In this document: positions 1 through 64,000 of the stretch, one piece after another | How positions within the stretch are numbered: the stretch's first letter is position 1 | How the letters are laid out: every line of letters begins with the position of its first letter | Origin: Candidatus Omnitrophota bacterium | GTDB lineage: Bacteria > Omnitrophota > Gorgyraeia > Zapsychrales > Fredricksoniimonadaceae | Length of the DNA: 64,000 bases | Direction of reading: 5' to 3' | NCBI GenBank assembly: GCA_903860135.1 | Contig: CAIOPG010000008.1 | Coordinates: 127 to 64,126, forward strand | Notes under the pieces: model-generated | What the model saw: only the letters and a program-made list of their open reading frames with translations | What the model was told of the DNA's origin: nothing | The model's database searches: none | Position numbers and translations under genes: made by a program

Positions 1-75
1 GAAAATTTCCAAATCTATTACAAATATATACTATTAATTATAGGCGTGCCATTTTTTCTTGATTTTAGAAAAGAA

Positions 76-339
76 TTACGCTTGGTCTTTACGGCAGACA
101 GAAATACGCAGATGATCATACAGAAATTCAGGCGCGATATCCACGCCATTATCCCATACGACCGTTCGCATCAGAGGATCAACTTTTGCCGTCTTGAACA
201 ATAATACATCCTTCAGCGGACCGAAGACCTCGCCTTCAAGTTCATCGGCAAGATCAATTTCACCTGAAGCCCCGTCATTAAAGGCGACATACAATATATA
301 GTCATGAAGGTATTGCACACTACTTACATGAAGGATCAT
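76..339 (-). CDS. DUF2442-family small protein; partner of the upstream DUF4160 protein
   Basis: 87-aa ORF directly downstream of, and co-oriented with, the DUF4160-like ORF. The sequence matches the DUF2442 family as I recall it. Sits in an AT-rich local context. Confidence 0.55.
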   Translation of the reverse strand: MILHVSSVQYLHDYILYVAFNDGASGEIDLADELEGEVFGPLKDVLLFKTAKVDPLMRTVVWDNGVDIAPEFLYDHLRISVCRKDQA

Positions 340-343
340 ACAT

Positions 344-601
344 TTATTCCAATGGCTTAATTGGGAAAAGCTGTTTCTTGCTAATTGCCAATTCCCATTC
401 TTTTCTTAGTTCATCCTGATGTATTTGACGCCACTCCTGAACAAGACCCAACGCACGTCTTGACATAGCTCCAGTCACTTGACCGCTTTCGATCTCGACG
501 ATGACTTCATCATCACCATAACGGGCATGAAAATGTGCCGGAGCATGCTCACGCCAGAAAATATAAATCACTATCCCATAAAACTGACTAATAATTGGCA
601 T
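344..601 (-). CDS. DUF4160-family small protein; half of a DUF4160/DUF2442 two-gene cassette
   Basis: 85-aa ORF with a 5-nt gap to the DUF2442 ORF. The pair is a widespread putative toxin-antitoxin-like module. Lower GC than the flanks. Confidence 0.55.
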   Translation of the reverse strand: MPIISQFYGIVIYIFWREHAPAHFHARYGDDEVIVEIESGQVTGAMSRRALGLVQEWRQIHQDELRKEWELAISKKQLFPIKPLE

Positions 602-683
602 ATCTTTAACCTTGAAACCATCTTAATTCTTAATGAATAATGCAATATGCTATAAGTTTAGCATAAAACATGATGGAATAAAC

Positions 684-1832
684 CTAATTCTCCTGCACAC
701 TCACCAGCTTGCCCATGTGTTCGAGTTTGGCGGCGATGAGGGGGATGATGGTTGCGCGGGGGAGGATGCCTTGTTTGCGGTAGGAGAGGTCTTTATTGGC
801 AGGATTCTTGGCACGGCCGACCATGAAATTGACACGGTCAGCGCCTTTAAGGAGGAGTGCCAGGTCGGCGGCGGCGCTTTGGTCGGAATCATGCTCAAGG
901 TCTTCGCCCAGGATATTGTAAACCTGGTTTAAGGTCACAGCACCCTCGGTGACGAGGTCGATCCCCTCGATGAAATAGCGCGGGGGTGTTGAATAAGAAA
1001 CAGGTTTTTGTTCAACCTCAAGCGTCTCCTGGGCACAGCGCGCCACGATATCAGCCGTCGTTGCCCCGCATACCACTTTAAGCCCTTCCCGACCCAGAAA
1101 ATCATGCACCAGGGCCATGTCGCGCGCACGGTCCAGGGCTGGCCCGGTCAACAGATCCACGACCTGGCCCTGGCGGCAGGAAATAACGGCCACCGTCTTG
1201 TCGTCGCCATTGACGGGGCCGTCGTGCTCCTGGGCCTGACGCAGGATGTCGCGGACCACAAACCGCAGGGGCCTGCCCCGCCCGGCCCAGCCGCGCAGGA
1301 ATTCTTCCACCCCGTCGCTCCCCCAACCCATCGGGAAAGAACGCCCGATCCCGGCCTGGGTTATGCCGTCGCTGACCAGCACAAGGCCATCGCCCGGATC
1401 CAGCTGGCCGTGATATTCATGCGCCACCCCGGCCGGGATCACCAAAGGATGCGCTTCCAACACATGAGCTTCTTTCGTCCCCAGAAATAATGGGGGCGGC
1501 ATTTCATACCCGAGGGCTGTAAGGGCGCCGTCATTTAAAATACGCGCCACAAGGAACGCCGTAAACGGCTTGGTCCCGTCACGCCACTGGTTCATGGTCG
1601 CCACGACGCTCAGGAACGCATCGCGCAAGGACATGCCTGACTGCAGGAGTGCCGCCAGGCGTGCAGTATTCATGCGCGCGGCCACATGCGCCCTGACGCC
1701 GGAACCGACCCCGTCGGCACAGATAAGCGTGGTGTGATAGATGGTGCGTTTGCACAGGAACGTATCGCCGCAGGGATTCCCCGGCTTCTTGGAAACATGC
1801 TGGAACTCGACTTCAAAATGATGATACGGCAT
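684..1832 (-). CDS. PP2C/SpoIIE-type serine phosphatase with an uncharacterised C-terminal domain; signalling partner of the sensory hydrogenase
   Basis: 382 aa. The N-terminal ~240 aa have the PP2C/SpoIIE fold signature (acidic metal-binding motifs VSDG/DGIT). Immediately downstream of the PAS-hydrogenase with a 3-nt gap, as in Hfs/HydS loci. Confidence 0.7.
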   Translation of the reverse strand: MPYHHFEVEFQHVSKKPGNPCGDTFLCKRTIYHTTLICADGVGSGVRAHVAARMNTARLAALLQSGMSLRDAFLSVVATMNQWRDGTKPFTAFLVARILNDGALTALGYEMPPPLFLGTKEAHVLEAHPLVIPAGVAHEYHGQLDPGDGLVLVSDGITQAGIGRSFPMGWGSDGVEEFLRGWAGRGRPLRFVVRDILRQAQEHDGPVNGDDKTVAVISCRQGQVVDLLTGPALDRARDMALVHDFLGREGLKVVCGATTADIVARCAQETLEVEQKPVSYSTPPRYFIEGIDLVTEGAVTLNQVYNILGEDLEHDSDQSAAADLALLLKGADRVNFMVGRAKNPANKDLSYRKQGILPRATIIPLIAAKLEHMGKLVSVQEN

Positions 1833-1834
1833 GT

Positions 1835-3568
1835 TTAAGTTTTCTTATCCTTATCCTCGGCAATATCCTTGCTGTCCACCGCTTGCATGAGTTTATTGAC
1901 GAGCTGTTCGCCCCTGGCGGTGTATTCACCGAGGAAATCGGCAAACTGGCGGGCCATTTCGATCTGGTGTTCATGCAGTTCGCGCGCCTGGGAAACCGTG
2001 TCATCTTTGACTTTTTGCAAGCGCTCGGCGTTGAGGCGGCTGTCGGTGATGTTGATGAATATCCCCACAAACTGCTTCTCGGCACGCAAGGCATACACCA
2101 GTTCCCGGGCAATGATCCCCTGGGCTTTATGGGCCCGCACATCATCGGCCATTTCGATCTCGCCGGACTTCACGCGCGAGAACGGTTCAGGATCCATCAG
2201 ATGGGACACATGCTGGCCGCAACATGATTCATTGACCCGGAACAACCGCGCAAAAGCAGGATTAAAATTCAGGATATTAAGGTCATGGTCGAGGACAATG
2301 ATCCCGTTGGGGCTGGTTTCCATGATCCGGTCCGACCGCTGTTCCGCCAGGCGGCGCATGTACGGGATGCACATCTCGGTTTCCGCCATGCCCTGAACAA
2401 CGGCCATGGCCTGGTCGCGGCAGGACGCATACCCGCACGCCCCGCAATTCAGCTGATTTTCTTCCCTGGCCTTGCCGGTTTTCTCGAGCACCGCGCGCAC
2501 CTCATCTTCGGGCACCGCGGACCCGGCATGGGGATGAGGCGCAAAAGCCGTTGCCAACTCCACCGCCCCGGCCTTCCGGGCAGTTACCCCGGGATTGCTC
2601 CGGGCATAACGGATGATCCTGGCCCGGCGGTCAACCACATTCCCGGCCTTGCCAATGCCCGCGCCGTTCACACAACCGTACGCGCACAACAGCGGTTCAA
2701 TGATGCGGGGAAAAGCACCCCGGGCCGCCTCTTCGAGAACATTCTTCAACGCCTCAAACCCGCTGATAAAAAGGAGCTTGTCATCGAGAACGCTGGTCTC
2801 AAACGCCGCGGTCGCCATCGAACCGCCTTCAACAGGAAACAGCCGACTCCGCCCGACCGGTTGTTCATCAAAAGAGCTGTCCTCGCAGGTTGCCAGATCA
2901 ATGCCCCGGAGCCTGAACCATTCGTCGAGCTCGTCGAAGGTCAAAACACAATCCACCAGGCCGGAAAACTCCGGACGATCAGCTTCCGCTTTCTTGGCCA
3001 CACACGGCCCGATAAAAACAACTTTAACCTGCGCGAACTTCGCCCGGATATGGCGCGCGTGCGCGATCATGGGCGACACTACCGGCACGAGATTCCCGAT
3101 CATGCCCGGATCATATTTCTCAATATAGGAAACAACCGCAGGGCATGCGGTACAAATATACGTTTTCGCAGGATCCTGCACACAGGCGGCGGTCTTTTCC
3201 GCCACCAGGTACGCCCCCACCGCCGTCTCGGCCACATGCGCAAACCCCAGGCGGCGCAGGGCCGCCGGGATACGGGCATACTGCCAGGGCTCGAAAATGC
3301 CGGCAAAAGACGGCGCCAGGCTGACCGCCACCAGAGGATTGTTGGCCACAAGGTCCATGGCAACCGCCAGGTCCCGACGGAAGGTCTTGGCCTCCTGGGG
3401 GCATTCCCGCACACAGGTTCCGCAATGGATACAGCGCTCCGCGTCCACAAAGGCCTGACCCTCGACGATACGGACAGCCTTGACCGGGCACACCCGCACA
3501 CAGCGGTAACAATCACGGCACCGTGCCTTGTTGGTAAAAACCACCTGCCGGGAATTGCCTTCGCCCAT
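1835..3568 (-). CDS. hydS: Putative sensory [FeFe]-hydrogenase (HydS-like, group C): 4Fe-4S ferredoxin domains + H-cluster domain + C-terminal PAS domain
   Basis: Two CxxCxxCxxxCP ferredoxin motifs. H-cluster-like motifs (FIGPCVAKK, CAYGCVNGAG). C-terminal PAS-like segment. The track start at 3646 overlaps hydA; the ATG at 3568 (MGEGNSRQVVF...) gives a 12-nt gap and is preferred. Confidence 0.8.
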   Translation of the reverse strand: MGEGNSRQVVFTNKARCRDCYRCVRVCPVKAVRIVEGQAFVDAERCIHCGTCVRECPQEAKTFRRDLAVAMDLVANNPLVAVSLAPSFAGIFEPWQYARIPAALRRLGFAHVAETAVGAYLVAEKTAACVQDPAKTYICTACPAVVSYIEKYDPGMIGNLVPVVSPMIAHARHIRAKFAQVKVVFIGPCVAKKAEADRPEFSGLVDCVLTFDELDEWFRLRGIDLATCEDSSFDEQPVGRSRLFPVEGGSMATAAFETSVLDDKLLFISGFEALKNVLEEAARGAFPRIIEPLLCAYGCVNGAGIGKAGNVVDRRARIIRYARSNPGVTARKAGAVELATAFAPHPHAGSAVPEDEVRAVLEKTGKAREENQLNCGACGYASCRDQAMAVVQGMAETEMCIPYMRRLAEQRSDRIMETSPNGIIVLDHDLNILNFNPAFARLFRVNESCCGQHVSHLMDPEPFSRVKSGEIEMADDVRAHKAQGIIARELVYALRAEKQFVGIFINITDSRLNAERLQKVKDDTVSQARELHEHQIEMARQFADFLGEYTARGEQLVNKLMQAVDSKDIAEDKDKKT

Positions 3569-3579
3569 AAGCCGTCTTC

Positions 3580-5604
3580 CTATCCTTTGGCCTGCCGCGC
3601 AGCCAGGGCCTTGTCCACCGCCTGCACCGCCTTGGCCACGTCGCAATGGGTGATGGTGAGATCCCCCACTTTCACGGTCGGACCCTTATTGCATTTCTCA
3701 AAACAGAACGTCGCCTTGACCTGGACAATATCCTGCAGATTCTTCTCATGGATATACCGCGTCATGTGATGCAGGATGTCCTGTGCCCCTTTAAGGTAAC
3801 AGCTTGTCCCCACACACACCCGGATCTCGAGCTTGTCATGTTGTTTCCCGTCGACAATGATCATGGATTTCCCGCGCATGCGGCGGCGGGCATTGTAATG
3901 GGTGTGCAAGGCATGATGCGCCTTCTCACTGCCCGGGCTCCCGAGTTTCGATGCGTACAATTCCTTGACGTAGGGATTATCCTGCGACTTGTGCAGCTGC
4001 AGCATCTTGTCGGCTTCATACAGGCCCTTGGTGCGCTTGGCCTTGTACCCCGGCGTCAGATTGACCGGCTGACCGGCCCCATTAATACACCCGGCCGGAC
4101 AGGACATGAATTCAATGAAATGATACTGGATCTTCCCGGCCTTGAGCTTTTCGAGGAAAGCGCGCGCATTGGCCAAAGAATGCACCACCGCCAGGCGGAA
4201 GGTCTTGCCGGCTAAGGTCACTTCAGCCTCACGGATACCGGCCTCGCCGCGCACCGCGTGAAAATCCGGGTTCTCAAGCGTTTTGCCCTCGACTTTTTCA
4301 TACACATACCGCAACGCCGCCTCCATCACACCGCCGGTATTACCGAAAATGACACCGGCACCCGTCTTGAACCCCAGCGGCATATCCAGCGAGCCCGGCT
4401 GAAGGTCACGGAACTGAATGCCGAACTGATTGATCATCTGCACCAGCTCCTGGGTCGTGATCACATGATCAACCTCGGGCATGCCGTCGTGCGTGAATTC
4501 CGGGCGTTTGGCCTCGAATTTCTTGGCTGTGCACGGCATGATCGACACAACAACCATATTTTCGGGCGCGATCCCGAGCTCCGCCGCAAACAGCGACTTG
4601 GCCACAGAACCAAACATCTGCTGGGGCGATTTGCAGCTGGAAAGATTGGGGATCATTTCAGGATAATGCTGTTCCACAAACTTGACCCACGCCGGACAGC
4701 AAGACGTGAACATCGGCAGGATCCCGTTATTGGTCACACGGTTGATGAATTCATTGCCTTCTTCGAGGATCGTGAGGTCGGCGCTGAAACACGTATCGAA
4801 TACTTTCTTGAAACCCATGATCTTGAGCGCGGCCACGATCTGACCGGTCGTCAATTCACCCGGCTGATACCCGAACGCTTCCCCCAGCGCCACACGCACC
4901 GCCGGCGCGATCTGCGCGATCACAACCTTCTTTGTGTCATTCACGGATTTCCATACCGCTTCGACCTCCGAGCGCGGCGTCAAGGCTCCCGTCGGGCACA
5001 CGCGCGCGCACTGGCCGCACAACACACACGCAACACTTTCAAGGTCTTTCCCGAAAGCGGGCTGGACCACCACGTCATGGCCGCGATGCGCAAAATCAAT
5101 GGCACCGATACCCTGCACTTCCGCGCACATGCGCACGCAGTCGCCGCAAAGGATGCACTTGTTGGGATTGCGCACGATCGACGTCGAACTTGTGTCAATA
5201 GGATGTGGTTTCTGCACAGAACGGAAACGCACCTTGTCTACCCCCAGCCGCTTGGAAATATCCTGCAGTTTGCAATTGGTGCTTTTCACGCACGTCGTGC
5301 ATTCGCGGTCATGATTGGCCAGGATAAGCTCCAGCGCGATCTTGCGGATCTGACGCACTTCGGCGGTATTGGTTTTAACCTTCATCCCCGCTTCGGGAGG
5401 TGTCGAACACGACGTCAAAAGGCCGCGCCCCTCGATCTCAACGGTACACATCCGGCAGGCGCCGTACACACTCAGCTCCGACACATAGCAGAACGTCGGG
5501 ATATCGATATGGGCCTTGCGAATAACCTCAAGGAGGTTCTTCTCCCCCTCTATCGGCACTTCACGCCCGTCAATGTTGACATACTTAACAGCATCCATGG
5601 TCAA
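3580..5604 (-). CDS. hydA: [FeFe]-hydrogenase catalytic subunit HydA of a trimeric bifurcating-type enzyme, with a C-terminal thioredoxin-like [2Fe-2S] domain
   Basis: 674 aa. Has an N-terminal 2Fe-2S NuoG-like fold, 4Fe-4S motifs, the H-cluster signatures TSCCPAW / MPCTAKKFE / MSCPAGCINGAGQP, and a C-terminal CxxxxC...CxxxC NuoE-like domain, as in Thermotoga-type HydA. Confidence 0.9.
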   Translation of the reverse strand: MTMDAVKYVNIDGREVPIEGEKNLLEVIRKAHIDIPTFCYVSELSVYGACRMCTVEIEGRGLLTSCSTPPEAGMKVKTNTAEVRQIRKIALELILANHDRECTTCVKSTNCKLQDISKRLGVDKVRFRSVQKPHPIDTSSTSIVRNPNKCILCGDCVRMCAEVQGIGAIDFAHRGHDVVVQPAFGKDLESVACVLCGQCARVCPTGALTPRSEVEAVWKSVNDTKKVVIAQIAPAVRVALGEAFGYQPGELTTGQIVAALKIMGFKKVFDTCFSADLTILEEGNEFINRVTNNGILPMFTSCCPAWVKFVEQHYPEMIPNLSSCKSPQQMFGSVAKSLFAAELGIAPENMVVVSIMPCTAKKFEAKRPEFTHDGMPEVDHVITTQELVQMINQFGIQFRDLQPGSLDMPLGFKTGAGVIFGNTGGVMEAALRYVYEKVEGKTLENPDFHAVRGEAGIREAEVTLAGKTFRLAVVHSLANARAFLEKLKAGKIQYHFIEFMSCPAGCINGAGQPVNLTPGYKAKRTKGLYEADKMLQLHKSQDNPYVKELYASKLGSPGSEKAHHALHTHYNARRRMRGKSMIIVDGKQHDKLEIRVCVGTSCYLKGAQDILHHMTRYIHEKNLQDIVQVKATFCFEKCNKGPTVKVGDLTITHCDVAKAVQAVDKALAARQAKG

Positions 5605-7502
5605 ACCCCCGTGATAGCATCAAATTTACATGTGGCCGCGCAAACCCCGCAACGGATACAAATATCCGCGTTGAGGACATGCGGCTTCTTGACTTCACCT
5701 TTAATCGCGCCCACCGGGCACTTTTTCACGCACGCCGTACACCCCTTGCACTTGTCGGGATGGATCTCGGGCCTGGCCAGCTTCTTGCACTCACCCGTCG
5801 GGCAACGCTTGTCAACGACGTGAGCCAAATACTCATCATAAAAATACTTGAGCGTCGACAGGACCGGATTGGGCGCCGTCTTTCCAAGGCCGCACAAGGA
5901 CCCCTTCTGGACAACGATTGCCAATTCTTTAAGAAGGTCGAGCGTTTCCATCGTTGCCCGGCCTTCGGTGATATCTTCCAGAAGATACAGCATCTGCTTG
6001 GTGCCCTCGCGGCACAGGACACATTTGCCGCAAGATTCTTTCTGCGTGAACTGCATGAAATATTTCGCGATATTGACCATGCACGTCGATTTGTTCATGC
6101 ACACCAGCCCGCCTGAACCCACCATGGCGCCGATACTGCGCAGGGAATCAAAATCAAGCATCAGGTCAAAATGTTCGCGCGTCAGGCATCCGCCCGACGG
6201 ACCGCCGATCTGCACCGCCTTAAAACCCTCAGGATCGATCCGCCCCTTCTTGTCGGTCACACCGCCGCCCACCTGAAAAATGATCTCCTTCAGCGTAACG
6301 CCAAAAGGAACCTCAATGAGCCCCGTATTGGCCACATGGCCGGACAAAGCGAATGTCTTGGTACCCGGAGATGTCGGTGTTCCCAGCGCCCGGAACGCGG
6401 CAACTCCGATATTCATGATCAAAGGAACTGTGGCCAAGGTCTCAACATTATTGATGACCGTGGGTTTGCCCCACAGGCCGCTCTGTGCCGGGAACGGCGG
6501 CTTGGGCTTGGGCATCCCGCGATCGCCTTCGATGGACGCCATGAGCGCGGTCTCTTCGCCGCACACAAAAGCACCCGCGCCTTCCATAACATTCACGTTG
6601 AACTTCATGCCGGTGCCAAAAACATTATCACCGAGGATCCCTGCCGCCCGGGCATCGTCGCACGCCTGACGGACACGCTTGACCGCCAGCGGATATTCCG
6701 CCCGCACATACACATACCCTTCATCGGCACCGATGGCGCGCGCCGCGATCATCATCCCCTCGATCACCGCGTGCGGATTGCCTTCCATCACCGAGCGGTC
6801 CATGAACGCCCCCGGATCCCCTTCGTCACCGTTACAAATAATATATTTCTTGTCATTCTTCTGCACACGGCACACATCCCATTTCTTGCCCGTCGGGAAA
6901 CCACCGCCGCCACGCCCGCGCAGGCCGGAATCGATCAAATCCTTGCAAATAGCTTCGGGCGTCATCTCCATATAGGCTTTCTTGGCCGCCGCATACCCGC
7001 CGATAGCTTGATATTCCTGAATATCTTCAGGATTCAGCTCGCCGCACTGCTTGAGGACAAAGCGCGACTGGCGCTGGTAGAAAGGGATCTCTTTCTGCGA
7101 CCGGCAATGCTGTCCTGACACAGGATCAACATACAAAAGGCTGTCGATAACCTCACCGTTCATCAAGGTTTTTTCGACAACACTTTTCACATCCGCAGGT
7201 GTAACCCGATTATAAAGGATATCATCGGGCATGATCTTGACCAAAGGCCCCATCTGGCAAAACCCCTGACAGCCGCTCTTGGAAATATACACCGTGCCGC
7301 CCTTGTCCGTACTGGAAGAAGCCCCTTCAAATGTCGTAACCACTTTAAGCCCAAGGGCATTGACCTCAGCCGCAAAAGCCTTATATACCTCCATCGCCCC
7401 ATTGGCCACACAGCCGGTTCCGGTACAAATGATGATCTTTTTCTTCAAGCCGCCCTTGCCCTCGATGATCAATGCGGCGGAACCCTCCTTAAACTGACAC
7501 AT
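5601..7502 (-). CDS. hydB: NuoF-like flavoprotein subunit HydB (NADH-binding, FMN, Fe-S) of the bifurcating hydrogenase
   Basis: 633 aa. Has an N-terminal thioredoxin-like domain, the NuoF 51-kDa core (GLRGRGGGGFPTGKKW, SLCGLG) and C-terminal 2x[4Fe-4S] motifs. Overlaps hydA by 4 nt. Confidence 0.9.
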   Translation of the reverse strand: MCQFKEGSAALIIEGKGGLKKKIIICTGTGCVANGAMEVYKAFAAEVNALGLKVVTTFEGASSSTDKGGTVYISKSGCQGFCQMGPLVKIMPDDILYNRVTPADVKSVVEKTLMNGEVIDSLLYVDPVSGQHCRSQKEIPFYQRQSRFVLKQCGELNPEDIQEYQAIGGYAAAKKAYMEMTPEAICKDLIDSGLRGRGGGGFPTGKKWDVCRVQKNDKKYIICNGDEGDPGAFMDRSVMEGNPHAVIEGMMIAARAIGADEGYVYVRAEYPLAVKRVRQACDDARAAGILGDNVFGTGMKFNVNVMEGAGAFVCGEETALMASIEGDRGMPKPKPPFPAQSGLWGKPTVINNVETLATVPLIMNIGVAAFRALGTPTSPGTKTFALSGHVANTGLIEVPFGVTLKEIIFQVGGGVTDKKGRIDPEGFKAVQIGGPSGGCLTREHFDLMLDFDSLRSIGAMVGSGGLVCMNKSTCMVNIAKYFMQFTQKESCGKCVLCREGTKQMLYLLEDITEGRATMETLDLLKELAIVVQKGSLCGLGKTAPNPVLSTLKYFYDEYLAHVVDKRCPTGECKKLARPEIHPDKCKGCTACVKKCPVGAIKGEVKKPHVLNADICIRCGVCAATCKFDAITGV

Positions 7503-8010
7503 GCGTGCTCTCCTCTTTCTTTTTGATATCTTCCAGAAGCTTTAAGGCTTTTACAGAAGTCATTTGCCCGTACACCGTTTCATTGACCACGATGACCGGA
7601 GCCAAACCGCAGGCGCCCAGGCATGACACGGTCTCGACCGTAAACAGCATGTCCGGCGTGGTCACATCCGTGCCGGTCAAACCGAGTTTCTGGCGCAGGG
7701 CATCGAGCAAATTTTCCGAACCTTTCACATGGCAAGCTGTCCCGTCGCACAGGCGCACCACATATTTCCCCTTGGGCACCAGCGCAAAATGCGCGTAAAA
7801 AGACGCCACCCCGTACACCTTGGCCGGCGACAAGCTCAGGGTCGTCGCCACAAAGGTCATGACTTCCTCGGGAAGATAGCGATATTCATCCTGGACTTCC
7901 TGCAAGATGGGGATCAGTTTGGCCGGATCAGCACCATGCCGTTCGACAATGGCGCAAACCTTTTCAAATTTTCGATACATCACTGTTGGCATTGTTCTCT
8001 CCTTGATCAC
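7489..8010 (-). CDS. hydC: NuoE-like [2Fe-2S] subunit HydC of the bifurcating hydrogenase
   Basis: 173-aa track ORF. NuoE 24-kDa signature (CDGTACHVKG...CLGACGLAPV). The true start is probably a downstream Met near 7980-7992, to limit overlap with rex. Confidence 0.85.
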   Translation of the reverse strand: MIKERTMPTVMYRKFEKVCAIVERHGADPAKLIPILQEVQDEYRYLPEEVMTFVATTLSLSPAKVYGVASFYAHFALVPKGKYVVRLCDGTACHVKGSENLLDALRQKLGLTGTDVTTPDMLFTVETVSCLGACGLAPVIVVNETVYGQMTSVKALKLLEDIKKKEESTHVSV

Positions 8011-8674
8011 GGTTACGTTTAAGATTATTCGTTAACACGGCCAGGCTTTGGGTCAGGCGTGCATTTTCCAGGATAACATCCGCCGGGATGCGCAACGGCG
8101 CCGGCGCAAAATTCCAGATCGCCTTTATCCCGGCATTGACCATCAAATCAACAGCAGACTGCGCATGCTCCGCCGGAACGCTCACGATCCCGATATGGAC
8201 ATGCATCCGCTTTGATAAATTGGCCAACCTATTAAGCGGAAGGACTTCTTTACCAAAAATACGTGTGCCGACCTTACGGGGATCATTATCAAAAGCCGCC
8301 ACAATATTAAGGCCGTACTTTTCAAAATCACGATATCCTAATAGTGCCTTACCAAGATTGCCCGCGCCCACAAGGAACGCATCATGCGCATTGTTCCATC
8401 CCAGAAACTCCTTTATACTGTCCACAAGGCCCGCCACCCGAAAACCGATGCGCGCCGTCCCCACCTCACCAGTAACCTCAAGATCCTTGCGTACCTGTGT
8501 CGGATCAAAATCAAATTCTTTGGCGATCTGCGTGCAGGAAACATATTCAGCACCCTCGGCCATCACTTTTTCCAGAAGATGCAAGTACAGCGGAAGCCTT
8601 TTGAGTGTCGAACGCGAGACCACCAAAGGTTTTTTCTTGAATATCATCCGGAATTCCTCCTGCCGGCACCCCAT
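7964..8674 (-). CDS. rex: Redox-sensing transcriptional repressor Rex
   Basis: Has an N-terminal winged-helix region (LKRLPLYLHLLE) and a C-terminal Rossmann NADH-binding fold (FLVGAGNLGKALL). It is the first gene of the hydrogenase operon, as is typical. The start may be the ATG at 8647. Confidence 0.85.
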   Translation of the reverse strand: MGCRQEEFRMIFKKKPLVVSRSTLKRLPLYLHLLEKVMAEGAEYVSCTQIAKEFDFDPTQVRKDLEVTGEVGTARIGFRVAGLVDSIKEFLGWNNAHDAFLVGAGNLGKALLGYRDFEKYGLNIVAAFDNDPRKVGTRIFGKEVLPLNRLANLSKRMHVHIGIVSVPAEHAQSAVDLMVNAGIKAIWNFAPAPLRIPADVILENARLTQSLAVLTNNLKRNRDQGENNANSDVSKI

Positions 8675-8692
8675 CGCCCGCGCCCTTTAATA

Positions 8693-8774
8693 GAGAAAAT
8701 TTTATCGATAAAACTTTGTTCAAATATAGCACGGGAAAAAGTCATGTCAAGAAAATTTTCTCGATTAAAACTTG
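8693..8774. promoter_or_regulatory. Two related palindromic operator-like sites flanking the rex promoter: GAAAATTTTATCGATAAAACTTTG at 8693-8718 and GAAAATTTTCTCGATTAAAACTTG at 8751-8774
   Basis: Direct repeat of a ~24-nt unit, each with a palindromic core. TTTTATCGATAAAA is a perfect 14-bp palindrome. One site overlaps the predicted TSS and the other abuts the -35. A related palindrome occurs upstream of the second hydrogenase operon. Confidence 0.3.
8723..8750 (-). promoter_or_regulatory. Sigma70-like promoter of the rex-hydCBA-hydS operon (TTGACA-N16-TATATT on the minus strand)
   Basis: rc of 8745-8750 is TTGACA and rc of 8723-8728 is TATATT, with a 16-nt spacer. It lies ~50-80 nt upstream of the rex start codons. 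Confidence 0.35.
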
Positions 8775-8816
8775 CGATTTAAGTGAAACTTGTAAATATG
8801 GATACCAAGATTAAAA

Positions 8817-8861
8817 CCCTCCTCCACGAGCGAAGCGAGTGTGGGGAGGGACGGGGAGGGG
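8817..8861. repeat. GC-rich hairpin element CCCTCCTCCACGAGCGAAGCGAGTGTGGGGAGGG(ACGGGGAGGGGG); one of three related copies in the window
   Basis: Inverted repeat CCCTCC..CAC / GTG..GGAGGG. Related copies occur at 19243-19269 and 26396-26422. Confidence 0.35.
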
Positions 8862-8937
8862 GCATTAAGTCATGCAGAAAAGAAGGAAATCTTTAACCGT
8901 TACGCTAAGAACAGATTCGCATCGCCTCGTCGACATC

Positions 8938-9171
8938 TCAGGCAACATCGTCTGCCGGCAGATCCGGAAGCTTCGCCCTGATACTGTCCAGTACCCTAAA
9001 GCGCTCCTCCCTCGAATCCGCCAGCCGGGCATAATCCTGAGCATTAAGGATAACCACCATCGGAATACCTGATTTCTCGACAACAAACCGGGCACCATCC
9101 TTATACGACCGCCGCATGATTTCCCCAAAATGCGTCCTAGCCTCGACCGCAGAAATAGTGTCCACTGTCAT
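8938..9171 (-). CDS. Phd/YefM-family type II antitoxin (apparently orphan)
   Basis: 77 aa with a typical Phd/YefM N-terminus (ISAVEARTHFGEIMRR...PMVVIL). Only a 23-codon remnant ORF follows it where a toxin gene would be expected. Confidence 0.65.
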   Translation of the reverse strand: MTVDTISAVEARTHFGEIMRRSYKDGARFVVEKSGIPMVVILNAQDYARLADSREERFRVLDSIRAKLPDLPADDVA

Positions 9172-9194
9172 ATCATTCCTCTGATTACCCCTGC

Positions 9195-10307
9195 TCAGCC
9201 CTTTTCCTGCCCTTGACGCCGCGGCTGTTCTTCTATCCGCTGGGACTGAAACGCAGCCTTGACGTCCGACATACCACTGACGCTCTTGATCGCGATATCT
9301 TCAACTTTCTGATACGCCTTGTCCAACTGCGCCGAGAGGCGGGCAATCTGTTCTTTTTGTTCCTTGCCCAAACGCTCGAGTGCCTCAAGCTGGGATACCA
9401 GCACATTCTTTTCACCTTCCAGCGTCTTGCGCAGAAGCTCCTCGCGATTTCTTGCCTCCAGCTGAACCCGCTCCACCGCCTCTTTAACGGCTCGCTGGAT
9501 CGATGTGTCAAGTTCTTTCGGAAAACCGTCGACGCGTTTCTGAAGATCAGCCAACAATTTTTCTCCGTCGACAACGGTCTTTTCCCGGAACAATAATTCT
9601 TTTTCCAGAGTTTCCTTCTTCAAACGCAACTCTTTTTCCATCCGGACTTTTTCATCTTCAATCACATTTTTCGCCAGCACCTGTTCGCGCTTGAAGGCGT
9701 AGTCGTATTCTTCTTTTTCCCGCTGGCGCCGACGATTTTCTTCCGTATCCCGCTCCTTGCTCATCTGCTGATAATCTTTCTTTTCCTTCTCATATCCGGC
9801 ACGCAGGGTGTTGATCTCAAGCGTGATCTCATCTTTCTCCCGTGCCATCGCCGCGTCGAAATCTTCTTTCCTGGCCGCCTGTGCATCCAACAAAGCCGCC
9901 AACGTCTGGGCGTTCTTTTCGATGCCGTAGATCTCCTGAAGCTCCCGCTCCTTAACACTGACAGCCTCCCGAACCCGAGCGTATTTCTGAACCTCTTCCT
10001 GCAGGGAATCTGCCAGATGACTCAACATCTTCCCGATTTCCACCCGCAGCCCGCTCGTTTCCTTCACGACATTTTCCAGGGACAGCGCATTGGTTGTTTC
10101 TACCGCCGCTTTTTCACGTTTCTTCTCAATCTCAAACTCCGGCCGCAATTCCACCCGCTCTTTATCCTGGGATTGTTTCAACTGATCGTTATAGGCATCC
10201 AGCAAATTCTCTTTTGAACTTTTCTTCACTACTTTCTTTTCAGCCATGACTAACTCCTTGTTATTATTTTCAATAAGATGTCGATGCATTAACCCATTGC
10301 TGAACAA
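9195..10307 (-). CDS. Hypothetical coiled-coil protein rich in charged (E/K/R) heptads
   Basis: 370-aa ORF with no recognisable catalytic motif and strongly alpha-helical, charged repeats. The real start is likely MAEKKVVKK at 10247. Confidence 0.45.
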   Translation of the reverse strand: MFSNGLMHRHLIENNNKELVMAEKKVVKKSSKENLLDAYNDQLKQSQDKERVELRPEFEIEKKREKAAVETTNALSLENVVKETSGLRVEIGKMLSHLADSLQEEVQKYARVREAVSVKERELQEIYGIEKNAQTLAALLDAQAARKEDFDAAMAREKDEITLEINTLRAGYEKEKKDYQQMSKERDTEENRRRQREKEEYDYAFKREQVLAKNVIEDEKVRMEKELRLKKETLEKELLFREKTVVDGEKLLADLQKRVDGFPKELDTSIQRAVKEAVERVQLEARNREELLRKTLEGEKNVLVSQLEALERLGKEQKEQIARLSAQLDKAYQKVEDIAIKSVSGMSDVKAAFQSQRIEEQPRRQGQEKG

Positions 10308-10459
10308 TCACCCCCGGCCAAAATGCTATGCGTTTATGGGAACAATATCAAGACAAAATTGGAATGATATTGGAACATATTGTAAACTAACGAGTTGTGA
10401 AATATATAGTTAATCATGGAGAATAAAACCAATAAAATAACACAAAGAAACACCTATAA

Positions 10460-11614
10460 TCAATCCGTCTTCACAAGAAATATGTCAAGCGCCTGACGCC
10501 ATGGTAAAACAACAATGTCATGGGGCAATTTCCGGGGATGCGCATCCTTCAATGATACGATGAACACCGGCAATGCTGGAAAACGCTTGCGTAAAGCTAT
10601 CCGAGCGTCATCGGATATTGTTTCCAATGAGGTCTTACACTCAAACGCCATCACAGGACCGCGAGGCCCTGTGACCAGGATATCAACCTCATGTTTCCCT
10701 TCCCTCCAAAAAGCTAACTCATACGGCTTTTCATGATAATCCCTGATACGCCTTAGTTCATTATAAAAGAATGTCTCGAACAAAAATCCCTTCTCCTGTG
10801 GCGTAGGTGAATCTGTCAAACGATTCTGCAATGCCCGCACAACCCCGCAATCGAAGAAATAAAACTTCGGACGTGCCTTCTTTCGTTCACTCCTGTCCCA
10901 CGGCCACAAGAAACTCCCCAGGAGCGTATCTTCCAGAATTGAAAAATATTCTTTCACCGTACTCATAGAAACCGATGAATCTCGCGACACCGAAGCAAAC
11001 TCAATAGTCTCTGCATTCATTTGAGCCGCCACAGCTAGAAACCTCTGAAAAGCACCCACATTGCGGGTCAAGGCCTCAGCCTGGACTTCTTCTTTGATGT
11101 AAATGGTACCATACGCTTTTAACTGCCGTCGGACATCATCTACTTTGCCTTCAAGAAACGTTGTCACCACACGTGGCAATGTTCCATACGCCAAAGCCAT
11201 TTCAACATCAAACGCTTTCCCGATCTCCTCATGCGTCAACGGATAGAGCCGGAGATCCAACGCCCTTCCTCCCAGCAAGTTAGCACTATCCCTGCGCAGC
11301 TTTCGAGCGCTTGAACCGGAAAGAATAAATCTCAACCCTAGTTCTTCTATCCCCTTTTGCACATAATTTAATAGAACCGGAACACGCTGGATCTCGTCGA
11401 TAATAACCAGATCATCCTTGCTCAACATCTGCAACTTTTGCCAAAATAAAGACGGCGAACGCGACAAGGAAAGCTCAACTTCAGGATCCAGCAAATCCAG
11501 AAAAAGCGCATGCCGCAATTGGCGCAACAAAAAAGTCTTGCCTGTCATGCGAGGGCCAAACAAGAAAAGAGAGCCGGAAATCTTATTTAATTGAAGGGAT
11601 CGATGAAAGTTCAT
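10460..11614 (-). CDS. AAA+ ATPase with a C-terminal DUF4143 domain (AAA_14/DUF4143 'ATP-binding protein' family)
   Basis: 384 aa. Walker A GPRMTGKT near the N-terminus and Walker B-like DLVIIDEIQ. The C-terminal region resembles DUF4143 proteins. Lower GC than the hydrogenase genes. Confidence 0.7.
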   Translation of the reverse strand: MNFHRSLQLNKISGSLFLFGPRMTGKTFLLRQLRHALFLDLLDPEVELSLSRSPSLFWQKLQMLSKDDLVIIDEIQRVPVLLNYVQKGIEELGLRFILSGSSARKLRRDSANLLGGRALDLRLYPLTHEEIGKAFDVEMALAYGTLPRVVTTFLEGKVDDVRRQLKAYGTIYIKEEVQAEALTRNVGAFQRFLAVAAQMNAETIEFASVSRDSSVSMSTVKEYFSILEDTLLGSFLWPWDRSERKKARPKFYFFDCGVVRALQNRLTDSPTPQEKGFLFETFFYNELRRIRDYHEKPYELAFWREGKHEVDILVTGPRGPVMAFECKTSLETISDDARIALRKRFPALPVFIVSLKDAHPRKLPHDIVVLPWRQALDIFLVKTD

Positions 11615-11703
11615 ATTAAGAGAATAACATATATATGTTATTTATCAAACTTAAATAACAACTCATTGGCGTCAGCAGTTCAAATCAGCTCAGCCAATAA
11701 GCA

Positions 11704-12855
11704 TTAGACCGCAGAACCATTCTTAATTCTTAATAGCTCATACCTTAAGTCAGATTTAAATAATGTCGGGCTTAAACTCTTCAATCTCTTTTGAACCGTA
11801 TCTAAAGCCGGTTTCGAATTATCAATGCCAATCCACCTCCGACCTAGTTCATTCGCTGCCATAATAGTTGTTCCAGATCCCAAAAAACAATCCATAACCA
11901 CATCATCTTCATCTGAAGAAGTCGTAATAATACGCCGCACAAGCTCTATATTCTTCTCTGTCGGATATTGGGGATACATGGGATCTTTGTACTCCCAGAT
12001 ATCTTGGACTCTTTTCCCTCTTTCACGCGCATCTTCCATAAAAATTCTTTTTCTTGGTACGTTATTCTTCGACCATTCAACAAGCCCAGCCTTATCTAGG
12101 TTTTCCAGTTCAGCGGGATCACTCCGCCAATGACGCCCCTTGGGCGGAAGAATCCCTCTCCAAGCCTTGCCTGTTGATCCATTAGCCGTCTCTCCCGGAG
12201 CATGTAACGGAATCGTGGTATAATGCCGTCCATTTTCATCAACCTTTAAAAAAAGCTTTCTTACTTCATCTCCCTTAAAAGCCTCTCGCGGCTCATGCCA
12301 GGTATATTTACCCGTCTTTGAATAGAAAAGGATCAAGTCTTTAATATTTCCATACCCTTTACGACTAAAATTCTTTGGGCTACATTTAATGCGCGCGATA
12401 TCATTTCTAAAATTAGAAATACCGAATATCTCATCCATCATGATTTTCACATAATGCCCGATTTTATAATCAATATGAAGGTAAATGGACGCCTTATCTG
12501 ACATTAATTCTCGCATCAAAATAAGTCGCTGTCGTAAAAACTCAATGAACTCCGCACCGATAAGATTGTCTTCATACGCCGTCTCATCACTTTGAGCAAA
12601 ACTAATCGTACTGGTTCTTGTTTTTCCGATTTTGAAAGTGTTTCTTGTAGAAAAAGGAGGGTCAATATAAATCAAATCAATACTCTTGCTCAAATTCAGA
12701 TCATACAATAAGCACTTTAGAACCTTTAGATTGTCTCCAAATATTAATTTATTCTCATGACCTTTCATCCCATTCTCAGTCAGTAATTCACCACGATCAT
12801 GTTTGCTTAATACGCAAGCTTCAGATAATTTATTCTTATATTCTAATGATATCAT
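11704..12855 (-). CDS. Type II restriction-modification DNA methyltransferase (amino-methyltransferase, beta class: N6-adenine or N4-cytosine)
   Basis: 383 aa. Motif IV DPPF (IYIDPPFS) precedes motif I (FLGSGTT) near the C-terminus, which is the beta-class order. AT-rich (~35-40% GC) compared with the flanks. Confidence 0.8.
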   Translation of the reverse strand: MISLEYKNKLSEACVLSKHDRGELLTENGMKGHENKLIFGDNLKVLKCLLYDLNLSKSIDLIYIDPPFSTRNTFKIGKTRTSTISFAQSDETAYEDNLIGAEFIEFLRQRLILMRELMSDKASIYLHIDYKIGHYVKIMMDEIFGISNFRNDIARIKCSPKNFSRKGYGNIKDLILFYSKTGKYTWHEPREAFKGDEVRKLFLKVDENGRHYTTIPLHAPGETANGSTGKAWRGILPPKGRHWRSDPAELENLDKAGLVEWSKNNVPRKRIFMEDARERGKRVQDIWEYKDPMYPQYPTEKNIELVRRIITTSSDEDDVVMDCFLGSGTTIMAANELGRRWIGIDNSKPALDTVQKRLKSLSPTLFKSDLRYELLRIKNGSAV

Positions 12856-12867
12856 CGATAACCCTTT

Positions 12868-13719
12868 TTAAACCTGATATAAGAAATCCCGCAATACGAG
12901 TGAACTCATTATGTTGTATTTTTGCTTGTTAGTCGCAATAAAATCATACATTTTATTTCCACTCTTGATATATAAAACCCCATCCAATATCGCAATCTTG
13001 ACAGCCGTGACATCCTTTGCTTCTAACGTCTGGATGGCATCTTGAAACTGTGCGTTCTGATGCCCTCCGAAATCAGTAAGAAACTTAGCCTCACCAATAA
13101 TATACTTCCCGTTAAATCTTGCGACAAAATCCAAACCTTTGGGATGAGAATATCCAAGATACTTTTCTGCAAACAATCGCATCTCTGCATCCCCCGCATC
13201 CAGCACGGCATTCTCCGAGGAAAGAAGAAACTTCTCGGAGCTTAGTAAGCTCACACCCAAAGTCTTTTTATTTAACCATCGACGAAACAATGGTCCAATC
13301 TGTCGATTTGTTTCTTTAGGCTCAGTGCACTTTTTAAAGATTTCTGTCAATCCCATTTCATATATTCGACCGGCCAAGCGGTTAACTGTTTCAGGATTCC
13401 TCTTTAATGCACCCCGGTCTCTCTTAAAATAAGCAACATATGAGTCTTTGATCGGAAACAATTCAAGATCTAACAAAGACTCTATTAATGCCCCGTTGTC
13501 TTTCTTTAAAAATGATGACTCCACAGTTCTCCACAGCGCATTATCAACCTCTCTAATGCCCTCCGGGATAATAGGATAAACTTTATAAAGCTCATCAAGG
13601 TAATTTCTCTGATTGGCATAATCAACACTCATTTGTGTCCAAATATTCATACGTAACCTTTCAGCTTCTATAAAGAATGTACGGGAAAAGACATGCTTTC
13701 TATACCGTAACAATACCAC
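12868..13719 (-). CDS. Putative Type II restriction endonuclease partnered with the adjacent methyltransferase
   Basis: 283-aa ORF immediately upstream of, and co-oriented with, the methyltransferase (12-nt gap). AT-rich. No family recognised; a possible PD-(D/E)xK-like segment (IIGEAKF) is present. The real start may be internal (MNIWTQ...). Confidence 0.4.
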   Translation of the reverse strand: MVLLRYRKHVFSRTFFIEAERLRMNIWTQMSVDYANQRNYLDELYKVYPIIPEGIREVDNALWRTVESSFLKKDNGALIESLLDLELFPIKDSYVAYFKRDRGALKRNPETVNRLAGRIYEMGLTEIFKKCTEPKETNRQIGPLFRRWLNKKTLGVSLLSSEKFLLSSENAVLDAGDAEMRLFAEKYLGYSHPKGLDFVARFNGKYIIGEAKFLTDFGGHQNAQFQDAIQTLEAKDVTAVKIAILDGVLYIKSGNKMYDFIATNKQKYNIMSSLVLRDFLYQV

Positions 13720-13824
13720 TCTTGCGTGTGGGTGTCAAGGTGCCTCGCCCACGCTATTAACTTAACGGCATAACCTTGGCAAACTTTATATCAGTAGAAC
13801 ATCAAGGTCAAGCTTAATAAATGC

Positions 13825-14817
13825 TTACAGCTGAATCTTCAAGCTATGCCCGGCATCCGTGGCAACGGTTCGGCCCAGGGTGCGGAGCATGCCGGCGACA
13901 CAGTTGCGGCAGTCACCGGGAGCGTCGTTGATGCAGATCTTGCCGGGGTAAAGCTGGTAGTGCTGGCGGTAGCGTGTGGGCGTGACATTGGGCATGAGGA
14001 CATTGGCACCGCAACGCAGGGCTTGCTCGCGGCCGCCTTTTTCGATCGAGCCCATGGCGGTGGTGGCGGGAATATGCGTATTCCTTGTTAAAATACGCAA
14101 TAAAGCAACAACCTTGAGCGTCAGCGCAAGCGTGCCGCTGGCAATAGCCCCCAGAGGGGTGCGAGGATCAGCGATAAAGGGGCCGATGCCGATCATGTCA
14201 AGATCGAGTGCCTTCATTTGAAGAATATCATCAGTCAAAATATCCGGCGTCTGGCCTGGCAGGCCAACCATGATCCCGGAACCAACCTGGAAGCCAACCT
14301 CTTTCAGCCACCGCAGGCATTGCATGCGCGCGGCATACGAAGAATCCGGTTTTAACCTGGCGAACAACGCTTCCGATGATGTTTCAAAGCGCAAGAGATA
14401 GCGGTCGGCTCCGGCTGAACGCAGAGCGGCATATTCTTCTTTGGTCTTCTCGCCCATCGAAAGCGTGAGCGCGATCCCCAACTCGGCCTTGATGCGGCGC
14501 ACTAAAAGGCACATTGCGATCAGCGGATACCGGTCATTCTCGCCGGATTGCAGGACCAGCGTCTTGTAGCCGAGGCCGGCGGCTGTTTTCGCTGTTTCAA
14601 AGATCTCATCCACATCCATGCGGTAACGCGCCACCGTGCGGCTGGATGCACGGATCCCGCAATACAGGCAATCGCGAGCGCAAATATTGGAGAATTCAAT
14701 CAGGCCGCGCAAATGCACGGCATCGCCCACACATTCCCGCCGCACACGGTCCGCCGCGGCAAAAAGCTCTGCCGTGTCCGGCGAAGCAAGCGCTTCAAGA
14801 ATATCCGCCCTATTCAT
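13825..14817 (-). CDS. hydE: [FeFe]-hydrogenase maturase HydE (radical SAM)
   Basis: The CxxxCxxC motif (CARDCLYCGI) sits at the expected position. Size is ~330 aa, matching the biotin-synthase-like HydE family. The start was chosen at MNRADIL (14817), which abuts the hydG stop. Confidence 0.85.
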   Translation of the reverse strand: MNRADILEALASPDTAELFAAADRVRRECVGDAVHLRGLIEFSNICARDCLYCGIRASSRTVARYRMDVDEIFETAKTAAGLGYKTLVLQSGENDRYPLIAMCLLVRRIKAELGIALTLSMGEKTKEEYAALRSAGADRYLLRFETSSEALFARLKPDSSYAARMQCLRWLKEVGFQVGSGIMVGLPGQTPDILTDDILQMKALDLDMIGIGPFIADPRTPLGAIASGTLALTLKVVALLRILTRNTHIPATTAMGSIEKGGREQALRCGANVLMPNVTPTRYRQHYQLYPGKICINDAPGDCRNCVAGMLRTLGRTVATDAGHSLKIQL

Positions 14818-14818
14818 C

Positions 14819-16309
14819 TCAGAGGTAAAGATCACGTTCGCCTTTCTTGACACGCTCATAATAGTTCATAAAAATATCCAACGCCTGCGGGTTCTTGCGC
14901 TTGACTTCGGCGATCTCGCGTTCGATCAAAGGCTTGGCCAGTTGTTTGGTCGCCTCACTGCCAAAATCATCCACCCACTCCTGGAACGTCAGGATCGCAT
15001 TCAGTTTGCAAAATTTACCTTCGGCGCCGCTCCGTAAAAGGTCCATGATGCATTTACCCGTCCGGCCGCAACGATAACCTGCGGTACAAAAAGACGTGAT
15101 AAATCCCTGAGCCGCCAGGTCACAGATCAACTCATCCAGCGACCGCGTATCGCCCAGGATAAACTGCTGTTTCTCTTCCTCTTGCGTTGTCACACAATTG
15201 GCATAGCCGCCAATGGCAATGCGCGAAGACGCGTCCATCTGGGTCACCCCCAGTCGCAGGGCCTCGTCGCGGATCGCTCCCTTCTCACGCGCGGTGATGA
15301 TCATGCCCGTATACGGCACCGCCAGGCGGATGATCATCATGATCTTCTTGAAATCATCGTCGGACACAAGGTACGGCCAATCCGGGGTGATGACCGAATT
15401 GAGTGCCGGCACAAGGCGCGGGAACGAGACGGTATGGGCACCGATGCCCATCCTCTTTTCCAACTCCTGCGTATGACGCACCAGCGCAATCAGCTCAAAA
15501 CGCCAGTCATACAGGCCGAACAAGGCACCAATCCCCACGTCGTCGATCCCGGCCTCCATGGCGCGGTGCATGGCATACAAGCGCCAGTTATAATCTGCCT
15601 TGATCGTGCCCGCAGGATGCATGCGGGCATACGTCTTTTTGTGATACGTCTCCTGAAACACCTGATACGTACCGATCCCCGCCTCATTGATCTTCTTCAG
15701 ATCACTGATAGAGAAAGGCGGCGCGTTCACATTGATCCGGCGTATGGCATTGGTGCCGTGCTTTGTTTTAACCTTAACGTCATAGATCGTCTTCATGCTT
15801 TCAACGATATAATCCACATCGTTTTTAGGATGCTCCCCGTACACTACAATCAATCGCTTGTGCCCGATCTCCCCGGCCAGGACTTCAATTTCCCGGCGGA
15901 TCTCCTCCTGACTCAACACCTTGCGGCTAGCCGAGGTATTGTCATTATTAAACCCGCAATACGCACAGCGGTTGACACAATAATTCCCCAGATAAAACGG
16001 CGCAAATGTCACGATGCGATTGTCATAAACCTTGAGCTTGACCGCAAGTGCCGTTGCCCGCATTTCCTCAAGCATTCCCTTGTCATTGACATTGATCAAC
16101 GTCAACACTTCCGCCGGTGTCAGATCTTTAACCGCCAGCGACTTGGCAAGGATTTCCCGGACAGCCGCCGGATCCGGCTCATGCCCTTCGGCCGCCTTGA
16201 TCGCCGCCTCAATGGCATCATCATCAATAAAATCCCTGCCCTCATCCATATACTTTGTGACTTCATCCTGCCTGATCCGCTGACCAGCCCATCCTTTAAG
16301 CGTTTCCAT
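14819..16309 (-). CDS. hydG: [FeFe]-hydrogenase maturase HydG (radical SAM tyrosine lyase)
   Basis: Has an N-terminal radical SAM motif (CVNRCAYCGF) and a C-terminal auxiliary-cluster motif (CTAGYRCGRTGKC). ~495 aa from the METLKGW start at 16309. Confidence 0.85.
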   Translation of the reverse strand: METLKGWAGQRIRQDEVTKYMDEGRDFIDDDAIEAAIKAAEGHEPDPAAVREILAKSLAVKDLTPAEVLTLINVNDKGMLEEMRATALAVKLKVYDNRIVTFAPFYLGNYCVNRCAYCGFNNDNTSASRKVLSQEEIRREIEVLAGEIGHKRLIVVYGEHPKNDVDYIVESMKTIYDVKVKTKHGTNAIRRINVNAPPFSISDLKKINEAGIGTYQVFQETYHKKTYARMHPAGTIKADYNWRLYAMHRAMEAGIDDVGIGALFGLYDWRFELIALVRHTQELEKRMGIGAHTVSFPRLVPALNSVITPDWPYLVSDDDFKKIMMIIRLAVPYTGMIITAREKGAIRDEALRLGVTQMDASSRIAIGGYANCVTTQEEEKQQFILGDTRSLDELICDLAAQGFITSFCTAGYRCGRTGKCIMDLLRSGAEGKFCKLNAILTFQEWVDDFGSEATKQLAKPLIEREIAEVKRKNPQALDIFMNYYERVKKGERDLYL

Positions 16310-17603
16310 GACCTTCTCTCTTTTCCGGGACAGTATTTCTCCGTCCCTGTGATAATACTTTAAGTTCCTTTTCAAACGCCTCCAAGGCCGCCGGAAAGGG
16401 GCCCAGGGCACGTTTTAAAACGCCCTGAACACATGCGATCCCGACGCCGTAATTGGTGACCGGCACCCCCTTGGACCTGGCCTGGTCCAGGCGCCACAGC
16501 ATCTCGCCGCGCGTGAGCATGCACGCCCCGCAATGCACGATCAGGCGATATTGCGTCAGATCCGGCGGATAATCGCGCCCGGCCACATGATCGATCACAA
16601 GGTCGCCGCCAACATACTGCCTCAGCCAGCGCGGGATCTTGACCGTGCCAATATCGTCTTCAGCCGCATGGTGCGAACAACTTTCCGCGATCAGGACTTT
16701 ATCACCGGGCATCAAGCCTTCAATATGCGCCGCCCCGCGCGCCATTTCAACCAGGTCGCCCTTAAAGCGGGCGAACAAGATCGAGAACGTCGTGCACTTG
16801 ACCGCCACCGGCGTATCCGCCGCCATTTTCATCACCACCTGCGAATCACATACAACCAAGTCCGGCGGACGTTTCAAATTGGCCAGCGCGGCCGCGTATT
16901 CCCGTTCCTTGACGACCAGAACCATCGCATCATGGTCGAGCGCATCCCGGATCGCCTGCACCTGCGGCAGAATCAGCCTCCCTTTGGGCGCCTGCAGGTC
17001 AATAGGGACAATCAGGACCACAACCCCGCCCGCCGGGACAAGATCGCCCAGGAGCGATGACGGCCTTAAGAAATCTTCAGGACAAGCATGGAGCATGCAC
17101 TGTTTAAACACGCCCAGCGCCGCTTCCCGGCCATTACGATCAATGCTCGAGCCAACAACCACCCTGGGTGTAATCCCCTGAATCCGCGTCATAAATTCAG
17201 GCGATGGCTGAGCAATGTCAGCTTTATTCACCACAATGATCAGAGGCTTTTTGATCGACGTAATTTCCTGAACAAAATCATCTTCACACACGCCCCAGAC
17301 CCCAGACTCTACCACTAGCACCGCAATATCGGCACGCGTTAGAGCCCGGTGCGTGCGTTCAATACGTTTCTCTCCCAAAAGAGAACCATCATCAAGCCCC
17401 GCCGTATCAAGGAACATCACCGGTCCCACCGGCAATAACTCCATGGCCTTCTCGACCACATCGGTCGTGGTGCCCGGCACCGGCGAGGTGATCGCCACAT
17501 CCTGTCCCGCGATCATATTGAGGAAACTCGATTTCCCCGCATTGACCCGCCCGAACAAGCCGATCTGAAGCCTTAATGACTTTGGCACTGCTGGCATATT
17601 CAT
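16296..17603 (-). CDS. hydF: [FeFe]-hydrogenase maturation GTPase HydF
   Basis: Has an N-terminal GTPase P-loop (GRVNAGKSS) and the C-terminal Fe-S ligands CSHH...HCGAC typical of HydF. Overlaps the aspA-like gene by 4 nt. Confidence 0.85.
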   Translation of the reverse strand: MNMPAVPKSLRLQIGLFGRVNAGKSSFLNMIAGQDVAITSPVPGTTTDVVEKAMELLPVGPVMFLDTAGLDDGSLLGEKRIERTHRALTRADIAVLVVESGVWGVCEDDFVQEITSIKKPLIIVVNKADIAQPSPEFMTRIQGITPRVVVGSSIDRNGREAALGVFKQCMLHACPEDFLRPSSLLGDLVPAGGVVVLIVPIDLQAPKGRLILPQVQAIRDALDHDAMVLVVKEREYAAALANLKRPPDLVVCDSQVVMKMAADTPVAVKCTTFSILFARFKGDLVEMARGAAHIEGLMPGDKVLIAESCSHHAAEDDIGTVKIPRWLRQYVGGDLVIDHVAGRDYPPDLTQYRLIVHCGACMLTRGEMLWRLDQARSKGVPVTNYGVGIACVQGVLKRALGPFPAALEAFEKELKVLSQGRRNTVPEKREGHGNA

Positions 17604-18979
17604 GTCCTGTACCCCAATCCTAATAATTGATGCGGCGACAAGGCTTTATCGACAGCCTCCTTGCCAAGTTTTGCTTCAAGGAACAGTCGTAAATTATCGT
17701 CTCCCGTCTCATCGAATTCTTTAAGTAACGCCTGGCAACGATCATACCCGAGCGCTGGCACAAAAGCCGTGATGAGCATCCGGCTGTGATCCACATAATA
17801 CCGGCACCGCGCCTCATCGGCCTGTATCCACTCGATATGCACTGTCAATTGCTGTACAGCGTTATTCAACAAAGCCAATGACCCTAAGAAAGCATCGGCC
17901 AACAGCGGCATGAATTCCACGATCTGCCCCGTCGCCCGCCCGGCCGCCTCAGCAACGAGCATGTCATTGGCGCAGACCTTAAGCGCCGCCTGGGCCGCCG
18001 CTTCAAAGATCACCGGATTCACCTTGCCCGGCATGATCGATGACCCCGCCTGCACCGCCGGAAGCCGGATCTCGCCGAGCATGTTGAGCAGCCTCAAATC
18101 ACCGGTCATCTTCAGGATATTGACCGCGTGCGCCTTGAGGATCCCCGAAACTTCAACGAACACATCCGCATTCATGGTCTCACCAACAGGATTTTCGCCA
18201 CGGCACACCCCCAGCCCTGTCACCGCACGCAATTTCTCGATCACCAGAAAAATATAATCCCGCGGAGCGCCGATCCCTGTGCCGATCGCTGTCCCGCCGA
18301 GATTCACCACCCGGAGCCGTTCTTCACACTTGAACACACGCCAGCGGTCGCGCCCGAAGGCTTCCGCCAACCCCGCCAATTGCGCCCCCAGGGTCATGGG
18401 CACCGCCTCTTGCATTTCCGTGCGTCCGAGCGTTACGATCAGCGCGAATTCTTTTTCCTTGCGCTGTAACACCCCCTGCAATAAGGCCACGGCTTCACTC
18501 AACCGCCGCAATTCAACGATCGCCGCCACCTTGACCGCCGTCGGATAAACATCATTGGTGGACTGATGCCGGTTCACATCGTCCAAAGGATGCAAGATCG
18601 TATAAGCACCGCGCGCCTTGCCCATCAATTCGAGCGCCCGGTTGGCAATGACCTCATTCATGTTCATGTTCGTCGACGTCCCTGCCCCGCCCTGAAGGGC
18701 ATCGAGCGGAAACTGATCCATCCACTTGCCGGCGATGATTTCATCACAGGCCGCGACCATGGCCACGGCCTTCTCCGGCGCAAGATAGCCCAGATCCAGG
18801 TTCGCCTGAACGCAGGCTTTCTTGACCAGCGCTAAAGCCCGGACTAAGACCAACGGCACCTTCCCTGTGACGACCGGGAAATTCTCCATCGCCCGCGCGG
18901 TATGAATGCCCCAATAAACATCTTCAGGGACAGCCTTAGCCCCCAGCATGTCATGTTCCATGCGCTGTCCCATTGTCAT
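17600..18979 (-). CDS. Aspartate ammonia-lyase / class II fumarase-family protein embedded in the hydEFG operon
   Basis: Has the Lyase_1 signature GSSIMPGKVNP. 459 aa. An AspA-like paralogue is a recurrent member of HydEFG maturation clusters. Confidence 0.8.
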   Translation of the reverse strand: MTMGQRMEHDMLGAKAVPEDVYWGIHTARAMENFPVVTGKVPLVLVRALALVKKACVQANLDLGYLAPEKAVAMVAACDEIIAGKWMDQFPLDALQGGAGTSTNMNMNEVIANRALELMGKARGAYTILHPLDDVNRHQSTNDVYPTAVKVAAIVELRRLSEAVALLQGVLQRKEKEFALIVTLGRTEMQEAVPMTLGAQLAGLAEAFGRDRWRVFKCEERLRVVNLGGTAIGTGIGAPRDYIFLVIEKLRAVTGLGVCRGENPVGETMNADVFVEVSGILKAHAVNILKMTGDLRLLNMLGEIRLPAVQAGSSIMPGKVNPVIFEAAAQAALKVCANDMLVAEAAGRATGQIVEFMPLLADAFLGSLALLNNAVQQLTVHIEWIQADEARCRYYVDHSRMLITAFVPALGYDRCQALLKEFDETGDDNLRLFLEAKLGKEAVDKALSPHQLLGLGYRT

Positions 18980-19224
18980 ACTTTCGCCAAAGCTGAACGC
19001 ACTGTAACGCCTTCAATGGCGCCCAGCTTGCCCGTCAGGGCACCGAGCTGGTCGGTCGTCATATCCACGGTGAGCGTGATCACACTGCAATGCCGTTCTT
19101 TATACGGAAGCCCGACACGCGCCACAATTTCCTCGCCATAATCTGACAAAACCTTATTCACCGACGGCGCCGCCTTCAAACGGTTTTCAATGATGATGCC
19201 TACAAAGCCGATACGTTTACCCAT
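18976..19224 (-). CDS. TM1266-like small ACT-domain protein ('iron-only hydrogenase system regulator')
   Basis: ~82 aa from MGKRIGFVGIII. It is the first gene of the maturase operon, the position occupied by TM1266-family proteins. The track's N-terminal extension (MGGVRGGVE) translates a GC hairpin and is unlikely to be real. Confidence 0.65.
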   Translation of the reverse strand: MGKRIGFVGIIIENRLKAAPSVNKVLSDYGEEIVARVGLPYKERHCSVITLTVDMTTDQLGALTGKLGAIEGVTVRSALAKV

Positions 19225-19242
19225 TTCCACCCCTCCCCTAAC

Positions 19243-19269
19243 CCCTCCCACGCTGACGCGGGGAGGGGA
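19243..19269. repeat. GC-rich hairpin element CCCCTCCCACGCTGACGCGGGGAGGGG (5' UTR of the maturase operon); second copy of a recurrent motif
   Basis: Inverted repeat CCCCTCCC / GGGAGGGG with an inner CGC/GCG stem. Near-identical core to 26396-26422. Confidence 0.4.
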
Positions 19270-19295
19270 ACTTTTATAAGATCACCCATATTAAG

Positions 19296-19342
19296 AATAC
19301 AAAATAAAAATCCCGGCTCCTGCGCTGGCAAGGAACCGGGAT
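19296..19342 (-). terminator. Rho-independent terminator ending the hndABCD operon
   Basis: On the minus strand: 10-bp GC stem CCCGGUUCCU/AGGAGCCGGG with a 9-nt loop, followed by AUUUUUAUUUUGUAUUC. Confidence 0.6.
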
Positions 19343-19432
19343 CATTAAAACGATGATTGTCCGATCCCTTGGATTCAAGCTGAACATTTCAGCTCTGACC
19401 GCAGGTGATGATCAATTATAACACAAACGTAC

Positions 19433-19453
19433 GGAACGGTTTGAAACCGTTCC
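19433..19453 (-). terminator. Perfect 9-bp stem-loop (GGAACGGTT-TGA-AACCGTTCC) overlapping the hndD stop; possible attenuator or first terminator
   Basis: Palindrome read directly from the sequence; it is followed by a weak U-tract on the minus strand. Confidence 0.35.
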
Positions 19454-21217
19454 CTACTTGATATACAAAGGGCGAGACTTGTACTTTGTATGCAACAGCT
19501 TGTGCGACGTGTGCGACAGCGGCTTCTCCAGAAAATCCTTGTACAGCTTCTGGACATGCACATTCTCATGCGAACAACGGTGCTTGAGCCCGGCATCCTC
19601 ATCGTAAAGCCCCTTGGCGCGCTGGCAACGGATCTCGTCGGTCACCATATACGGCTGACCGCCGCCACCCACACACCCACCGGGACACGCCATGACCTCG
19701 ATGAAATGATACGGCAGGGGCTGATTGTTCTTGCGCGCCTCACGGACTTTCTCCATAACCATCTTGACATTCTTCAAGCCATGCGCCACCGCGATCCTGA
19801 CATCCGTACCCTTAACATTGACAGTGGTTTCCTTGACACCCTTTAAGCCGCGCACCGCGGTAAAGTTCACGTCTTTCAAGTTCTCGCCGGTGATCGCAAA
19901 ATACGCTGTGCGCAGGGCCGCTTCCATGACGCCGCCTGTGGCGCCAAAAATAGTGCCGGCACCGCCGTACTCGCCGAGCATCTGATCCGCTTCCTCGTCG
20001 GGCAGGTCCTTGAAGTCAACCCCCGCCTGCTTGATCATGCGGATCAGCTCGCGGGTCGTCAGCGACACATCCACATCCTGAAAACCTGAAGAAGACATAT
20101 CCTCATTGCGATTGATCTCATGTTTCTTGGCCGTGCAGGGCATGATCGAAATGACCTTGATCTTCGCCGGATCGAGCTTCTGCTGTGCGGCATAATACGT
20201 CTTGGTCAGCGCGCCGACCATTTCGTGCGGGCTCTTGGCCGTCGAGAAAAGATCAAGCATATCCCCGTGATACTTCTCAAGGTAATCGACCCAGGCCGGG
20301 CAGCAACTGGTGATCAGCGGCAACGGCCCCTTGTTGTGCAGGAGGCGCTCCACAAATTCGGTGCCCTCTTCCATGATGGTCAGATCAGCGCCGAAATTGG
20401 TATCAAACACCGTCTTAAAACCCAGGCGCCTGAGCAAAGCGTAAAGTTTCTTGGTCAGGTTGGTGCCCACCGGATACCCGAACCCCTCACCGACCGCCAC
20501 GCGCACCGCTGGCGCGATCTGGACCACGCAATGATTATCCTGGTTCTGCAGAAGCTCCCAGACTTTTTGTGTCTCGTCATTCTCGAAAATAGCACCCGTC
20601 GGGCAATGCGCCGAGCATTGGCCGCAACCCACACACGGGGATTCCGCCAGCTGGATATCGCCTGCCGGAGAAATACGCGTCTTAAACCCCCTGTCAATGA
20701 ACGACAGCGCCCAGACATCCTGCATATTCTGGCACACATCGATACAGCGCCCGCACTTGATGCATTTCTTGGGCTCCAGAATGATCGTGCCCGTAGACTT
20801 GTCCACCGGGATATTCGGCAGTGTCCGTTCAAAGCGGTCGTCACGGATACCGAAATCCGCGCAGATCTTCTGCAGTTCGCAATTATTGTTGCGCCCGCAC
20901 ACCAGGCAATCGGTCGGATGATTGGACAGGATCAGCTCAAGCACCGTGCGGCGGGTCTGCACGATCTCAGGGTCCTGGGTCAGGATATCCATGCCGTTCT
21001 CGATGGGCGTACAGCAGGCGCGCAGCATCTTGCGGTTTCCTTTAGCCTTAACAATACAAATACCGCAGCCGGCCGACGGCGCAAGGTCCGCGTGCTTGCA
21101 CAGCGTCGGGATATTGACCTGCACCTTGCGGGCCGCTTCAAGGATCGTCGCGCCCTGGTCGATCTCGACCGGGATCCCGTTAATGACCGCTTTGACTTTC
21201 GTGGTGACCATGGACAT
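19454..21217 (-). CDS. hndD: [FeFe]-hydrogenase catalytic subunit of a tetrameric Hnd-type NAD(P)-linked hydrogenase
   Basis: 587 aa. Has an N-terminal 2Fe-2S, 4Fe-4S ferredoxin motifs, and H-cluster motifs TSCCPAW / MPCTAKKHE / MACPGGCVGGGGQP. Confidence 0.9.
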   Translation of the reverse strand: MSMVTTKVKAVINGIPVEIDQGATILEAARKVQVNIPTLCKHADLAPSAGCGICIVKAKGNRKMLRACCTPIENGMDILTQDPEIVQTRRTVLELILSNHPTDCLVCGRNNNCELQKICADFGIRDDRFERTLPNIPVDKSTGTIILEPKKCIKCGRCIDVCQNMQDVWALSFIDRGFKTRISPAGDIQLAESPCVGCGQCSAHCPTGAIFENDETQKVWELLQNQDNHCVVQIAPAVRVAVGEGFGYPVGTNLTKKLYALLRRLGFKTVFDTNFGADLTIMEEGTEFVERLLHNKGPLPLITSCCPAWVDYLEKYHGDMLDLFSTAKSPHEMVGALTKTYYAAQQKLDPAKIKVISIMPCTAKKHEINRNEDMSSSGFQDVDVSLTTRELIRMIKQAGVDFKDLPDEEADQMLGEYGGAGTIFGATGGVMEAALRTAYFAITGENLKDVNFTAVRGLKGVKETTVNVKGTDVRIAVAHGLKNVKMVMEKVREARKNNQPLPYHFIEVMACPGGCVGGGGQPYMVTDEIRCQRAKGLYDEDAGLKHRCSHENVHVQKLYKDFLEKPLSHTSHKLLHTKYKSRPLYIK

Positions 21218-21252
21218 GGAATAACTCCTTTTAACCCGTAGTAATGCTTATA

Positions 21253-22992
21253 TCACTGGCGGATAACCGCGCCGAATTTACACACGTCATAACAGTTGCC
21301 GCACCCGATGCACTTTTCCATATCTATGGTGTACTTGCTCTGACGATCGCCGCTGATGGCCGTCACCGGGCAATTACGGGCGCACAGGCCGCAAGCCGTG
21401 CAACGCTCCTTGTTGATGCTGTAAGACACCAGGCTCGCGCATTTGCCTGAAGGGCAGCGCTTGTCCATGATGTGCGCCTTATATTCAGCCTCAAAATATT
21501 TCATGGTCGAAAGAACCGGATTGGCCGCTGTCTGCCCCAGCCCGCACAAGGATGCCTTCTGCATCGCCTGGGCGATCTGGTTGAGCTTGACCAGGTCTTC
21601 GGCCTCACCTTTGCCCTCGGAGATCTTCTTCAAGATCGACAGCATCTGCGTGCCGCCGATACGGCAGGGCGCGCATTTGCCGCAGGACTCATCGACGCAA
21701 AAACCAAGGTAAAATTTGGAGATGTCCACCACGCAATCATTCTCGTCGAGCACGATCATCCCGCCCGACCCCATGATCGACCCCAGCTTCTGGAGCGTTT
21801 CATAGCCCACCGGCGTGTCAAAATGATCTTCCGGAATAACGCCGCCCGACGGGCCGCCGGTCTGGATGGCCTTGATGGCTTTGTTGTTGAACACGCCGCC
21901 GCCAACCTCAAACACGATCTCGCGCAGGGTGATGCCCATGGGCACTTCCACCAGCCCGGAATTCTTGACCTTGCCGGTCAGGGCGAAAACCTTGGTGCCC
22001 GTCGAACCTTCAATGCCGATCCGTCCAAAAGCTTCGCCGCCTTTAAGAAAGATATACGGCACATTGGCGAGGGTCTCGACATTGTTGATGACCGTCGGCT
22101 TGCCCCAGAGCCCCTTGACCGACGGGAACGGCGGCCGCGGCCGTGGATAACCACGCAGGCCTTCGATCGAGGCAATGAGCGCGGTCTCTTCCCCGCACAC
22201 AAAAGCGCCTGCCCCCAAACGGATCTCAATATCAAAATCAAAGCCGAACCCGAAAATATTCTTGCCCACAATGCCCTTCTGGCGGCACACATCGATCGCT
22301 TTCTGGATGCGCTCGACCGCCAGCGGATACTCGGCACGGATATAAAAAATACCCTGGCTGGCACCGGTGGCCAGGCCGCCGATCATCATGCCCTCGATGA
22401 CAGAATGCGGGTCGCCTTCAAGGACAGAACGATCCATGTACGCACCAGGATCGCCCTCATCGCCGTTGCAAATGATATATTTCACATCACCTTTGACGCC
22501 ACGGGTGATATTCCACTTCATCCAGGTCGGGAAACCCGCGCCGCCACGCCCGCGCAGGCCAGATTTCTTCATTTCTTCAATGACCTTTTCCGGCCCCATG
22601 GCCAGTGCCGCGGTCAGCCCTTCATACCCGTCCTGGGCAATGTAATCCTCGATCGATTCAGGGTCAATGATGCCGCAATTGCGCAAGACAACACGCATCT
22701 GGCGATTCTTCTTATCCAGGGCCAGCGCCACCACCTTCTCGCCGCCGACAACCGTCTTTTCGACGATCAGGGGGATATCGCTGTTCTTAAGACCAGCATA
22801 CACAAACCCTTCGGGCAGGACCTTGGCCACAATGCCCTTGTTGTAAATACCGATATCCGCCACCAGCACCGCCTGGGCTTTCTCGGCGAGGCCGTTGTCT
22901 CGCAGATGGCTGTTGATGGCCACGTAAAAATCACGCATTTCCTTTTTAAGGGTGCCGCTGGTGTCTTGAAGGAGGATCCGTTTCATACCCAA
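21253..22992 (-). CDS. hndC: NuoF-like flavoprotein subunit of the tetrameric hydrogenase
   Basis: 579 aa. Has the NuoF core (GLRGRGGAGFPTWMKW, SLCGLG) and C-terminal 2x[4Fe-4S] (CTACGLCARNCP, CIGCGNCYDVC). Confidence 0.9.
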   Translation of the reverse strand: MGMKRILLQDTSGTLKKEMRDFYVAINSHLRDNGLAEKAQAVLVADIGIYNKGIVAKVLPEGFVYAGLKNSDIPLIVEKTVVGGEKVVALALDKKNRQMRVVLRNCGIIDPESIEDYIAQDGYEGLTAALAMGPEKVIEEMKKSGLRGRGGAGFPTWMKWNITRGVKGDVKYIICNGDEGDPGAYMDRSVLEGDPHSVIEGMMIGGLATGASQGIFYIRAEYPLAVERIQKAIDVCRQKGIVGKNIFGFGFDFDIEIRLGAGAFVCGEETALIASIEGLRGYPRPRPPFPSVKGLWGKPTVINNVETLANVPYIFLKGGEAFGRIGIEGSTGTKVFALTGKVKNSGLVEVPMGITLREIVFEVGGGVFNNKAIKAIQTGGPSGGVIPEDHFDTPVGYETLQKLGSIMGSGGMIVLDENDCVVDISKFYLGFCVDESCGKCAPCRIGGTQMLSILKKISEGKGEAEDLVKLNQIAQAMQKASLCGLGQTAANPVLSTMKYFEAEYKAHIMDKRCPSGKCASLVSYSINKERCTACGLCARNCPVTAISGDRQSKYTIDMEKCIGCGNCYDVCKFGAVIRQ

Positions 22993-23010
22993 AGTCCTGT
23001 CGGTTAAAGG

Positions 23011-23352
23011 TTATAGCTCGTAAATATGATTTTCGACCAGTTTCTTCTGGCAGACATGTTCATCCATGATGCGGTGCGCGACGTCCTTGTTGACCTTGCC
23101 GTAAAAAACCCGCGGCACGCCTTCGATATTGACCTCGACCAGCGGTTCCGCCGAGCAAAGGCCGACACAGCCGCATTTCTTGACCACGATATCCATATTG
23201 CGCGCCTTGATCTCTTCAACCAGCACCTCGAACACTTCCCTGGCGCCAGCAGCCACACCGCAGGTGCTGTACCCGACACGGATCCAGTTCTTGGGCGACT
23301 TGGCCCAGACCGCCGCTTTCAATGTATTCAATTCATCTCTCGTAATGGCCAT
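23011..23352 (-). CDS. hndB: Small thioredoxin-like [2Fe-2S] ferredoxin subunit of the tetrameric hydrogenase
   Basis: 113 aa with a cysteine pattern (STCGVAAG...KKCGCVGLC) like HndB/HydD. It sits between the NuoE-like and NuoF-like genes, as in Desulfovibrio hndABCD and Thermoanaerobacter hydCDBA. Confidence 0.7.
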   Translation of the reverse strand: MAITRDELNTLKAAVWAKSPKNWIRVGYSTCGVAAGAREVFEVLVEEIKARNMDIVVKKCGCVGLCSAEPLVEVNIEGVPRVFYGKVNKDVAHRIMDEHVCQKKLVENHIYEL

Positions 23353-23373
23353 AAGGCGTCCTCCTTCGTCGCT

Positions 23374-23853
23374 CTAAACGTTTTTGGAATGCTCGGCGAT
23401 GATCCCCACCACGTCGCTGCGCTTGACCGCGCTATAAACCTTGTCATCGACCGTGATGACCGGCGCCAGCCCGCAACAACCCAGGCAACGCACGATCTGC
23501 AAATGAAAAAGGCCATCCTTGGTAGTTTGGCCTTCGTCGACGTGCAGGATATGGCGGACCTCCTCGATCAGGGCCGCCGCGCCTTTGAGATAACAGGCGG
23601 TACCCAGGCACACGGAAATATTGAATTTCCCCGGTGCCTTGAGCTTGAAATAATTATAAAAGGTAAGCACTTCATAAATACGGGCCAGCGGCATATCCGC
23701 CTGGTGCGATACTTCAAGCGCCGCTTCACGCGGGACATACCCGTAACGGTCCTGGATATCATGGAGGATCATGATCAGGTTGCCCTCCTTGCCCTTCCAG
23801 CGCGCGACAACAGCCTTAACATCCTCGTTGAGCGTCTCTGCCACCATAACCAA
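23374..23853 (-). CDS. hndA: NuoE-like [2Fe-2S] subunit of the tetrameric hydrogenase
   Basis: 159 aa with the NuoE signature (CLGTACYLKG...CLGCCGLAPV). Confidence 0.85.
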   Translation of the reverse strand: MVMVAETLNEDVKAVVARWKGKEGNLIMILHDIQDRYGYVPREAALEVSHQADMPLARIYEVLTFYNYFKLKAPGKFNISVCLGTACYLKGAAALIEEVRHILHVDEGQTTKDGLFHLQIVRCLGCCGLAPVITVDDKVYSAVKRSDVVGIIAEHSKNV

Positions 23854-23941
23854 CTCCTTGTCAGGTTTTCGGAATAGACCCCGTGCGCCGCATCACGTTT
23901 GATCCATATAGGATCGCAACGCGTGTGTAAATGATGTGTAG

Positions 23942-23970
23942 ATTATAAGAAGAAGGGACAGATCACGCAA
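23942..23970 (-). promoter_or_regulatory. Sigma70-like promoter of hndABCD (TTGCGT-N17-TATAAT on the minus strand)
   Basis: rc of 23965-23970 is TTGCGT and rc of 23942-23947 is TATAAT, with a 17-nt spacer. It lies ~90 nt upstream of the hndA start. Confidence 0.4.
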
Positions 23971-23982
23971 GATAATATTCAG

Positions 23983-24023
23983 GTGAAATTATCACGACGG
24001 AGAATCGAGAATTTTTCTCGATT
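23983..24023. promoter_or_regulatory. Palindromic sites upstream of the hndABCD promoter: GTGA-N5-TCAC (23983-23995) and AATCGAGAA-TTT-TTCTCGATT (24003-24023)
   Basis: The 21-bp palindrome shares the TTCTCGATT core with the sites flanking the rex promoter. It lies only ~10 nt past the stop of the 1031-aa gene, so it could alternatively be a weak terminator hairpin. Confidence 0.3.
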
Positions 24024-24032
24024 AGATACCCC

Positions 24033-27000
24033 TTATGACGCCAGGGGTTTTGCCACGCTGTCAGCCCCCAGCCCCAATAACGGCAACGGGCTGGAGATTG
24101 GGGTGATGTTAAGGATGACCGGCACGACCCCGCTGAAATCGCCGCGTTCGAACTGCGCGACCATGGCCGGGTCAAGCGCCATCTCGACCCCCCGCCCCTC
24201 ACGCGCCACATCGAGCGAAAGGTTGTTGCTGTTGATGTCAATACCACCGTCAACGACCGTTGCATTGTCAAATGCAGAACGCATCCTGATCTTTGTGTGA
24301 TCTTGGGGATCTTTTTCCGTAACATAGATAAGCTCAGCCGCTACAACAGGATTAATCTTTTGATTAAAATGTGACCCTGCATCTTCATCCTTGTAAAACA
24401 AGCCCATCGTTAAACCGATGTTCCAAAAACCCGTTATAGTGGAGTCCATGACAACCTCCGACAGAGACTTAGTACCCTCCAACGACACTTCCCTGAGCTT
24501 AGCCAACAGATCAGAATTCTCCTTGATCTTTCCTTTTAACTTTTTAGCAAAGGCGACTAGGTCCTCCCTGTCCTTTTTCGCTTGCTTAAAGATCTGCGAC
24601 ACCCAGTTGGCCGAAACATAGATCGATGAACCTGGTGCATCACTTTGTTTCGATTTAAGCAGGTCTCCATTCGCCCTAACAACAAGCTCCGGATAGAGCC
24701 TCTTTAAAAGCTGACTATATGGCTCCACGGTTGTTTTGTCCTTTACAGCAAACCACCGAGTGGCCGCCGCATTCACAACCCCCAGCACCATTGCTTCTTG
24801 ATTGGGCCCGCCCAGAACATCCTGTAACTCAACGATCAGTAGTTCTTTATCAAGCTCTTTCCCGCCTGCCACCGCCGCCTGCCATCGCGCAAGTAAAGCT
24901 TCAACCTGCGGCGTCGCCTGACCATCATCAACAACACCAGGTGTTGTCGCCGCCGCGTCAACGGGGGCAAAGATGACCCGAGCTTCCTGACCGTCTATTT
25001 TAAGAGGATATTCTACAATAAACTGAATTTTTTGCGGATCCATTAGCTTGATCCGATCCACATAATGAGAAACAGCCCTCCTTATCTGATGAGTAACCTT
25101 TCCATTCTTTTTAATAACCTCAAGAATTGTCTTTTCAAAACTTATTTTTTTTCTCATGACTTGACTCAATCTAGCTAATCGAGATTGTTTATTCCGTCCA
25201 AATTCATGGGGATAATTCACCTCAAGAATACGGAAGATTTGCTCTGGGGTCCACTTATATTCCATACTCAAACCAGGAGGCAATTGAAAACCATTGCCCG
25301 TAGATATTTTATGTATCAACCACTTTTGAAAGGTATCATTATTCAATAAATCTCTGAACGCATTTCCCGCATCAGTATAAGACGAAATCTCAAAATCATC
25401 TCCTATCTCCCCCAATAAATGCTTCAAAGAATCCTCTTCCTTCGAGAATGCTGCCCTTATCAAGGCATCAATATTCGGCGAAGACTTTTCTCTCCGCAGT
25501 AATACCTGATCGGACGACTGCAGATTTAGATAGATATCTTTTAAATCAACCTCTACGACAGTTCCCTTGATCTGAAATTCAGGCTTGATCTGTACTTTTA
25601 ATTCTTCTCCTGAAGGATATCCTATTATATGATCCACCAGCATTGCCATACCCGGGTTGAGCTCTCCCTGCTCGCTGGATAAACCAATCCTCATAGCAAC
25701 ACCGAAAAGCGACCGGCCTGCCTGCGTTGTGCCGTTATTTAGGCTACCAATCCTCTTTAATAACGCAAGTGCCTCAGGATCATCTGCCAGCTTTTGTTGC
25801 GTTATCATCTGAGCAACGCGGACGCTGTACCACTGAAGCACGTCCGCAGGCCAGTTTTGCCAGGGAACATTGGCATACCGTTCTATTTTGTGCTGGATTT
25901 CTACCGCTTCCGGAGAGATTATTTCTTGCGTCGCCGCGTCTGTCACATGAACAACCATCGCAACCACTGCCTGCTTGCCGCTCGACGGAACAGGCGTCTC
26001 TGCGGCATGATCCACGGTCATCGCATTCTCAATGCCCGGTGGTATCTGAAGCCCTCCCGAAAAATACTTGCGCGCGATGGTTTCGCCCGAGGCTTGCGGT
26101 TCTTCCTTGATGTAATTGAATACGCCCTTGCGGTAGGCGGCGAGGTATTGGGCGTAGATCTTTTCCTTGACGGCAGGGTCGTCGCTTGTGACGCCGTTGA
26201 TCTTGGACTTGTTGGTATAAACCTGGTTCAACAGGGCATCTTTCAAGGCGCGCTTGTACCAGGTGGACAGGATCATGGCGTAGAAGATCTGGCGGAGCTG
26301 GGTGAAATTCTGACCTTCGTTCACTTCCTGCTCGATCTGGGGGATGATGACCTCGCGCATGACTTGTTTGGCGAGCTCTTGCGCCCCCCGCCCATTCCCT
26401 CCCCACGCTGAAGCGGGGGTGGGTGTTATAACGGGATCACCGGTTACAGTCTGTGTTACCTGTGCAGCCATATAATCGGACTCCAGCATGACTTTTAAAT
26501 GGGCGTCGGTAATGTAGGCGGTGTTGTGGCGTTCGAGGACCTTGGCTTTATCGGCGGTGATCCAGACTTTGTTGAAGGTATCGACCGGGATATCGATCGT
26601 GCCGAATTGCGCCCGGGCTTTCGCGTAGATCCTGGCCCAGAACTCCTTGCCCAGCCCTTTCTCGGGATACACCAAGGACGCGGTCAACTGCTTGAGGATA
26701 TAATCCTGCGCCAGCATGTCGCGGCCGAGCTCGGTCTTGCCAAGGTCGTCGGGAATGATACGGTCCTTCTCATACGGACTCAGGTTCACCCACTGATCGT
26801 CAGCCTTGACCGTAAGAGAAGCGAGGAAATACTTGATGAGCTTTTCGGATTCCGCTTGAAACGGCGCGCCTTCGACCGCCAGCTTAGAATCACCGGCATC
26901 GATGATGAAATCAAACAACAGTGGGTTCTCCGGATGGACTTTTAGCCCGCGCGCGATCACCGGTGTATACGCCGGACTTACCGTCACCATGCTACCCGGT

Positions 27001-27128
27001 GCCGGCAGGCTAAGCACCTGCGCCAAGGCACGCGGCGGAGTCACCAGCGACAATACAAAACTCGCCAGGACAAAGCCGGCAATAAGCCGGAAAGAAACAC
27101 TCTTACGCGAAGCAACGTGACACATCAT
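24033..27128 (-). CDS. Large (1031 aa) secreted hypothetical protein with an N-terminal Sec signal peptide
   Basis: The signal-like N-terminus (hydrophobic core FRLIAGFVLASFVLSLV, then ...ALAQV) supports secretion. No domain recognised. The N-terminal-coding half (~25700-27128) is GC-rich and the C-terminal-coding half (~24033-25700) is AT-rich. An A8 homopolymer sits at 25145-25152. Confidence 0.55.
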   Translation of the reverse strand: MMCHVASRKSVSFRLIAGFVLASFVLSLVTPPRALAQVLSLPAPGSMVTVSPAYTPVIARGLKVHPENPLLFDFIIDAGDSKLAVEGAPFQAESEKLIKYFLASLTVKADDQWVNLSPYEKDRIIPDDLGKTELGRDMLAQDYILKQLTASLVYPEKGLGKEFWARIYAKARAQFGTIDIPVDTFNKVWITADKAKVLERHNTAYITDAHLKVMLESDYMAAQVTQTVTGDPVITPTPASAWGGNGRGAQELAKQVMREVIIPQIEQEVNEGQNFTQLRQIFYAMILSTWYKRALKDALLNQVYTNKSKINGVTSDDPAVKEKIYAQYLAAYRKGVFNYIKEEPQASGETIARKYFSGGLQIPPGIENAMTVDHAAETPVPSSGKQAVVAMVVHVTDAATQEIISPEAVEIQHKIERYANVPWQNWPADVLQWYSVRVAQMITQQKLADDPEALALLKRIGSLNNGTTQAGRSLFGVAMRIGLSSEQGELNPGMAMLVDHIIGYPSGEELKVQIKPEFQIKGTVVEVDLKDIYLNLQSSDQVLLRREKSSPNIDALIRAAFSKEEDSLKHLLGEIGDDFEISSYTDAGNAFRDLLNNDTFQKWLIHKISTGNGFQLPPGLSMEYKWTPEQIFRILEVNYPHEFGRNKQSRLARLSQVMRKKISFEKTILEVIKKNGKVTHQIRRAVSHYVDRIKLMDPQKIQFIVEYPLKIDGQEARVIFAPVDAAATTPGVVDDGQATPQVEALLARWQAAVAGGKELDKELLIVELQDVLGGPNQEAMVLGVVNAAATRWFAVKDKTTVEPYSQLLKRLYPELVVRANGDLLKSKQSDAPGSSIYVSANWVSQIFKQAKKDREDLVAFAKKLKGKIKENSDLLAKLREVSLEGTKSLSEVVMDSTITGFWNIGLTMGLFYKDEDAGSHFNQKINPVVAAELIYVTEKDPQDHTKIRMRSAFDNATVVDGGIDINSNNLSLDVAREGRGVEMALDPAMVAQFERGDFSGVVPVILNITPISSPLPLLGLGADSVAKPLAS
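26396..26422. repeat. Third copy of the GC hairpin motif (CCCTCCCCACGCTGAAGCGGGGGTGGG), embedded in-frame in the 1031-aa CDS
   Basis: The core CACGCTGA[A/C]GCGGGG is identical to the copy at 19243-19269. It encodes ...ASAWGGNG... in the protein. Confidence 0.35.
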
Positions 27129-27281
27129 ATGCTACATCCTTCTTCCGTCTAAATATTCTGTATTTTCTTGAGAAGACAAATCCAATATTAGAAATATAAC
27201 ATAAATCGAAGGCGATATACAAGTTGTGGGAAAGATTGTCTGGAAAAGCTATGTTATGGCTTATGACGAAGCGGTGTGACT

Positions 27282-27569
27282 TTAGCGATAAACACTCTTG
27301 CGAAGGCCGATATCAATCAAGATAATATTGCGGGCCTGATCATCAATGTCATACAGAATACGCCAATCCCCGGTACGCACACGCCAGATACCCTTAAGCT
27401 GTCCCGACAACTTCTTGACACCCACAGGCCTAGGCGCGGATGATAACCCGGCAATAACAACCCTGACTCTGGCCTGAACAGTCAGCGGTAATGACTCAAA
27501 GGTCTTCAACGCCCTCCTGTCAGCCCAAACAATACTATACTTCAAAGGGAATTCCTTTTCCCGAAGCAT
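27282..27569 (-). CDS. RelE/ParE-family type II toxin (mRNA interferase)
   Basis: ~95 aa with a RelE-like core (KYSIVWADRALK...GIWRVRTGDWRILYDID...IILIDIGLRK). It overlaps the end of the upstream antitoxin. Confidence 0.65.
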   Translation of the reverse strand: MLREKEFPLKYSIVWADRRALKTFESLPLTVQARVRVVIAGLSSAPRPVGVKKLSGQLKGIWRVRTGDWRILYDIDDQARNIILIDIGLRKSVYR

Positions 27570-27795
27570 AATTGCGGCGTGCCTGCACGACACGAAGGGC
27601 AAGGAGCGCATCTTTCTCGTCGAAAGCGTCTTCCACCAAGCTCATCAACTCGTCAAAACGACCTGCCGACATCATCACCGCCTCGGCCTTGCCGTATTGG
27701 GTAATGAAACAGGTCTCTCCACTCTGCGCAATATCCTCAATGACCTCGGACATATGATCGCGTGCTTGCGTGGCGGCGATAATCTTGATGGGCAT
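27535..27795 (-). CDS. Phd/YefM-family antitoxin paired with the RelE toxin
   Basis: ~86 aa from MPIKIIAATQARDHMSEVIED..., a typical Phd N-terminus. The track ORF start at 27843 is an upstream extension. Confidence 0.65.
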   Translation of the reverse strand: MPIKIIAATQARDHMSEVIEDIAQSGETCFITQYGKAEAVMMSAGRFDELMSLVEDAFDEKDALLALRVVQARRNYASGKGIPFEV

Positions 27796-27853
27796 AATTT
27801 TGTATCCTTTTCTGTACAAATCATAACACGCGATGACGTACAAATCAAGGGGA

Positions 27854-29602
27854 TCACGCCCGACTTTGGACGATCCTCAGGAGTTCACGGGCGGCTTCTT
27901 CGGGGCCTTTGCGTTCCCATCCGGCAAGCCCCAGGCGGGTGCGCATCTGGCCGACGAACACATCCCGGCGGAAGAATTCACTGAAATATTTCTTCGCCAG
28001 CGGCTCATGCATATCTTTATACTGCGCCGGCCCGAAAACATTAGCGAAATAGGAATGCACCAGCCCGGTCGTGGTCGTGGTCCCCTTGCTCATCGCTGTC
28101 CCCTCGCGGAACACCGCCATGGCTTTTTCAGGGTCCGGAAAACGCTCAAGGATCGGATGGTCATCGTCAATGGCGTCATAATTGTTCACATAAAGGATAA
28201 AATCGATCTTTTGCCCCTTGATGATCTGGTCAAAGGTCGTTACCGGGATAATGATACGGGCATTGACCTGGTTGGCGTTCATGATGATGGCGCGGTCGAT
28301 CTGACCGAGCGCGTAGCCCGGCTGAAGGTCGTCAAGCCTCAGGAAAGCACCGATCTCGGTGCCATAGCCCAGCACCTGGCCGGAAGGTGCTATCTGGATC
28401 GATCCCATGTCATCGGCGATCACGATAAGGTCCTGGATCTCCTCCTCGCCGATAGAACGGAAGGCTTCGAGCGTTTCCGACTTGCCTGCCCCGGTATCGC
28501 CGATAAAAAGGATCGTCCGGTCAAGGTCGCCCTTGAGGATAAGCCGCACCAGCGCCCCGTGGAACGGCAGGACACCGCGTTTCATCATGATCACATTGTG
28601 GAGCGTCAACACCATTTTCTTGAGATAACCAAAATACCCGAATTCCGGCAACAGCGGCACCGCCCCAACGAGCATCCCCGCCTGCGTGTCATCAAAAAAT
28701 ATCTGGCTCGAAGAAAATCGGGCCAACGACTCAGGAGGGACGCCATAAGCAAACACCGCGTCGGGCGTACGGCCAAGGTCATCATCGTCAGCCATTTCAA
28801 ACAGATTGCACAGGGCATGCCCGAGTTCCGCAAAATCATGATGGAAATAAATGAAGATCACCAACGCCCCGACCTTGGCAGGATAACACAGCCATTCGCG
28901 CGCGTTAAACTCGATGCCTTTCAACGGGTTATCATTCACCCGCTCGAACCGTCCGGTGCGTTTGTTCATCGGCGGGGTCAGGATCAAGGGCGGATAGATC
29001 AGTATCTGGCGCATCATGGGCACGCGGTTCAACGGTGTGTATTCCGCGCTCAGGAAAGGCACCGCCCGGGTCACCGCGATCGTCGACACTTCGGCACCGG
29101 CCGCGACCTGGCGGTAAATGCGCGGATGCTGGCCGGTCACATTCTCCTGGATATCACGGTAAATGCCGCGCACCAAATTTGTCAGCTGGCCGACGGTCGC
29201 ATTGAACGTGCGGTAAGGCCGCTTGTCCCAGTCGCGCCCCTTGGAATCGGAAATGATGAACCGGTCAAAACTGCGCCAGTAATTATAAAGGTATTCGATC
29301 AGATCATTGAACCGCGAGGCATCGCGCAATAAAACCGCCGCCGCCGGTACCACGTTGGGCACTAGGTTGGCCGGCATTTTGACCAGGAACTTGAAGGTCG
29401 CGATCAGGTCGTCAATATCATCTTTGGTAATATCCTTCTTCCCAAAAACATCAAGCAGGATCGAGCGGCGCTTGACGAGCTTCTGCAAAGCCGTGGTAAC
29501 GATCCCGGTAAAAAGTTCACTCGACAGGACCTCTTCTTCCGTCTCGCAAATGCGGTCGTGGATGTGAAGGATGATCTTGTTGCCCCGGATGTCGTATTCC
29601 AT
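27854..29602 (-). CDS. 582-aa protein with an HPr-kinase/phosphorylase-like P-loop domain in its C-terminal half; function unknown
   Basis: GDTGAGKSETLEAF...VIADD closely matches the HprK/P catalytic-domain P-loop (GxSGxGKSE...ADD). A long N-terminal region is unlike HprK. Confidence 0.45.
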   Translation of the reverse strand: MEYDIRGNKIILHIHDRICETEEEVLSSELFTGIVTTALQKLVKRRSILLDVFGKKDITKDDIDDLIATFKFLVKMPANLVPNVVPAAAVLLRDASRFNDLIEYLYNYWRSFDRFIISDSKGRDWDKRPYRTFNATVGQLTNLVRGIYRDIQENVTGQHPRIYRQVAAGAEVSTIAVTRAVPFLSAEYTPLNRVPMMRQILIYPPLILTPPMNKRTGRFERVNDNPLKGIEFNAREWLCYPAKVGALVIFIYFHHDFAELGHALCNLFEMADDDDLGRTPDAVFAYGVPPESLARFSSSQIFFDDTQAGMLVGAVPLLPEFGYFGYLKKMVLTLHNVIMMKRGVLPFHGALVRLILKGDLDRTILFIGDTGAGKSETLEAFRSIGEEEIQDLIVIADDMGSIQIAPSGQVLGYGTEIGAFLRLDDLQPGYALGQIDRAIIMNANQVNARIIIPVTTFDQIIKGQKIDFILYVNNYDAIDDDHPILERFPDPEKAMAVFREGTAMSKGTTTTTGLVHSYFANVFGPAQYKDMHEPLAKKYFSEFFRRDVFVGQMRTRLGLAGWERKGPEEAARELLRIVQSRA

Positions 29603-29820
29603 AAACCCCTGCCTGTTAATAAGAATATATAAGAATGAAAAAGTATATTAGCAATAAAAAATTATCACGCAAGGGAATTAACGCACAGAGAAACCTCAGC
29701 CCAACATCTCGCCGGCAGGACACGCCTGACGAGCACAGCCCCGTCAGCGACCTGGACAAGGGCAGTGGCCGCGGCGGCATGATCCCCCGCTCGGGGCGCA
29801 CGAACGAAATAATCAAATGA

Positions 29821-30489
<669 letters not shown>

Positions 30490-30614
30490 CGCAGACCTTT
30501 CATTAAAAAATTGATGTGAATTTTAAGCTATTCTTTAGTAACCGCCATCACGCGGGCCAGTAATTCATAACTGAGCTTGTAAATGGGTAAACGCTGATAC
30601 CGCGCCATGGGTTA

Positions 30615-30654
30615 CTTTCTTTTCAAAAACCGTGCGCCCCGCACGAGGCGCACG
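30615..30654 (-). terminator. Intrinsic terminator after DUF1566 paralogue 2 (part of the ~890-bp tandem repeat unit)
   Basis: On the minus strand: 8-bp stem CGUGCGCC/GGCGCACG with an 8-nt loop, followed by GUUUUUGAAAAG. Confidence 0.45.
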
Positions 30655-30680
30655 AACGAAATAATCAAATAACCAAATGA

Positions 30681-31367
30681 TCAATAACTCCGGACACAAC
30701 GCACGAGGTGGATGTCGCTCTTGTTCATGAGGCTGCCGCTCTGGTCGCCATTGGTGAAGTCCTGGATCCAGGCGGCCATTTCCGCCAGAGAGTAGTAGTC
30801 AGTGGCCGACCAGTAGAAGGACGACGCACAACCCAATGCAGTTCTGTTGTCGAATAAAAAAGCCAGTATAGATTTTCCTGGCAAAACCCAGTCTGTATAT
30901 CCCCCCTCAACTAAATTGTTACAATAAGACACTGCGGCAGACCAGTTTGCATTTGGTGCATCGCCATCGCTCGGCGTTGTCATCCAGCCCGGATAACCGA
31001 CATATACCGCCGTCGTGCCCGTACACGCCTGACCGGCTGTCTTGCCGGCGCAGGGATTATTAGTGCTACTCCCACCACCTATGGCGACAAACCCGTAAGT
31101 AATAACCGGGCTTGTCGCTGTTTTAACACAAGCCTTCATGCCGTTGGTTATGGAATTATCGTACCATAATGCTCCCACGCTACTGGCATCACACGTGAAA
31201 GCGGTTGACCCAACCGTTAGTTTCCGCGACACCCTCATATTCAGATAATCCCCCACCGGCGCAGGATAATACGCCGTGAGCCTCAGGCTTTCAGCAAAAA
31301 GTAGACCGGGAAAAACTAAGAGAAGAGATAGAGAGAGAGAGAAGGAAAATTGTCGACATGGTTTCAT
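30681..31367 (-). CDS. DUF1566 (Lcl C-terminal-like) secreted protein, paralogue 2
   Basis: 228 aa and ~85% identical to paralogue 1. The signal peptide has a shorter SL repeat (FSFSLSLSLLLVFPG), encoded by an interrupted (GA)n tract at 31321-31344. Confidence 0.65.
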   Translation of the reverse strand: MKPCRQFSFSLSLSLLLVFPGLLFAESLRLTAYYPAPVGDYLNMRVSRKLTVGSTAFTCDASSVGALWYDNSITNGMKACVKTATSPVITYGFVAIGGGSSTNNPCAGKTAGQACTGTTAVYVGYPGWMTTPSDGDAPNANWSAAVSYCNNLVEGGYTDWVLPGKSILAFLFDNRTALGCASSFYWSATDYYSLAEMAAWIQDFTNGDQSGSLMNKSDIHLVRCVRSY

Positions 31368-31503
31368 CGCAGACCTTTCATTAAAAAATTGATGTGAATT
31401 TTAAGCTATTCTTTAGTAACCGCCATCACGCGGGCCAGTAATTCATAACTGAGCTTGTAAATGGGTAAATGCTGATACCGCGCCATGGGTTACTTTCTTT
31501 TCA

Positions 31504-31542
31504 AAAACCGTGCGCTCCGCACGGGGCGCACGAACGAAATAA
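31504..31542 (-). terminator. Intrinsic terminator after DUF1566 paralogue 3 (repeat-unit copy)
   Basis: Near-identical copy of the 30615-30654 hairpin with one stem mismatch, followed by a U-tract. Confidence 0.4.
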
Positions 31543-31558
31543 TCAAATAACCAAATGA

Positions 31559-32216
31559 TCAATAACTCCGGACACAACGCACGAAGAGGACCGAGCTCTT
31601 GTCTCTGGTAAAGCAGCTGTTGTCGAAGTTGAAATCCACGGCCCAGGCATGGTTGGGATAGGACTCAGAGGCCGACCAGTAGGAGGACGGCCTACAACCC
31701 AAAGCAGTGTTGTTGTCGAACAAAAAAAACAGGATAGATTTTCCTGGCAAAACCCAGTCTGTATATCCCCCGTAATCTAAATTGTTACAATAAAAAACTG
31801 CGGTAGACCAGTCTTCATCTTGTGCATCGCTCGGCGTTGTCATCCAGCCCGGATAACCGACATATACCGCCGTCGTACCATCACACGCCTGACCTGCCGT
31901 CTTACCCGCGCAAGGATTAGTGCTACTCCCTCCTACGGACACCCACCCATAGGTTGTTGGGCTCAAGGCTGTCTTGACACAGGCTTTCGTGCCGTTGGTT
32001 ATGGAATTGTCGTACCATAGTGCTCCCACGCTACTGGCATCACACGTGAAAGCGGTTGACCCAACCGTTAGTTTCCGCGACACCCTCATATCCAGATAAT
32101 CCCCCGCCGGCGAAGGATAATAGGTCGTGAGTGTGAGGCTTTCAGCAAAAAGCAGGCCGGGAAAAACTAAGAGAAGAGAGAGAGAGAGAGAGAGAAAATT
32201 GTCGACATGGTTTCAT
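31559..32216 (-). pseudogene. DUF1566 paralogue 3, frame-shifted in or next to the (GA)n tract (ATG at 32216 is out of frame with the body)
   Basis: The conserved start ATGAAACCATGTCGACAATTTTCT at 32216 is followed by the (GA)n tract at 32171-32195. The sequence after the tract reads GAGAAAATT, versus GAGAAGGAAAATT in copies 1 and 2 (4 nt fewer). The track only finds an ORF restarting at MRVSRKLTV. Confidence 0.5.
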
Positions 32217-32399
32217 CGCTGGCCTTTCTTTCAAAATTTAAACCGGATTGGATTGTGCAATGGCCGTTTTTCATCAACGCAACCGTTTGCACAAAAACAT
32301 GCACTATTATTCCAACTGACCTTCCACAATTTTACCGTCTAAGAGAGACCCGGGTTCAACCCGCATTACCTCTGTCTATTGAAAAATGCGAGTTAACCT

Positions 32400-32423
32400 G
32401 AACTTATGAACTTATGAACTTAA
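32400..32423. repeat. Tandem 8-mer repeat GAACTTAT x3 in the divergent intergenic region between DUF1566 paralogue 3 and brnT
   Basis: gaacttatgaacttatgaactta read directly from the sequence. Confidence 0.8.
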
Positions 32424-32596
32424 AATAGCATATTCTTCAAGACGCATCCACTCTTTTGTCGCATTAACAGGCCCGGCGCCACAGAAAATAATAGTGCGTC
32501 CCGATTACTACGATTACCGATTATTTCCTTGAAGCCATACTGAAAAGTTTTCGATTGTTGACAAAAGGCAGACAACAGGATATATTTGGCATAGAT

Positions 32597-32881
32597 ATGT
32601 TTGATTGGGATGAAATTAAAAATGAACACCTCAAGCGTGAGCGCGACATTTCTTTTGAAGAAGTCGTTTTCTGGATCGAGAACGACGGACTTCTAAAGGT
32701 CGAAGACCATCCTAATCAACAGAAGTATCCGGGACAAAGGATTTATATTGTTTGTATAGAAACGTATGTTTATTTAGTGCCTTTTGTAGAACAAAATGGA
32801 ATAGTATTCTTAAAAACCATTATCCCGAGCCGTAAAGCAACCAAAGAACTTTTAAAAAGAGTGCCGCATGAGCCCAATTAA
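32597..32881 (+). CDS. brnT: BrnT-family (DUF497) type II toxin
   Basis: The N-terminus MFDWDEIKNEHLKRERDISFEEVVFWIEND matches the BrnT/DUF497 consensus (FEWDE.K...N..KHG..F.E). The internal ATG at 32597 is preferred over the track start. Confidence 0.65.
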   Translation: MFDWDEIKNEHLKRERDISFEEVVFWIENDGLLKVEDHPNQQKYPGQRIYIVCIETYVYLVPFVEQNGIVFLKTIIPSRKATKELLKRVPHEPN

Positions 32882-33143
32882 GCTTACTCAAGAAGAAGAT
32901 CAAATGCTGCGTTCATACGAACGGGGCGAGTGGCGGCCTGTCAAGAATATGCCATCGGAAATCGATCGTTTTCAACAAATGGCTAAACAGGCATTACGGA
33001 AAGGCCGCCGGATAAATATTCGGCTTTCTGAACGGGATGTTTACAAATTACAAATTTCTGCGTTGCGTGAAGGCGTTCCCTATCAAACTTTAATTTCAAG
33101 CGTCCTGCATAAATATATTTCCGGTCATTTAGTAACACAATAA
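32868..33143 (+). CDS. brnA: BrnA-family antitoxin (RHH/CopG-like C-terminus)
   Basis: 91 aa. C-terminal RINIRLSERDVYKLQISALREGVPYQTLISSVLHKYISG matches the BrnA antitoxin family. Overlaps brnT by 14 nt. Confidence 0.65.
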   Translation: MSPIKLTQEEDQMLRSYERGEWRPVKNMPSEIDRFQQMAKQALRKGRRINIRLSERDVYKLQISALREGVPYQTLISSVLHKYISGHLVTQ

Positions 33144-33184
33144 ACACATCTACGCCGCCCCTGCCGTGAACTTCCGTTTAAGGA

Positions 33185-34114
33185 TCACCCCAGCATCTCG
33201 CCGACGGCGAGTTTGTGGCCGGCGAGGAAGGCGCGGGCGTCCATGGCGTGCGAAGAGGCGGGATGCACACGCCGAACCAGGACGGCCCGGTCAGCGGCCT
33301 GGACATAAAAACCGTCCTTGTGAAGCTCGACGATCTCCCCCGGCTTGCCCTCAACAAGGGCGGTGGCCGCGGCGGCATCGAGGACCTTCAAGCGGTTCCC
33401 GCGCCAGAACGTGAACGCCCCGGGCCAGGGCTGAAGGCCGCGGACGAGGTCATGGATCTCCCTGGCCGGACGATCCCAGCGGATGTGCCCCAGGTCCTTG
33501 TGCATCTTGGGGGCGTAACTCGCACGCTCATGATCCTGGGGCGTCAGCATCTGTTTCCCGGCGGCGATCTGCGCCAGCGTCTCCACTAAAAGTGTTGTGC
33601 CCAACCCTGCCAATTGCCATCGCAGGGCGGCTGATGTCATATCATCGGGGATCGGGCACACACAACGGGTCATGACCGCCCCGGTATCCATGCCCGCGTC
33701 CATCTGCATGATGGTCACACCGGTCTCGACCTCGCCATGCAATATGGCCCAATTGATAGGCGCGGCACCGCGATATTTGGGTAAGAGCGACGCATGCAGA
33801 TTGATACAGCCTTTGGCCGGCAGGTCCAGAACAGCCTGCGGCAGGAATTTGCCATAGGCGATCACCACGAACAGGTCCGCATGGAACCAGGCCAGGCGAT
33901 CGACCAGTACGGGATTCTTCAACGAATCCGGCTGGAACACGGGAATGCCCTGCGCCAGCGCGATCTGCTTGGTCGGTGAATACGTCACGTGCATCCCGCG
34001 CCCGTGCGGTCTGTCCGGCTGGGTCACCACACCGACAATGCGGTGCCCCTCGTCGATCAGGTGCTCGAGGTTGACTGCCGCAAAATCATCACAACCAAAA
34101 AACACTATCCGCAT
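33185..34114 (-). CDS. fmt: Methionyl-tRNA formyltransferase
   Basis: 309 aa with typical Fmt motifs (MRIVFFG...HASLLPKYRGAAPINWAI) and a C-terminal Fmt domain. Confidence 0.9.
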   Translation of the reverse strand: MRIVFFGCDDFAAVNLEHLIDEGHRIVGVVTQPDRPHGRGMHVTYSPTKQIALAQGIPVFQPDSLKNPVLVDRLAWFHADLFVVIAYGKFLPQAVLDLPAKGCINLHASLLPKYRGAAPINWAILHGEVETGVTIMQMDAGMDTGAVMTRCVCPIPDDMTSAALRWQLAGLGTTLLVETLAQIAAGKQMLTPQDHERASYAPKMHKDLGHIRWDRPAREIHDLVRGLQPWPGAFTFWRGNRLKVLDAAAATALVEGKPGEIVELHKDGFYVQAADRAVLVRRVHPASSHAMDARAFLAGHKLAVGEMLG

Positions 34115-34119
34115 AAATA

Positions 34120-35781
34120 TCAGTCCATGCTCACGGTCACAACCGTATCTTTTTTGGGCCTGAAAAGCCGCAGGGCCTGCCTTGCCGCCGCAACAACCGC
34201 CGCACGAGCATCCCCTTGAACCAAGAAGCAGTAACGGAATTTCCCCCGCACCAGTGCCGCGCGATCTTGTTCCGGGTCGATCGCGGTCACGCCTTCGGGC
34301 AAAATATTGATCACGCTATCATACAATCTTTTGGCTTCCGCGCAAGCGAGAGCCGGATCTTCCGAACGGACAATGACAGAAGCCTGGGCTTGGAAAGGCG
34401 GTACGCCCATCTCCTGCCTCAGGGTAAGTTCCCGCCGATAGAAATCCGCACCGTCAGCCGACGCCAGTGTGTGCAGGAAAGGATCGGCAACATTGCGGGT
34501 CTGCAGGAGAAGGTACGCCTGCACCATCTGGCGCAAATGCTGGACAAGGGCAAAAGCACTGTGCGCGGCCTGGATATCGTGCTTGTGGAATTCCCAGTCA
34601 ATGTCTAAAACAGCAGCGGCAGCCACTTTCAGGGCCGCACGATGGCGAAAAACAGACTGTGTCGCCACAAGGATATCGAAATCTTCGGGCATAGCCGTCG
34701 ACGTACGGTCATAGCCCGCCACCCGCGCCCCGGGAAATATTTTCTTAACCTCCGCGCATACACCGCCTACGCCGCGGGCGGCCTGAATATACAAGAGAAA
34801 CTGGCGTTTTTCTTTCAACGCTGTTTCCAGGTGATGCCGCAGGCCCAGCGAAATGAACGTGTCTTTCCTCATCTTGAAATTCGTCAGGTCAAGGAATTTG
34901 ACCGGCGGCAGAAGTTCTTCGAGCAGGGTCAGCCGCACGGTTTTCTTCTCGACCCTGTGCCACAGCTCTACCGACGGGGCACTCGAGACGCAAACCACAT
35001 CACACCCCTCGGCCGCCGCACGCTCAAAAGCCGCTTCGCGCGCATGGAAAAAAGGTGTCTGTTCATGCCGGTAAAAAGCATTTTCCTCATCGAGCACCAC
35101 GATCAGCCCGAGATTGCGCACCGGCGCGAACACGGCGGCGATGAAGCCGGCCGCCAGGCGCACTTTCCCCGAACGGACACTGAGCCAGCGCCCATACTCC
35201 TCTTTTGGGGTGCTACCCGCCAGAAGCACCCGTTCCTCTGCGGGCAAAAGCGGCCCCAGTTTGGGCAGGACATCGTGGCAACGGGCGGCATCGGGCATCA
35301 TGACGATCACCCCGCGCCCCTCGGCGAGGACTGCCGTGATGCGCGGCAGAAGGATCTCCCACCGCTGGGTTTGGCCCCGGTCAAAGACCAGCTCCGCCGT
35401 ACCGGCCTCTTCCGGCCAATGATGGTCCATTGCCGCGCAGGCAAACGCCTTGGCGCCACGCAAATACGCCGGCAGGCACATCTCGAGCGCCTCGCCGGTC
35501 GAACAGGCAAAACGGGCGGCAAAACGCTCCGCAAATTTCAGGAACGCCGGCGCAAAGACAGGGTTTTCATCGAGGATCTTTATCAGGACGCTCAATTTGC
35601 CGTCATGCGCGGTCTGCTGCAACAGCCGCACCACGACACCGGCACGTTTCCTGCCGGCAAAGCGTACCAGGACGCGCCCGCCGGGGAATACCTTGCCGGA
35701 CAGCTCTTCGGGAATGATGTAATCAAAAGGACCGTCGACCGGCAAGCCGAAAACAACCTGCGCGACGCGGGGGGCTGTCAT
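34120..35781 (-). CDS. priA: PriA (primosomal protein N') homologue with degenerate helicase motifs and no zinc-finger region
   Basis: The N-terminal PriA 3'-DNA-binding region is present (VAQVVFGLPVDGPFDYIIPEEL...GRVLVRFAGRKRAGVV). The segment aligns collinearly with the E. coli PriA helicase core (IAAVFAPVRNLGLIVVLDEENAFYRHEQTPFFHAREAA). However, the Walker A position reads FDRGQTQR instead of GVTGSGKT, and the DExH box reads LDEEN. Total length is only 553 aa, and the CxxC zinc-binding domain is absent. Confidence 0.6.
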   Translation of the reverse strand: MTAPRVAQVVFGLPVDGPFDYIIPEELSGKVFPGGRVLVRFAGRKRAGVVVRLLQQTAHDGKLSVLIKILDENPVFAPAFLKFAERFAARFACSTGEALEMCLPAYLRGAKAFACAAMDHHWPEEAGTAELVFDRGQTQRWEILLPRITAVLAEGRGVIVMMPDAARCHDVLPKLGPLLPAEERVLLAGSTPKEEYGRWLSVRSGKVRLAAGFIAAVFAPVRNLGLIVVLDEENAFYRHEQTPFFHAREAAFERAAAEGCDVVCVSSAPSVELWHRVEKKTVRLTLLEELLPPVKFLDLTNFKMRKDTFISLGLRHHLETALKEKRQFLLYIQAARGVGGVCAEVKKIFPGARVAGYDRTSTAMPEDFDILVATQSVFRHRAALKVAAAAVLDIDWEFHKHDIQAAHSAFALVQHLRQMVQAYLLLQTRNVADPFLHTLASADGADFYRRELTLRQEMGVPPFQAQASVIVRSEDPALACAEAKRLYDSVINILPEGVTAIDPEQDRAALVRGKFRYCFLVQGDARAAVVAAARQALRLFRPKKDTVVTVSMD

Positions 35782-36917
35782 ACAAGCCGGGCGATAACAT
35801 CGCGGACAGAATCGGGTTTCGCGAGTTTCTTTGTTTTCTCACGCGCATCCGCCAGCGCTGCCGGAGACGCCGCCATGCCCAGGACTTCGGAAGCAATATC
35901 CCGTAACGGCAAACCGCTGAGGCCGATGCCGTTGGCGGCAAGGACGCGCACATTCCCGGCTTCCTGCCCCGGGATCGCGCTGAAAAAGACCATCGGAAGA
36001 TTGTTGGCCAGTGCCTCGGTTACCGACAAACCGCCGGGTTTGGTTACCATGACATCGGCCGCGGCCATCATTTCTTCCATATTGTCAACGAATCCGCAGA
36101 CCTTGTGCCGGGGATTGGCTTGCACGTCAAGGCAATGGCGCAACCGCTGATTGTTACCGCAAATGATGATGAGCTGGATATCTTTAAAATACCCGGCCAG
36201 TTCCTCGATCGGCCCGAACCCGAAAGAACTCGTCGAGATCAATACCGTAAAGGCCTCCGCGTCAAGCCCAAGCCAGCGACGGACATCCTGCTTGTGGCGG
36301 GGCCGTGTGAATTTCTCATCGAGCGGGATCCCGGTCACAAATATCTGCGCGGCATCCACCCCCAATGCCAGCAGTCGCCCCCTAGTATATTCACTGGCCA
36401 CGCAATACTCATCCACACCTGGGATCAGCCATATCTTGTGCACATCAAAATCCGTGACAACCACCACGACCTTGGCAGTGATCGCCCCCGTGCGGCGCAG
36501 GTAGCCGCACACCTCGGCGGCCAGAAAATGCGTGACCACAATGCGCTCGAATTTCCCGGTCTTGATATATTCAACCAACGGTCCTGTATTGACCCCGTTA
36601 TACACACGGCGCACCATGCGGAATACCGGCAAGAACCAGGTCTGGTCGGTCAACGCAAAAAAGAAAGCCCAGATGACAGGAAGTTTCCCGACGGCAAACT
36701 CATAACCGCGGGTATAGGCTAGACGGAAGAAGAAATTAGTATGGTCAAGGGCATCAACAAGAACCGATGCCAAACCCCGGGCTTCCAGACCGTGCTGAAG
36801 GGCTTCAGCGGCCTTGCGATGACCGGCGCCCGCGCTGGCGTGAATGACCAGTATCCCGGGCAATGATGAGTTCTGCGGCTTCATAAAGATCCTCCACAAT
36901 AAAGTCAGGCTTGACAT
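35778..36917 (-). CDS. GT28-family glycosyltransferase (MGDG synthase / MurG-like fold; glycolipid synthase candidate)
   Basis: 379 aa. The N-terminal GILVIHASAGAGHRKAAEAL motif is typical of MGDG synthase/UgtP-like GT28 proteins. Confidence 0.55.
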   Translation of the reverse strand: MSSLTLLWRIFMKPQNSSLPGILVIHASAGAGHRKAAEALQHGLEARGLASVLVDALDHTNFFFRLAYTRGYEFAVGKLPVIWAFFFALTDQTWFLPVFRMVRRVYNGVNTGPLVEYIKTGKFERIVVTHFLAAEVCGYLRRTGAITAKVVVVVTDFDVHKIWLIPGVDEYCVASEYTRGRLLALGVDAAQIFVTGIPLDEKFTRPRHKQDVRRWLGLDAEAFTVLISTSSFGFGPIEELAGYFKDIQLIIICGNNQRLRHCLDVQANPRHKVCGFVDNMEEMMAAADVMVTKPGGLSVTEALANNLPMVFFSAIPGQEAGNVRVLAANGIGLSGLPLRDIASEVLGMAASPAALADAREKTKKLAKPDSVRDVIARLV

Positions 36918-37419
36918 CCCAGCGCTTCATATACGCACTGTCCTCCCGGCCTGAAAGGACAAACACCGTTGTGCATCCGGCATTCCTGCCGGCCTTGATA
37001 TCGCCCTCGGTGTCCCCCACAAAATACGCGTGCGGCGCATCGTCGATGGTCTTGTCAATGGAGCCGAGCGCCTTGATCATGTTGCCAATGCGCGGCTTGC
37101 GGCAATTACAGCCGTCGGTAGACTTGCAAGTGCAGTAAAGGACATCCGTGATCCGTCCCCCCGCGTCCGCGATCCCCTTGAGCATGTGCGCGGTGATCAG
37201 CTCAAGCTTGCGCAGGCTGTAAACCCCCTTGCCCACCCCGGCCTGGTTGGAGATCACAAAAATATCAAAACCCGCCGCCGTCAGCTTCGCAATCGCCTCG
37301 TGCACCCGCGGGATAAAATGAAAATCCTTGACCTTGGTCACATAAAGGCCATTGCCCGGGAATTCATTGATCACGCCATCTCTGTCAAGAAAAACAACTT
37401 TCATATCGATCAACCCCAT
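36805..37419 (-). CDS. gmhB: D-glycero-D-manno-heptose 1,7-bisphosphate phosphatase (HAD family)
   Basis: Has the FLDRDGVIN motif I and the zinc-binding motif CxC...CxCRKP (CTCKSTDGCNCRKP) characteristic of GmhB. Confidence 0.75.
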   Translation of the reverse strand: MGLIDMKVVFLDRDGVINEFPGNGLYVTKVKDFHFIPRVHEAIAKLTAAGFDIFVISNQAGVGKGVYSLRKLELITAHMLKGIADAGGRITDVLYCTCKSTDGCNCRKPRIGNMIKALGSIDKTIDDAPHAYFVGDTEGDIKAGRNAGCTTVFVLSGREDSAYMKRWDVKPDFIVEDLYEAAELIIARDTGHSRQRGRRSSQGR

Positions 37420-37476
37420 ACGTTTTCTTACACGTCGTACCTGTTATCATTAACGCTTGCGCCCTGCCTGCAGGCA

Positions 37477-38253
37477 TTATTTCTCCGGCGGCGGCTTGAT
37501 GCCCCTGACGATCTCGTAATACTTGATATAGCTCATCATCTGGTACAAGAAAGCAAAGAAGGCGATCACAAACCCCATGAACCCGGACTTCCATCCCCCC
37601 TTGCCAATATATGAACGAAAGAAGCGGTCAGCCGGACGCCAAAAACCCACAAGCATCGTCATCTTTCGCCCGGTATCCACCCACTTTTGCGCTTCGAGCG
37701 AGGTCTGACGGTTCAGGCTTGCCAGAAAATGCGCCAGGTCAGGATAACCGTAATGGATCACATCTTTGGTCAGATGGCCGCATGTCCCGTCGTAAAAGAC
37801 CCGCGGATGCACCGGAGCCTCCTCGTAACGGAACAGGCTCTTGCGCACCAGGCGCGTCTTGGATCCCGGGTACCAGCCCGAATGATTGACCCAGTAAGTC
37901 CCGATATACGTCCGGAACGGGATGGAGAAAACCACATGCGTCGTCGTTGGCAGGATACTGTCAATTTCCTGCCGCAGCTCCGGGGTCACCCGCTCATCCG
38001 CATCAAGGTACAGCACCCATTCGTGCTTGGCCTGCGCCGCAGCCCAGTTGCGGTGAATGCCTTCATTGTCCATCGTACGGTTAAGAATGACCGCCCCATG
38101 CCCGGCGGAGATCGCCACCGTGCGATCGGTTGAGTTGTCATTGACAAGCACAACCTCGTCCGCCCAGCCTTTCACGCTCAGGATGCAGGCGTCCATATTT
38201 TCTTCTTCGTTCTTGGCGATAATAACAACAGAAACAGGGACTTTAGCCATCAA
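37477..38253 (-). CDS. GT2-family glycosyltransferase (LPS core type, WaaE/KdtX-like)
   Basis: VSVVIIAKNEEENM...DAD motif. Confidence 0.7.
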   Translation of the reverse strand: MMAKVPVSVVIIAKNEEENMDACILSVKGWADEVVLVNDNSTDRTVAISAGHGAVILNRTMDNEGIHRNWAAAQAKHEWVLYLDADERVTPELRQEIDSILPTTTHVVFSIPFRTYIGTYWVNHSGWYPGSKTRLVRKSLFRYEEAPVHPRVFYDGTCGHLTKDVIHYGYPDLAHFLASLNRQTSLEAQKWVDTGRKMTMLVGFWRPADRFFRSYIGKGGWKSGFMGFVIAFFAFLYQMMSYIKYYEIVRGIKPPPEK

Positions 38254-39356
38254 AGAGCCTCCTTAAGGGCGCTGGTCACGGCCCTGACCTGATCTTCGGT
38301 CATGTGCGGGAACATGGGCAACGACAAAATATCTTCGCACATTTTCTCCGATACAGGAAAATCGCCTGCCTTATAACCGGCATCCGCATAAGCTTCCTGT
38401 AGATGGATCGGGATCGGATAATGGATCAGGGACGTGATCCCCTTGGCTGCCAGATGCGCCATGACACGCGCGCGTTGCTTGAGGCGCACGGCATACGTCT
38501 GAAAAACGTGCTCCCTGTTTGCCGCCGCTACCGGAAGGACGATCCCGGTCCCGGTCAAATATTTTGCGTAAAGGCCCGCCACGCGCTGGCGCATCACATT
38601 CCACTGGTCCAGGTACGGCAATTTCTGGGAAAGCACCACCGCCTGAAGCGTATCCAGGCGTGAATTATGCCCCTTGAATTTGTGCGCATAGCGATCGGTA
38701 CGGCCATAATCCCGCAGCATGCGTACCATGTACGCCACATTATCATCATTGGTCACGACCATGCCGCCATCGCCCCAGGCCCCCAGCCCTTTGGTCGGAT
38801 AAAAACTGAAACACCCGGCATGCCCCATCGAACCACTGCGGCGCCCTTTATAACGCGTGCCATGCGCCTGACAGGCATCTTCAAGGACCGCAACCCCGTG
38901 CCTGGCCGCCACCGCCAGGATTTCATCCATGTCGGCTGTCTGGCCATAAAGATGCACCGGAATGATCACCTTGGTCTTGGCGGTAATAACTTTTTCAAGT
39001 TTGACAGGATCCATATTGCACGAAGCCTCATCAATATCGACGAACTTGACCCTGGCGCCGGTATAGGAAACGCATAACGCGGTCGCGATGAACGTATACG
39101 TCGGCAGGATCACCTCATCGCCTTCGCCGACGCCCAGCGCGGCCAGGGCCAGATAAAGCGCATCGGTGCCGGAATTGACACCAACGGCATGTTTCACGCC
39201 GCAGTACGCCGCGAACTCATCCTCAAATTTCTTGACCTCCGGGCCCATGATGAAAGAAGCCTTGGCAATGACCTGCGCAAAGGCCGCATCCACACCGGCA
39301 CGGATCACCTTGTTCTGTTCGGTAAAATCAATGAAAGGAACGCTCATGACAACCAC
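38250..39356 (-). CDS. DegT/DnrJ/EryC1/StrS-family PLP-dependent sugar aminotransferase
   Basis: 368 aa with the family's characteristic architecture and a catalytic Lys region (SFYPTKGLGAWGDGG). Confidence 0.8.
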   Translation of the reverse strand: MVVMSVPFIDFTEQNKVIRAGVDAAFAQVIAKASFIMGPEVKKFEDEFAAYCGVKHAVGVNSGTDALYLALAALGVGEGDEVILPTYTFIATALCVSYTGARVKFVDIDEASCNMDPVKLEKVITAKTKVIIPVHLYGQTADMDEILAVAARHGVAVLEDACQAHGTRYKGRRSGSMGHAGCFSFYPTKGLGAWGDGGMVVTNDDNVAYMVRMLRDYGRTDRYAHKFKGHNSRLDTLQAVVLSQKLPYLDQWNVMRQRVAGLYAKYLTGTGIVLPVAAANREHVFQTYAVRLKQRARVMAHLAAKGITSLIHYPIPIHLQEAYADAGYKAGDFPVSEKMCEDILSLPMFPHMTEDQVRAVTSALKEAL

Positions 39357-40417
39357 TCCTCCAGGGCCTGATAGACCGCATCAACGGTTAATGTTTTTAA
39401 ACAACTCAGATGTGTACACGACGACATACGAAACTTCCTGTAACAGGGCTGACACATCATCCCCTTGACCAAGACCTTATGTTCTCCGATGGGAAAAGGC
39501 CCGTAGACCACAGGATCCACCGGTCCGAACAACGACACCGTGCGCACACCGCAAGCCACGGCCATGTGTAAAGGCCCTCCGTCATTAACAATGACCGCCC
39601 GCGCCTGGCGCATCAGTGCCGCCGATTGCAGCAGCGTTGTCTGTCCTGCCAGGACGATCAAAGGCCTTTGAACAGCTCCGGCGACCTGCCGGCAAAGAGA
39701 TTCTTCATTCTTGTCCCCCATCAGTATAATGGGGAGGGTCGATCTTTCAATTATTTTCTCGGCCAATTTCACCCAGCTTTCCGCCGGCCAGCGCTTGAGC
39801 CCCGCGTCCCGGCCCCAGCTAGCCCCGCCACCGGGGTACATGATCAGAAAAGACTTATCCGCCAGCCCCTGCGCTCCGAGAAAATCAGCGGCCCAGGACT
39901 GATCCTGGACAGGAACAAACAAACGCATCAGCGGCTGACCTCCTGCCACCATACCGCCCCCCCCACCCAGGGCCAGAAGATCCATATTGTACTCGATCAC
40001 ATGACGCCCCTCGTAACCATACAAAGGGATCTTGTGGGTCAGCCACCGGCCGCGGCCCTTGTAATCAAAACCGATGCGGCGCGGGATCCCGGCCAACAGC
40101 AAGGCCAGGCTGAGCGCTGATCCGCCGGAAAGATCATAGGCCGTGTCATACCCGGCGCCATGGATCTCATCGACAAAAGCCTTCCACTTCATCATGAAGT
40201 TCCATGGTGAACGACGATAGACCGCCACAAAAGCATCGCGGTCATAAACAAAGACCTTGTTGATCCGTGGGTCTTGCCGCAAGAAATCAGCGGTACGCGG
40301 GTTGCAGATATAACTGACCAACGCCCCGGGATCAGACAACTGCAGGGCCGACACCAGCGGCGTCGAGAACAATACGTCCCCGATACCAAAATTATTGACA
40401 ATCAGGATCTTTTTCAT
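39344..40417 (-). CDS. GT9-family ADP-heptose:LPS heptosyltransferase
   Basis: 357 aa with the RfaF/WaaC-like N-terminus (KILIVNNFGIGDVLFSTPL). Confidence 0.75.
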   Translation of the reverse strand: MKKILIVNNFGIGDVLFSTPLVSALQLSDPGALVSYICNPRTADFLRQDPRINKVFVYDRDAFVAVYRRSPWNFMMKWKAFVDEIHGAGYDTAYDLSGGSALSLALLLAGIPRRIGFDYKGRGRWLTHKIPLYGYEGRHVIEYNMDLLALGGGGGMVAGGQPLMRLFVPVQDQSWAADFLGAQGLADKSFLIMYPGGGASWGRDAGLKRWPAESWVKLAEKIIERSTLPIILMGDKNEESLCRQVAGAVQRPLIVLAGQTTLLQSAALMRQARAVIVNDGGPLHMAVACGVRTVSLFGPVDPVVYGPFPIGEHKVLVKGMMCQPCYRKFRMSSCTHLSCLKTLTVDAVYQALEEWLS

Positions 40418-41559
40418 TTTAGCAAGGCGTTATAAACCGCCAGCGTTTCCATGGCCGTCCGCTGCCAGGTCATGGGGCGGATCTGTGTGTAACCCTTTTC
40501 AGTATAGAGTCCGCGCTCCACTTCATTGCCCAGCAGACGCTGGAGTGCTTCCGCCAGAGCTACCGGATCATAAGGATCAATGATGACCGCCGCCTCACCG
40601 GCCACTTCAGCCACACCGCCGCGATCCGTGGCAATGACTGCCGTCCCGCAGGCAAAGGCCTCGACCATCGACTGCGGAAAACCTTCACACAGCGACGTAA
40701 CGATCGCCGCCTCGGCATTGGCCACAATGACCTGCAAGGCCTTCTCGGCCACAAACCCCGTTGCCACCACCCGCTCGCGGATCCCGAGCATTCCGATCTT
40801 GCGCTGAGCCCGGTCAAAAAGCCCCTGCGACCGCGCGATCGCCCCCGTAAAGACCAGGGCGATATCATCAGGCATGGCCCGCTGGAACCGCGCAAATCCA
40901 TCGAGCACAAGATCCAGGTTGCGGCGTTTATGATTAAGCCCCGAAAAATTTACCACATAGCGCCGGCCCCAAAGATGGTACTTGCGCAAGATGGCCTCCT
41001 CTTCCTGCCGGGAAATATCCTCTTCATAAATAAGCTCCGCGCCATAAGGGATCACCGCAACTTTCGCACCCGCAACGCGGTTAAGCCTTACAATATCCTT
41101 GCGGCTCACCTCGACCCCTGTCAGCACGCGCCCGGCGCGGTGCGTCCAGAAAAGGCTCCTGAGCTTGTACCGCCAGGCCTTGCGCCAGTCCTTCAACGAT
41201 CCCAGGATCCATGGCGACATATCGTGCACCGTCACCACCGACGGGCATCCTGGCCAGAATACCGCGGTATCCGTCCCGCCGGGCTGATGAAAGATATCCA
41301 CCGGATATTCGCCCAGAAGCCGCGGCAAATACCGCAACGCCCAATGCGTCCGCTCCTCGCGCGGCAGATCCAGCGCCACCCGCCGCACCTGCGGGTAATG
41401 AATGAAGGCGTCATACTCGACACATATCTTGTCGGGCGCGAACAGGACGATCTCGAGGCTTTTGTCCGCCACCACCAGCGCGCGCACCAGCCGCGAAAGA
41501 TAATTCGCCACCCCCGACCGCTCCTGTGTCAAACTCACCGCATCAAAACCGATCTTCAT
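40414..41559 (-). CDS. GT4-family glycosyltransferase
   Basis: 381 aa. C-terminal EGFPQSMVEAFACGTAVIATD is the GT4 E-x7-E region. Confidence 0.7.
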   Translation of the reverse strand: MKIGFDAVSLTQERSGVANYLSRLVRALVVADKSLEIVLFAPDKICVEYDAFIHYPQVRRVALDLPREERTHWALRYLPRLLGEYPVDIFHQPGGTDTAVFWPGCPSVVTVHDMSPWILGSLKDWRKAWRYKLRSLFWTHRAGRVLTGVEVSRKDIVRLNRVAGAKVAVIPYGAELIYEEDISRQEEEAILRKYHLWGRRYVVNFSGLNHKRRNLDLVLDGFARFQRAMPDDIALVFTGAIARSQGLFDRAQRKIGMLGIRERVVATGFVAEKALQVIVANAEAAIVTSLCEGFPQSMVEAFACGTAVIATDRGGVAEVAGEAAVIIDPYDPVALAEALQRLLGNEVERGLYTEKGYTQIRPMTWQRTAMETLAVYNALLK

Positions 41560-41617
41560 GCATGCCTCCGGAATAATACCGATATCATTTCTTATTTACT
41601 CATACTTATTACATCAC

Positions 41618-42718
41618 TTAATCTTCATCAGAAGCATCTTTAAGCGCATTTTCAATTTCATGAACAGTTGGAAGACTTGGACGGAGATTGGCCGGCAGGC
41701 GTTTAACTAACGTCGTTTCCCACTCCGCAACACCGATCGGCTTATGAATATCCCGAAAAGCATACTCGACATCAATCTTATTCTTAGATCGGCACAGAAG
41801 AAGCCCGATCGTCGGCTGATCACCTTCCTTGCGGATCAAATCATCGACGGCAGAAAGATAATAATTCAACTTGCCGGCATGCTCTGGCTTAAAACCCCCT
41901 GCTTTTAGTTCAACAACAATATACGCATGCAACTGCGTATGATAAAAAAGCAGATCAAGAAAATACGTACTCCCAGCCACGACAACAGGCACCTGACGCC
42001 CAATAAAAGCAAACCCGGCACCCATCTCCAAAAGCAATTTTGCCACATGCCCCACCAATTGCCCCTCCACCTCCCGCTCACGCACCGGCTCAGTCAACGT
42101 CAGAAAATCAAAAACATACGGATCTTTAAGCGCCTCTTGCGCAAGACCTGATTGCGCCAACGGCAATACAGTCTTAAAATTCGTAACAGCTTTCCCTTGA
42201 CGATGAAAAACATCAGCTTTGATCTGAGCTGCCAATGTTTCCCGTCCCCATCCCTGCTCTGTGGTTTTCTGTGCGTACCAAAGTCGCTCCGCTTCATCAG
42301 CGATCTTTTCTACCAAAACAATATTATGCCCCCAAGGCAATTGTCGCACAGCCTGTGCGACAATTACATCCTGCCTAGGATACGCCAGATAAAATGCCCG
42401 CATTCGGTAAAGATTGGCCCTCGATAAACCCTCCACCCCAGAAAACTCTTTGGCGAGATCGCCAGCCAGACGCTCTATCACCTTTGTACCCCATGCCGCC
42501 TGTTTCTGTCTTTCGCAAATCGACTGCCCGATATCCCAATAAAGCTCAACCAAAGCACTGTTCGCCGACAGAGCCGTCTTTATCTGAACTTGACGAATAC
42601 GCGTCTTGAGTGAATTCAGAAACTCTGCATACCCAGCAGGTATGGCTGACAAGCCTGCACTTTTGGCATCCTTGAGCTTCTTCATTCCTTGAGCTTTCTT
42701 TTTCACAAGCAATCCCAT
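41618..42718 (-). CDS. YhcG-like PDDEXK nuclease-domain protein (DUF1016)
   Basis: 366 aa with an N-terminal DUF1016-like region and a C-terminal PD-(D/E)xK core (LDLLFY...YIVVELKAG). Confidence 0.65.
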   Translation of the reverse strand: MGLLVKKKAQGMKKLKDAKSAGLSAIPAGYAEFLNSLKTRIRQVQIKTALSANSALVELYWDIGQSICERQKQAAWGTKVIERLAGDLAKEFSGVEGLSRANLYRMRAFYLAYPRQDVIVAQAVRQLPWGHNIVLVEKIADEAERLWYAQKTTEQGWGRETLAAQIKADVFHRQGKAVTNFKTVLPLAQSGLAQEALKDPYVFDFLTLTEPVREREVEGQLVGHVAKLLLEMGAGFAFIGRQVPVVVAGSTYFLDLLFYHTQLHAYIVVELKAGGFKPEHAGKLNYYLSAVDDLIRKEGDQPTIGLLLCRSKNKIDVEYAFRDIHKPIGVAEWETTLVKRLPANLRPSLPTVHEIENALKDASDED

Positions 42719-42793
42719 ATCAGACTCTCTATATCAAAACCGATCTTCATGCCGTCTCCCTTGTGTCGAACATCTGCCGCCACGCTAAACACC

Positions 42794-43576
42794 TCACCGC
42801 TTCACGGCCTCCAGGATCAAATGTTTACCCTGTAGTATCTCCCAGGACAAGAGGATCCTGTTCATCCGGGAGTAATCCACCCCGCCCTTCTTGCGGGTCC
42901 TCCCTGCCTTGATCATGCTTTGTAACGCCAGGATCGGCCGAAAAATCAATGCCGGAAGAAACAAGTTTGCTTTCTTCTGATCCACATAATAATGCGCAAC
43001 ACTCAAGCTATTTCTTTCCAATAAATACTCTAATTCTTGATAACGCCAAGGGATCACATGCATATTCTGAATCCCCGCCGGAAAACATCGCGCATAATCC
43101 AGCGTCGGTTCACGGAAGAAATCATAACTGCCTTCACACAAAAATCTAAACCGTGATCCGATATTCAGGATATTGGGTGTGGACAAAACAAGTGTCCCCG
43201 CCTTTTTAAGAACCCTGCTGATTTCTGCAATAACAAAATCGGGATTATACACATGCTCAATGACTTCCATCAGGATCACCGCATCAAACGTGCCATCTTC
43301 ATACGGAAGCCGGCCTCCAAGATCACCCTGCTTAAAAGGGATAACGTCATGGAATAAAAATCTCGCAGCATCCATATCACACGCATGAACCTCAAAGCCC
43401 TTATTCGAAATCTTATGCCCCGTCTTTCCATCGCCACAACCTAAATCTAGGATCTTACCCCTCCCCCCCCTGGCAACGACCTCGACAACTTTCTCCAGCA
43501 AAGAGTTAACCACTTCAGTCAATGCCTCAACGCCATTACCTTTGACCATTCTTACTCCCTTGTTACACACATCCAT
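42794..43576 (-). CDS. Class I SAM-dependent methyltransferase; contains a G8 homopolymer (C8 on the plus strand at 43463-43470)
   Basis: Motif I ILDLGCGDGKTG. The poly-G tract encodes ARGGRGK near the N-terminus. Confidence 0.65.
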   Translation of the reverse strand: MDVCNKGVRMVKGNGVEALTEVVNSLLEKVVEVVARGGRGKILDLGCGDGKTGHKISNKGFEVHACDMDAARFLFHDVIPFKQGDLGGRLPYEDGTFDAVILMEVIEHVYNPDFVIAEISRVLKKAGTLVLSTPNILNIGSRFRFLCEGSYDFFREPTLDYARCFPAGIQNMHVIPWRYQELEYLLERNSLSVAHYYVDQKKANLFLPALIFRPILALQSMIKAGRTRKKGGVDYSRMNRILLSWEILQGKHLILEAVKR

Positions 43577-43641
43577 TCAGTTCACAGCTGACAATTACGG
43601 CAACAATATCAATAAACCCCGCTGCATCCAAGGTTCCACAA

Positions 43642-44586
43642 TTATACATCGACACATTTTCTCCTCAAGAAAGGCACCGTTACTCTCATCACTTCCCCGG
43701 CGGATATCCGTCGCACCATGTCTTCTGAATAACAACGTTGATCTTTTAAGATAATAAATATGACCGCCTGATACGCAGGCATTACCTTAAGCAAATAATG
43801 ATCCATCTCAATAGATACAGCGGTTAACACCTTGCTAAAAGGTTGGAGCAAGAACTTAAGCGGAAAATACACAAGAAAATTATATAAATCAACACAACAA
43901 CGAGGATATTTATTCTTCTTGGGATTATATATCCGTTCCTTCTTATCGATCAAAATCTGAGGGATCCTGAACTTCGTGCGAACAATTCTTTGAGCGATGA
44001 TTCGATAACCATCTTTTTTCAAAAAATTCATGCTATCCAGATCAAAATGATGAATATGCCCATGTGGCACATGTGTTTCTTTTTCTTTCGTCACAAAATC
44101 TTCCAAATCATGCGGCAACGTAATAATGACCGCTTTCCTCGCTACCCTTAAAAGCTCTGCAACACCTTTTTTCCAATCAGTAACATGTTCCAGTGATTCG
44201 CTGCAAAGTGCCACATCAAACGCATCATCCTGAAAAGGCAGCCCATGCACATCCCCGGGTATTGCCTTGATATTGAACAACTCTTGCGCGCGACGGCATG
44301 CCTCCTGGGATATATCCGAAGAAACAACCTCCGCGCCAAACAATCGCTTTACCACAAAAGCTTTATACCCCTCCGCCGCGCCGACATCCAAAAAACTTGA
44401 AAATTTCAGATGTGCCAAGGCCCTCATTATTTCATAGGTAATAATATACCTGTCATGAATACCGCCCTCGCAATGCCCCTGAGCAAAACCATAAACCGGC
44501 TGATGCGCAAAATAAACCCCGTCCTTATCAACCGTTTTGAACCGGTCTTCCAACCATTGCTTCGTTTTATCTGTATAGTCATCCAC
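43642..44586 (-). CDS. SAM-dependent methyltransferase
   Basis: 314 aa with motif I FLDVGAAEGY; lower GC. Confidence 0.55.
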   Translation of the reverse strand: MDDYTDKTKQWLEDRFKTVDKDGVYFAHQPVYGFAQGHCEGGIHDRYIITYEIMRALAHLKFSSFLDVGAAEGYKAFVVKRLFGAEVVSSDISQEACRRAQELFNIKAIPGDVHGLPFQDDAFDVALCSESLEHVTDWKKGVAELLRVARKAVIITLPHDLEDFVTKEKETHVPHGHIHHFDLDSMNFLKKDGYRIIAQRIVRTKFRIPQILIDKKERIYNPKKNKYPRCCVDLYNFLVYFPLKFLLQPFSKVLTAVSIEMDHYLLKVMPAYQAVIFIILKDQRCYSEDMVRRISAGEVMRVTVPFLRRKCVDV

Positions 44587-44625
44587 CCCGAAACCCCTTT
44601 TCTTGACACCAGATTTAATTTACTG

Positions 44626-45300
44626 TTATTGCCCCGGCCTCACTGTGCATAAGAACTGCGGGAACCGCGTGTCATCCAGAAATCCTCCTGAAATAAGATT
44701 CAGAATAAAAAATCCCAGGCTCATTTTCCTTGGATTCAACCCGACAATTTCAACGACCTGATACCCTGATCGCCGGAACATATTCGCCATCGACGTCTGC
44801 GTAAAAAATCTCACATGCGTAATATCCAGGATCCCGGAATCTGTATATTCCCATTTCTTCTTCAACAGAAGATCCTTCAAAACCCTGATAAAACGGATAT
44901 TAGGGATAGAACAGATCAGCACACCGTGCTTTTTTAACTTCAGCTTAAATTTACACAATAAAGCCGCAGGATCATAAATATGCTCCAGGACATCGTTGCA
45001 TACAATACAGTCAAAATGATCATCCGGCAGGCCGTCGACAAGTGCCGTGACATCTCCTATCAAGAGGCGGTCGACATTGCCCCTGGCCTGTTCCGCAATA
45101 ACAGCATTGAGCTCAACACCCCAGACTTCAGCCTTCTGCTGCTGCTTCAACGCGGCGGCAAACAATCCGGCCCCGCAACCAACATCCAGAACCCTGCTGG
45201 CAGACAACGGCACATGCGCCAGCACTTCCGTGCGGTCATGATGGTAATAATTTTTATCTGTATCTAACCCCATAATGCCAGCTATTCTTTTATGTTTCAA
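44626..45300 (-). CDS. Class I SAM-dependent methyltransferase
   Basis: 224 aa with motif I VLDVGCGAGLFAAAL. Confidence 0.65.
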   Translation of the reverse strand: MKHKRIAGIMGLDTDKNYYHHDRTEVLAHVPLSASRVLDVGCGAGLFAAALKQQQKAEVWGVELNAVIAEQARGNVDRLLIGDVTALVDGLPDDHFDCIVCNDVLEHIYDPAALLCKFKLKLKKHGVLICSIPNIRFIRVLKDLLLKKKWEYTDSGILDITHVRFFTQTSMANMFRRSGYQVVEIVGLNPRKMSLGFFILNLISGGFLDDTRFPQFLCTVRPGQ

Positions 45301-46327
45301 ACTTCATCTTTTGCATCTTCTCTTGAGAGTCCGACGCCTGCCCGGCAAAAAATGCCGCCGCCTCTTTCCCCTCGATCACCAGGTGAAATCTCTTGGCCTT
45401 GGCATACCTCGCATCATCAACAAGTATCAATGCCGACGTAATTCTGACCGCCCAGCGAGGAACCTGAACGACCTTCAAATTCGTATGCTGAAAAGCCACC
45501 GACCGTGAAGAAACAACCACCACCCTGTTCTGCCCCCGTAACAAATCCCTGACCCTGGACGTCATTTCTGCAGGAACACCATCATCAATAATAAGAAGTT
45601 TGAGCGGCTTGCCCCAGCGTTGATAAAAAATAATACCCTTTTGATCAATCAATGTGTTGATCTGGTTTTCAGGCCCGCAAACAGAATACGTGACATTCTT
45701 GATATGAAAAACAAATGCCCCCAGCGCCCGGACACAGATGTAGCCGACAGCCATGGCACGCATGGAATAATCCCAATCATCGTAATAGGCCGGAGCGAAA
45801 GCCTCGTCGAGCCCGCCGATCTTGTCGATCACACAGCGCTTGGTCAGGTAGCAACAGCCGCGCGCCCAGTCCGTTTCAATATACTCACCCTTATGAGGCA
45901 GAACATGCGTGGCAAAGAATTTATCCCGTCCGCCCTTGAATTTCTTTATCACATCCCACTGCGGATTAACGATCCCGATCTGCGGATCTTTTTCCGCTAC
46001 AGCGATCATTTCCGAAAGCCATCCTGGGTACACGATTGTGTCATTGTTCATCACCACCACATACGGGGCTGTGGCGTATTTTAATCCATGATTGACCGTG
46101 CCCACATACCCGAGATTTTTTGCATTATGCACAACACGCACACGCTCCGGCTCGGCCAACTGGAGCTCGCGAAGATACGCTGCGGTCTCCGGCTTAGCGC
46201 TGGCGTCATCGACAATAAAAAGCCGGAAGGGATACGCGGTATGCGCGAGGATGCTTGCCACACAAGCCCGCGTATAATCGACCTGGTCATAAACCGGGAT
46301 CACAATGGCACACAAGGGCTGGGACAT
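45290..46327 (-). CDS. GT2-family glycosyltransferase
   Basis: AIVIPVYDQVDYT...FIVDDAS...DxD-type motifs. Confidence 0.7.
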   Translation of the reverse strand: MSQPLCAIVIPVYDQVDYTRACVASILAHTAYPFRLFIVDDASAKPETAAYLRELQLAEPERVRVVHNAKNLGYVGTVNHGLKYATAPYVVVMNNDTIVYPGWLSEMIAVAEKDPQIGIVNPQWDVIKKFKGGRDKFFATHVLPHKGEYIETDWARGCCYLTKRCVIDKIGGLDEAFAPAYYDDWDYSMRAMAVGYICVRALGAFVFHIKNVTYSVCGPENQINTLIDQKGIIFYQRWGKPLKLLIIDDGVPAEMTSRVRDLLRGQNRVVVVSSRSVAFQHTNLKVVQVPRWAVRITSALILVDDARYAKAKRFHLVIEGKEAAAFFAGQASDSQEKMQKMKFET

Positions 46328-46336
46328 AATGTATTC

Positions 46337-48127
46337 TTATTGGTTAAAGTGATAATTCGCCAGGCGCGCGTACAATTCCGAAGTCTTCATCAACGTGTCA
46401 TGCTCCCCCTTCTGGACGATCTTGCCCTGATCCATCACCAGGATGCAGGAGGCATGACGGATCGTCGAGAGGCGGTGCGCGATCACAATGACCGTGCGGT
46501 TCTTCATCAGGTTATCGAGCGCCTGCTGGACAAGGAATTCCGATTCCGCATCGAGGGCCGAGGTGGCTTCATCGAGAAGAAGGATCTTCGGATTCTTCAA
46601 GATCGCGCGCGCGATGCACAGGCGCTGTTTTTGCCCGCCGGACAACTTGAACCCGCGATCGCCAATGACCGTATCCAGCCCGTCAGGCATGCGTTCAATG
46701 AATTCCAGCGCCAGCGCCTGGCGTGCGGCCTCGATGATCTCGTCATCGGTCGCATCCAGCTTCCCGTAACGGAGATTCTCGCGGATACTTTCATTGAAAA
46801 GGATCATGTCCTGCGTCACAAGCCCTTCATGACTGCGCAGGGAATCGACCGTCACCTGCTTGATATCCTGGTCGTCAAAAAGAACCACACCCTTGTCCGG
46901 GTCATAAAAACGCAAGATCATGTTGATCACCGTGGTCTTGCCGCAGCCGGTCGGGCCGACCAGCGCGGTCGTCTTGCCGATCTCAAAATCATGCGCGAAA
47001 TTCTTGATGATCCAGCGTTCCTCGGCCTTTTCGTATTTGAAGGACACATCATGAAAACGGATATATTTTGCCGGTGCCGCGGCCACAACAGCCGTGGGAA
47101 GTTCAACGATGGACGCCTTCCAGTCAAGGATATCGTAAATGCGCTGGGTCGCGGCCAGGGCCTGCTGATTGATCCCGTAAACCGCAGTCAGTTTCTTGAT
47201 AGGCCGCAGGGTGCTCATCAAAGAGCCAACGAGCAGCAGAAAAACACCGAAAGACATCTTGCCATCCAGCACTTCGCGCCCGCCGAACCACAGGATGATC
47301 GCCACCGCAATGCCCGCCAGGAATTCACTCACCGGCGTCAGGAGCAGGGTGCGCCGCAGGCTTTTGACCATGGCCTTGTAATAACGCTTGTTGTCTGTAT
47401 CAAAACGCTCGATCTCATGCTTTTCCCGCGAGAACGCCTTGACGATCGCCACGCCCTGGTTGGTCTCGGCCAGGATCGAGCTTAGATCGGCCATCGACTC
47501 CTGGGACTGGATAGACTGTTTCTTGATCGTTTTACCAACAAGATAAATGAGGGCCGCATTAAAGGCGAAGACAACAATAACAACCACGACAAGTTTCCAG
47601 TTGATGCCGCAGGCGATGAAAAGACAGGCAACCGCGAACATGGACTGGGTCACCAGATCCGTCATGCCGTAAGAGATCGCATTGCTGATAAATCCCGTAT
47701 CATTGGTGATGCGCGACATAAGCTCGCCCTGGCGTTTCTGGCTGTAAAAATCGAGCGACAGCTCCTGGTATTTACGGAACAAATTGCCCCGCACACCGGC
47801 CACAGAACGCTGGGCAACCTCGTTCATGAAATAGCCCTGGGCATAGAAGAAAATCCCTTTGAGGATATAAAAAACAGGCGTCAGCCAGATCATGCCGTAA
47901 AAGATCGTGCGGCGATCGAGGCCGTTCATCCAGTTGACAAAGGCTTGCACCGGCAAGAACGACAGAAAAGCAGGTAGGCTTTTGATCACAATGGGTTGAT
48001 TATTAAAACAACGGTCCGCCACCGGCATGATGGCACTCAACTGCCCGACATCGAACAGCGTCGACGCCAGCATGCATGCAAACCCGGCCAGCAAATAATG
48101 CCAGTGCGGGCGCGAAAGATTGATCAA
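46337..48127 (-). CDS. ABC exporter with fused permease and ATPase (MsbA-like lipid A/glycolipid flippase)
   Basis: 596 aa with an N-terminal 6-TM domain. Walker A GPTGCGKTT, signature LSGGQKQR, Walker B ILLLDEATS. Confidence 0.8.
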   Translation of the reverse strand: MINLSRPHWHYLLAGFACMLASTLFDVGQLSAIMPVADRCFNNQPIVIKSLPAFLSFLPVQAFVNWMNGLDRRTIFYGMIWLTPVFYILKGIFFYAQGYFMNEVAQRSVAGVRGNLFRKYQELSLDFYSQKRQGELMSRITNDTGFISNAISYGMTDLVTQSMFAVACLFIACGINWKLVVVVIVVFAFNAALIYLVGKTIKKQSIQSQESMADLSSILAETNQGVAIVKAFSREKHEIERFDTDNKRYYKAMVKSLRRTLLLTPVSEFLAGIAVAIILWFGGREVLDGKMSFGVFLLLVGSLMSTLRPIKKLTAVYGINQQALAATQRIYDILDWKASIVELPTAVVAAAPAKYIRFHDVSFKYEKAEERWIIKNFAHDFEIGKTTALVGPTGCGKTTVINMILRFYDPDKGVVLFDDQDIKQVTVDSLRSHEGLVTQDMILFNESIRENLRYGKLDATDDEIIEAARQALALEFIERMPDGLDTVIGDRGFKLSGGQKQRLCIARAILKNPKILLLDEATSALDAESEFLVQQALDNLMKNRTVIVIAHRLSTIRHASCILVMDQGKIVQKGEHDTLMKTSELYARLANYHFNQ

Positions 48128-48140
48128 CCGCCAGTATTCT

Positions 48141-49325
48141 TTAATAAGGCCTCCCCTTGTTCTTTAAAAACCGGCCGACACTCCCGATGACATGATCCAG
48201 CTGGGCTAATTCAATATCCTGATGGATCCCGATATGCGTGCCATGATCACTGCAATATTCCGCTTCAGGGAAATCGCCCTTCGTGTAACCCAGAAAGGCA
48301 TAGCTCGGGCACTGCGTGGGCATGGAATAAAAAAGATTGCGCGAATCAATGCCGTCTTCTTCAAAATGAGCCACCAGCGCTTCCTTCGTGAAACCGGCGC
48401 CTTCGCGCACAATGATGGAAAAAGCATGCGGCCCGAGCTGCTCATAAGCTTCTTCTTTAAGCGTGATAAAATAAGCTTCAAAAGCACGGAACTTTTCAAT
48501 CAAATAAAGCATATTGCGCCGGCGCCGGGCCAGGATATCATCGAAGATCGCGATATTCCCCAAACCGACAGCCGCTTCGAGTTCATTCATTTTAGCCGAG
48601 AAACCAATGCGTTCAAAGGTAAATTTTCCCGTCATGCCATGATTGCGCAATGAGCGCAGTGCTTCAGCAAAACGATCACACCCCGTTAAGATCATCCCGC
48701 CTTCAACGGTAGTAATGATGTGAGCGGCATACAGGCTGAAACAGGCCGCATCGCCCATAGCGCCGACTTTGGCGCCGCGATACACCGCCCCATGCGCCTC
48801 GGCGGCATCCTCGATCACTTTTAACCCGTGACGACGGGCAATCGCCCGGACAGCATCCATATCCGCCGGCTTGCCCATCAGGTGCACCGGCATGATCGCC
48901 CGGGTGCGCGCGGTGATGGCCGCCGCGATCTTGTCCGGATCAATGTTAAGCGTATCCCTCTGGACATCCACAAACACCGGCGTCAATCCCGCCTGAAAGA
49001 CCGCATTGCCTGTCGCAATAAAGGAGAGTGCCGGGACAATCACCTCATCGCCGCGCCGGGCGCCAAAATCATACAAGGCCGCGCAGGCCAGGGCATCGGC
49101 ATCGGTCCCACTCGACACCGCCACCGCATGCCTGACGCCGAACAGGGCCGCAAACTTTTCTTCAAATTCCCTGACGTATTTCCCCTTGGTCACCCACCCC
49201 GAATCGAGGGCTTCATTGATCAACCGGCGTGCCAGCGGCGTAATCGAGACCGTCCCAAAAGGTACCTTGTATTCAGCCTTGCGCGATTCCTGCCCGTCTT
49301 TCATATCAGCTTTCCACCATTTCAT
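48141..49325 (-). CDS. DegT/DnrJ/EryC1/StrS-family sugar aminotransferase (second copy)
   Basis: 394-aa family-typical sequence. Confidence 0.75.
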   Translation of the reverse strand: MKWWKADMKDGQESRKAEYKVPFGTVSITPLARRLINEALDSGWVTKGKYVREFEEKFAALFGVRHAVAVSSGTDADALACAALYDFGARRGDEVIVPALSFIATGNAVFQAGLTPVFVDVQRDTLNIDPDKIAAAITARTRAIMPVHLMGKPADMDAVRAIARRHGLKVIEDAAEAHGAVYRGAKVGAMGDAACFSLYAAHIITTVEGGMILTGCDRFAEALRSLRNHGMTGKFTFERIGFSAKMNELEAAVGLGNIAIFDDILARRRRNMLYLIEKFRAFEAYFITLKEEAYEQLGPHAFSIIVREGAGFTKEALVAHFEEDGIDSRNLFYSMPTQCPSYAFLGYTKGDFPEAEYCSDHGTHIGIHQDIELAQLDHVIGSVGRFLKNKGRPY

Positions 49326-50010
49326 TCAGATGCGCCTGGGCCCATACCAAGCGTTCGGGTGTCCCGATATCGATGAACGGTGCCTTGACGTTGCGCGCAT
49401 AAAACCTGTCGCCGATCAACTTGGGGAAAAGATCATACTCAATGGAAAACTTCCCGTCTGGCATAAGGTCGAAAATATCCCTGTTGAAACAATAAATGCC
49501 GGCACTGATATACTGCACGTCGGTAGTCACAAATTTTTCCCTGAACGCGGTGATCTCATCCTGACCATTGACCACCAGTGTCCCGAAATCCTTATTGCCT
49601 TCCACGCGCACCCCCACCAAAGTCGCCCGGGAATTTTTTTGCTGATGAAAAGCCAAAAGCCGGGCATAATCCACCGGCGTGAAACAATCCCCGTTCAGGG
49701 CAAACACCTGCGGGCTCTCAACAAAAGAGACCGCATTCTTCAGCGCGCCGCCAGTGCCCAACGGCTCTTTCTCGACAGAAAAAATGATCTCGATCTGGCT
49801 GAACTTGGCCTTGTAATACACCGCGATCGCCTCAGCCTTATACCCGGCGCACAGGATCACGCGCCGCGCACCCTGCCGGATCAGGTATTTCAACAAAAAA
49901 TCCAGGAACGGCTCTCCCTGCACTTCAGCCATCACCTTGGGAGCATCCCCCGTAACACTCCGCAACCGCGTCCCCAACCCGCCGCAAAGAATCAAAAAAT
50001 CAGTGCCCAT
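49306..50010 (-). CDS. Sugar-phosphate nucleotidyltransferase (HddC-like D-glycero-alpha-D-manno-heptose-1-P guanylyltransferase)
   Basis: N-terminus LILCGGLGTRLR...; 234 aa; adjacent to the GHMP kinase. Confidence 0.7.
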   Translation of the reverse strand: MGTDFLILCGGLGTRLRSVTGDAPKVMAEVQGEPFLDFLLKYLIRQGARRVILCAGYKAEAIAVYYKAKFSQIEIIFSVEKEPLGTGGALKNAVSFVESPQVFALNGDCFTPVDYARLLAFHQQKNSRATLVGVRVEGNKDFGTLVVNGQDEITAFREKFVTTDVQYISAGIYCFNRDIFDLMPDGKFSIEYDLFPKLIGDRFYARNVKAPFIDIGTPERLVWAQAHLNEMVES

Positions 50011-50028
50011 AGCTTCTTCCTTATTTAT

Positions 50029-51027
50029 TTAACCCACCACCCCTGAATCGGGTTGATAAAAAATGATCTGACTGCCGAGTGTTTCAAATTTGAACGGGAT
50101 CTCGAGCAGGCCGGCGAGGGCTTGGCGTACGGCCGGCTTCCGGTCAGGTTCGGCAAAAACAAGGACAAACCCGCCGCCGCCGGCGCCGAGCAGTTTGCCG
50201 CCCAAAGCCCCGGCCTTGAGGGCCTTGCTGTAAATGTCGTCAACACCCGGCGTTGTAATCTTGTTGGAAAGGGTACGTTTGATCTGCCAGCTTTCATCGA
50301 GCAAACGACCAAAGCCCATGAAATCATCGGCCTTAAGGCAACGCAGGGCTTCAGTGACCATGGCATACATGGCTGATAATTCCTTCTGGCGATGCGGGAT
50401 GTTCATGATCTGCTGAGCCGCGATCTCGGAGGCCGTGCGGGAAATTCCCGTAAAGAATAACATCATGTGCTCTTGCAATAAAGCAAGGCTTTCCATGGAC
50501 AACGTAACCTTGGTGACAGAAGGCTCCCCGGCTCCGGCAAACTCAATGTGATGAAAGCCGCCATAAGCGGCCAGGATCTGGTCCTGGCTGCCGACATTCT
50601 CCTTGATCATGGCCTGCTCGATATGGATCGCCTCGCGCGCCAGCTGATCCTTGGCCGTCATGGCTCCGCGCAGGGCGTAAAGGGCATTCAATAACCCCAC
50701 CGTAAAAGCCGAACTGGACCCAAGGCCAGTCCGGGCAGGCAGATCCCCGTCATGATGGATCTCAATCCCTTTGTGCATATCAAGGAACCGCAATGTTTCA
50801 CGCACCGCCGGATGATCAATCTCGTCGATGCCATGCACATGCTCCATCCTGGAATAAATGATCCGCGAACGATGCTCAAAGAACGGCGGCAGATACCGGG
50901 CGGTAATATAGCAATATTTATCAATCGTCGTCGCCAGGACAGCGCCGGGATGATCGTTATACCAGGCAGGATAATCCGTCCCGCCGCCAAAGAAGGATAT
51001 GCGAAAAGGCGTACGGCTGATGATCAT
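50029..51027 (-). CDS. GHMP-family sugar kinase (HddA-like heptose-7-phosphate kinase)
   Basis: GHMP motif PARTGLGSSSAFTVG and C-terminal GAGGGGF. Confidence 0.7.
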   Translation of the reverse strand: MIISRTPFRISFFGGGTDYPAWYNDHPGAVLATTIDKYCYITARYLPPFFEHRSRIIYSRMEHVHGIDEIDHPAVRETLRFLDMHKGIEIHHDGDLPARTGLGSSSAFTVGLLNALYALRGAMTAKDQLAREAIHIEQAMIKENVGSQDQILAAYGGFHHIEFAGAGEPSVTKVTLSMESLALLQEHMMLFFTGISRTASEIAAQQIMNIPHRQKELSAMYAMVTEALRCLKADDFMGFGRLLDESWQIKRTLSNKITTPGVDDIYSKALKAGALGGKLLGAGGGGFVLVFAEPDRKPAVRQALAGLLEIPFKFETLGSQIIFYQPDSGVVG

Positions 51028-52268
51028 CGGGTCCCCCTGATATTGATAGCTGTCATGGCACGGATACCGGCAACGGTATCTGCCCCGAAAACACGCTCCA
51101 TCATGGCCAGATACCCGGCACCTGAGAAATAACGCGCGAAGGCGGCATCCCTGAAAGCCAGGACCGCCTGTCCGGTCACATGCGCTGTTGGTACAGGCTT
51201 GAAAGCCGGGCTCATCTGCGCATATTCTTCCCCCGATACCGGCAGGTCAACCCCCCGGCCGTGCATATCCGCATAAAGTTGACTGCCCGGATAAACGCTG
51301 ACACAATAAAAATTGGCATATTCACACATCAATGCCTCGGCCAGCGCCAACGTGGCTTCCATCGAGGCGCGGTCATCATCCCAGAAACCGAACATAAAAT
51401 TCCCCAGCACATGGATCCCCGCGTCTTTGGTCATGGCCACCACATCCCGGATACGCGCATTGGTGAACTGCCCTTTTAAGGCGGCGCCACGGATCTTTTC
51501 ATCCCCCGACTCGATCCCGTAAGCCAGCCAGCGCACCCCGGCCGCACGCAAACGCGCCAGCAACGGCGGGTTGACCGTGTCGATGCGCGCATAGGCCCAG
51601 ATATTCAGCCGCGGCGCAAGCCCCGTCGCTGTGATGGCCTCACATACCGCACGCACGCCCGGATTATCCATGGCAAAAAGTTCATCCATCATCTTGATAT
51701 TGGTCACACCCTTGGCAGTCAATGCGCGGATATCGGCAGCAACCAGCGCCGGATCGCGCTGACGGTAACCCGAATTATAAAAATCTTTCACACAGCAAAA
51801 GTCACACGCAAACGGGCATGATACGCTCGCAAAAGTTGCGCCATAAGCCTTGTCGCTACGCCCCCAGGCATGCCAATTATGCGCCCGGTATCTTTCAAGG
51901 GCTATCCTGTCCCAGTCCACCGCGCCTGCCTGCACGGGGTCAAAAGGGAGCCGCTCAAAGACATCAACAGGGATACCCCATCTGCCCGTGATAAAAGCCT
52001 TCAAGGCCTGTGCCGCCGAAGCCTGCTGGACATGCGCCGAAGGATGCGAGCCCGTCGCGAGGATAACCGCCCGCCGCACCTGCAATGACCCCAGGCGGGC
52101 CGCAAGCCCCTCGTGATCGAGCCCCTCAGCCTCCATATCGACCACCACACCGTCGGCCACCGTCTGTGCCAACAGCGTGAGCCATACCGGCGGCTCAATG
52201 GCCGACAGGCTGGCCACCCGGCCGTAATGCGCCGCTTTAGTGTTGGGCTTGATGAACGCCGTTGTCAT
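51024..52268 (-). CDS. B12-binding-domain radical SAM enzyme (class B; likely C-methylation or rearrangement of a sugar)
   Basis: Has the CPFACDFC (CxxxCxxC) motif after an N-terminal Rossmann-like region typical of cobalamin-binding radical SAM proteins. Confidence 0.65.
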   Translation of the reverse strand: MTTAFIKPNTKAAHYGRVASLSAIEPPVWLTLLAQTVADGVVVDMEAEGLDHEGLAARLGSLQVRRAVILATGSHPSAHVQQASAAQALKAFITGRWGIPVDVFERLPFDPVQAGAVDWDRIALERYRAHNWHAWGRSDKAYGATFASVSCPFACDFCCVKDFYNSGYRQRDPALVAADIRALTAKGVTNIKMMDELFAMDNPGVRAVCEAITATGLAPRLNIWAYARIDTVNPPLLARLRAAGVRWLAYGIESGDEKIRGAALKGQFTNARIRDVVAMTKDAGIHVLGNFMFGFWDDDRASMEATLALAEALMCEYANFYCVSVYPGSQLYADMHGRGVDLPVSGEEYAQMSPAFKPVPTAHVTGQAVLAFRDAAFARYFSGAGYLAMMERVFGADTVAGIRAMTAINIRGTR

Positions 52269-53200
52269 CAGATATTGGCAAACTGCGTGCGTTTAAGGAT
52301 CTGATACGCCTTCACCAGCTCCCTGATCCCGTCGGCAAGGCTGACGGTTGTCCTGAAACCGGTCCGTTCGATCTTTTCATTCGAAACAATATAATCCCTT
52401 TTATCAGGATCTTCACCGACAGCGGCTTCAACCACATACAGCCCGGGCACATGCTTCTTGATCTCCGCGCACAGCTCCATCTTGCTCAGGTTCGCCTCCG
52501 AAAGGCCGACATTATACGGTTCATTCTTCATCGTATCAAAATGCGCCAGCGCATGGACAAAAGCACCGGCCACGTCGCGTGTATGGATAAAGTTGCGCTT
52601 GAAATGCGCCTCAAAAAGCACGATAAAACGGTCATAGACCGCACGGTACGTGAAATCATTGACCAGGAGATCCAGCCGCATCCGGGGGCTGGCCCCGAAA
52701 GCCGTAGCCAGGCGCAGGGTGATGCCGTGCCCGCTGTCAAGGACCGCTTTCTCGGCGTCGACCTTCAGCCGCCCGTACAACGAAACCGGACGGAGCGGCG
52801 TTGCCTCCGTACAAAATTTCCCCTTCTCGCCAATGCCGTAACCGCTGTTGGTGGTGGGAAAAATGACCGGCTGATCAGGTGATGACAACTCCAGCAGCAT
52901 CCGCACCGCATCAAGAAGAACGCTTTGGGCACCCACAGGATCCTGGGCACATAAAGGAGCGCCGGTCAGGCAGGCCAGCGGGAATACCGCGTCGGCCTCT
53001 GCCATGAGCTTGCGCACAAGGCTCTTGTCCCGCGCATCGCCGCGCACAACGGAAAAGCTTTCCTGATGGCACAAATCCAGGAGCGACGTCTGGCCATACA
53101 TGAAATTGTCCAGGACCACAACTTGATGTCCTTCTGCCAGAAGCCTTGGCACCATCACCGCACCAAGGTATCCCGCCCCGCCTGTTACCAGAATCTTCAT
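52268..53200 (-). CDS. NAD-dependent sugar epimerase/dehydratase (SDR family)
   Basis: N-terminal KILVTGGAGYLG and a YxxxK catalytic dyad. Confidence 0.75.
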   Translation of the reverse strand: MKILVTGGAGYLGAVMVPRLLAEGHQVVVLDNFMYGQTSLLDLCHQESFSVVRGDARDKSLVRKLMAEADAVFPLACLTGAPLCAQDPVGAQSVLLDAVRMLLELSSPDQPVIFPTTNSGYGIGEKGKFCTEATPLRPVSLYGRLKVDAEKAVLDSGHGITLRLATAFGASPRMRLDLLVNDFTYRAVYDRFIVLFEAHFKRNFIHTRDVAGAFVHALAHFDTMKNEPYNVGLSEANLSKMELCAEIKKHVPGLYVVEAAVGEDPDKRDYIVSNEKIERTGFRTTVSLADGIRELVKAYQILKRTQFANI

Positions 53201-53216
53201 GGATCCCCCGCCAGGT

Positions 53217-53792
53217 TTATTTGTCGTTATAATGATTACCCTGCTCGATGATGAGCATCGGTTTCCCGTCAGTCCGTGTCAGGGCATATTCATAGGCCGG
53301 AAAGATATCTTCCGGCGCGTTCAATTCCACAACCTCGATATGCGCCAGCATCCGTTGCCAGGCTTCAACATAATTGCCCACATGCTGATGCCCCGGATGC
53401 ACCGGTTTGTCGGGGCCGGTTGCTGTCCGGATAATGATCCGGGGGCTGGCCATGCCGGGGGCCAGGTCCGCAAATTTATCGAGCATATTGGCCATATCCC
53501 CGGCGGCCAGCATCAGGAAATTCTGCCGCGGATAAATACTGACCGGGATATACCCGCCGAGCGCCAGCCCTAGGGAAAACTGCATCTGAAAACTTTCATT
53601 CACCGGGAACTCCAGGGCTTTGCCCGCCGGGATATCACGCAAGGTCTGGTACATGAACGTGCCAGGAGTCGCCGTCGACTGCCCCAGAAAGATCACCCGC
53701 GGGTCTTGCGCCAGCCACTCCATGGTGCGTTTTAATTCGTCAAAGTATCTCATCAGAATTTGATCAGTTTTCCGACCCCGGAATGAGGCCAT
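53217..53792 (-). CDS. Transketolase-like TPP-enzyme C-terminal (pyrimidine-binding) subunit, unusually short
   Basis: 191 aa with similarity to the transketolase C-section/E1-beta fold. Paired with the upstream TPP-binding subunit. Confidence 0.55.
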   Translation of the reverse strand: MASFRGRKTDQILMRYFDELKRTMEWLAQDPRVIFLGQSTATPGTFMYQTLRDIPAGKALEFPVNESFQMQFSLGLALGGYIPVSIYPRQNFLMLAAGDMANMLDKFADLAPGMASPRIIIRTATGPDKPVHPGHQHVGNYVEAWQRMLAHIEVVELNAPEDIFPAYEYALTRTDGKPMLIIEQGNHYNDK

Positions 53793-54364
53793 CCGTTATG
53801 GTATTTAAAATATTCGATCTTCGTCTCAAACCGTGTGCCCTTGAACCAGGGGTCCGGAGATCCCCAGGCCGCACGCGTATCCGTCATCACACTCAGGGCA
53901 TTATCCGACACCACAAAAACAGCCGGGAGATCAAAATTGACCGCGTATTTCACCGCCTCATGGAAAATGCCGGTTTCAGCCGACATATCCCCGCAAAAAA
54001 GAAAAACACGCCCCTGCTGGCCGCGCCGCTTGAGGGCCCAGGCCATCCCCGTCGCAACCCCCATCAAACTGCCGACAATGCCCGAACAATAGATGTGCTG
54101 TTCAGGAAAACACAAGGCTATGCTCCGCCCGTCGAGGATCGCCTGTTTCAGGACCGCTGGCGGCACACCCTTCAAAAGGCATATCTCATGCGCGTCCCAA
54201 AACGCAAACACATGATCATCAGGGCCGATAGCATATTTATTGAAAATGTGGATCAGCGCGGTCTCACGGCCGGCGCGCAGGTGAACAGGCGCCTTGATGC
54301 GGCCTTCGGTAAAAAGACCGGCGATCTCGTTCTCGAAATGAACAATATCCTGTTCCGTAATCAT
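53753..54364 (-). CDS. Transketolase-like TPP-binding N-terminal subunit, unusually short
   Basis: 203 aa with the TPP-binding GDG...N motif region ([12 protein letters not shown]...VVSDN). Confidence 0.55.
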
Positions 54365-55302
54365 GCCGGATGGGCTTTAAACCAGTCGATGGTCAGGCGC
54401 AAGCCTTCCCTCAAAGCCACCTTTGGCTCCCAGCCAAGCTTGGCACGCGCCAGGGAAATGTCAGGCTTGCGTTGACGGGGATCATCCTGCGGCAGGGGCT
54501 TGTAAATGATCCGGCTCTTGCCGCCGACCAGCTCCACAACAATCTTCGCGAATTCATTCATCGTGAACTCATCAGGGTTGCCGATATTGATGGGCCCTGG
54601 TTCACCGGAGAAAAGCAGCTTGAGGATACCGTCGGCTTCATCGGCCACATAACAGAAAGAGCGCGTCTGTTCGCCGTCGCCGTAAACCGTGAGCGGCTGT
54701 CCCTTAAGGGCTAAGTCAATAAAGTTCGGCACCACACGGCCGTCATCACGGTTCATGCGCGGCCCGTAGGTGTTAAAAATACGCACCACCCGGGTGTCCA
54801 CATTATATCGCCGGCGATAAGCGAACGTGATCGCCTCGGCGTAACGCTTGGCCTCATCATAAACACTGCGCGGACCAATAGGATTGACATGCCCCCAGTA
54901 GGTTTCTTTCTGCGGATGTTCTTTGGGGTCCCCGTAAACTTCCGACGTTGATGTCACCAGAAAGACAGCTTTCTTGGCCCTGGCGATCTCGAGCATATGC
55001 TGGGTCCCCTGGGCGCCGACCATGAGCGTTTCAATCGGATACGCCAGATAATCCACAGGACTAGCCGGCGACGCGCAATGCATCACATAGTCGACCCGTC
55101 CGGCCACCTTGAAGGTCTTGGAAACATCCTGACGGATGAACGTAAAAGCCTTGTTCTTCAACAGGTGCGCGATATTGGCTTTTTTGCCGGTGATAAAATT
55201 ATCGAGGCAAATGACCTTGTGGCCACGCGCGATCAGCCTGTCGACCATATGGCTGGGCAAAAATCCTGCTCCGCCGGATATAAGAACTACTTTTTTACGC
55301 AC
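54361..55302 (-). CDS. UDP-glucuronate decarboxylase (UDP-xylose synthase-like)
   Basis: UXS signature [10 protein letters not shown]...DGRVVPNFI and N-terminal GGAGF. Confidence 0.8.
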
Positions 55303-56645
55303 ACTGCTCCTGACATGGTTGGCCGGGGCTCACCGCGCCCGATACCGTGATATTCAAAGCCCTTATCCGTAAAGGCGTTCTTATCAAAGAAATTACGCCC
55401 GTCGAAAACAACCGCCTGACGCATCAGATCGCGCGCCCTGCCCAGGTCAACCTTCAGGAATTCATCCCACTCGGTCAGCACCAGTAAACAATCCGCCCCT
55501 TTCACGGCAGCGTACGCATCCGCGCAAAACTTGACATCCTTCAATTCATGCCGGGCATTGGCCATCGCCTTGGGATCATAGGCCTGGATACGCGCGCCCT
55601 CGGCTTGAAGTACACGGATAATATCAAGAGAAGCGGCACGGCGCATATCATCGGTATTGGCCTTGAACGCCAGGCCCCAGACCGCGATCGTTTTGCCCTT
55701 GATGATCCATAGTTTATCTTCTACCAGCTGGATGAACGCCGCCTTCTGCTGTTCATTCACGTCCCGGACACTTTTTAAGAGCTTGAAATCATACCCGCTT
55801 TTCTCGGCGAGCCGGATAAAGGCATCCACATCCTTGGGGAAACAACTGCCGCCATAACCAATGCCGGCATTAAGAAAAGCCCTGCCGATGCGCTTGTCAT
55901 ACCCCATCCCCTCAGCCACTTTCAGGACATCCGCGCCCACCCGGTCACAGACCTGTGCCACGGCATTGATAAAAGAGATCTTCGCCGCCAGGAACGAATT
56001 GGCGGCATGCTTGATCATTTCTGCGGAAGCCAGATTGGTCACAACGATCCTGGCCTTGAGCGGCTTATACACCTCACGGAGCAGTTTTTCAGCACGGGCC
56101 GACTCCACACCAATAACAATGCGGTCAGGATGCATGAAATCCTCGATCGCCGCCCCCTCGCGCAGGAACTCGGGATTAGACGCCACGTCAAACTCGATGG
56201 CCGCGACACCGGTCTTGCCTTTTCTGGCGGCAAGATTCAGCCTGACCGTGCGTTCAATGCGGTTGCCCGTCTGCGCCGGCACCGTTGATTTCTCCACCAG
56301 CAACTTGTAGCCATCCATATGCCGCGCGATCTCGCGCGCCACATTCTCGATGAAAGTCAGGTCAGCGTCACCATTAGGCTTTGACGGCGTTCCCACCGCG
56401 ATGAAGATAACCTCGGCATTCTTCACCGCTGTGCCGATGGCCCCTGAAAAAGCAAGCCGCTTGAGCTTGCGGTATTTAAGGATCATCTCTTCAAGGCCGG
56501 GTTCATAGATCGGCACCTGGCCCGCCTTGAGCTTCTTGATCTTCTCAAGATCATTGTCCACACAGATCACATGATGCCCTATGTGCGCCAGGCATACCCC
56601 CGTAACAAGCCCCACATACCCCGAACCAACGACGGTAATATTCAT
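55287..56645 (-). CDS. ugd: UDP-glucose 6-dehydrogenase
   Basis: N-terminal [16 protein letters not shown]; catalytic Cys region GGSCFPKD. Confidence 0.85.
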
Positions 56646-56656
56646 GTCATCCCTTC

Positions 56657-58825
56657 TTATTGTGCCTGCATCCCCGAACGGATATGGCTGAAAGCTGTAT
56701 CCCCTCCGGTCGACAATGACGGAAATGCCTTGATGCGAAAAACGATCCAGACCTCACTCGCCGGTTTTGTCATCGTTTTCTGCCGGCCAACTGAAAACTC
56801 GACTTCCCAGGAATGCAGGTCGCGCACAAACCCGTAACGCTGTTCCTGCAAGGTGCCGCTGTCAATATTCCAGCGGTCATACACCATGGTGCGCCACTTG
56901 GGATTTAACCTGTACTCCCACAAGGTTGTCACAATGTCATCATCGTCGAGCGTGTAGCGGCGGCTCACATCGAACGTCCAGTTTTTGTGGCTGTTGATAT
57001 ACGCGTCCAGATTGGCTGTCCGCAAATGCTGCAGATCATTGTCATAGGTCATATCGGAATACAGCGACACATACTTGTTGGGCGTAAATTCCATGTCGAG
57101 CGTCACATCACCGAAACTGGCGCTCGAAGGATACTCCGTCATCGCCGTCGTCCCCGCTGAGATCAGCCGGTTATCCTTAAGGCGGAAATCTGTGGTCAAA
57201 AGAGCCCGCAATAGATCGACACTTTTTCCTTCACGCTTGGTCTGCCATTTGTTTTCAAGCCCGAGGCTGAACTTGTCCGTCTGGGTGCGCGCATCGATCC
57301 CGTCATACGGAAATAATTTCGAAGAGGCCAATGTGGGATGATGCTGGAAAAGGTAACCCGCCGTTGGCGTGATCACATGGCGCAGGCGGTTGATCTCAAT
57401 ACCGTATTTATTGTAATTAAAATCATAAATCTTGTAAAACTTGGTGCTCACATCCGTCCCGGTCTTTAAAACTTGCCGGACCGCATTATTATCCCGACTG
57501 TCCAGCGTCCGGGCATAGGCGGTCTCTTCAGCCCCGGCAAAAGGCCGGAACTCAAGGAACGCAAACTTAAACGGGCGCGACAACTCGTTATCGCTATCCA
57601 GCCTCAGCGTGCGGTAACGGATGTCAGCCGGGCTTGGCTCTGTCTTCACCAGGCTCACCGCCGTATTCGTACTTTTAAAATAAAAGCCTGTCAGGCCGAT
57701 CTGCTGGTTGGACAACGTAAAATTCACCTCCGGCAAACGCTCGACCTTGGACTCAAAACGATTCACGCGGATATCCGTCAACAAGGACATGGAAGTTTTG
57801 GAGGTCGTATGCGTGAGCAGGGCATAGGTCGGCGGGGCGCCGTCCGTGCGGTATTCCCGAAGAAAATAATGCTTCAGGAAGAACGGATCCGTTTCCTTGT
57901 TGTACTGGCCGATGAGCAGGGTGGATGGATCGATCTCCCACTGATGCCGCCACTCCACACGGTAACGCTGCTGTTGCTCCTGAAGGATCTCGGCGTCACT
58001 CCAGGCGCGATGCATATCGGTGTTATCCTCATACGTGTAATAGGTGCGCACCAGCCCGCGCCCGAACGGCCGGGTGTCATATTTGGTATCCACGCCCCAC
58101 CCAAGGCCCTTGGCCTGGCGATAATCCAGGTGATAGGTCGTTTCAATACGATCCGTCAAAACCGTATGATAGGAGATAAAAATAAACGGACCAAAATTTT
58201 TCTTGTACCCGGGGGTCACGCTGAAATGCGGTCTTTTCCCGCTTAGATCCTGGGTATACTGCGGCAAGTACAGCACCGGCACACCCCCAAGATACATGAC
58301 AGAACTCCGCGCTACCGCCTTGTCGCCGGGATAAACATCGATCCTTTTGGAACGAACACGGTATTCCGGGATATCATAATCGCTGGTCGTTACATACCCG
58401 TCCTGGACAATATAATAATTCTCCCTGACCTTGATGATAGAACGGGCCCGCCCGTAAATGGGGTCCGCCAAAAGCCGGGCATTGGTGAACTCGCCTTTTT
58501 TTGTCTCGAAATTATAGAACACTTTTTCAGCCCAGATCCGGCCCTTGTCCGTATCAAGGATAACATTACCCTCAGCATGCGCTTCTTTCTTATCACGGTA
58601 AAATTCAAGCTTGTCGCAAAAAAGCACCGCATTATCCTGTTTCAAATAAACATTACCCGTGACCACAAACTTGGCCTCATCGGATTTATACTCGATGGTA
58701 TCCCCCTTAAGCTCGACAGGCTGCGTGCTTTTGGGATCAAACGCCAAAGCTGTGCCTGCCAATGCCGCCAGAAGGCACATCACAAGAGAAACAAGGAACG
58801 TTGAAAGAGATTTTATTCTTTTCAT
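56657..58825 (-). CDS. lptD: LPS-assembly outer-membrane protein LptD (OstA family)
   Basis: 722 aa with a signal peptide, an N-terminal OstA-like domain (GNVYLKQDNAVL...AEGNVIL), and a large beta-barrel region with aromatic-rich strands. Confidence 0.7.
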   Translation of the reverse strand: MKRIKSLSTFLVSLVMCLLAALAGTALAFDPKSTQPVELKGDTIEYKSDEAKFVVTGNVYLKQDNAVLFCDKLEFYRDKKEAHAEGNVILDTDKGRIWAEKVFYNFETKKGEFTNARLLADPIYGRARSIIKVRENYYIVQDGYVTTSDYDIPEYRVRSKRIDVYPGDKAVARSSVMYLGGVPVLYLPQYTQDLSGKRPHFSVTPGYKKNFGPFIFISYHTVLTDRIETTYHLDYRQAKGLGWGVDTKYDTRPFGRGLVRTYYTYEDNTDMHRAWSDAEILQEQQQRYRVEWRHQWEIDPSTLLIGQYNKETDPFFLKHYFLREYRTDGAPPTYALLTHTTSKTSMSLLTDIRVNRFESKVERLPEVNFTLSNQQIGLTGFYFKSTNTAVSLVKTEPSPADIRYRTLRLDSDNELSRPFKFAFLEFRPFAGAEETAYARTLDSRDNNAVRQVLKTGTDVSTKFYKIYDFNYNKYGIEINRLRHVITPTAGYLFQHHPTLASSKLFPYDGIDARTQTDKFSLGLENKWQTKREGKSVDLLRALLTTDFRLKDNRLISAGTTAMTEYPSSASFGDVTLDMEFTPNKYVSLYSDMTYDNDLQHLRTANLDAYINSHKNWTFDVSRRYTLDDDDIVTTLWEYRLNPKWRTMVYDRWNIDSGTLQEQRYGFVRDLHSWEVEFSVGRQKTMTKPASEVWIVFRIKAFPSLSTGGDTAFSHIRSGMQAQ

Positions 58826-59739
58826 GACTGAAGGAGGACCTTGGCTCCAATAATACCGGCATCATCATCAAGTTGAGCCTTGATGACGCGCACCATTTCC
58901 GCCTGTGTCTGCATGGCACGCCGGCGCAGCGTCCGGACAATGGCGGCTTCAAAGAAAGAAAAACTGCGGGCCACGCCACCACCGATAATGATCACCCCGG
59001 GATTAAGCATATTGACCGGCCCCACCAATCCGTTGCCGACCATTTCACCAACGGTATCCCAAAACTTCAAGGCCTTTTTCTTGCCCTCCAGAGCCTTGTG
59101 ATACACCTGTTCGAGCGAAATATCCGGCTTCGCGAAAAGTTCAGCCGCAACCTTCTGCAATTGCTGATGCCCCACATAACGCTCGAAACAACCCCACCCG
59201 CCGCACCCGCACGGCGGACCTTTGTCATTGAGCGGCATATGCCCGACCTCTCCGGCCGCAAACCCCGGGCCGCGGTAGATCGCGCCATTGAGGACAAGTC
59301 CGGCACCAACGCCTGTGCCTAACGTCATGCAGATCATATCTTTAAATCCCTGGCCAGCCCCGAACTTCCACTCGCCCAAGGTGATCATGTTCACGTCATT
59401 ATCGATCCGCACAGGCAACCTAAGGTCGTTGCCCATAACACCCGCCAGCGGGACATCTTTCCAGCCCGGGATATTGGGTAGCATCCGTACAATGCCCTTG
59501 CCCGCATCAACCAACCCCGGAAGGCCTACCCCGACCCCGGTAACGCTCGCCCGTCCAACGCGTCGGTCGCGAAGCAGCGTCTCAACAGCCTCGCAAATAG
59601 CGGTCGTCAACCTGTCCGGCGTCGACGCGAATCCGGCGGTCGCAAATGCGCTCCGGGACACAACACGGCCGCCCGGCTCCACCAGCCCCAGCCGAACATT
59701 CGTCCCCCCCACATCAACCCCGATCACATATTTTTTCAT
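58822..59739 (-). CDS. ROK-family sugar kinase (glucokinase-like)
   Basis: N-terminal GVDVGGTNVRLGLV and the ROK CxCGxxGC zinc motif (CGCGGWGCFE). Confidence 0.75.
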   Translation of the reverse strand: MKKYVIGVDVGGTNVRLGLVEPGGRVVSRSAFATAGFASTPDRLTTAICEAVETLLRDRRVGRASVTGVGVGLPGLVDAGKGIVRMLPNIPGWKDVPLAGVMGNDLRLPVRIDNDVNMITLGEWKFGAGQGFKDMICMTLGTGVGAGLVLNGAIYRGPGFAAGEVGHMPLNDKGPPCGCGGWGCFERYVGHQQLQKVAAELFAKPDISLEQVYHKALEGKKKALKFWDTVGEMVGNGLVGPVNMLNPGVIIIGGGVARSFSFFEAAIVRTLRRRAMQTQAEMVRVIKAQLDDDAGIIGAKVLLQS

Positions 59740-59837
59740 GGCCGCACAATGTTTAGTTTACCGGCGAAAGAATGGCCCGGCATTTAAAAAATTTATTTTA
59801 CACAAAAAAGAAACGTTAATCAATGAAAGAGTGTTTC

Positions 59838-60896
59838 TTATGCGCCTGCCCGATCCGTATAAATACTGAACCCGACCACACGGTCGCGGCCGGACTTCTT
59901 GGCCCGGTAAAGGGCCCAGTCCGATTTATCCAGCAGTTCATCCATCTGAAGGGCATCCTCGGGGAACGTGGCCACCCCGACGCTCACCGTCACATTCAGA
60001 ACCGTATCATAAGCCCGAACCTTCTCCTCTGCGATCGCGGCACGGATACGCTCGGCCACGACCAGCGCGCCCTGCTTGTCCGTATCGGGCAGGATGACAC
60101 AAAATTCCTCGCCGCCGTAACGCCCCGCAATATCAATTTCGCGGATATGATAGGCAATGACGCGCGCGATCTCCCGAAGGGCCGCATCTCCCGCCAGATG
60201 CCCATGCTGATCATTGATATTCTTGAAATGATCCACGTCGATCATCAACAGCGACAAAGGCAAAGCCCTTGACTGCGCACGGCTGAATTCCTCATCAAAC
60301 CGCTCGGCGAGGTGCCGCCGCGTATTCATGCGGGTAAGGCTGTCGGTGATCGCCAGGCTCTCCACTTCGTTGTACAAGCGTATCCGGCGAAAAGCCAGCG
60401 CCAGCTGGTGCGCAAAGACCGAGAACGCTTCTTCATCCGACTCGGCCAACCCCTTGTAAGCCACTTCACCCAGGACCATCTGTTTGGCGCGCAAAGGGAA
60501 AAACCTGTACGCCTCAAATGTTGCCGGATCATCCACGTCGAGCGGCACGTCATCGACCAGGCGGCAATCCTCGAGCGTAAGCCGCCGGCTCACGTGGGCC
60601 TTGAAGGCGGCAAAAGCTTCTTTCTCGTCGAAGGTAGCTGTCACCTCGCGGGTCAATTCGTACATTTCAAAGATGCGGTCAGCTTCATCCCTCAACTGCT
60701 GTTTCTCGGCCGCCAGCGCGTCCTTGCGCTGGATAATGTTAAGGTACGCGCCCTTCACCTTGAGCACATCCCTGTCCGCCGCGTGTTCAAATTCAAGGAC
60801 AGCCGCCTTGGCGCAATAAATCACCGCCACAACGAACAAGGCCACCAGCATAAGCATCAACGACAACGCCATCGATCCCCCCGATTCACCGATCAC
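59838..60896 (-). CDS. GGDEF-domain diguanylate cyclase with an N-terminal membrane anchor and coiled coil
   Basis: GGEEF active site (RYGGEEF) and an I-site-like RxxD. Confidence 0.75.
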   Translation of the reverse strand: MIGESGGSMALSLMLMLVALFVVAVIYCAKAAVLEFEHAADRDVLKVKGAYLNIIQRKDALAAEKQQLRDEADRIFEMYELTREVTATFDEKEAFAAFKAHVSRRLTLEDCRLVDDVPLDVDDPATFEAYRFFPLRAKQMVLGEVAYKGLAESDEEAFSVFAHQLALAFRRIRLYNEVESLAITDSLTRMNTRRHLAERFDEEFSRAQSRALPLSLLMIDVDHFKNINDQHGHLAGDAALREIARVIAYHIREIDIAGRYGGEEFCVILPDTDKQGALVVAERIRAAIAEEKVRAYDTVLNVTVSVGVATFPEDALQMDELLDKSDWALYRAKKSGRDRVVGFSIYTDRAGA

Positions 60897-60905
60897 TCAT
60901 TTTTC

Positions 60906-62348
60906 CTAAGCCGCGCACACCTGATTCCGCCCATTACGTTTGGCCGCGTACAGAAGCTCATCCGCTTTCTGAATAAGTTCATCCTTGGTCCTGGCATCGA
61001 GCGGAAACACCGCCAACCCCACCGAGACGGTAACCGGCGTCCTGGTGCGGCGTAAAATAATATCCGCTTCCGCCACACGCCGGACAAACCCCTCGGCCAA
61101 TGCCAAAGCCGCCGCTTTCCCGCAATCAGGCAGGAGCGCGCAAAATTCCTCGCCGCCATAACGGCACAACAGATTCCCCGGCGCCGCGAAATGTTCCTTG
61201 AACAGCATCGCCACATGTTTAAGCACCAGGTCGCCGGCAGAATGCCCGAAGGTGTCATTGTAATGTTTAAAATGATCCAGGTCGATCATGATAAAAGCCA
61301 TCGGGCTGTTCTTGCGTAAATGCCGCCCAAGTTCCTCCTGAAAACGCTCGTTCATATAGCGCCGCAGATAAAGCCCCGTCAGGCTGTCGCGGATAGCCAT
61401 ATCCTCGACCTTGTCGTACATCTGCGCATTCTCCAGAGCCACCGCCGCGACATCGCCGATAACCCGTAAAAACCTCAGATCTTCTTTATGGAACCGTGAA
61501 GGCCGGGCGCTGTCCACCCGCAAGACCCCGATCACCTTCTTCTGGACGATCAACGGCACGCTTAACAGCGAACGGACCGGGCGCGCTTCGGCATCTTTCA
61601 TTTTATTCAGGTCAAACCTGAAATCATTCTTCACATCTTCCAGGTGCAAGGCCTGCAAATGCTTGACGATCCACTGGTCGAACACATCGCCGCGCTTGCT
61701 CTTGATATTGATCGGCCGCCGGTTATGTTCAGCGTAAACAATGCGCAGCTCGGCCGTCTGCGCCTGAAGCAGATACAGGATCGCCGTCGCATCCCCAGGC
61801 TCAAAGAGCTGGCAAAGTTCGCCGCAAAGCATATGGGCCGAATCCTCGAGGGAAAGGCACAGGCTCAGCTTTTCCACCAGGCTTTTCAACTTGGCATACA
61901 TGACAATCTTCCGGCGGAAAGAACCGATCAGATGGTTTTCCTTGTCGAGTTCTGATTCCAGAAGATTCGATTTCTCAAAGAACTCTTCTTTCTGAAGCTT
62001 GACTTCGGATCTTTTTTGTTTGAGGCGGCGATAGAAAATGATGAGAGGAAAAATATTGACCAGCAGCGCAAGCATCAACAGCGGAAATAATTCAGTCTGA
62101 TACCGAACCGCGTAGACAAAGAAACCGGCCAACGGCAGGAGCAGGCTGACAACCAGAAAAACGTAATACTTAAATGATCGTTGTTTCGGTTTCTGGATCA
62201 AAGAAGTGTACCTTGCGCATATCAAAAACAACATCCATGTCGCGATTAACTTCCGGGCGGTTGTGCGCCCCCACACGCGCCACACATGTGTTCTTTCCCG
62301 TGTTAAGATGCAAATAAACATCCGACCCCAAAAGCTCCACCATTTCAC
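60906..62348 (-). CDS. Membrane-anchored GAF + GGDEF diguanylate cyclase
   Basis: RYGGEEF active site with a preceding GAF-like region. The N-terminus of the track ORF overlaps the ABC ATPase, so the true start is probably internal or non-ATG. Confidence 0.7.
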   Translation of the reverse strand: MKWWSFWGRMFICILTRERTHVWRVWGRTTARKLIATWMLFLICARYTSLIQKPKQRSFKYYVFLVVSLLLPLAGFFVYAVRYQTELFPLLMLALLVNIFPLIIFYRRLKQKRSEVKLQKEEFFEKSNLLESELDKENHLIGSFRRKIVMYAKLKSLVEKLSLCLSLEDSAHMLCGELCQLFEPGDATAILYLLQAQTAELRIVYAEHNRRPINIKSKRGDVFDQWIVKHLQALHLEDVKNDFRFDLNKMKDAEARPVRSLLSVPLIVQKKVIGVLRVDSARPSRFHKEDLRFLRVIGDVAAVALENAQMYDKVEDMAIRDSLTGLYLRRYMNERFQEELGRHLRKNSPMAFIMIDLDHFKHYNDTFGHSAGDLVLKHVAMLFKEHFAAPGNLLCRYGGEEFCALLPDCGKAAALALAEGFVRRVAEADIILRRTRTPVTVSVGLAVFPLDARTKDELIQKADELLYAAKRNGRNQVCAA

Positions 62349-63276
62349 AGATCACATGAACGGTATTGTCAACGGAGGCTTCCGGGACAAAAAGCTTGTC
62401 ATAAATATCCTCACAGCGTATGCCAAAAACAACTTCTTTGCCGGCATAAGAGGTCATGGCGACAGCCATCTCGTCGATGAGCTTGACGCGGAATTTCCCC
62501 TCGTCAAAATATAATTTCTTGTCCCGGCGCACGATCGCCCCTTTAAAAAGGTTGATCGGCGGTGTGCCGATAAAGCTCGCCGCGAACTTGTTGGCTGGCC
62601 GGTCGTAAATGGTCATGGGTTCCGCGCACTGCTGGATAACGCCATCCTTCATGACCACAATACGATCCCCCATGGTCATGGCTTCGGTCTGGTCGTGCGT
62701 GACATAAATGAACGTGGTCTGCAGGCGGAGGCGCAGTTTATGGATCTCGGCACGCATGGTCACGCGCATCTTGGCGTCAAGATTCGACAGCGGTTCATCA
62801 AACAGGAAAACTTTCGGCTTACGGACGATCGCACGGCCCAGTGCCACACGCTGATGCTCGCCGCCCGATAACTGGCGGGGCTTGCGGTCAAGGTACTGGC
62901 GGATATTCAGGATCTCCGCCGCCTCATGCACGCGTTTTTCGATCTCCACCCGGGGATAATGCCGCAGCTTCAGGCCAAAGGCCATATTCTCAAAAACCGT
63001 CATGTGCGGATACAGCGCGTAATTCTGAAAAACCATCGCGATATCCCTGTCCTTGGCGGGGACATCGTTCACCAGCCGGTCGCCGATCCATATCTTGCCT
63101 TCGGAGATTTCCTCAAGGCCCGCGATCATCCGCAAGGTGGTGGACTTGCCGCAACCCGAAGCACCGACAAGGACCATGAATTCCTTGTCCTTGACCTCCA
63201 GGTTGATGCCCGCCACCACTTTCGTCGTACTGCCGTTATAAACCTTGCTCAGATTCTCGAGCCTGATACTTGCCAT
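62170..63276 (-). CDS. ABC transporter ATP-binding protein (MalK/UgpC-type sugar importer ATPase with a C-terminal TOBE/regulatory domain)
   Basis: Walker A GASGCGKST, Q-loop, signature LSGGEHQRV, Walker B FLFDEPLS. 368 aa. Confidence 0.8.
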   Translation of the reverse strand: MASIRLENLSKVYNGSTTKVVAGINLEVKDKEFMVLVGASGCGKSTTLRMIAGLEEISEGKIWIGDRLVNDVPAKDRDIAMVFQNYALYPHMTVFENMAFGLKLRHYPRVEIEKRVHEAAEILNIRQYLDRKPRQLSGGEHQRVALGRAIVRKPKVFLFDEPLSNLDAKMRVTMRAEIHKLRLRLQTTFIYVTHDQTEAMTMGDRIVVMKDGVIQQCAEPMTIYDRPANKFAASFIGTPPINLFKGAIVRRDKKLYFDEGKFRVKLIDEMAVAMTSYAGKEVVFGIRCEDIYDKLFVPEASVDNTVHVICEMVELLGSDVYLHLNTGKNTCVARVGAHNRPEVNRDMDVVFDMRKVHFFDPETETTII

Positions 63277-63333
63277 AGACCCCCTGAAACTGATAATTGA
63301 TCCGGATCAAAATACCCGCCGGACATACAACCG

Positions 63334-64000
63334 TCATACCCCCAGAAGAGCGCGCAACGTCGTCCTGGCTGTATCCATGATGCCTTTGGACTTCGTATAA
63401 AGCTTGTCATACTCGTTGCTGAAAACGGTGTATTGTTCCTCGAACTCCTTGTTGCTCATGCTGTCCATCTTCTTGGGCTGCTTGATCTCCCGCCAAAGCA
63501 GGGAGAGCATCCTTTCCGTCCGTTCTATCTGGTCGATGCAGGCCCTGTAATTACGGAAAGATTTGTTGTCGGATAAAGTCCCCAGAAAGGACTGTAATAT
63601 GCTGTATTGCCATCTGGCTTCCTCATAATTCCAGCACTTGATGAGAAAATTCAAGGTCTGTTCATACGCGAAATTCCTGTTATTGATGATAAGGTCGCGC
63701 AAGACCGACGTTTTGATATTTAAGAATTCAGACCTTGGCCTGTTCAGCGGCAAGGATCTGATACTGCGCGAGATCTCGGGGAACCAGTTGGCCAGCAGGG
63801 AATAGGTGCCATACGTATCGACCAGGCTTTTGGCGCTGTACTGATCGCCTGTCCTGAAATCTCCGATGACAATATCCGAACTTGTGATCTCAATGAACGC
63901 GCTGAGATTGTTGTAAAACCCGACATCCTCCTCGACGAAATCAATGTCGCCGGGTATCTGGACGATGCGCTCGGCCTCAGGATAATTGTCGAGGATATGC
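63334..64000 (-). CDS. Hypothetical protein, 5'-partial (the ORF continues past the window end)
   Basis: Manual translation of the minus strand from 63999 gives an uninterrupted frame (HILDNYPEAERIVQIPGDIDFVEED...YSAKSLVDTYGTYSLLANWFPEISRSIRSLPLNRPRSEF...) that is continuous with the track ORF 63334-63753. The track's M is a TTG codon. AT-richer than the surrounding DNA. Confidence 0.4.
   Translation of the reverse strand, partial: HILDNYPEAERIVQIPGDIDFVEEDVGFYNNLSAFIEITSSDIVIGDFRTGDQYSAKSLVDTYGTYSLLANWFPEISRSIRSLPLNRPRSEFLNIKTSVLRDLIINNRNFAYEQTLNFLIKCWNYEEARWQYSILQSFLGTLSDNKSFRNYRACIDQIERTERMLSLLWREIKQPKKMDSMSNKEFEEQYTVFSNEYDKLYTKSKGIMDTARTTLRALLGV

Follow-up and report, generated by a model that had tools for sequence, protein, structure and literature searches.

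The window analysed here is a 64-kb stretch of DNA from an uncultured Candidatus Omnitrophota bacterium. Positions 684-8674 are filled by six co-directional open reading frames on the minus strand, which lie in the order rex-hydC-hydB-hydA-hydS-pp2c with tight or overlapping junctions. The presence of this gene group, noticed in a preliminary description, is confirmed. The gene and domain assignments made there are right, all six genes having Pfam or NCBIfam support, and the interpretation placed on them is partly supported. The features of the locus are as follows, listed from the promoter to the end of the last gene.

8747-8764, no strand assigned: operator O1, TCGAGAAAATTTTCTTGA; it overlaps the -35 hexamer and is a 7-4-7 palindrome of the Rex type whose half-site is a variant
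8723-8750, minus strand: sigma-70-type promoter of the operon (TTGACA, 16 nt, TATATT, extended TG)
8691-8708, no strand assigned: operator O2, TCGATAAAATTTTCTCTA, matching 14/14 positions of the degenerate consensus and starting 15 nt downstream of the -10 hexamer
7964-8647, minus strand: rex, redox-sensing repressor (winged helix, NAD(H)-binding Rossmann domain); reading frame open to 8674
7489-7992, minus strand: hydC, NuoE-like [2Fe-2S] subunit; reading frame open to 8010, overlapping the 3' end of rex by 29 nt
5601-7502, minus strand: hydB, NuoF-like FMN/NADH subunit; Trx-like 2Fe-2S domain at the N-terminus, 2x[4Fe-4S] at the C-terminus
3580-5604, minus strand: hydA, catalytic [FeFe] hydrogenase; residues 588-665 form a Trx-like 2Fe-2S domain at the C-terminus
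1835-3568, minus strand: hydS, putative H2-sensing [FeFe] hydrogenase of 577 aa
1170-1832, minus strand: catalytic part of the phosphatase (residues 1-221), a PP2C domain of the SpoIIE family, lacking an N-terminal regulatory domain
687-1169, minus strand: alpha/beta C-terminal domain (CTD) of the phosphatase, residues 222-382, family-specific

The three enzyme subunits are readily recognized. HydC matches PF01257 (3.6e-50); its start is most likely the ATG at 7992, and its orthologues are 164-174 aa long. In HydB, the Trx-like 2Fe-2S domain is followed by Complex1_51K, NADH_4Fe-4S and two Fer4 domains, and in the PDB it is closest to 7t2r_B, 8a6t_B ("electron bifurcating hydrogenase subunit HydB") and 7p5h_B. 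HydA has intact H-cluster motifs (L1 TSCCP, L2 MPCTAKK, L3 EFMSCPAGCINGAGQP), scores 800 bits against NF040763, "NADH-dependent [FeFe] hydrogenase, group A6" (cut-off 765), and matches 8a6t_A at 5.7e-182. Its residues 588-665 match PF01257, and T. maritima HydA (7p5h_A) aligns to residues 9-662, so that the tail domain is included in the match. Because of this strong homology to structurally solved HydABC complexes, the three proteins would form a flavin-based electron-bifurcating/confurcating [FeFe] hydrogenase, in which NADH and reduced ferredoxin are coupled to H2.

Rex matches NF003994 (279.6 bits, cut-off 130) and T. maritima Rex (3wg9, 1.8e-41). Its likely start, the ATG at 8647, is preceded by the Shine-Dalgarno sequence GGAGGA at 8660-8655. 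The predicted promoter upstream is a strong one, with 11 of 12 consensus positions matched, and is the best such site in positions 1-9300; the same -35/-10 layout is visible in a related locus (L001). It is bracketed by two 18-bp palindromes, TCGA(G/T)AA-N4-TT(C/A)TCGA, having the geometry of Rex operators and a variant half-site. No other site in the window reaches 13/14 (shuffle mean 0.07). Of 40 related loci, 30 have equivalent sites upstream of rex, where the density is 3.83 per kb against 0.003 per kb elsewhere in the same loci, an enrichment of about 1000-fold, and non-promoter sequence contains two in 741 kb. The variant palindromes, which are new here, are candidate operators of the cassette Rex, whose regulon, within the sequence examined, seems not to extend beyond the cassette. 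The repressor would bind both operators at low NADH/NAD+ and release them when NADH rises.

The palindromes deviate from the canonical half-site at two positions, although the recognition helix of Rex (QVRKDL) looks canonical, and no site within three mismatches of the canonical Rex operator (ROP) occurs anywhere in the window. A regulator other than the cassette Rex might occupy the palindromes, with Rex acting on canonical sites elsewhere in the genome. The Auribacterota loci, which have a canonical ROP as well as variant sites, would fit such an arrangement, as would locus L013, which has a near-canonical ROP only, though its Rex is 71% identical to that of the window. It is nevertheless unlikely. 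The 7-4-7 geometry of the palindromes is exactly that of Rex operators, and 4 to 5 of their 7 half-site positions are those of TTGTGAA; across phyla they accompany the cassette rex and are almost absent elsewhere; and the cassette encodes no DNA-binding protein other than Rex.

HydS consists of 2x[4Fe-4S], the H-domain, a Cx2Cx4Cx16C cluster, a PAS domain and a conserved C-terminal helix. The corresponding Pfam matches are two Fer4, Fe_hyd_lg_C (3.7e-50), PF04060 FeS and PAS_8/PAS. The PAS domain, proposed earlier with a profile search as the check, exceeds the Pfam cut-offs with 29.6 bits. The fourth cluster motif, Cx2Cx4Cx16C, had gone unmentioned. The reading frame had been given as 603 aa. 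The frame stands, but the TTG start implied by that length lies upstream, overlapping hydA. Translation really begins at ATG 3568, 11 nt past the hydA stop, and the resulting 577 aa agree with the 575-576 aa of the orthologues. All four H-cluster cysteines are kept. Alignment of the H-cluster motifs shows substitutions of the sensory type: L1 is ICTACP (alanine at the C299 position), L2 is GPCVAKK (M353 replaced by glycine) and L3 is EPLLCAYGC (M497 replaced by leucine). HydS thus lacks the proton-relay cysteine and both second-sphere methionines, a trait of the characterised sensory enzymes TmHydS and TamHydS, which have low activity (PMC10055695). It would report H2 through its extra [4Fe-4S] cluster, the PAS domain and the C-terminal helix. 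Sensing of H2 in vivo has not been demonstrated for any group C hydrogenase (PMC11376134).

The same protein type has been regarded as part of the enzyme. The group C3 sensor is called BfuT when it stands beside group A3 BfuABC in Hydrogenedentota, and is labelled the T subunit of BfuABC sub-types IV and V (PMC11406978). HydS would then be an additional catalytic or electron-transfer subunit of the bifurcating complex rather than a sensor, and the PP2C a general post-translational regulator of the enzyme. The retention of the four H-cluster cysteines together with three accessory clusters agrees with such a role, and in this cassette HydS is always co-encoded with HydABC. However, the substitutions in the H-domain are those of low-activity sensory enzymes, a PAS domain and conserved helix are present, and hydS is coupled to a phosphatase gene with which it also adjoins unrelated hydrogenase classes. 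Furthermore, the matches to solved HydABC (8a6t, 7p5h) are to HydA and HydB chains, with no PAS-containing HydS-like chain. A subunit role is therefore very unlikely, and HydS is treated below as a putative sensor.

The gap of 2 nt between hydS and pp2c indicates that the phosphatase is translationally coupled to hydS. SpoIIE (PF07228) matches with 57.7 bits against a cut-off of 25 and covers residues 34-218 only. The catalytic residues of the 382-aa protein, named earlier as the point on which the assignment would turn, are present: the metal-binding D23, D40, D155, D210 and D211 are invariant in 42 sequences. Foldseek finds SpoIIE (5mqh) at 7e-14 and also RsbU and RsbX.

An extra domain at the C-terminus had been described as about 140 aa long; it is present and larger, about 160 aa (residues 222-382). 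It carries the signature KVVCGxTTA...PPRY...DLVTEGAVTLNQ...ADR...GKLV. It matches no Pfam family, even at E=10, and no PDB fold at E<=1e-3; its predicted structure has a pLDDT of 88.8. The domain has 916 cluster representatives, and among the 150 listed it is always at the C-terminal end, mostly of proteins of about 380 aa. The CTD is present throughout the HydS-linked PP2C family and is no oddity of the Omnitrophota bacterium. It is found even in the partner of an hfs-like trio (L067), where the PP2C is only about 28% identical to that of the window and the CTD is the same (hhalign probability 99.5%). The PP2C has no regulatory domain of its own and would be switched in trans by HydS, probably via the CTD.

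Nor is the gene arrangement peculiar to this bacterium. Of the 87 related loci fetched, 43 have the identical six genes in identical order; they come from more than 10 phyla, among them Omnitrophota, Planctomycetota, Armatimonadota, Hydrogenedentota (L044 and L057), Auribacterota, Ignavibacteria and Bacillota. The 3' end of the cassette is always a PP2C of about 382 aa followed by unrelated genes, and the flanking genes differ in each lineage examined. The preliminary description noted that no kinase or anti-sigma-antagonist follows the phosphatase. None does, and no substrate, kinase or STAS protein is encoded anywhere in the window; likewise, no kinase or STAS gene adjoins the HydS-PP2C module in any related locus inspected. 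The DUF4160/DUF2442 pair that follows instead is no substitute for a partner but an unrelated DhiT/DhiA-like toxin-antitoxin-like pair. The stretch that holds it is lower in GC, and in those relatives for which flanking genes were read no such pair follows the cassette. The operon is a real but ordinary copy of a hydrogenase cassette found in many anaerobic bacterial phyla, and the absent kinase, like the extra phosphatase domain, is a family-wide trait.

Our reading is that the region is a single transcription unit, a Rex-controlled HydABC cassette whose HydS sensor switches the PP2C onto a phosphoprotein encoded elsewhere. Taken as a whole, this explanation is moderately probable. Two regulatory layers in one operon, Rex sensing NADH and HydS sensing H2, had been proposed before and are a reasonable reading. 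The active PP2C would remove phosphate from a Ser/Thr phosphoprotein encoded outside the cassette, at best guess either a partner-switching protein of the STAS type or some other regulator that a host kinase phosphorylates. H2 status would in this way be passed on to gene expression or enzyme activity. This step is the weakest part of the proposal, its sole basis being family precedent, because genes for a substrate, kinase or STAS protein are absent from the window and from the neighbourhood of the module in the related loci inspected.

One would expect a cassette that is passed between phyla as a whole to be self-contained, and an external substrate fits this poorly. The HydS-PP2C pair may instead have its target within the cassette, in Rex or in one of the HydABC subunits, so that H2 and NADH signals are integrated on the six-gene unit without dedicated partner-switch proteins. 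The joint occurrence of the six genes amid varying flanks, the private operator found essentially only at their own promoter and the lack of adjoining STAS or kinase genes are all consistent with such feedback. Yet the feedback would still require a kinase to phosphorylate the target, and we know of no report of phosphorylation of Rex or HydABC. In addition, the HydS-PP2C(+CTD) pair recurs beside an hfs-like group B hydrogenase (L067, L087), in the absence of both Rex and HydABC, and PP2C+CTD paralogues also exist as orphans, away from any hydrogenase genes (L037). Feedback confined to the cassette is thus distinctly unlikely. That the pair also accompanies another hydrogenase class speaks for a sensor-effector module that is portable, and an external target remains the preferred reading.

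In its enzyme, the cassette agrees domain for domain with the HydA, HydB and HydC of solved complexes (T. kivui/A. woodii 8a6t, 7q4v; T. maritima 7p5h), and the Trx-like C-terminal domain of HydA is common to T. maritima and the window. Among the solved matches there are chains of HydA and HydB but none of a co-purified HydS or PP2C. With the Rex/ROP system (TTGTGAA-N4-TTCACAA) it shares the Rossmann NAD(H) domain and an 18-bp 7-4-7 palindrome overlapping the promoter; the half-site is TTGTGAA in the former and T(C/A)GA(G/T)AA here. A rex-led hydCBA cluster with a near-canonical ROP is already known in Caldithrix abyssi (Cabys_3675-3679; PMC5317091), where rex is likewise the first gene of the hydrogenase operon.

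TmHydS and TamHydS (PMC10055695, PMC11376134) resemble the HydS of the window, which is known from sequence alone, in having a PAS domain and a replaced M497, the replacement being serine in TmHydS and leucine here. Alanine at the C299 position corresponds to A131 of TmHydS, and glycine at M353 is the commonest sensory variant. The locus matches the HydDB [FeFe] group C3 "phosphatase-linked (putative)" sensor adjoining a group A3 bifurcating hydrogenase. This sensor type was already classified (PMC5037454), with a sensory-type H-domain, a C-terminal PAS domain, an adjoining Ser/Thr phosphatase gene and a position directly beside the trimeric enzyme, and nothing essential differs here. The C3/BfuT literature searched makes no mention of Rex or a phosphatase, so the six-gene unit, the operator and the phosphatase CTD are not described there.

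The HydS-PP2C gene pair, with a presumed role in H2-dependent regulation, is shared with R. albus HydS and with the hfsABCD operon of Thermoanaerobacterium, in which hfsB encodes a HydS-like PAS hydrogenase, hfsC a PP2C and hfsD a group B hydrogenase (PMC5707799, PMC11837493). Deletion of hfsB alters both fermentation and the expression of adhE (PMC5707799). In the window the pair comes after a bifurcating HydABC under Rex control, and in hfs it accompanies a ferredoxin-linked group B hydrogenase; the likeness of the CTD was established with the L067 hfs-like trio. An adjacent Ser/Thr kinase is reported for R. albus, as quoted in PMC5707799, whereas the cassette has none.

The RsbP/RsbU/SpoIIE-type phosphatases belong to the same PF07228 subfamily and have the same fold as the PP2C described here. 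They differ in that the PP2C of the window lacks an N-terminal regulatory domain, has a novel C-terminal one, and has no STAS substrate or RsbW-type kinase encoded nearby. In RsbP, a PAS domain plus a helical linker controls the PP2C. The window's combination of PAS domain, helical linker and PP2C resembles RsbP, but is split across two polypeptides.

The six open reading frames at 684-8674 are co-directional on the minus strand, in the order rex-hydC-hydB-hydA-hydS-pp2c (the "cassette"). The six hydrogenase-operon genes recognized here in the preliminary description are confirmed by the ORF calls, by profile searches and by sequence matches in the PDB. Four of the gene starts are placed as follows.

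Most likely 8647, minus strand: rex start, with a GGAGGA Shine-Dalgarno sequence ahead of it
Most likely 7992, minus strand: hydC start, overlapping the 3' end of rex
3568, minus strand: hydS start (ATG), 11 nt past the hydA stop, giving a protein of 577 aa instead of 603 (junction reading)
2 nt past the hydS stop, minus strand: pp2c start (junction reading)

No Rfam RNA family matches positions 1-24500 of the window.

Rex scores 279.6 bits against NF003994 (cut-off 130) and consists of a winged-helix N-terminal domain and a Rossmann NAD(H) domain (PF06971 and PF02629); its best PDB sequence match is the T. maritima Rex, 3wg9 (1.8e-41). In profile searches HydC is NuoE-like. HydB is NuoF-like, having an FMN/NADH site, an N-terminal Trx-like 2Fe-2S domain and two C-terminal [4Fe-4S] motifs, and its nearest PDB sequences are 7t2r_B, 8a6t_B and 7p5h_B. 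HydA belongs to the "NADH-dependent [FeFe] hydrogenase, group A6" family (NF040763, 800.1 bits, cut-off 765), carries an extra PF01257 domain at residues 588-665, and is closest in the PDB to the electron-bifurcating HydA1 of 8a6t (8a6t_A, 5.7e-182).

HydS is composed of two Fer4 domains, an H-domain (PF02906, 3.7e-50), a PF04060 Fe-S motif and a PAS domain, with an additional Cx2Cx4Cx16C motif. The alignment made for it comprises four orthologues and both HydA paralogues that the window encodes. All four cysteine ligands of the H-cluster are kept in HydS, and the cysteines of the L1, L2 and L3 motifs are invariant in the alignment. The residues around them differ from those of the HydA proteins: the proton-relay cysteine (CpI C299) is replaced by Ala in L1 (ICTACP versus TSCCP), CpI M353 by Gly in L2 (GPCVAKK versus MPCTAKK) and CpI M497 by Leu in L3 (EPLLCAYGC versus FMSCPAGC). 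This pattern of replacements has been reported for sensory group C enzymes (PMC10055695). The PAS domain passes the Pfam gathering scores for PAS_8 (29.6 bits, cut-off 21.8) and PAS (29.6 bits, cut-off 22.6), exceeds that for PAS_10 slightly and falls under that for PAS_4. The PAS domain named in the preliminary description is upheld, and the sensory-type substitutions that it proposed to look for are present. C-terminal to the PAS domain lies a strongly conserved helix, QARELxEHQIxMAxxxAxFLGExTAxGExLV. The best NCBIfam match of HydS is TIGR04105, under its cut-off, in a collection that has no group C model. HydS could instead be read as a catalytic "BfuT" subunit (PMC11406978), but this reading is disfavoured by the changes in its active site, by its PAS domain and by the fact that HydS and the PP2C recur as a pair next to unrelated hydrogenases.

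The phosphatase has 382 residues and matches the SpoIIE family (PF07228, 57.7 bits) up to residue 218. The aspartates that form the PP2C metal ligands, D23, D40, D155, D210 and D211, are all invariant in an alignment of 42 sequences of the phosphatase family, which upholds the earlier assignment of this protein to the PP2C phosphatases. An AlphaFold2 model of the protein (pLDDT 88) finds SpoIIE, RsbU and RsbX structures in Foldseek. A total of 904 homologues were scored, and nearly all of the 120 listed are about 380-385 aa long.

The remainder of the phosphatase, residues 222-382, is a C-terminal domain (CTD) which is at least as conserved in the phosphatase-family alignment as the catalytic domain and has the signature KVVCGxTTA, PPRY, DLVTEGAVTLNQ, ADR and GKLV. 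Modelled alone, it is confidently predicted to be an alpha/beta domain (pLDDT 88.8). The CTD has no match in Pfam and none among PDB folds at E<=1e-3, the best being generic three-layer alpha/beta folds such as methylglyoxal synthase (TM 0.40). Its sole PDB sequence match is a weak local resemblance of profile positions 57-95, APPRY...(V)TEG..(T)LNQ, to the C-terminal domain of eIF2alpha. The full-sequence E value of 4e-5 arises only on a tandem construct and the per-domain E value is near 1; the likeness may be a coincidence. Searched against 1.84 billion cluster representatives, the CTD profile gave 916 matches. In the 150 matches listed the domain is always C-terminal, mostly in proteins of about 380 aa, and the shorter matches are probably fragments.

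The cassette is widespread. A scan with one genome per species found the CTD encoded in 355 genomes, and a tblastn map with the six proteins of the window found the full cassette, in the same order and with tight spacing, in 43 of the fetched loci. Gene calls add the full cassette of L086, from a Bacillota MAG. The taxa include Omnitrophota, Planctomycetota, Armatimonadota, Hydrogenedentota, Auribacterota and Aminicenantes, as well as Ignavibacteria/Bacteroidota, Peptococcaceae, Synergistia, Vulcanimicrobiota and Nitrospiraceae. The nearest relatives of the window cassette are in Candidatus Omnitrophota MAGs, with 82-91% identity for all six proteins (L007). Four more distant relatives with 47-59% identity (a metagenome, Auribacterota, Phycisphaerae and another metagenome) have the same six-gene order and the Trx tail of HydA within unrelated flanks. 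The pairing of hydS with pp2c is conserved across the related loci, and the exceptions to the cassette order are a few rearranged loci and orphan PP2C+CTD paralogues. Small Trx-like 2Fe-2S proteins (79-86 aa) are encoded ahead of hydS in L086 (4986-5246) and in the Spirochaetaceae locus L087 (4936-5175 and 8256-8513), in the latter also ahead of a group B hydrogenase; the window cassette has none. The locus is an ordinary representative of a widespread and already classified arrangement.

The association of the CTD with HydS extends beyond the cassette. In L067, from Auribacterota, an hfs-like trio lies behind the cassette; its members are a second HydS, a PP2C of 395 aa and a group B hydrogenase, and this second PP2C carries the same CTD (hhalign probability 99.5%, E=1.9e-22). 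Its subfamily is much larger, with 7,991 matches (mostly 391-400 aa among the 120 listed) from Bacillota, Spirochaetaceae, Bacteroidota and others. In L087 the hydS-pp2c pair adjoins the group B hydrogenase. The presence of the CTD in the cassette phosphatases and in the hfs-like one makes it a hallmark of HydS-linked phosphatases generally. Orphan PP2C+CTD paralogues of about 415 aa, with an insertion in the PP2C domain and no hydrogenase genes nearby, occur in Thermoguttaceae/Planctomycetaceae (L020, L021, L023-L025, L031, L036, L037, L039, L050, L054-L056, L064 and L069), so the phosphatase-CTD unit can exist without an adjacent HydS. The neighbours of the L037 orphan are BatA/VWA and UDP-glucose dehydrogenase genes. 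Its N-terminal extension was considered as a fused HydS-like helix and rejected for want of similarity; the true start of this paralogue probably lies downstream.

The preliminary description noted that neither a kinase nor an anti-sigma antagonist follows the phosphatase. Pfam profiles run on every called ORF of the window but 56657-58825 (LptD-like by eye) agree: no HATPase_c, STAS or anti-sigma domain occurs among them. In none of the related neighbourhoods that were read, rearranged and insertion-bearing ones among them, does a kinase or STAS gene adjoin the module. The genes inserted in L033, L066 and L085 are hydG-like radical SAM genes, an aminotransferase, beta-lactamase-family genes and a receiver domain, with no kinase among them. 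The only HATPase_c domain seen near the module is in L086, where a two-component kinase of the classical HisKA type is encoded about 2 kb downstream. The absence of a kinase is thus a rule of the cassette and not a feature of this organism.

Two candidates for a partner or output were rejected. The 582-aa protein encoded at 27854-29602 on the minus strand has, by eye, an HprK/PEPCK-like P-loop (FHGALV...ILFIGDTGAGKSE...ADD). It gives only a sub-threshold PEPCK_ATP match (E=0.0023), and it was rejected as a partner of the PP2C because no homologue lies near any related cassette. The DUF4160/DUF2442 pair at 76-601, which the preliminary description had pointed out downstream of the phosphatase, is toxin-antitoxin-like and lies in sequence of lower GC content (44%), and none of the relatives read has it downstream of the cassette. 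Both Pfam domains score over their cut-offs, whereas the DhiT and DhiA equivalog models score under theirs (NF048015, 55.7 bits, cut-off 100; NF048016, 22.9 bits, cut-off 200), so the pair is related to DhiTA and uncertified as a member. It is outside the hydrogenase system.

The best sigma-70-type promoter of the region lies upstream of rex at 8750-8723 and consists of TTGACA, a 16-nt spacer and TATATT with an extended TG. Within the 64-kb window there is no site with <=3 mismatches to the canonical Rex operator (ROP), TTGTGAA-N4-TTCACAA, which led to a variant palindrome, TCGA(G/T)AA-N4-TT(C/A)TCGA, present as two copies at the promoter.

8747-8764: O1, 18-bp palindrome TCGAGAAAATTTTCTTGA, overlapping the -35 hexamer
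8691-8708: O2, 18-bp palindrome TCGATAAAATTTTCTCTA, just downstream of the -10 hexamer

Both were recovered independently by a repeat finder, and exactly two sites in the window reach a score of 13/14 or more, where shuffled sequence would give 0.07. In 40 related loci, the 13 kb ahead of rex hold 50 such sites (in 30 of the 40 loci) and the other 741 kb hold 2, giving densities of 3.83 and 0.003 per kb, a difference of about 1000-fold. The palindromes, found upstream of rex in L001, L003, L004, L007, L008, L012, L015, L018, L022, L079 and others, often form 14-bp-phased arrays with shared TCGA ends. Auribacterota cassettes have a canonical ROP as well, ahead of the variant operators: TTGTGAAAAAAATCACAA, at 2925-2942 in L003 and identical in L067 and L081. 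In L013 the sole ROP upstream of rex is near-canonical. These sites hint that in some lineages a single promoter answers to two Rex specificities. The cassette Rex has a canonical-looking recognition helix, QVRKDL. Covariation of this helix with the operator was examined and showed no clean pattern; the helix differences of L013 also occur in variant-operator loci. The simplest reading is that the cassette is autoregulated by its own Rex, which would bind the variant operator.

Upstream of the cassette lie an island of low GC content and then a second hydrogenase cluster.

About 8865-13719, same strand as the cassette: low-GC (37-45%) island before the hydEGF genes, encoding a Phd/YefM-like antitoxin, a 370-aa coiled-coil protein, an AAA_14/DUF4143 ATPase, and an N6/N4 DNA methylase with a Tsp45I-type restriction enzyme
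13825-23853, minus strand: second hydrogenase cluster, with hydE, hydG, hydF, an aspartase-like lyase, a regulator and a second HydA (587 aa, no Trx tail), HydB (579 aa) and HydC, all on the minus strand
18976-19251, minus strand: TM1266-like "iron-only hydrogenase system regulator"
23374-23853, minus strand: second HydC

Maturase genes lie near or directly beside the cassette in L008, L013 and L042, so the island looks like an insertion, which probably split an older hydrogenase supercluster. Operator searches of the window found neither a Rex-type nor a variant site at the second cluster. For this uncultured Omnitrophota bacterium the window shows two bifurcating-type hydrogenases, only one of which would be under Rex/HydS-type control.

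Several other features of the stretch were noted. The 1031-aa product of the minus-strand gene at 24033-27128 begins with a signal-like segment and matches nothing in Pfam at E<=1. Three tandem paralogous Lcl_C-domain genes lie at 29821-32089 (minus strand), and the "SLSLSL" leader peptides of two of their products are near-identical. A pair of neighbouring genes for GGDEF diguanylate cyclases, one with a GAF domain, occupies 59838-62348 (minus strand). Small toxin-antitoxin-like pairs are found at 27282-27843 (a RelE-like gene, by eye, with a Phd/YefM antitoxin) and 32555-33143 (a BrnT toxin with a presumed partner gene); with the pair at 76-601 there are three, and mobile addiction modules are common in this stretch.

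The cassette, as read from its sequence, is a single compact unit. It has a strong promoter with Rex-type operators on both sides, and it encodes a complete HydABC, a HydS having sensory-type active-site changes and a PAS domain, and an intact PP2C which lacks a regulatory domain of its own and is translationally coupled to hydS. From what is known of these families, Rex would derepress the cassette in an NADH-dependent way and HydABC would carry out NADH- and ferredoxin-linked H2 metabolism. An H2-dependent redox change in HydS would be passed through the PAS domain and the adjoining helix to the PP2C, probably by way of the CTD. The usual targets of SpoIIE-family PP2Cs are STAS-type proteins, so a substrate encoded elsewhere is favoured. 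A self-contained feedback, with Rex or HydABC as the target of the PP2C, is a live alternative to which the portability of the cassette lends support. In its fullest form, the cassette would be a horizontally mobile H2/NADH homeostat in which HydS switches the PP2C through the CTD and the target is a cassette protein such as the Rex with its private operator. The CTD would then take the place of the "missing" partner, for instance as the binding site of a phosphorylated metabolite or nucleotide, or as the part that docks the substrate. Such an arrangement would explain why most lineages have no dedicated kinase or STAS gene beside HydS; we nevertheless consider it improbable. The favoured reading is that HydS switches the PP2C in trans, toward a substrate outside the cassette.

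Parts of this arrangement have been described. HydDB lists [FeFe] group C3 as "phosphatase-linked (putative)" (PMC5037454), group C3 adjoins group A3 hydrogenases in Hydrogenedentota (PMC11406978), and rex-led hydCBA clusters with a near-canonical ROP were noted in Caldithrix (PMC5317091). The genetics of hfsB and hfsC in Thermoanaerobacterium support a regulatory role (PMC5707799, PMC11837493), and transduction by putative H2-sensing hydrogenases was still called unknown in reviews of 2024 and 2025 (PMC11376134, PMC12578642). In a limited literature search no statement was found of the six-gene unit with its private variant operator, of the family-wide CTD or of the general lack of a neighbouring kinase; a search for the operator words returned primer noise only. 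The preliminary interpretation proves largely right, and two regulatory layers, Rex and HydS, in one operon are a reasonable reading; what did not stand is that the arrangement is special to this organism. The comparison across loci narrows the question of how HydS passes on its signal. The conserved signalling unit is the two-gene pair of HydS and a PP2C with its family-specific CTD, usually without a kinase or STAS gene in the loci examined, and in one large lineage this pair is built into a compact cassette that brings along a Rex-type repressor and a private operator. The main value of the comparison lies in this sharpening of the question and in the variant Rex-type operator. The cassette is a defined, portable system which, together with hydEFG, could be rebuilt heterologously to probe H2-dependent control of the phosphatase and NADH-dependent repression.

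Compared with known systems, the enzyme has the traits of electron-bifurcating HydABC of group A3/A6, namely a trimeric-type NADH-dependent HydA, a NuoF-like HydB and a NuoE-like HydC, and the alignment of the window HydA with that of T. maritima (7p5h) runs through the C-terminal domain; a bifurcating activity, NADH + reduced ferredoxin <-> H2, is accordingly predicted for it by homology. The adjacent STAS substrate and RsbW-type (HATPase_c) kinase of partner-switching systems were seen neither among the window ORFs scanned nor in the neighbourhoods read. The HydS locus fits [FeFe] group C3 in its H-domain, sensory substitutions, PAS domain and adjoining Ser/Thr phosphatase. As in HfsC-like proteins, a PP2C of about 380-400 aa with a conserved alpha/beta CTD is encoded beside HydS, and by way of the hfs-like trio of L067 the window PP2C would be equivalent to the HfsC of T. 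saccharolyticum. The palindromes at the promoter have the same 7-4-7 geometry as the Rex operator TTGTGAA-N4-TTCACAA, and the variant half-site T(C/A)GA(G/T)AA agrees with TTGTGAA at four to five of the seven positions.

Follow-up and report, generated by a model that had tools for sequence, protein, structure and literature searches.

Tsp45I is described as a type IIP restriction endonuclease that recognises GTSAC and is plasmid-borne in Thermus sp. YS45 (Wayne, Holden & Xu 1997, cited in PMC3424549). The same source classes DUF4143 as a PD-(D/E)XK family (PMC3424549), and PDC-S01, an ATPase fused to a PD-(D/E)XK domain, is a very common single-gene candidate that ranks fourth among the defence candidates of prokaryotes, with validation pending for most such PADLOC candidates (PMC12988326). 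As applied to PDC-S01, 'defence' is an annotation and a published proposal.

Here we describe a 5.06-kb block (8766..13824, minus strand) of a 64-kb window (the window being the whole stretch of DNA that was analysed), which carries a Tsp45I-family restriction-modification pair, a PDC-S01 ATPase, a coiled-coil gene and a truncated Phd antitoxin gene. We consider it highly probable that the block is an accessory island of the hydE-rex spacer that varies between strains, consists of independent units and came from a diverged relative through homologous recombination. It resembles defence islands and strain-variable hot spots in its presence or absence between near-identical strains, diverged flanks, mixed composition, lack of an integrase, and combination of restriction-modification genes, a candidate defence gene and toxin-antitoxin debris. 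Such islands usually sit at tRNA genes or at core genes known as hot spots; a spacer between two hydrogenase operons is an unusual site.

An island-free strain delimits the block

The site is a short spacer (133 bp when empty) in a large [FeFe]-hydrogenase gene cluster, with the maturase operon (hydF-hydG-hydE) on one side and the rex-regulated hydrogenase operon on the other. The empty-site allele, consisting of hydE, 133 bp and rex, was found in strain L103 and on a 12-kb contig of ERZ1426828. Across the rex-hydrogenase operon L103 is 98-100% identical to the window, and blastn aligns it to the window from 8765 and again from 13838, so that the inserted block has no counterpart in this near-identical strain. 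An earlier note, made from the sequence alone, had described an island at 8860-13820 that splits hydE from rex and resembles defence islands in organisation; the island-free strain supports the reading as a horizontally acquired, defence-type block, with the position between the two genes exact and the proposed bounds within 100 bp of the insert edges. All five genes were confirmed on the minus strand, in the families that had been named. Conservation of the island genes in syntenic position in all relatives is ruled out by L103, in which rex follows hydE without them. Copies on three other metagenome contigs (L001-L003) are 100% identical to that of the window.

Both flanks of the block are diverged. 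The segment 8543..8765 (minus strand), comprising the promoter of rex and the opening ~105 bp of the gene, is 52-80% identical to L103 and would form one end of a recombination tract; at 8542 and below, identity is 98-100%. The rex promoter-like site within the diverged segment (TTGACA, a 16-nt spacer and TATATT, 11/12 matches; 8723..8750, minus strand) is also kept in the empty-site strain. The other diverged flank is the 3' part of hydE (whole gene 13825..14859, minus strand), the last 174 bp of which are only 84.5% identical to L103, while HydG, encoded by a gene that overlaps hydE, shows no difference (100% identity) on the contig without the island. Because the end of hydE and the start of rex are diverged and HydG is identical, the block was most likely acquired from a diverged relative, by homologous recombination; judged from the identity profile, the crossovers would lie within hydE and ~105 bp into rex.

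An integrative mobile element was considered and rejected. Profile searches matched none of the five island genes to an integrase or transposase family, the block is not bounded by direct repeats (only short repeats at chance level were found) and the 64-kb window contains no tRNA gene that could have served as a target.

Base composition separates the island units

The earlier note had described the entire island as a low-GC segment in surroundings of ~60% GC. The drop itself is confirmed over 10200-13800, where GC in 400-bp windows is 0.31-0.49, and the lowest 1-kb value of the 64-kb window (0.368, at 12251) falls in this region, against a window mean of 0.531 (sd 0.049). The flanks measure 0.53-0.56 rather than ~60%, and the low-GC stretch proper is limited to 10248-13824 (GC 0.408), leaving out the Phd and coiled-coil genes. 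GC3 changes stepwise across the island units, from 0.58 (Phd) and 0.60 (coiled-coil gene) to 0.49 (ATPase) and then 0.36 (methyltransferase) and 0.39 (endonuclease), compared with 0.64-0.73 in host genes, and a promoter-like site of its own precedes each of the three units. The restriction-modification pair and the ATPase are clearly foreign in composition, and the coiled-coil and Phd genes are host-like. Because of that host-like composition, these two genes may be long-standing genes of the donor lineage and not mobile cargo. We suggest that the restriction-modification pair, the ATPase, the coiled-coil gene and the Phd relic piled up independently at the hydE-rex junction of the donor lineage.

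Composition and flanks also bear on whether the island-free junction arose by loss, with the five genes ancestral at this site and deleted in one lineage. The host-like GC3 of the coiled-coil and Phd genes would suit such a history, as would the observation of just two alleles, which are compatible with an insertion here and with a deletion plus flank replacement in the other strain. A simple deletion would keep the flanks identical, so their 16-48% divergence, in a locus otherwise 98-100% identical, counts against it. The foreign composition of the restriction-modification genes and the ATPase also speaks against deletion, as does L090 (HydE 91% identical), the next-closest relative whose sequence extends beyond hydE, where both the block and rex are missing downstream of that gene. 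We regard deletion as highly improbable, and import by recombination as the preferred reading.

A Tsp45I-family restriction-modification pair

The unit next to hydE is the type II restriction-modification system that had been proposed from sequence, and full-length family matches of both proteins now place it in the Tsp45I family. The endonuclease gene (12868..13650, minus strand) starts at ATG 13650 and encodes 260 aa, not the 283 aa first read. It matches PF06300 (Tsp45I; E 3.9e-116; residues 25-282 in the numbering of the 283-aa ORF against model positions 1-259 of 260) and PADLOC REase_II (PDLC03495, E 1.9e-117). On the same strand and 12 bp away, the methyltransferase gene (11704..12855, minus strand) encodes a protein matching PF01555 (E 2e-44) and PADLOC MTase_II (PDLC03354, E 1e-160), in which DPPF precedes FLGSGTT, the motif order of the beta class. 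By these sequence features the pair is intact.

Like the Tsp45I system, the pair combines a full-length PF06300 endonuclease with a beta-class N6/N4 methyltransferase in a two-gene operon and belongs to a mobile, patchily distributed group; unlike plasmid-borne Tsp45I, it is chromosomal here. The nearest annotated relative that we found is a pair on the conjugative Campylobacter plasmid pCA639-2 (endonuclease 44% and methyltransferase 48% identical), which has the same endonuclease-then-methyltransferase order. Going by the family, the methyltransferase of this type IIP operon would guard host sites, probably with GTSAC specificity, and the endonuclease would cleave unmodified incoming DNA. 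The window shows no avoidance of GTSAC (77 sites, observed/expected 0.82), which fits a recent arrival and would also fit another specificity or an inactive enzyme.

A decayed toxin-antitoxin locus

At the rex end of the island, the earlier note had seen an orphan Phd with a toxin remnant. The family assignment stands: the product of 8938..9171 (minus strand) is a Phd/YefM antitoxin (PF02604, E 7e-10), whose 77 residues are 65-75% identical to the N-terminal part of 92-aa Phd antitoxins. The gene is truncated by an in-frame TGA at codon 78, inside the homologous region; 45 of 50 homologues (window protein excluded) are 89-102 aa long, most of them 92 aa. At a homologous locus (L107), Phd is followed, with an 8-nt overlap, by a 139-aa PIN_3 toxin. 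That partner is gone here, and the supposed remnant, a 23-codon ORF (8865..8936, minus strand), overlaps phd at its decayed 3' end in a different frame, is not significantly similar to the PIN_3 toxin that accompanies the full-length homologues and cannot be recognised as a toxin remnant. Nor do the 263 bp ahead of the rex coding sequence, where a terminator hairpin and the promoter of rex lie, show significant toxin similarity. The antitoxin N-terminus is thus related to that of Phd/YefM-PIN (VapC-like) type II modules, but working modules have neither the premature stop nor the missing toxin gene, and the locus reads as a dead relic of a Phd-PIN_3 system.

The hairpin (8817..8850, minus strand) is G+C-rich, is followed by UUUUAAU and is unique in the window; the 81-nt stretch that contains it (8795-8875) folds at -21.9 kcal/mol (z -2.4). 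It is likely the terminator of the coiled-coil/Phd unit.

A solitary PDC-S01 ATPase

The AAA-DUF4143 identity of the product of 10460..11614 (minus strand) was confirmed: PF13173 (AAA_14; E 1e-20) and PF13635 (DUF4143; E 8e-28) both score above gathering cut-offs, and a fold search returned AAA+ proteins. The PADLOC check adds that the protein matches the catalogued candidate PDC-S01 (PDLC04790, E 2.9e-47, and six more PDC-S01 models). Walker A/B and C-terminal PD-(D/E)XK residues are intact (G20/K26, D73/E74, E309/D311 and E325/K327) and do not vary even among paralogues that share 22-26% identity. The protein is an ordinary member, with no structural distinction from PDC-S01 (COG1373): the ATPase precedes the PD-(D/E)XK domain, it is encoded by a single gene with a promoter-like site to itself, and its 83% identity to proteins of Omnitrophota is a sign of horizontal spread. 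In the two lineages that we looked up, homologues at 82-83% identity are solo genes within polysaccharide gene clusters, with neither coiled-coil nor restriction-modification genes nearby. Because the Walker A/B and PD-(D/E)XK catalytic residues are intact, we infer that the solo protein is most likely an ATP-dependent nuclease that works alone.

A large family of coiled-coil proteins

The remaining gene (9195..10247, minus strand) encodes a coiled-coil protein of 350 aa, shorter than the 370 aa originally assigned, from ATG 10247 with an AAGGAG ribosome-binding site upstream. It has no match in Pfam, NCBIfam or PADLOC. An AlphaFold2 model predicts a single long helix over residues 57-325. Homologue clusters define a large uncharacterised family (at least 707 clusters at 50% identity, with representatives at E<=1e-30), whose complete members are mostly 330-370 aa long and which occurs in MAGs of >10 phyla at a uniform 43-54% identity. 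The protein aligns end to end with phrog_29668 (E 3e-29), a viral family of unknown function, but the one viral relative examined in detail (L096) adjoins a transposase and DNA methyltransferases, not a structural module, and 2.9 million viral contigs yielded only two distant relatives (26-27% identity). The family is mainly cellular.

No neighbour of the coiled-coil gene is conserved across 74-75 loci of other genomes, and many copies are tightly linked to housekeeping genes (transketolase, gcvP, aminotransferase). In those genomes the gene stands alone. A structural or scaffold role is more likely than one as partner of the ATPase.

No support for a conserved module of coiled-coil and ATPase genes

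The earlier note had suggested that the coiled-coil and AAA-DUF4143 genes form an accessory defence module riding with the restriction-modification system; as a two-gene system, the coiled-coil protein would be sensor or scaffold and the ATPase effector. In the window the two genes share one orientation and are separated by 212 bp, and a search for co-occurrence elsewhere gave a divided answer: conserved pairing fails, and AAA_14-DUF4143 genes lie upstream of coiled-coil genes more often than chance. Of six AAA_14-DUF4143 genes in 976 kb around coiled-coil genes, five lie <=0.8 kb upstream, three of them co-oriented (post hoc binomial P ~1e-5, or ~1e-4 without a near-duplicate), and no Pfam family is commoner directly upstream than AAA_14 plus DUF4143, which occupies that position in 3 of 74 loci. 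Full independence of the two genes does not predict this adjacency. Even so, the arrangement within 0.8 kb occurs in only 5 of 86 loci (about 5%), so that ~95% of coiled-coil genes, many of them joined to housekeeping genes, lack this arrangement. Identity of the adjacent ATPases to that of the window is only 21-26%, their orientation varies, and at one locus (L004) a VapBC pair lies between the two genes. The ATPase homologues at 82-83% identity lack a nearby coiled-coil gene in both lineages looked up, GC3 differs within the window pair (0.60 versus 0.49), the units have their own promoter-like sites, and PDC-S01 is already catalogued as a single-gene candidate (PMC12988326). A Tsp45I-type endonuclease was absent from all coiled-coil loci surveyed. 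A two-gene module travelling with restriction-modification systems is therefore very unlikely.

The excess is best explained by a shared insertion hot spot, in which the region upstream of coiled-coil genes is a recurrent landing site where abundant AAA_14-DUF4143 genes arrive repeatedly without a functional link; we give this an even chance of being correct. It agrees with the high rank of PDC-S01 (PMC12988326), with the origin of the adjacent ATPases from different, highly diverged subfamilies, and with the other upstream neighbours, which include PIN/VapBC, PDC-S02, PDC-S09, a pAgo-like protein, mad3, DUF1016, nucleotidyltransferase toxins, a SacI-type restriction-modification pair and a RhuM-Fic protein. 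It sits less well with the upstream DNA, where the ribosome-binding site is the sole conserved motif found, and with the PADLOC matches, which are about equally frequent 6 kb away and beside the coiled-coil gene; the enrichment is therefore specific to PDC-S01 and does not extend to defence genes in general. A loose partnership, in which the coiled-coil family would be a novel gene with an accessory or defence-associated role that cooperates with PDC-S01 or attracts it, seems to us very doubtful; if true, gene adjacency would reflect function and not an insertion hot spot.

Significance

The island is an ordinary imported defence island and not a new two-gene defence system, and the speculative system gives way to parts of known kinds. 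It offers a clean, fully delimited case of defence cargo moving between near-identical strains of an uncultured anaerobe, with transfer most likely through homologous recombination in the flanking core genes for hydrogenase maturation and regulation and with no integrase. The hydE-rex spacer of the hydrogenase cluster accommodates 5 kb of foreign DNA. Two leads emerge: a large coiled-coil family that has no model in any domain library, and the statistically odd placement of PDC-S01 genes directly upstream of members of that family.

A strain-variable island between hydE and rex

The 5.06-kb block at window positions 8766-13824 separates hydE (13825-14859, minus strand, then hydG and hydF) from rex (7964-8674, minus). 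Its five genes, on the same strand, encode Phd (8938-9171), a coiled-coil protein of uncharacterised family (9195-10247, starting at ATG 10247 with an AAGGAG ribosome-binding site ahead), an AAA_14-DUF4143 ATPase (10460-11614), a DNA methyltransferase (11704-12855) and a restriction endonuclease (12868-13650, 260 aa counted from ATG). Relatives of hydE in metagenome contigs were rejected as a source of synteny because they had diverged further (L090, L091) or lacked sufficient length; the empty site was instead reached via the second sequence in the 90% cluster of Rex, then via contigs encoding that sequence. These contigs run from hydG (496 aa) through hydE (334 aa) and a spacer of 133 bp to rex, then continue with the window's own downstream genes; all five island genes are missing. 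The synteny comparison thus bears out the proposal of an earlier note that a defence-type island splits hydE from rex; its coordinates were good, the island is strain-variable and its parts are of known kinds.

DNA of the island-free strain (L103) is 98.9% identical to window 8765-2405, whereas its hydE end is only 84.5% identical to window 13838-14011. Stepped by 50 bp, the comparison gives 98-100% identity from 8542 downwards, against 52-80% across 8543-8790. The exact HydG protein of the window is also encoded by an island-free 12-kb contig (ERZ1426828), and because HydG is identical and the hydE end has diverged, the diverged tract begins inside hydE; on these alignments, it appears to run from there through the insert to ~105 bp into rex. 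The block was most likely imported through homologous recombination with a diverged donor, of which such a tract is the expected trace. No tRNA gene was found in the region, no convincing flanking repeats or att sites surround the block, and 0 of its five genes match an integrase or transposase family.

Three other metagenome contigs carry the island at 100% identity. In two metagenomes, assemblies break within hydE at window ~13838-14050 (contig L105 3′ end/L002 5′ end and L106 3′ end/L003 5′ end), coinciding with the start of the diverged tract, which fits coexistence of island-bearing and island-free strains in those samples. In L090, a relative further removed (91% identity in HydE), hydE is followed by another gene, so the junction is variable across the wider lineage.

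Composition and the Phd relic

Sliding GC and third-position GC (GC3) confirmed the drop in GC previously noted over the island, but from flanks of 0.53-0.56 rather than ~0.60. Between 10200 and 13800, 400-bp windows have a GC of only 0.31-0.49, and the whole-window minimum of 1-kb GC (0.368; mean 0.531, s.d. 0.049) lies at 12251. By GC3 the island genes form three classes, namely Phd (0.58) with the coiled-coil gene (0.60), the ATPase (0.49), and the methyltransferase (0.36) with the endonuclease (0.39); host genes are at 0.64-0.73 and rex at only 0.53. Since GC3 of Phd and the coiled-coil gene is near that of the host, the low-GC stretch consists of the ATPase and restriction-modification genes only, and the other two genes lie outside it. 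Three further patches have 1-kb GC of 0.42-0.47 (24250-25000, 31750-32250 and 42500-44000; window mean 0.53) and may be other acquired segments. An Rfam scan of the window gave no match.

Excluding the window's own, 45 of 50 Phd homologues are 89-102 aa long, mostly 92 aa; identity to the window's Phd is 65-75%, and the named ones are all from Omnitrophota. The window's Phd is cut short after residue 77 by an in-frame TGA within the homologous region, and on read-through homology goes on for about ten codons. A full-length homologue is followed, with an 8-nt overlap, by a 139-aa PIN_3 toxin, and no PIN_3-like sequence remains in the window. In a different frame from phd, a 23-codon open reading frame (ORF) overlaps that gene's decayed 3′ end; a hairpin terminator and then the rex promoter come next. 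The suggestion that the ORF is a toxin remnant is not borne out, as it does not significantly resemble the PIN_3 toxin of the family. What is left is a relic of a toxin-antitoxin module.

The hydrogenase supercluster and the rex promoter

The surrounding supercluster comprises, in order, a second nuoF-like gene with hydA, an aspartase-like lyase, hydF, hydG, hydE, the island, rex, hydC, hydB, hydA, a PAS-containing sensory hydrogenase-like protein (1835-3646, downstream) and a SpoIIE-type phosphatase (684-1832, downstream). Two separate [FeFe]-hydrogenase gene sets lie either side of the maturase genes (684-5604 and 19454-22992). Within 8686-8769, a region partly conserved in the island-free strain, the rex promoter is bracketed by two repeats, one inverted and imperfect (32 nt) and one direct (25 nt; AGAAAATTTTATCGATAAAACTTTG), which may be Rex operator sites. 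Further along, a 1,031-aa ORF (24033-27128, minus) has no Pfam domain; in L090 the gene right after hydE (2448-4143) encodes a homologue with 50% identity that seems to carry a signal peptide.

The restriction-modification pair

For the endonuclease, the match to Pfam Tsp45I covers the model in full (E 4e-116), and PADLOC REase_II also matches (E 2e-117). The methyltransferase matches Pfam N6_N4_Mtase (E 2e-44) and a single type II model of PADLOC (E 1e-160), and has DPPF before FLGSGTT, the beta-class order. Tsp45I is a PD-(D/E)XK type II enzyme of patchy distribution, and the original system resides on a plasmid (PMC3424549). The closest annotated relatives (44% identity for the endonuclease, 48% for the methyltransferase) are paired on pCA639-2, a conjugative plasmid of Campylobacter armoricus, where, as in the window, endonuclease precedes methyltransferase.

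Avoidance of GTSAC as a sign of long residence was dropped: the window has 77 such sites (observed/expected 0.82), with no long-term avoidance within it, which is compatible with recent arrival and is not proof of specificity. Over the whole window (1-64000), GCWGC is strongly depleted (57 observed versus 142 expected, ratio 0.40) and GGWCC has a ratio of 0.63; these site counts suggest long-standing restriction pressure from other, TseI/ApeKI-like and AvaII-like, systems elsewhere in the genome.

The AAA_14-DUF4143 ATPase

The ATPase has AAA_14 and DUF4143 domains and matches seven PADLOC models of PDC-S01 (best E 3e-47). PDC-S01 is a single-gene candidate from ‘guilt by embedding’, an ATPase fused to a PD-(D/E)XK domain, which ranks fourth among the commonest prokaryotic defence candidates and still awaits experimental validation (PMC12988326). 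In an alignment with paralogues at 22-26% identity, Walker A G20 and K26 and Walker B D73 and E74 are invariant, as are E309, D311, E325 and K327, a PD-(D/E)XK signature; DUF4143/COG1373 is family 100 in a survey of that superfamily (PMC3424549). A fold search with the AlphaFold2 model (pTM 0.76) returned AAA+ proteins such as RuvB, RFC, ORC and DnaA. PDB sequence and profile searches with the ATPase and the coiled-coil family gave nothing useful.

The closest homologues share 83-84% identity, those with a named source coming from Omnitrophota, Elusimicrobia and Patescibacteria metagenome-assembled genomes (MAGs). In two lineages, homologues at 82-83% identity are lone genes within polysaccharide biosynthesis clusters, and the Omnitrophota contig L101 has a second AAA_14-DUF4143 paralogue 1 kb off (coordinates for these genes: L098, 6001-7146; L100/L101, 6001-7146 and 3858-5024).

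The coiled-coil family and its neighbours

The coiled-coil protein has no match in Pfam, NCBIfam or PADLOC and matches phrog_29668 end to end. Its family is well conserved (mean column identity 61%; motif RxREKEEYxYxFKREQ) and numbers 707 cluster representatives at E≤1e-30, the complete ones mostly 330-370 aa, with no sign of added domains among the matches listed. Relaxing the threshold to E≤1e-10 brings the family to roughly 2,000 members. They occur in at least 370 species genomes; the 80 top-scoring ones are MAGs without exception, drawn from over ten phyla, with identities of 43-54%. AlphaFold2 predicts a single long helix at residues 57-325 (pTM 0.30). A viral origin was rejected, there being only two distant viral relatives, of which the one studied closely lies in an accessory region.

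Neighbours of coiled-coil genes (74 upstream, 75 downstream) are highly variable, and with at most three members per family the gene is without a conserved partner. Among the downstream neighbours joined tightly to it are transketolase, gcvP, an aminotransferase, TauE, KTSC and PIN_3, and upstream DNA shares no motif beyond the ribosome-binding site. General defence-gene enrichment was also dropped: PADLOC matches are about as frequent in a control set 6 kb away, which argues against any enrichment specific to this gene.

The earlier note had proposed that the coiled-coil gene and ATPase form a module accompanying the restriction-modification system. A profile search over the 976 kb surrounding coiled-coil genes found six AAA_14-DUF4143 genes, five of them ≤0.8 kb upstream of a coiled-coil gene (L077, L021, L070, L004 and L041) and the sixth 8.5 kb away. 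With post hoc binomial P of 1e-5, or 1e-4 when the near-duplicates L021 and L070 are merged, the adjacency is not random, which is a partial point in the proposal's favour. It is, however, limited to ~5% of coiled-coil loci, the adjacent ATPases are only 21-26% identical to the window's, orientation varies and in one case a VapBC pair intervenes. Our interpretation of this adjacency is a shared insertion hot spot, and we consider functional pairing of the two proteins very improbable.

Other loci have their own accompaniments. In L006, L011 and L026 the coiled-coil gene is followed, after a gap of 25 nt, by the gene for an SNF2-family helicase of 780 aa that has TPR repeats and matches DrmD, BrxH and ZorD models, and L006 has a SacI-type restriction-modification pair upstream. 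In L015, L053 and L054 the 3′ end of the coiled-coil gene overlaps or adjoins the gene for a small KTSC-domain protein (73-75 aa). At L102, a 63%-identical coiled-coil gene has truA downstream, while the gene upstream (11-1078) encodes 355 aa in which a Fic/Doc-type motif, HAFSDGNKR, was seen by eye; here too accessory genes and housekeeping genes mingle around the family.

New, if modest, are the exact empty site and recombination tract within a hydrogenase supercluster, a large coiled-coil family outside every domain library, and the PDC-S01 genes adjoining that family.

Follow-up and report, generated by a model that had tools for sequence, protein, structure and literature searches.

A probable phase-variable Lcl_C gene, at present out of frame at a CT repeat, in a three-copy array from an uncultivated Omnitrophota bacterium

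The third of three tandem Lcl_C/DUF1566 paralogues (copy 3) in this uncultivated bacterium is very probably a phase-variable contingency gene that is at present in its OFF state. The gene has an uninterrupted non-triplet repeat in its 5' coding region, its reading frame toggles with the length of that repeat, and the length is polymorphic on a near-identical background. As in licA-type genes, start codons are present in two of the three frames 5' of the repeat and the third frame is closed, an arrangement found in the three copies and in a fourth homologue.

Organization of the array

The three paralogues are encoded on the minus strand and specify small proteins of a secreted type (predicted). 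The array is flanked by fmt/priA and a BrnT-like toxin pair on one side, and by a 582-aa P-loop protein on the other; the coordinates of its features within the window (the whole 64,000-nt stretch of DNA analyzed here) are given in Table 1. Terminator-like hairpins occur 3' of copies 3 and 2, and each paralogue appears to be its own transcription unit. A sigma-70 scan returned no credible promoter 5' of any copy, with only weak internal matches at background rate. Compared with the duplicated region upstream of copies 1 and 2, the similarity of copy 3 ends beyond about -25 nt. A preliminary description of this DNA had already reported that the 5' region of copy 3 is unlike those of the other two and carries a threefold tandem repeat; both observations hold, with the repeat unit given there (GAACTTAT) being TGAACTTA in another register. 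An ORF fragment in the spacer (MARYQHLPIYKLSYELLARVMAVTKE, followed by a stop) was considered as the N-terminus of a four-helix-bundle or Avd-type protein, and was dropped because it has no Pfam or NCBIfam match.

Table 1. Features of the three-copy Lcl_C array and of the copy 3 leader (positions within the window).
Feature	Position	Strand	Remarks
Copy 1	29821..30489	-	222 aa; in frame with ATG#1 in the window
Copy 1 tract, (CT)15	30434-30463	-	In contig ERZ27313599 k141_359998, OFF and shorter by one unit
Copy 2	30681..31367	-	228 aa; in frame with ATG#1
Copy 2 tract, (CT)6-AT-(CT)2, interrupted	31330-31341	-	Constant across assemblies of this strain
Terminator-like hairpin and T-run, 3' of copy 3	31508..31524	-	
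Copy 3	start codon 32216, stop 31559	-	Out of frame
Copy 3 body	31559..32212	-	Open mature-domain frame: h-region, cleavage site, TTYYPSPAGDY module, Lcl_C domain
Copy 3 hypervariable C-terminal cassette	31583..31729	-	Directly before the conserved VRCVRSY
Copy 3 premature stop from ATG#1	32142..32144	-	24-aa peptide
Copy 3 stop from ATG#2	32167-32169	-	13-aa peptide
Copy 3 tract, (CT)10, uninterrupted	32175..32194	-	Switch element, within the part coding for the signal peptide; reads (AG)10 on the + strand
Copy 3 ATG#2	32206..32208	-	+8 nt from ATG#1 and in another frame; leader MSTIF...
TGA	32213..32215	-	Made by A-TGA of ATG#1 plus A (A-TGA-AA); closes the third frame, now the mature-domain frame
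Copy 3 ATG#1	32214..32216	-	MKPCRQF... leader, K and R in the n-region; AAAGG 6 nt upstream; identical in copies 1 and 2
Tandem octamer TGAACTTA, x3	32399..32422	.	Intergenic region between copy 3 and brnT; constant in other assemblies

Leader, CT tract, and reading frames of copy 3

The 5' ends of all copies follow the same design: a shared 23-nt leader (ATGAAACCATGTCGACAATTTTC, read from 32216 in copy 3), a (CT)n tract, and a conserved TTAGTTTTTCCCGG anchor. In the 64-kb window, (AG)6 or longer runs are present at these three leader tracts only (15, 6, and 10 units), and none are expected by chance (100 shuffles); no other long dinucleotide repeat occurs in the window. At the end of the tract, the + strand reads ...GAGAGAAAATTGTCGAC in copy 3 vs ...GAGAAGGAAAATTGTCGAC in copies 1 and 2, a boundary difference of TTTTCTCTCT vs TTTTCCTTCTCT. 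Counted from the ATG, the anchor (TTAGTTTTTCC) is reached after 60 nt in copy 1, after 48 nt in copy 2, and after 46 nt in copy 3. The last value equals 1 mod 3 and places copy 3 out of frame, so that translation from its ATG#1 reads MKPCRQFSLSLSLSSLSFSRPAFC before reaching a stop. The mature frame of copy 3 is itself open for 203 codons, with zero internal stops.

These results agree with the preliminary description in that the leader and start at 32216 are intact (and the same in the three copies), the mature domain of copy 3 is out of frame with its ATG, the sequence following the tract departs from that of copies 1 and 2 when aligned, and the body is full-length. The same description had the mature frame beginning at MRVSRKL, which is not upheld: the TGA at 32215-32213 is immediately followed by the open frame, of which the hydrophobic core and the cleavage region, both intact (LSLSLSLLLVFPGLLFA/ES; LLVFPGLLFA/ES), are a part.

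A second ATG occurs within the leader (ATGAAACCATGTCG), and surfaced via related-strain alleles obtained in a homology search. The related-strain alleles of copies 3 and 2 read ...ETMSTIFSLSLSLLLVFPG... and MSTIFLLSLSLSLLLVFPG..., respectively, both in the frame of ATG#2, and this start is the one used in the called products P0001 and P0011 (alleles of copy 3) and P0002 (an allele of copy 2). The outcome for each tract phase can be expressed through L, the number of nucleotides from ATG#1 to the TTAG anchor. With L = 0 mod 3, the precursor begins at ATG#1 (MKPCRQF...) and has a classical charged n-region; with L = 2 mod 3, it begins at ATG#2 (MSTIF...) and has an n-region without charge; and with L = 1 mod 3, the body is directly behind the TGA, with no start until 32089 (in positions of copy 3). 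Since the two ATGs are in two frames, two of the three tract phases have a start codon, and copy 3 is truly OFF because its L of 46 sits in the third, start-less phase. The MSTIF leader has no positive charge and is known from gene calls alone, and its role as a working start and signal peptide via ATG#2 is putative.

If translation of copy 3 began at some other start codon, or if ribosomes shifted frame on the CT tract, a functional product might still be made and the gene would not be OFF. The leader does hold a second ATG, and a 176-aa ORF begins at the ATG at 32089; at 46 nt, however, both leader ATGs are out of frame, and from the TGA at 32215-32213 as far as position 32089 the mature frame has neither ATG nor GTG nor TTG. 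That first in-frame start is 3' of the signal peptide, and the 176-aa product has neither a signal peptide nor the TTYYPSP module that is conserved in this cysteine-rich secreted protein, which makes this possibility highly improbable. The preliminary description had named an alternative in-frame start as grounds for rejecting the OFF assignment; such a second start does exist (ATG 32208-32206, overlooked there), but it is not in frame at 46 nt, and the OFF assignment stands.

Tract-length alleles in other assemblies

Tract lengths were compared among consensus metagenome assemblies from ENA and NCBI, some of which may derive from overlapping samples by re-assembly or co-assembly. A scaffold label (BUCK21-1) hints at an origin in the stratified-lake dataset PRJEB38681 (PMC8121793), and the bacterium is thus presumably from a lake. 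A 128-kb ENA contig (L001) aligns with the window over 21,751 bp with 0 mismatches and a single 2-nt gap, which is the copy 1 tract. In this contig, the distance in copy 1 is 58 nt (one CT unit fewer than 60), and the gene is OFF and called as 170 aa. In L015, the tract lengths are those of the window, and the differences consist of a ~75-nt patch in copy 2 that is equal to copy 1, along with three spacer SNPs. The window, L001, and L015 thus all show, at the DNA level, the (CT)10 OFF tract of copy 3.

At the protein level, the 90% cluster of copy 3 comprises the 176-aa OFF product (4 contigs), P0011 (249 aa), and P0001 (247 aa). P0011 is 100% identical to copy 3 of the window in its mature part, and has a leader (MSTIFSLSLSLSLLLVFPG) from which (CT)12 and L = 50 follow; for P0001, which belongs to a related strain, the corresponding values are (CT)9 and L = 44. 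Both alleles are in the ATG#2 frame, with tract lengths back-inferred from the protein sequences. On the contig of P0011, all three paralogues are called in frame. The longest contigs for the allele products measure 128,154, 128,156, and 128,160 bp, in steps that match the inferred CT-unit changes. Copy 3 was not found in the ATG#1 frame in any allele on record. In the related strain, the copy 2 tract is apparently uninterrupted and in the other ON frame (P0002, ATG#2). Within the assemblies of this strain, (CT)15 and (CT)10 vary and the interrupted copy 2 tract does not; mutability therefore tracks tract length and purity, which is the pattern expected for slippage. When JGI metagenomes were scanned for an exact match to the end of the tract joined to the anchor, none was found.

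The frameshift cannot be assigned specifically to the boundary of the repeat, where the preliminary description had placed it; between its natural alleles, copy 3 changes in steps of complete CT units. The repair proposed there, by a change of one unit or by return of an AGGA, is correct in part: one added CT (48 nt) restores the ATG#1 frame, but the removal of one unit (44 nt), or the insertion of AGGA (+4 nt), leads to the ATG#2 frame and not to that of ATG#1. The addition of two units (50 nt) likewise gives the ATG#2 frame.

Simple sequence repeats are prone to PCR stutter, and every source is a short-read metagenome assembly (MEGAHIT-style k141 names; PMC8121793), such that the lost frame of copy 3, and the variation in length from one assembly to the next, could in principle be sequencing or assembly artefacts at a dinucleotide repeat. 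Sequencing error at this locus, which the preliminary description had listed as a possible refutation, is nonetheless extremely improbable as an explanation. The same (CT)10 recurs in the three DNA-level sources, and on 4 contigs as judged by the 176-aa product; the differences are of whole CT units at three separate tracts, with nothing else differing over 21.7 kb; a 2-unit difference, as seen at copy 3, is unlikely to result from stutter; and the fourth locus, from an unrelated run, shows the same pattern.

Coding constraint and the hypervariable C-terminus

With the C-terminal cassette excluded, the comparison of the copy 3 body with copies 1 and 2 gives a dN/dS of 0.24-0.26 at a dS of 0.35-0.42. 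A ratio of ~0.25 indicates clear coding constraint over most of the divergence, which argues that copy 3 is not an old pseudogene. The earlier view of a recent or reversible OFF state, in preference to an old pseudogene, gains support from this ratio, from the in-frame alleles, and from the unit change in copy 1.

A dead or decaying pseudogene, in which the frameshift is fixed and the promoter common to copies 1 and 2 has been lost, would be consistent with the OFF state of copy 3 in 4 of the ~7 contigs on record, with an upstream region unrelated to that of copies 1 and 2, and with the lack of any allele in the ATG#1 frame. Such decay would, however, have left a 203-codon frame free of stops behind an uninterrupted CT tract, a low dN/dS relative to both in-frame paralogues, and a start region that, together with the AAAGG 6 nt upstream of ATG#1, is perfectly conserved among the copies. 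In addition, in-frame alleles exist in P0011, with an identical mature sequence, and in P0001 from a related strain. We therefore regard a pseudogene as quite improbable, and a phase-variable gene in its OFF state as the preferred reading.

In contrast to the constrained body, the last ~50 codons before the invariant VRCVRSY are strongly divergent among the paralogues, with a cassette dN/dS of 1.1-3.0 (from a small sample that is hard to align). The amino acid differences between strain alleles are all located in the C-terminal ~55 residues (18/18; 12 in copy 3 vs P0001, 2 in copy 2, and 4 in copy 1). The copy 1-like patch in L015 and the mosaic sequence P0010 suggest gene conversion among the copies, with assembly chimera as the alternative explanation.

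The C-termini of DUF1566 and CLec-fold proteins are classic variable regions of diversity-generating retroelements (DGRs). The locus might accordingly be viewed as primarily a DGR target array in which the CT tract is incidental, and the confinement of all 18 between-strain differences to the C-terminal end, as well as the elevated dN/dS of the cassette, would fit that view. Against it, no template-repeat-like copy of any cassette is present elsewhere in the 64 kb, the cassette mismatches have no adenine bias, and a regular-expression search within the 64-kb window found no RT motif. The three cassettes also differ by indels, and cannot stem from one template. On the evidence of the 64-kb window, a DGR array is very unlikely, and it would in any case leave the repeat-based switch in place.

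Protein family and homologues

Copies 3 and 2 match the Pfam family PF07603 (Lcl_C, formerly DUF1566) with 46.9 and 41.7 bits, respectively, both above the cut-off of 34.9, and copy 1 scores just under it, at 31.5 bits. Lcl_C was the only Pfam family detected in these proteins, with no homology to the Hop/OipA family. A profile of the subfamily searched against the PDB matched one solved structure, 8Q4E (E = 1.5e-10), which is the C-terminal domain of the Legionella protein Lcl, a trimeric, C-type-lectin-like adhesin head that binds glycosaminoglycans (PMC11162425). An AlphaFold2 model built from a 7-sequence alignment is of low confidence (pLDDT 43). On the basis of these matches, the paralogues and the fourth homologue would be secreted Lcl_C (C-type-lectin-like) proteins that resemble adhesin heads.

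Another large contig of the same samples carries the fourth homologue (P0003, P0014, P0015), close to truA, rplM, and rpsI. This gene has a different leader (ATGAAATATGTTAAAAAG), and it too has two ATGs in two frames (with an offset of 7), a TAA that closes the third frame, and a (CT)n tract. Two DNA sequences, L017 (47 nt) and L021 (53 nt), carry it in the OFF state, and the P0003 allele implies 55 nt, in frame with its own ATG#2. A further 13, more distant relatives share the signal peptide and a TTYYPSPxGSY module, and none have a CT tract; their sources are MAGs labelled Omnitrophota, Elusimicrobia, and Planctomycetales, in addition to JGI metagenomes. A scan of GTDB genomes recovered only distant relatives that share the N-terminal module, and a protein-pattern scan of JGI data recovered only three distant relatives with this module, all of them lacking a CT tract. 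The distribution of the module is suggestive of an Omnitrophota- or Elusimicrobia-like lineage for the present bacterium. Mixed codons specify LSLSLSLLLVFP in one relative (P0008/L016), which has no pure CT tract. As the SLSLSL peptide is kept in this relative without the pure repeat, the tract also meets a protein-level constraint, and the mixed codons, together with the lack of CT tracts in the other relatives, indicate that the hypermutable tract is specific to the present lineage.

Proposed switching mechanism and comparison with known systems

In the proposed mechanism, slipped-strand mispairing at replication would add or remove CT units, thereby moving the gene between three states. In the OFF state of copy 3, ribosomes starting from ATG#1 would halt after 24 codons, and those starting from ATG#2 after 13, such that no secreted lectin would be made; a single slip in either direction would turn copy 3 back on. 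The C-terminal, ligand-facing cassettes would differ between the paralogues, and if each gene switches independently, the population would display varied combinations of these proteins. Slippage as the cause of the length differences, and its reversibility within the population, are what the allele comparisons point to, although both are drawn from assembled sequences.

Repeat-driven switching of this kind is known from several genes of pathogens. In the Helicobacter pylori gene oipA/hopH (and also in sabA, sabB, hopZ, and babB), CT repeats in the signal-peptide coding region switch the frame through slipped-strand mispairing (PMC10564699). The present genes are like oipA in that a (CT)n tract is located in the 5' region coding for the signal peptide, and the number of units sets the frame of the mature protein; the ON state can be told from a conserved motif at the end of the signal peptide, FWLHA in OipA (PMC10564699) and LLVFPGLLFA here. 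As with the Hop genes, these are members of a paralogous family of adhesin-type surface proteins (predicted, in the present case). Differences are also apparent: the Hop proteins are beta-barrel porins, whereas the proteins described here are small and secreted, with an Lcl_C lectin-like domain; H. pylori is a host-restricted pathogen, whereas the bacterium studied here is an uncultivated environmental one; and, unlike in oipA, two starts in two frames provide two potential ON phases.

This two-start logic, which copies 1-3 and the fourth homologue follow, is that of licA (lic1) in Haemophilus influenzae, where a CAAT repeat is preceded by starts in two of three frames, giving one OFF and two ON phases (PMC2212159). 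Unlike licA, with its tetranucleotide repeat and a cytoplasmic choline kinase as its product, the genes described here have a dinucleotide repeat and a product predicted to be secreted, and the repeat itself contributes codons to the hydrophobic core of the signal peptide.

A repeat within the leader core is also a feature of the Neisseria opa genes, in which CTCTT pentamers encode the hydrophobic core of the leader peptide; these are multi-copy adhesin genes that switch independently, contain hypervariable regions, and undergo recombination between copies. The resemblance to opa extends to the pyrimidine repeat in the signal-peptide core and to a multi-copy family with hypervariable regions, whereas the repeat unit (dinucleotide vs pentamer) and the fold are different, and gene conversion is, for the genes described here, suggested. 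With respect to the Lcl C-terminal domain of Legionella pneumophila (Lcl-CTD; 8Q4E), the C-terminal half is homologous by sequence; in contrast to Lcl, there is no collagen-like stalk, the N-terminal TTYYPSPxGxY module is distinct, and conserved cysteines are present, whereas the Lcl-CTD has no disulfides.

As judged from sequence, then, the switch would work in the manner of oipA and licA, yet the gene is predicted to encode an Lcl_C protein, outside the families to which those genes belong. The mechanism being well known, the novelty is limited to the lineage of the host, the family of the protein, and an arrangement with two starts that is conserved between two loci. Slippage at repeats as a means of phase variation is a textbook trait of pathogens adapted to a host (Helicobacter, Neisseria, Haemophilus, and Campylobacter, for example), and to our knowledge it has seldom been documented in uncultivated environmental bacteria.

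A more tentative proposal, which we consider possible but doubtful, is that the array and the fourth locus together constitute a combinatorial system of surface variation, comprising four independently switching lectin genes, each with a three-state switch (a strong leader from ATG#1, a weak or alternative leader from ATG#2, and OFF), and with exchange of cassettes between the hypervariable ligand-binding ends. If so, a contingency or antigenic-variation system of the type seen in pathogens would operate in a free-living or epibiotic environmental lineage, with interactions with phage, predators, or host cells as the presumed drivers.

The switch is readable from public metagenome assemblies, in which the number of CT units varies at lectin/adhesin leaders on a base-identical background. 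Given this variation, and the confinement of amino acid changes between strains to the ligand-facing end, the DUF1566 proteins would be the most rapidly varied surface components of the organism, and are thus candidates for mediating its dominant cell-cell, phage, or particle interaction. Because gene callers return these genes as 170-176-aa "fragments" or as spurious 247-249-aa forms, they are mis-described by annotation pipelines.

C-Terminal Diversification and Possible Exchange Among the Paralogues

Comparison of the three tandem Lcl_C/DUF1566 paralogues (copies 1-3) with alleles from a closely related strain (P0017, P0002, and P0001 for copies 1, 2, and 3, respectively) placed all 18 amino acid differences in the C-terminal ∼55 residues, with none in the first ∼145. 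Between paralogues, dN/dS within this C-terminal cassette ranges from 1.1 to 3.0. Judged from these comparisons, the putative ligand-facing end is the focus of diversification in the paralogues. A search within the window for the template of a diversity-generating retroelement (DGR) found none.

In L015 (6001-6678), another public assembly matching the window, copy 2 contains a ∼75-nt patch (window 31060-31133) identical to copy 1, and three SNPs occur in the spacer repeat besides this patch (window 30592-30646). The protein P0010, from a 1.3-kb contig, is a mosaic with its leader from copy 2, its middle from copy 3, and its tail from copy 1. Two readings fit the patch and the mosaic: the paralogues have undergone gene conversion, or the assembly is chimeric.

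These loci are mis-handled by automatic gene callers, as seen in the calls for L015 and for L001, a further matching assembly, and in the proteins P0001 and P0011. OFF alleles, in which the length of the (CT)n tract leaves the mature frame without a start codon, are called as N-terminally truncated proteins of 170-176 aa; calls for copy 3 alleles in the frame of the second leader start (ATG#2) run upstream through a fortuitously open frame (MHVFVQTVALMKNGHC...) to 247-249 aa.

Coordinates, strand, and context of features in the window
Feature	Window position	Strand	Context
N-terminal module	32100-32170, 31250-31320, 30370-30425	-	Also in loci L005-L014, L016-L020
C-terminal cassettes	31583-31729, 30705-30860, 29845-29990	-	Three paralogues
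Short ORF fragment MARYQHLPIYKLSYELLARVMAVTKE*	31406-31486, 30528-30608	-	Same in both inter-paralogue spacers
TGAACTTA x3 tandem octamer	32399-32422		Copy 3/brnT-like intergenic region
BrnT-like toxin, CopG-like antitoxin	32555-33143	+	One side of array
Phd/YefM-like, ParE-like genes	∼27284-27797	-	Other side, beyond 582-aa gene
582-aa protein	27854-29602	-	Sole match weak, local, P-loop/PEPCK-like
1031-aa ORF	24033-27128	-	

A Shared N-Terminal Module

The N-terminal module recurs in numerous predicted secreted proteins from MAGs that carry the labels Omnitrophota, Elusimicrobia, and Planctomycetales. In this module, (L/I)T(L/I)TTYYPSPxGSY comes directly after a signal peptide, and no Pfam or NCBIfam model covers it. 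The C-terminal parts behind it vary: the window paralogues have Lcl_C, P0006 shows a weak C1q/BclA-like match, and L016 (5205-6053) has a Peptidase_S74 chaperone domain. Possibly, the module serves as a shared element that anchors or sorts the heads of surface fibres.

Spacers and Neighboring Genes

The spacer ORF fragment, which lies just 3′ of the terminator hairpin in each spacer and has no match in Pfam or NCBIfam, looks like a gene remnant carried along in the duplication unit. The octamer array sits in the 340 nt that separate copy 3 from the divergent brnT-like gene; it adjoins a small hairpin (32351-32363) and is invariant in L001 and L015.

Two toxin-antitoxin pairs bracket the paralogue array. 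A similar setting is seen for the fourth homologue, a gene of the same two-ATG and (CT)n design at another locus, which has HEPN/nucleotidyltransferase and PIN genes on its flanks (L021). The 1031-aa ORF, without a match in Pfam or NCBIfam, and the 582-aa gene are conserved and syntenic in every assembly of this organism.

Elsewhere, several direct-repeat families (74-82% identity) relate 4066-6581 to 19652-22215, 15.6 kb apart, and indicate two sets of paralogous genes that have diverged; the second of these encodes NuoF-like (Complex1_51K) and Fe-hydrogenase (Fe_hyd_lg_C) domains in L001.
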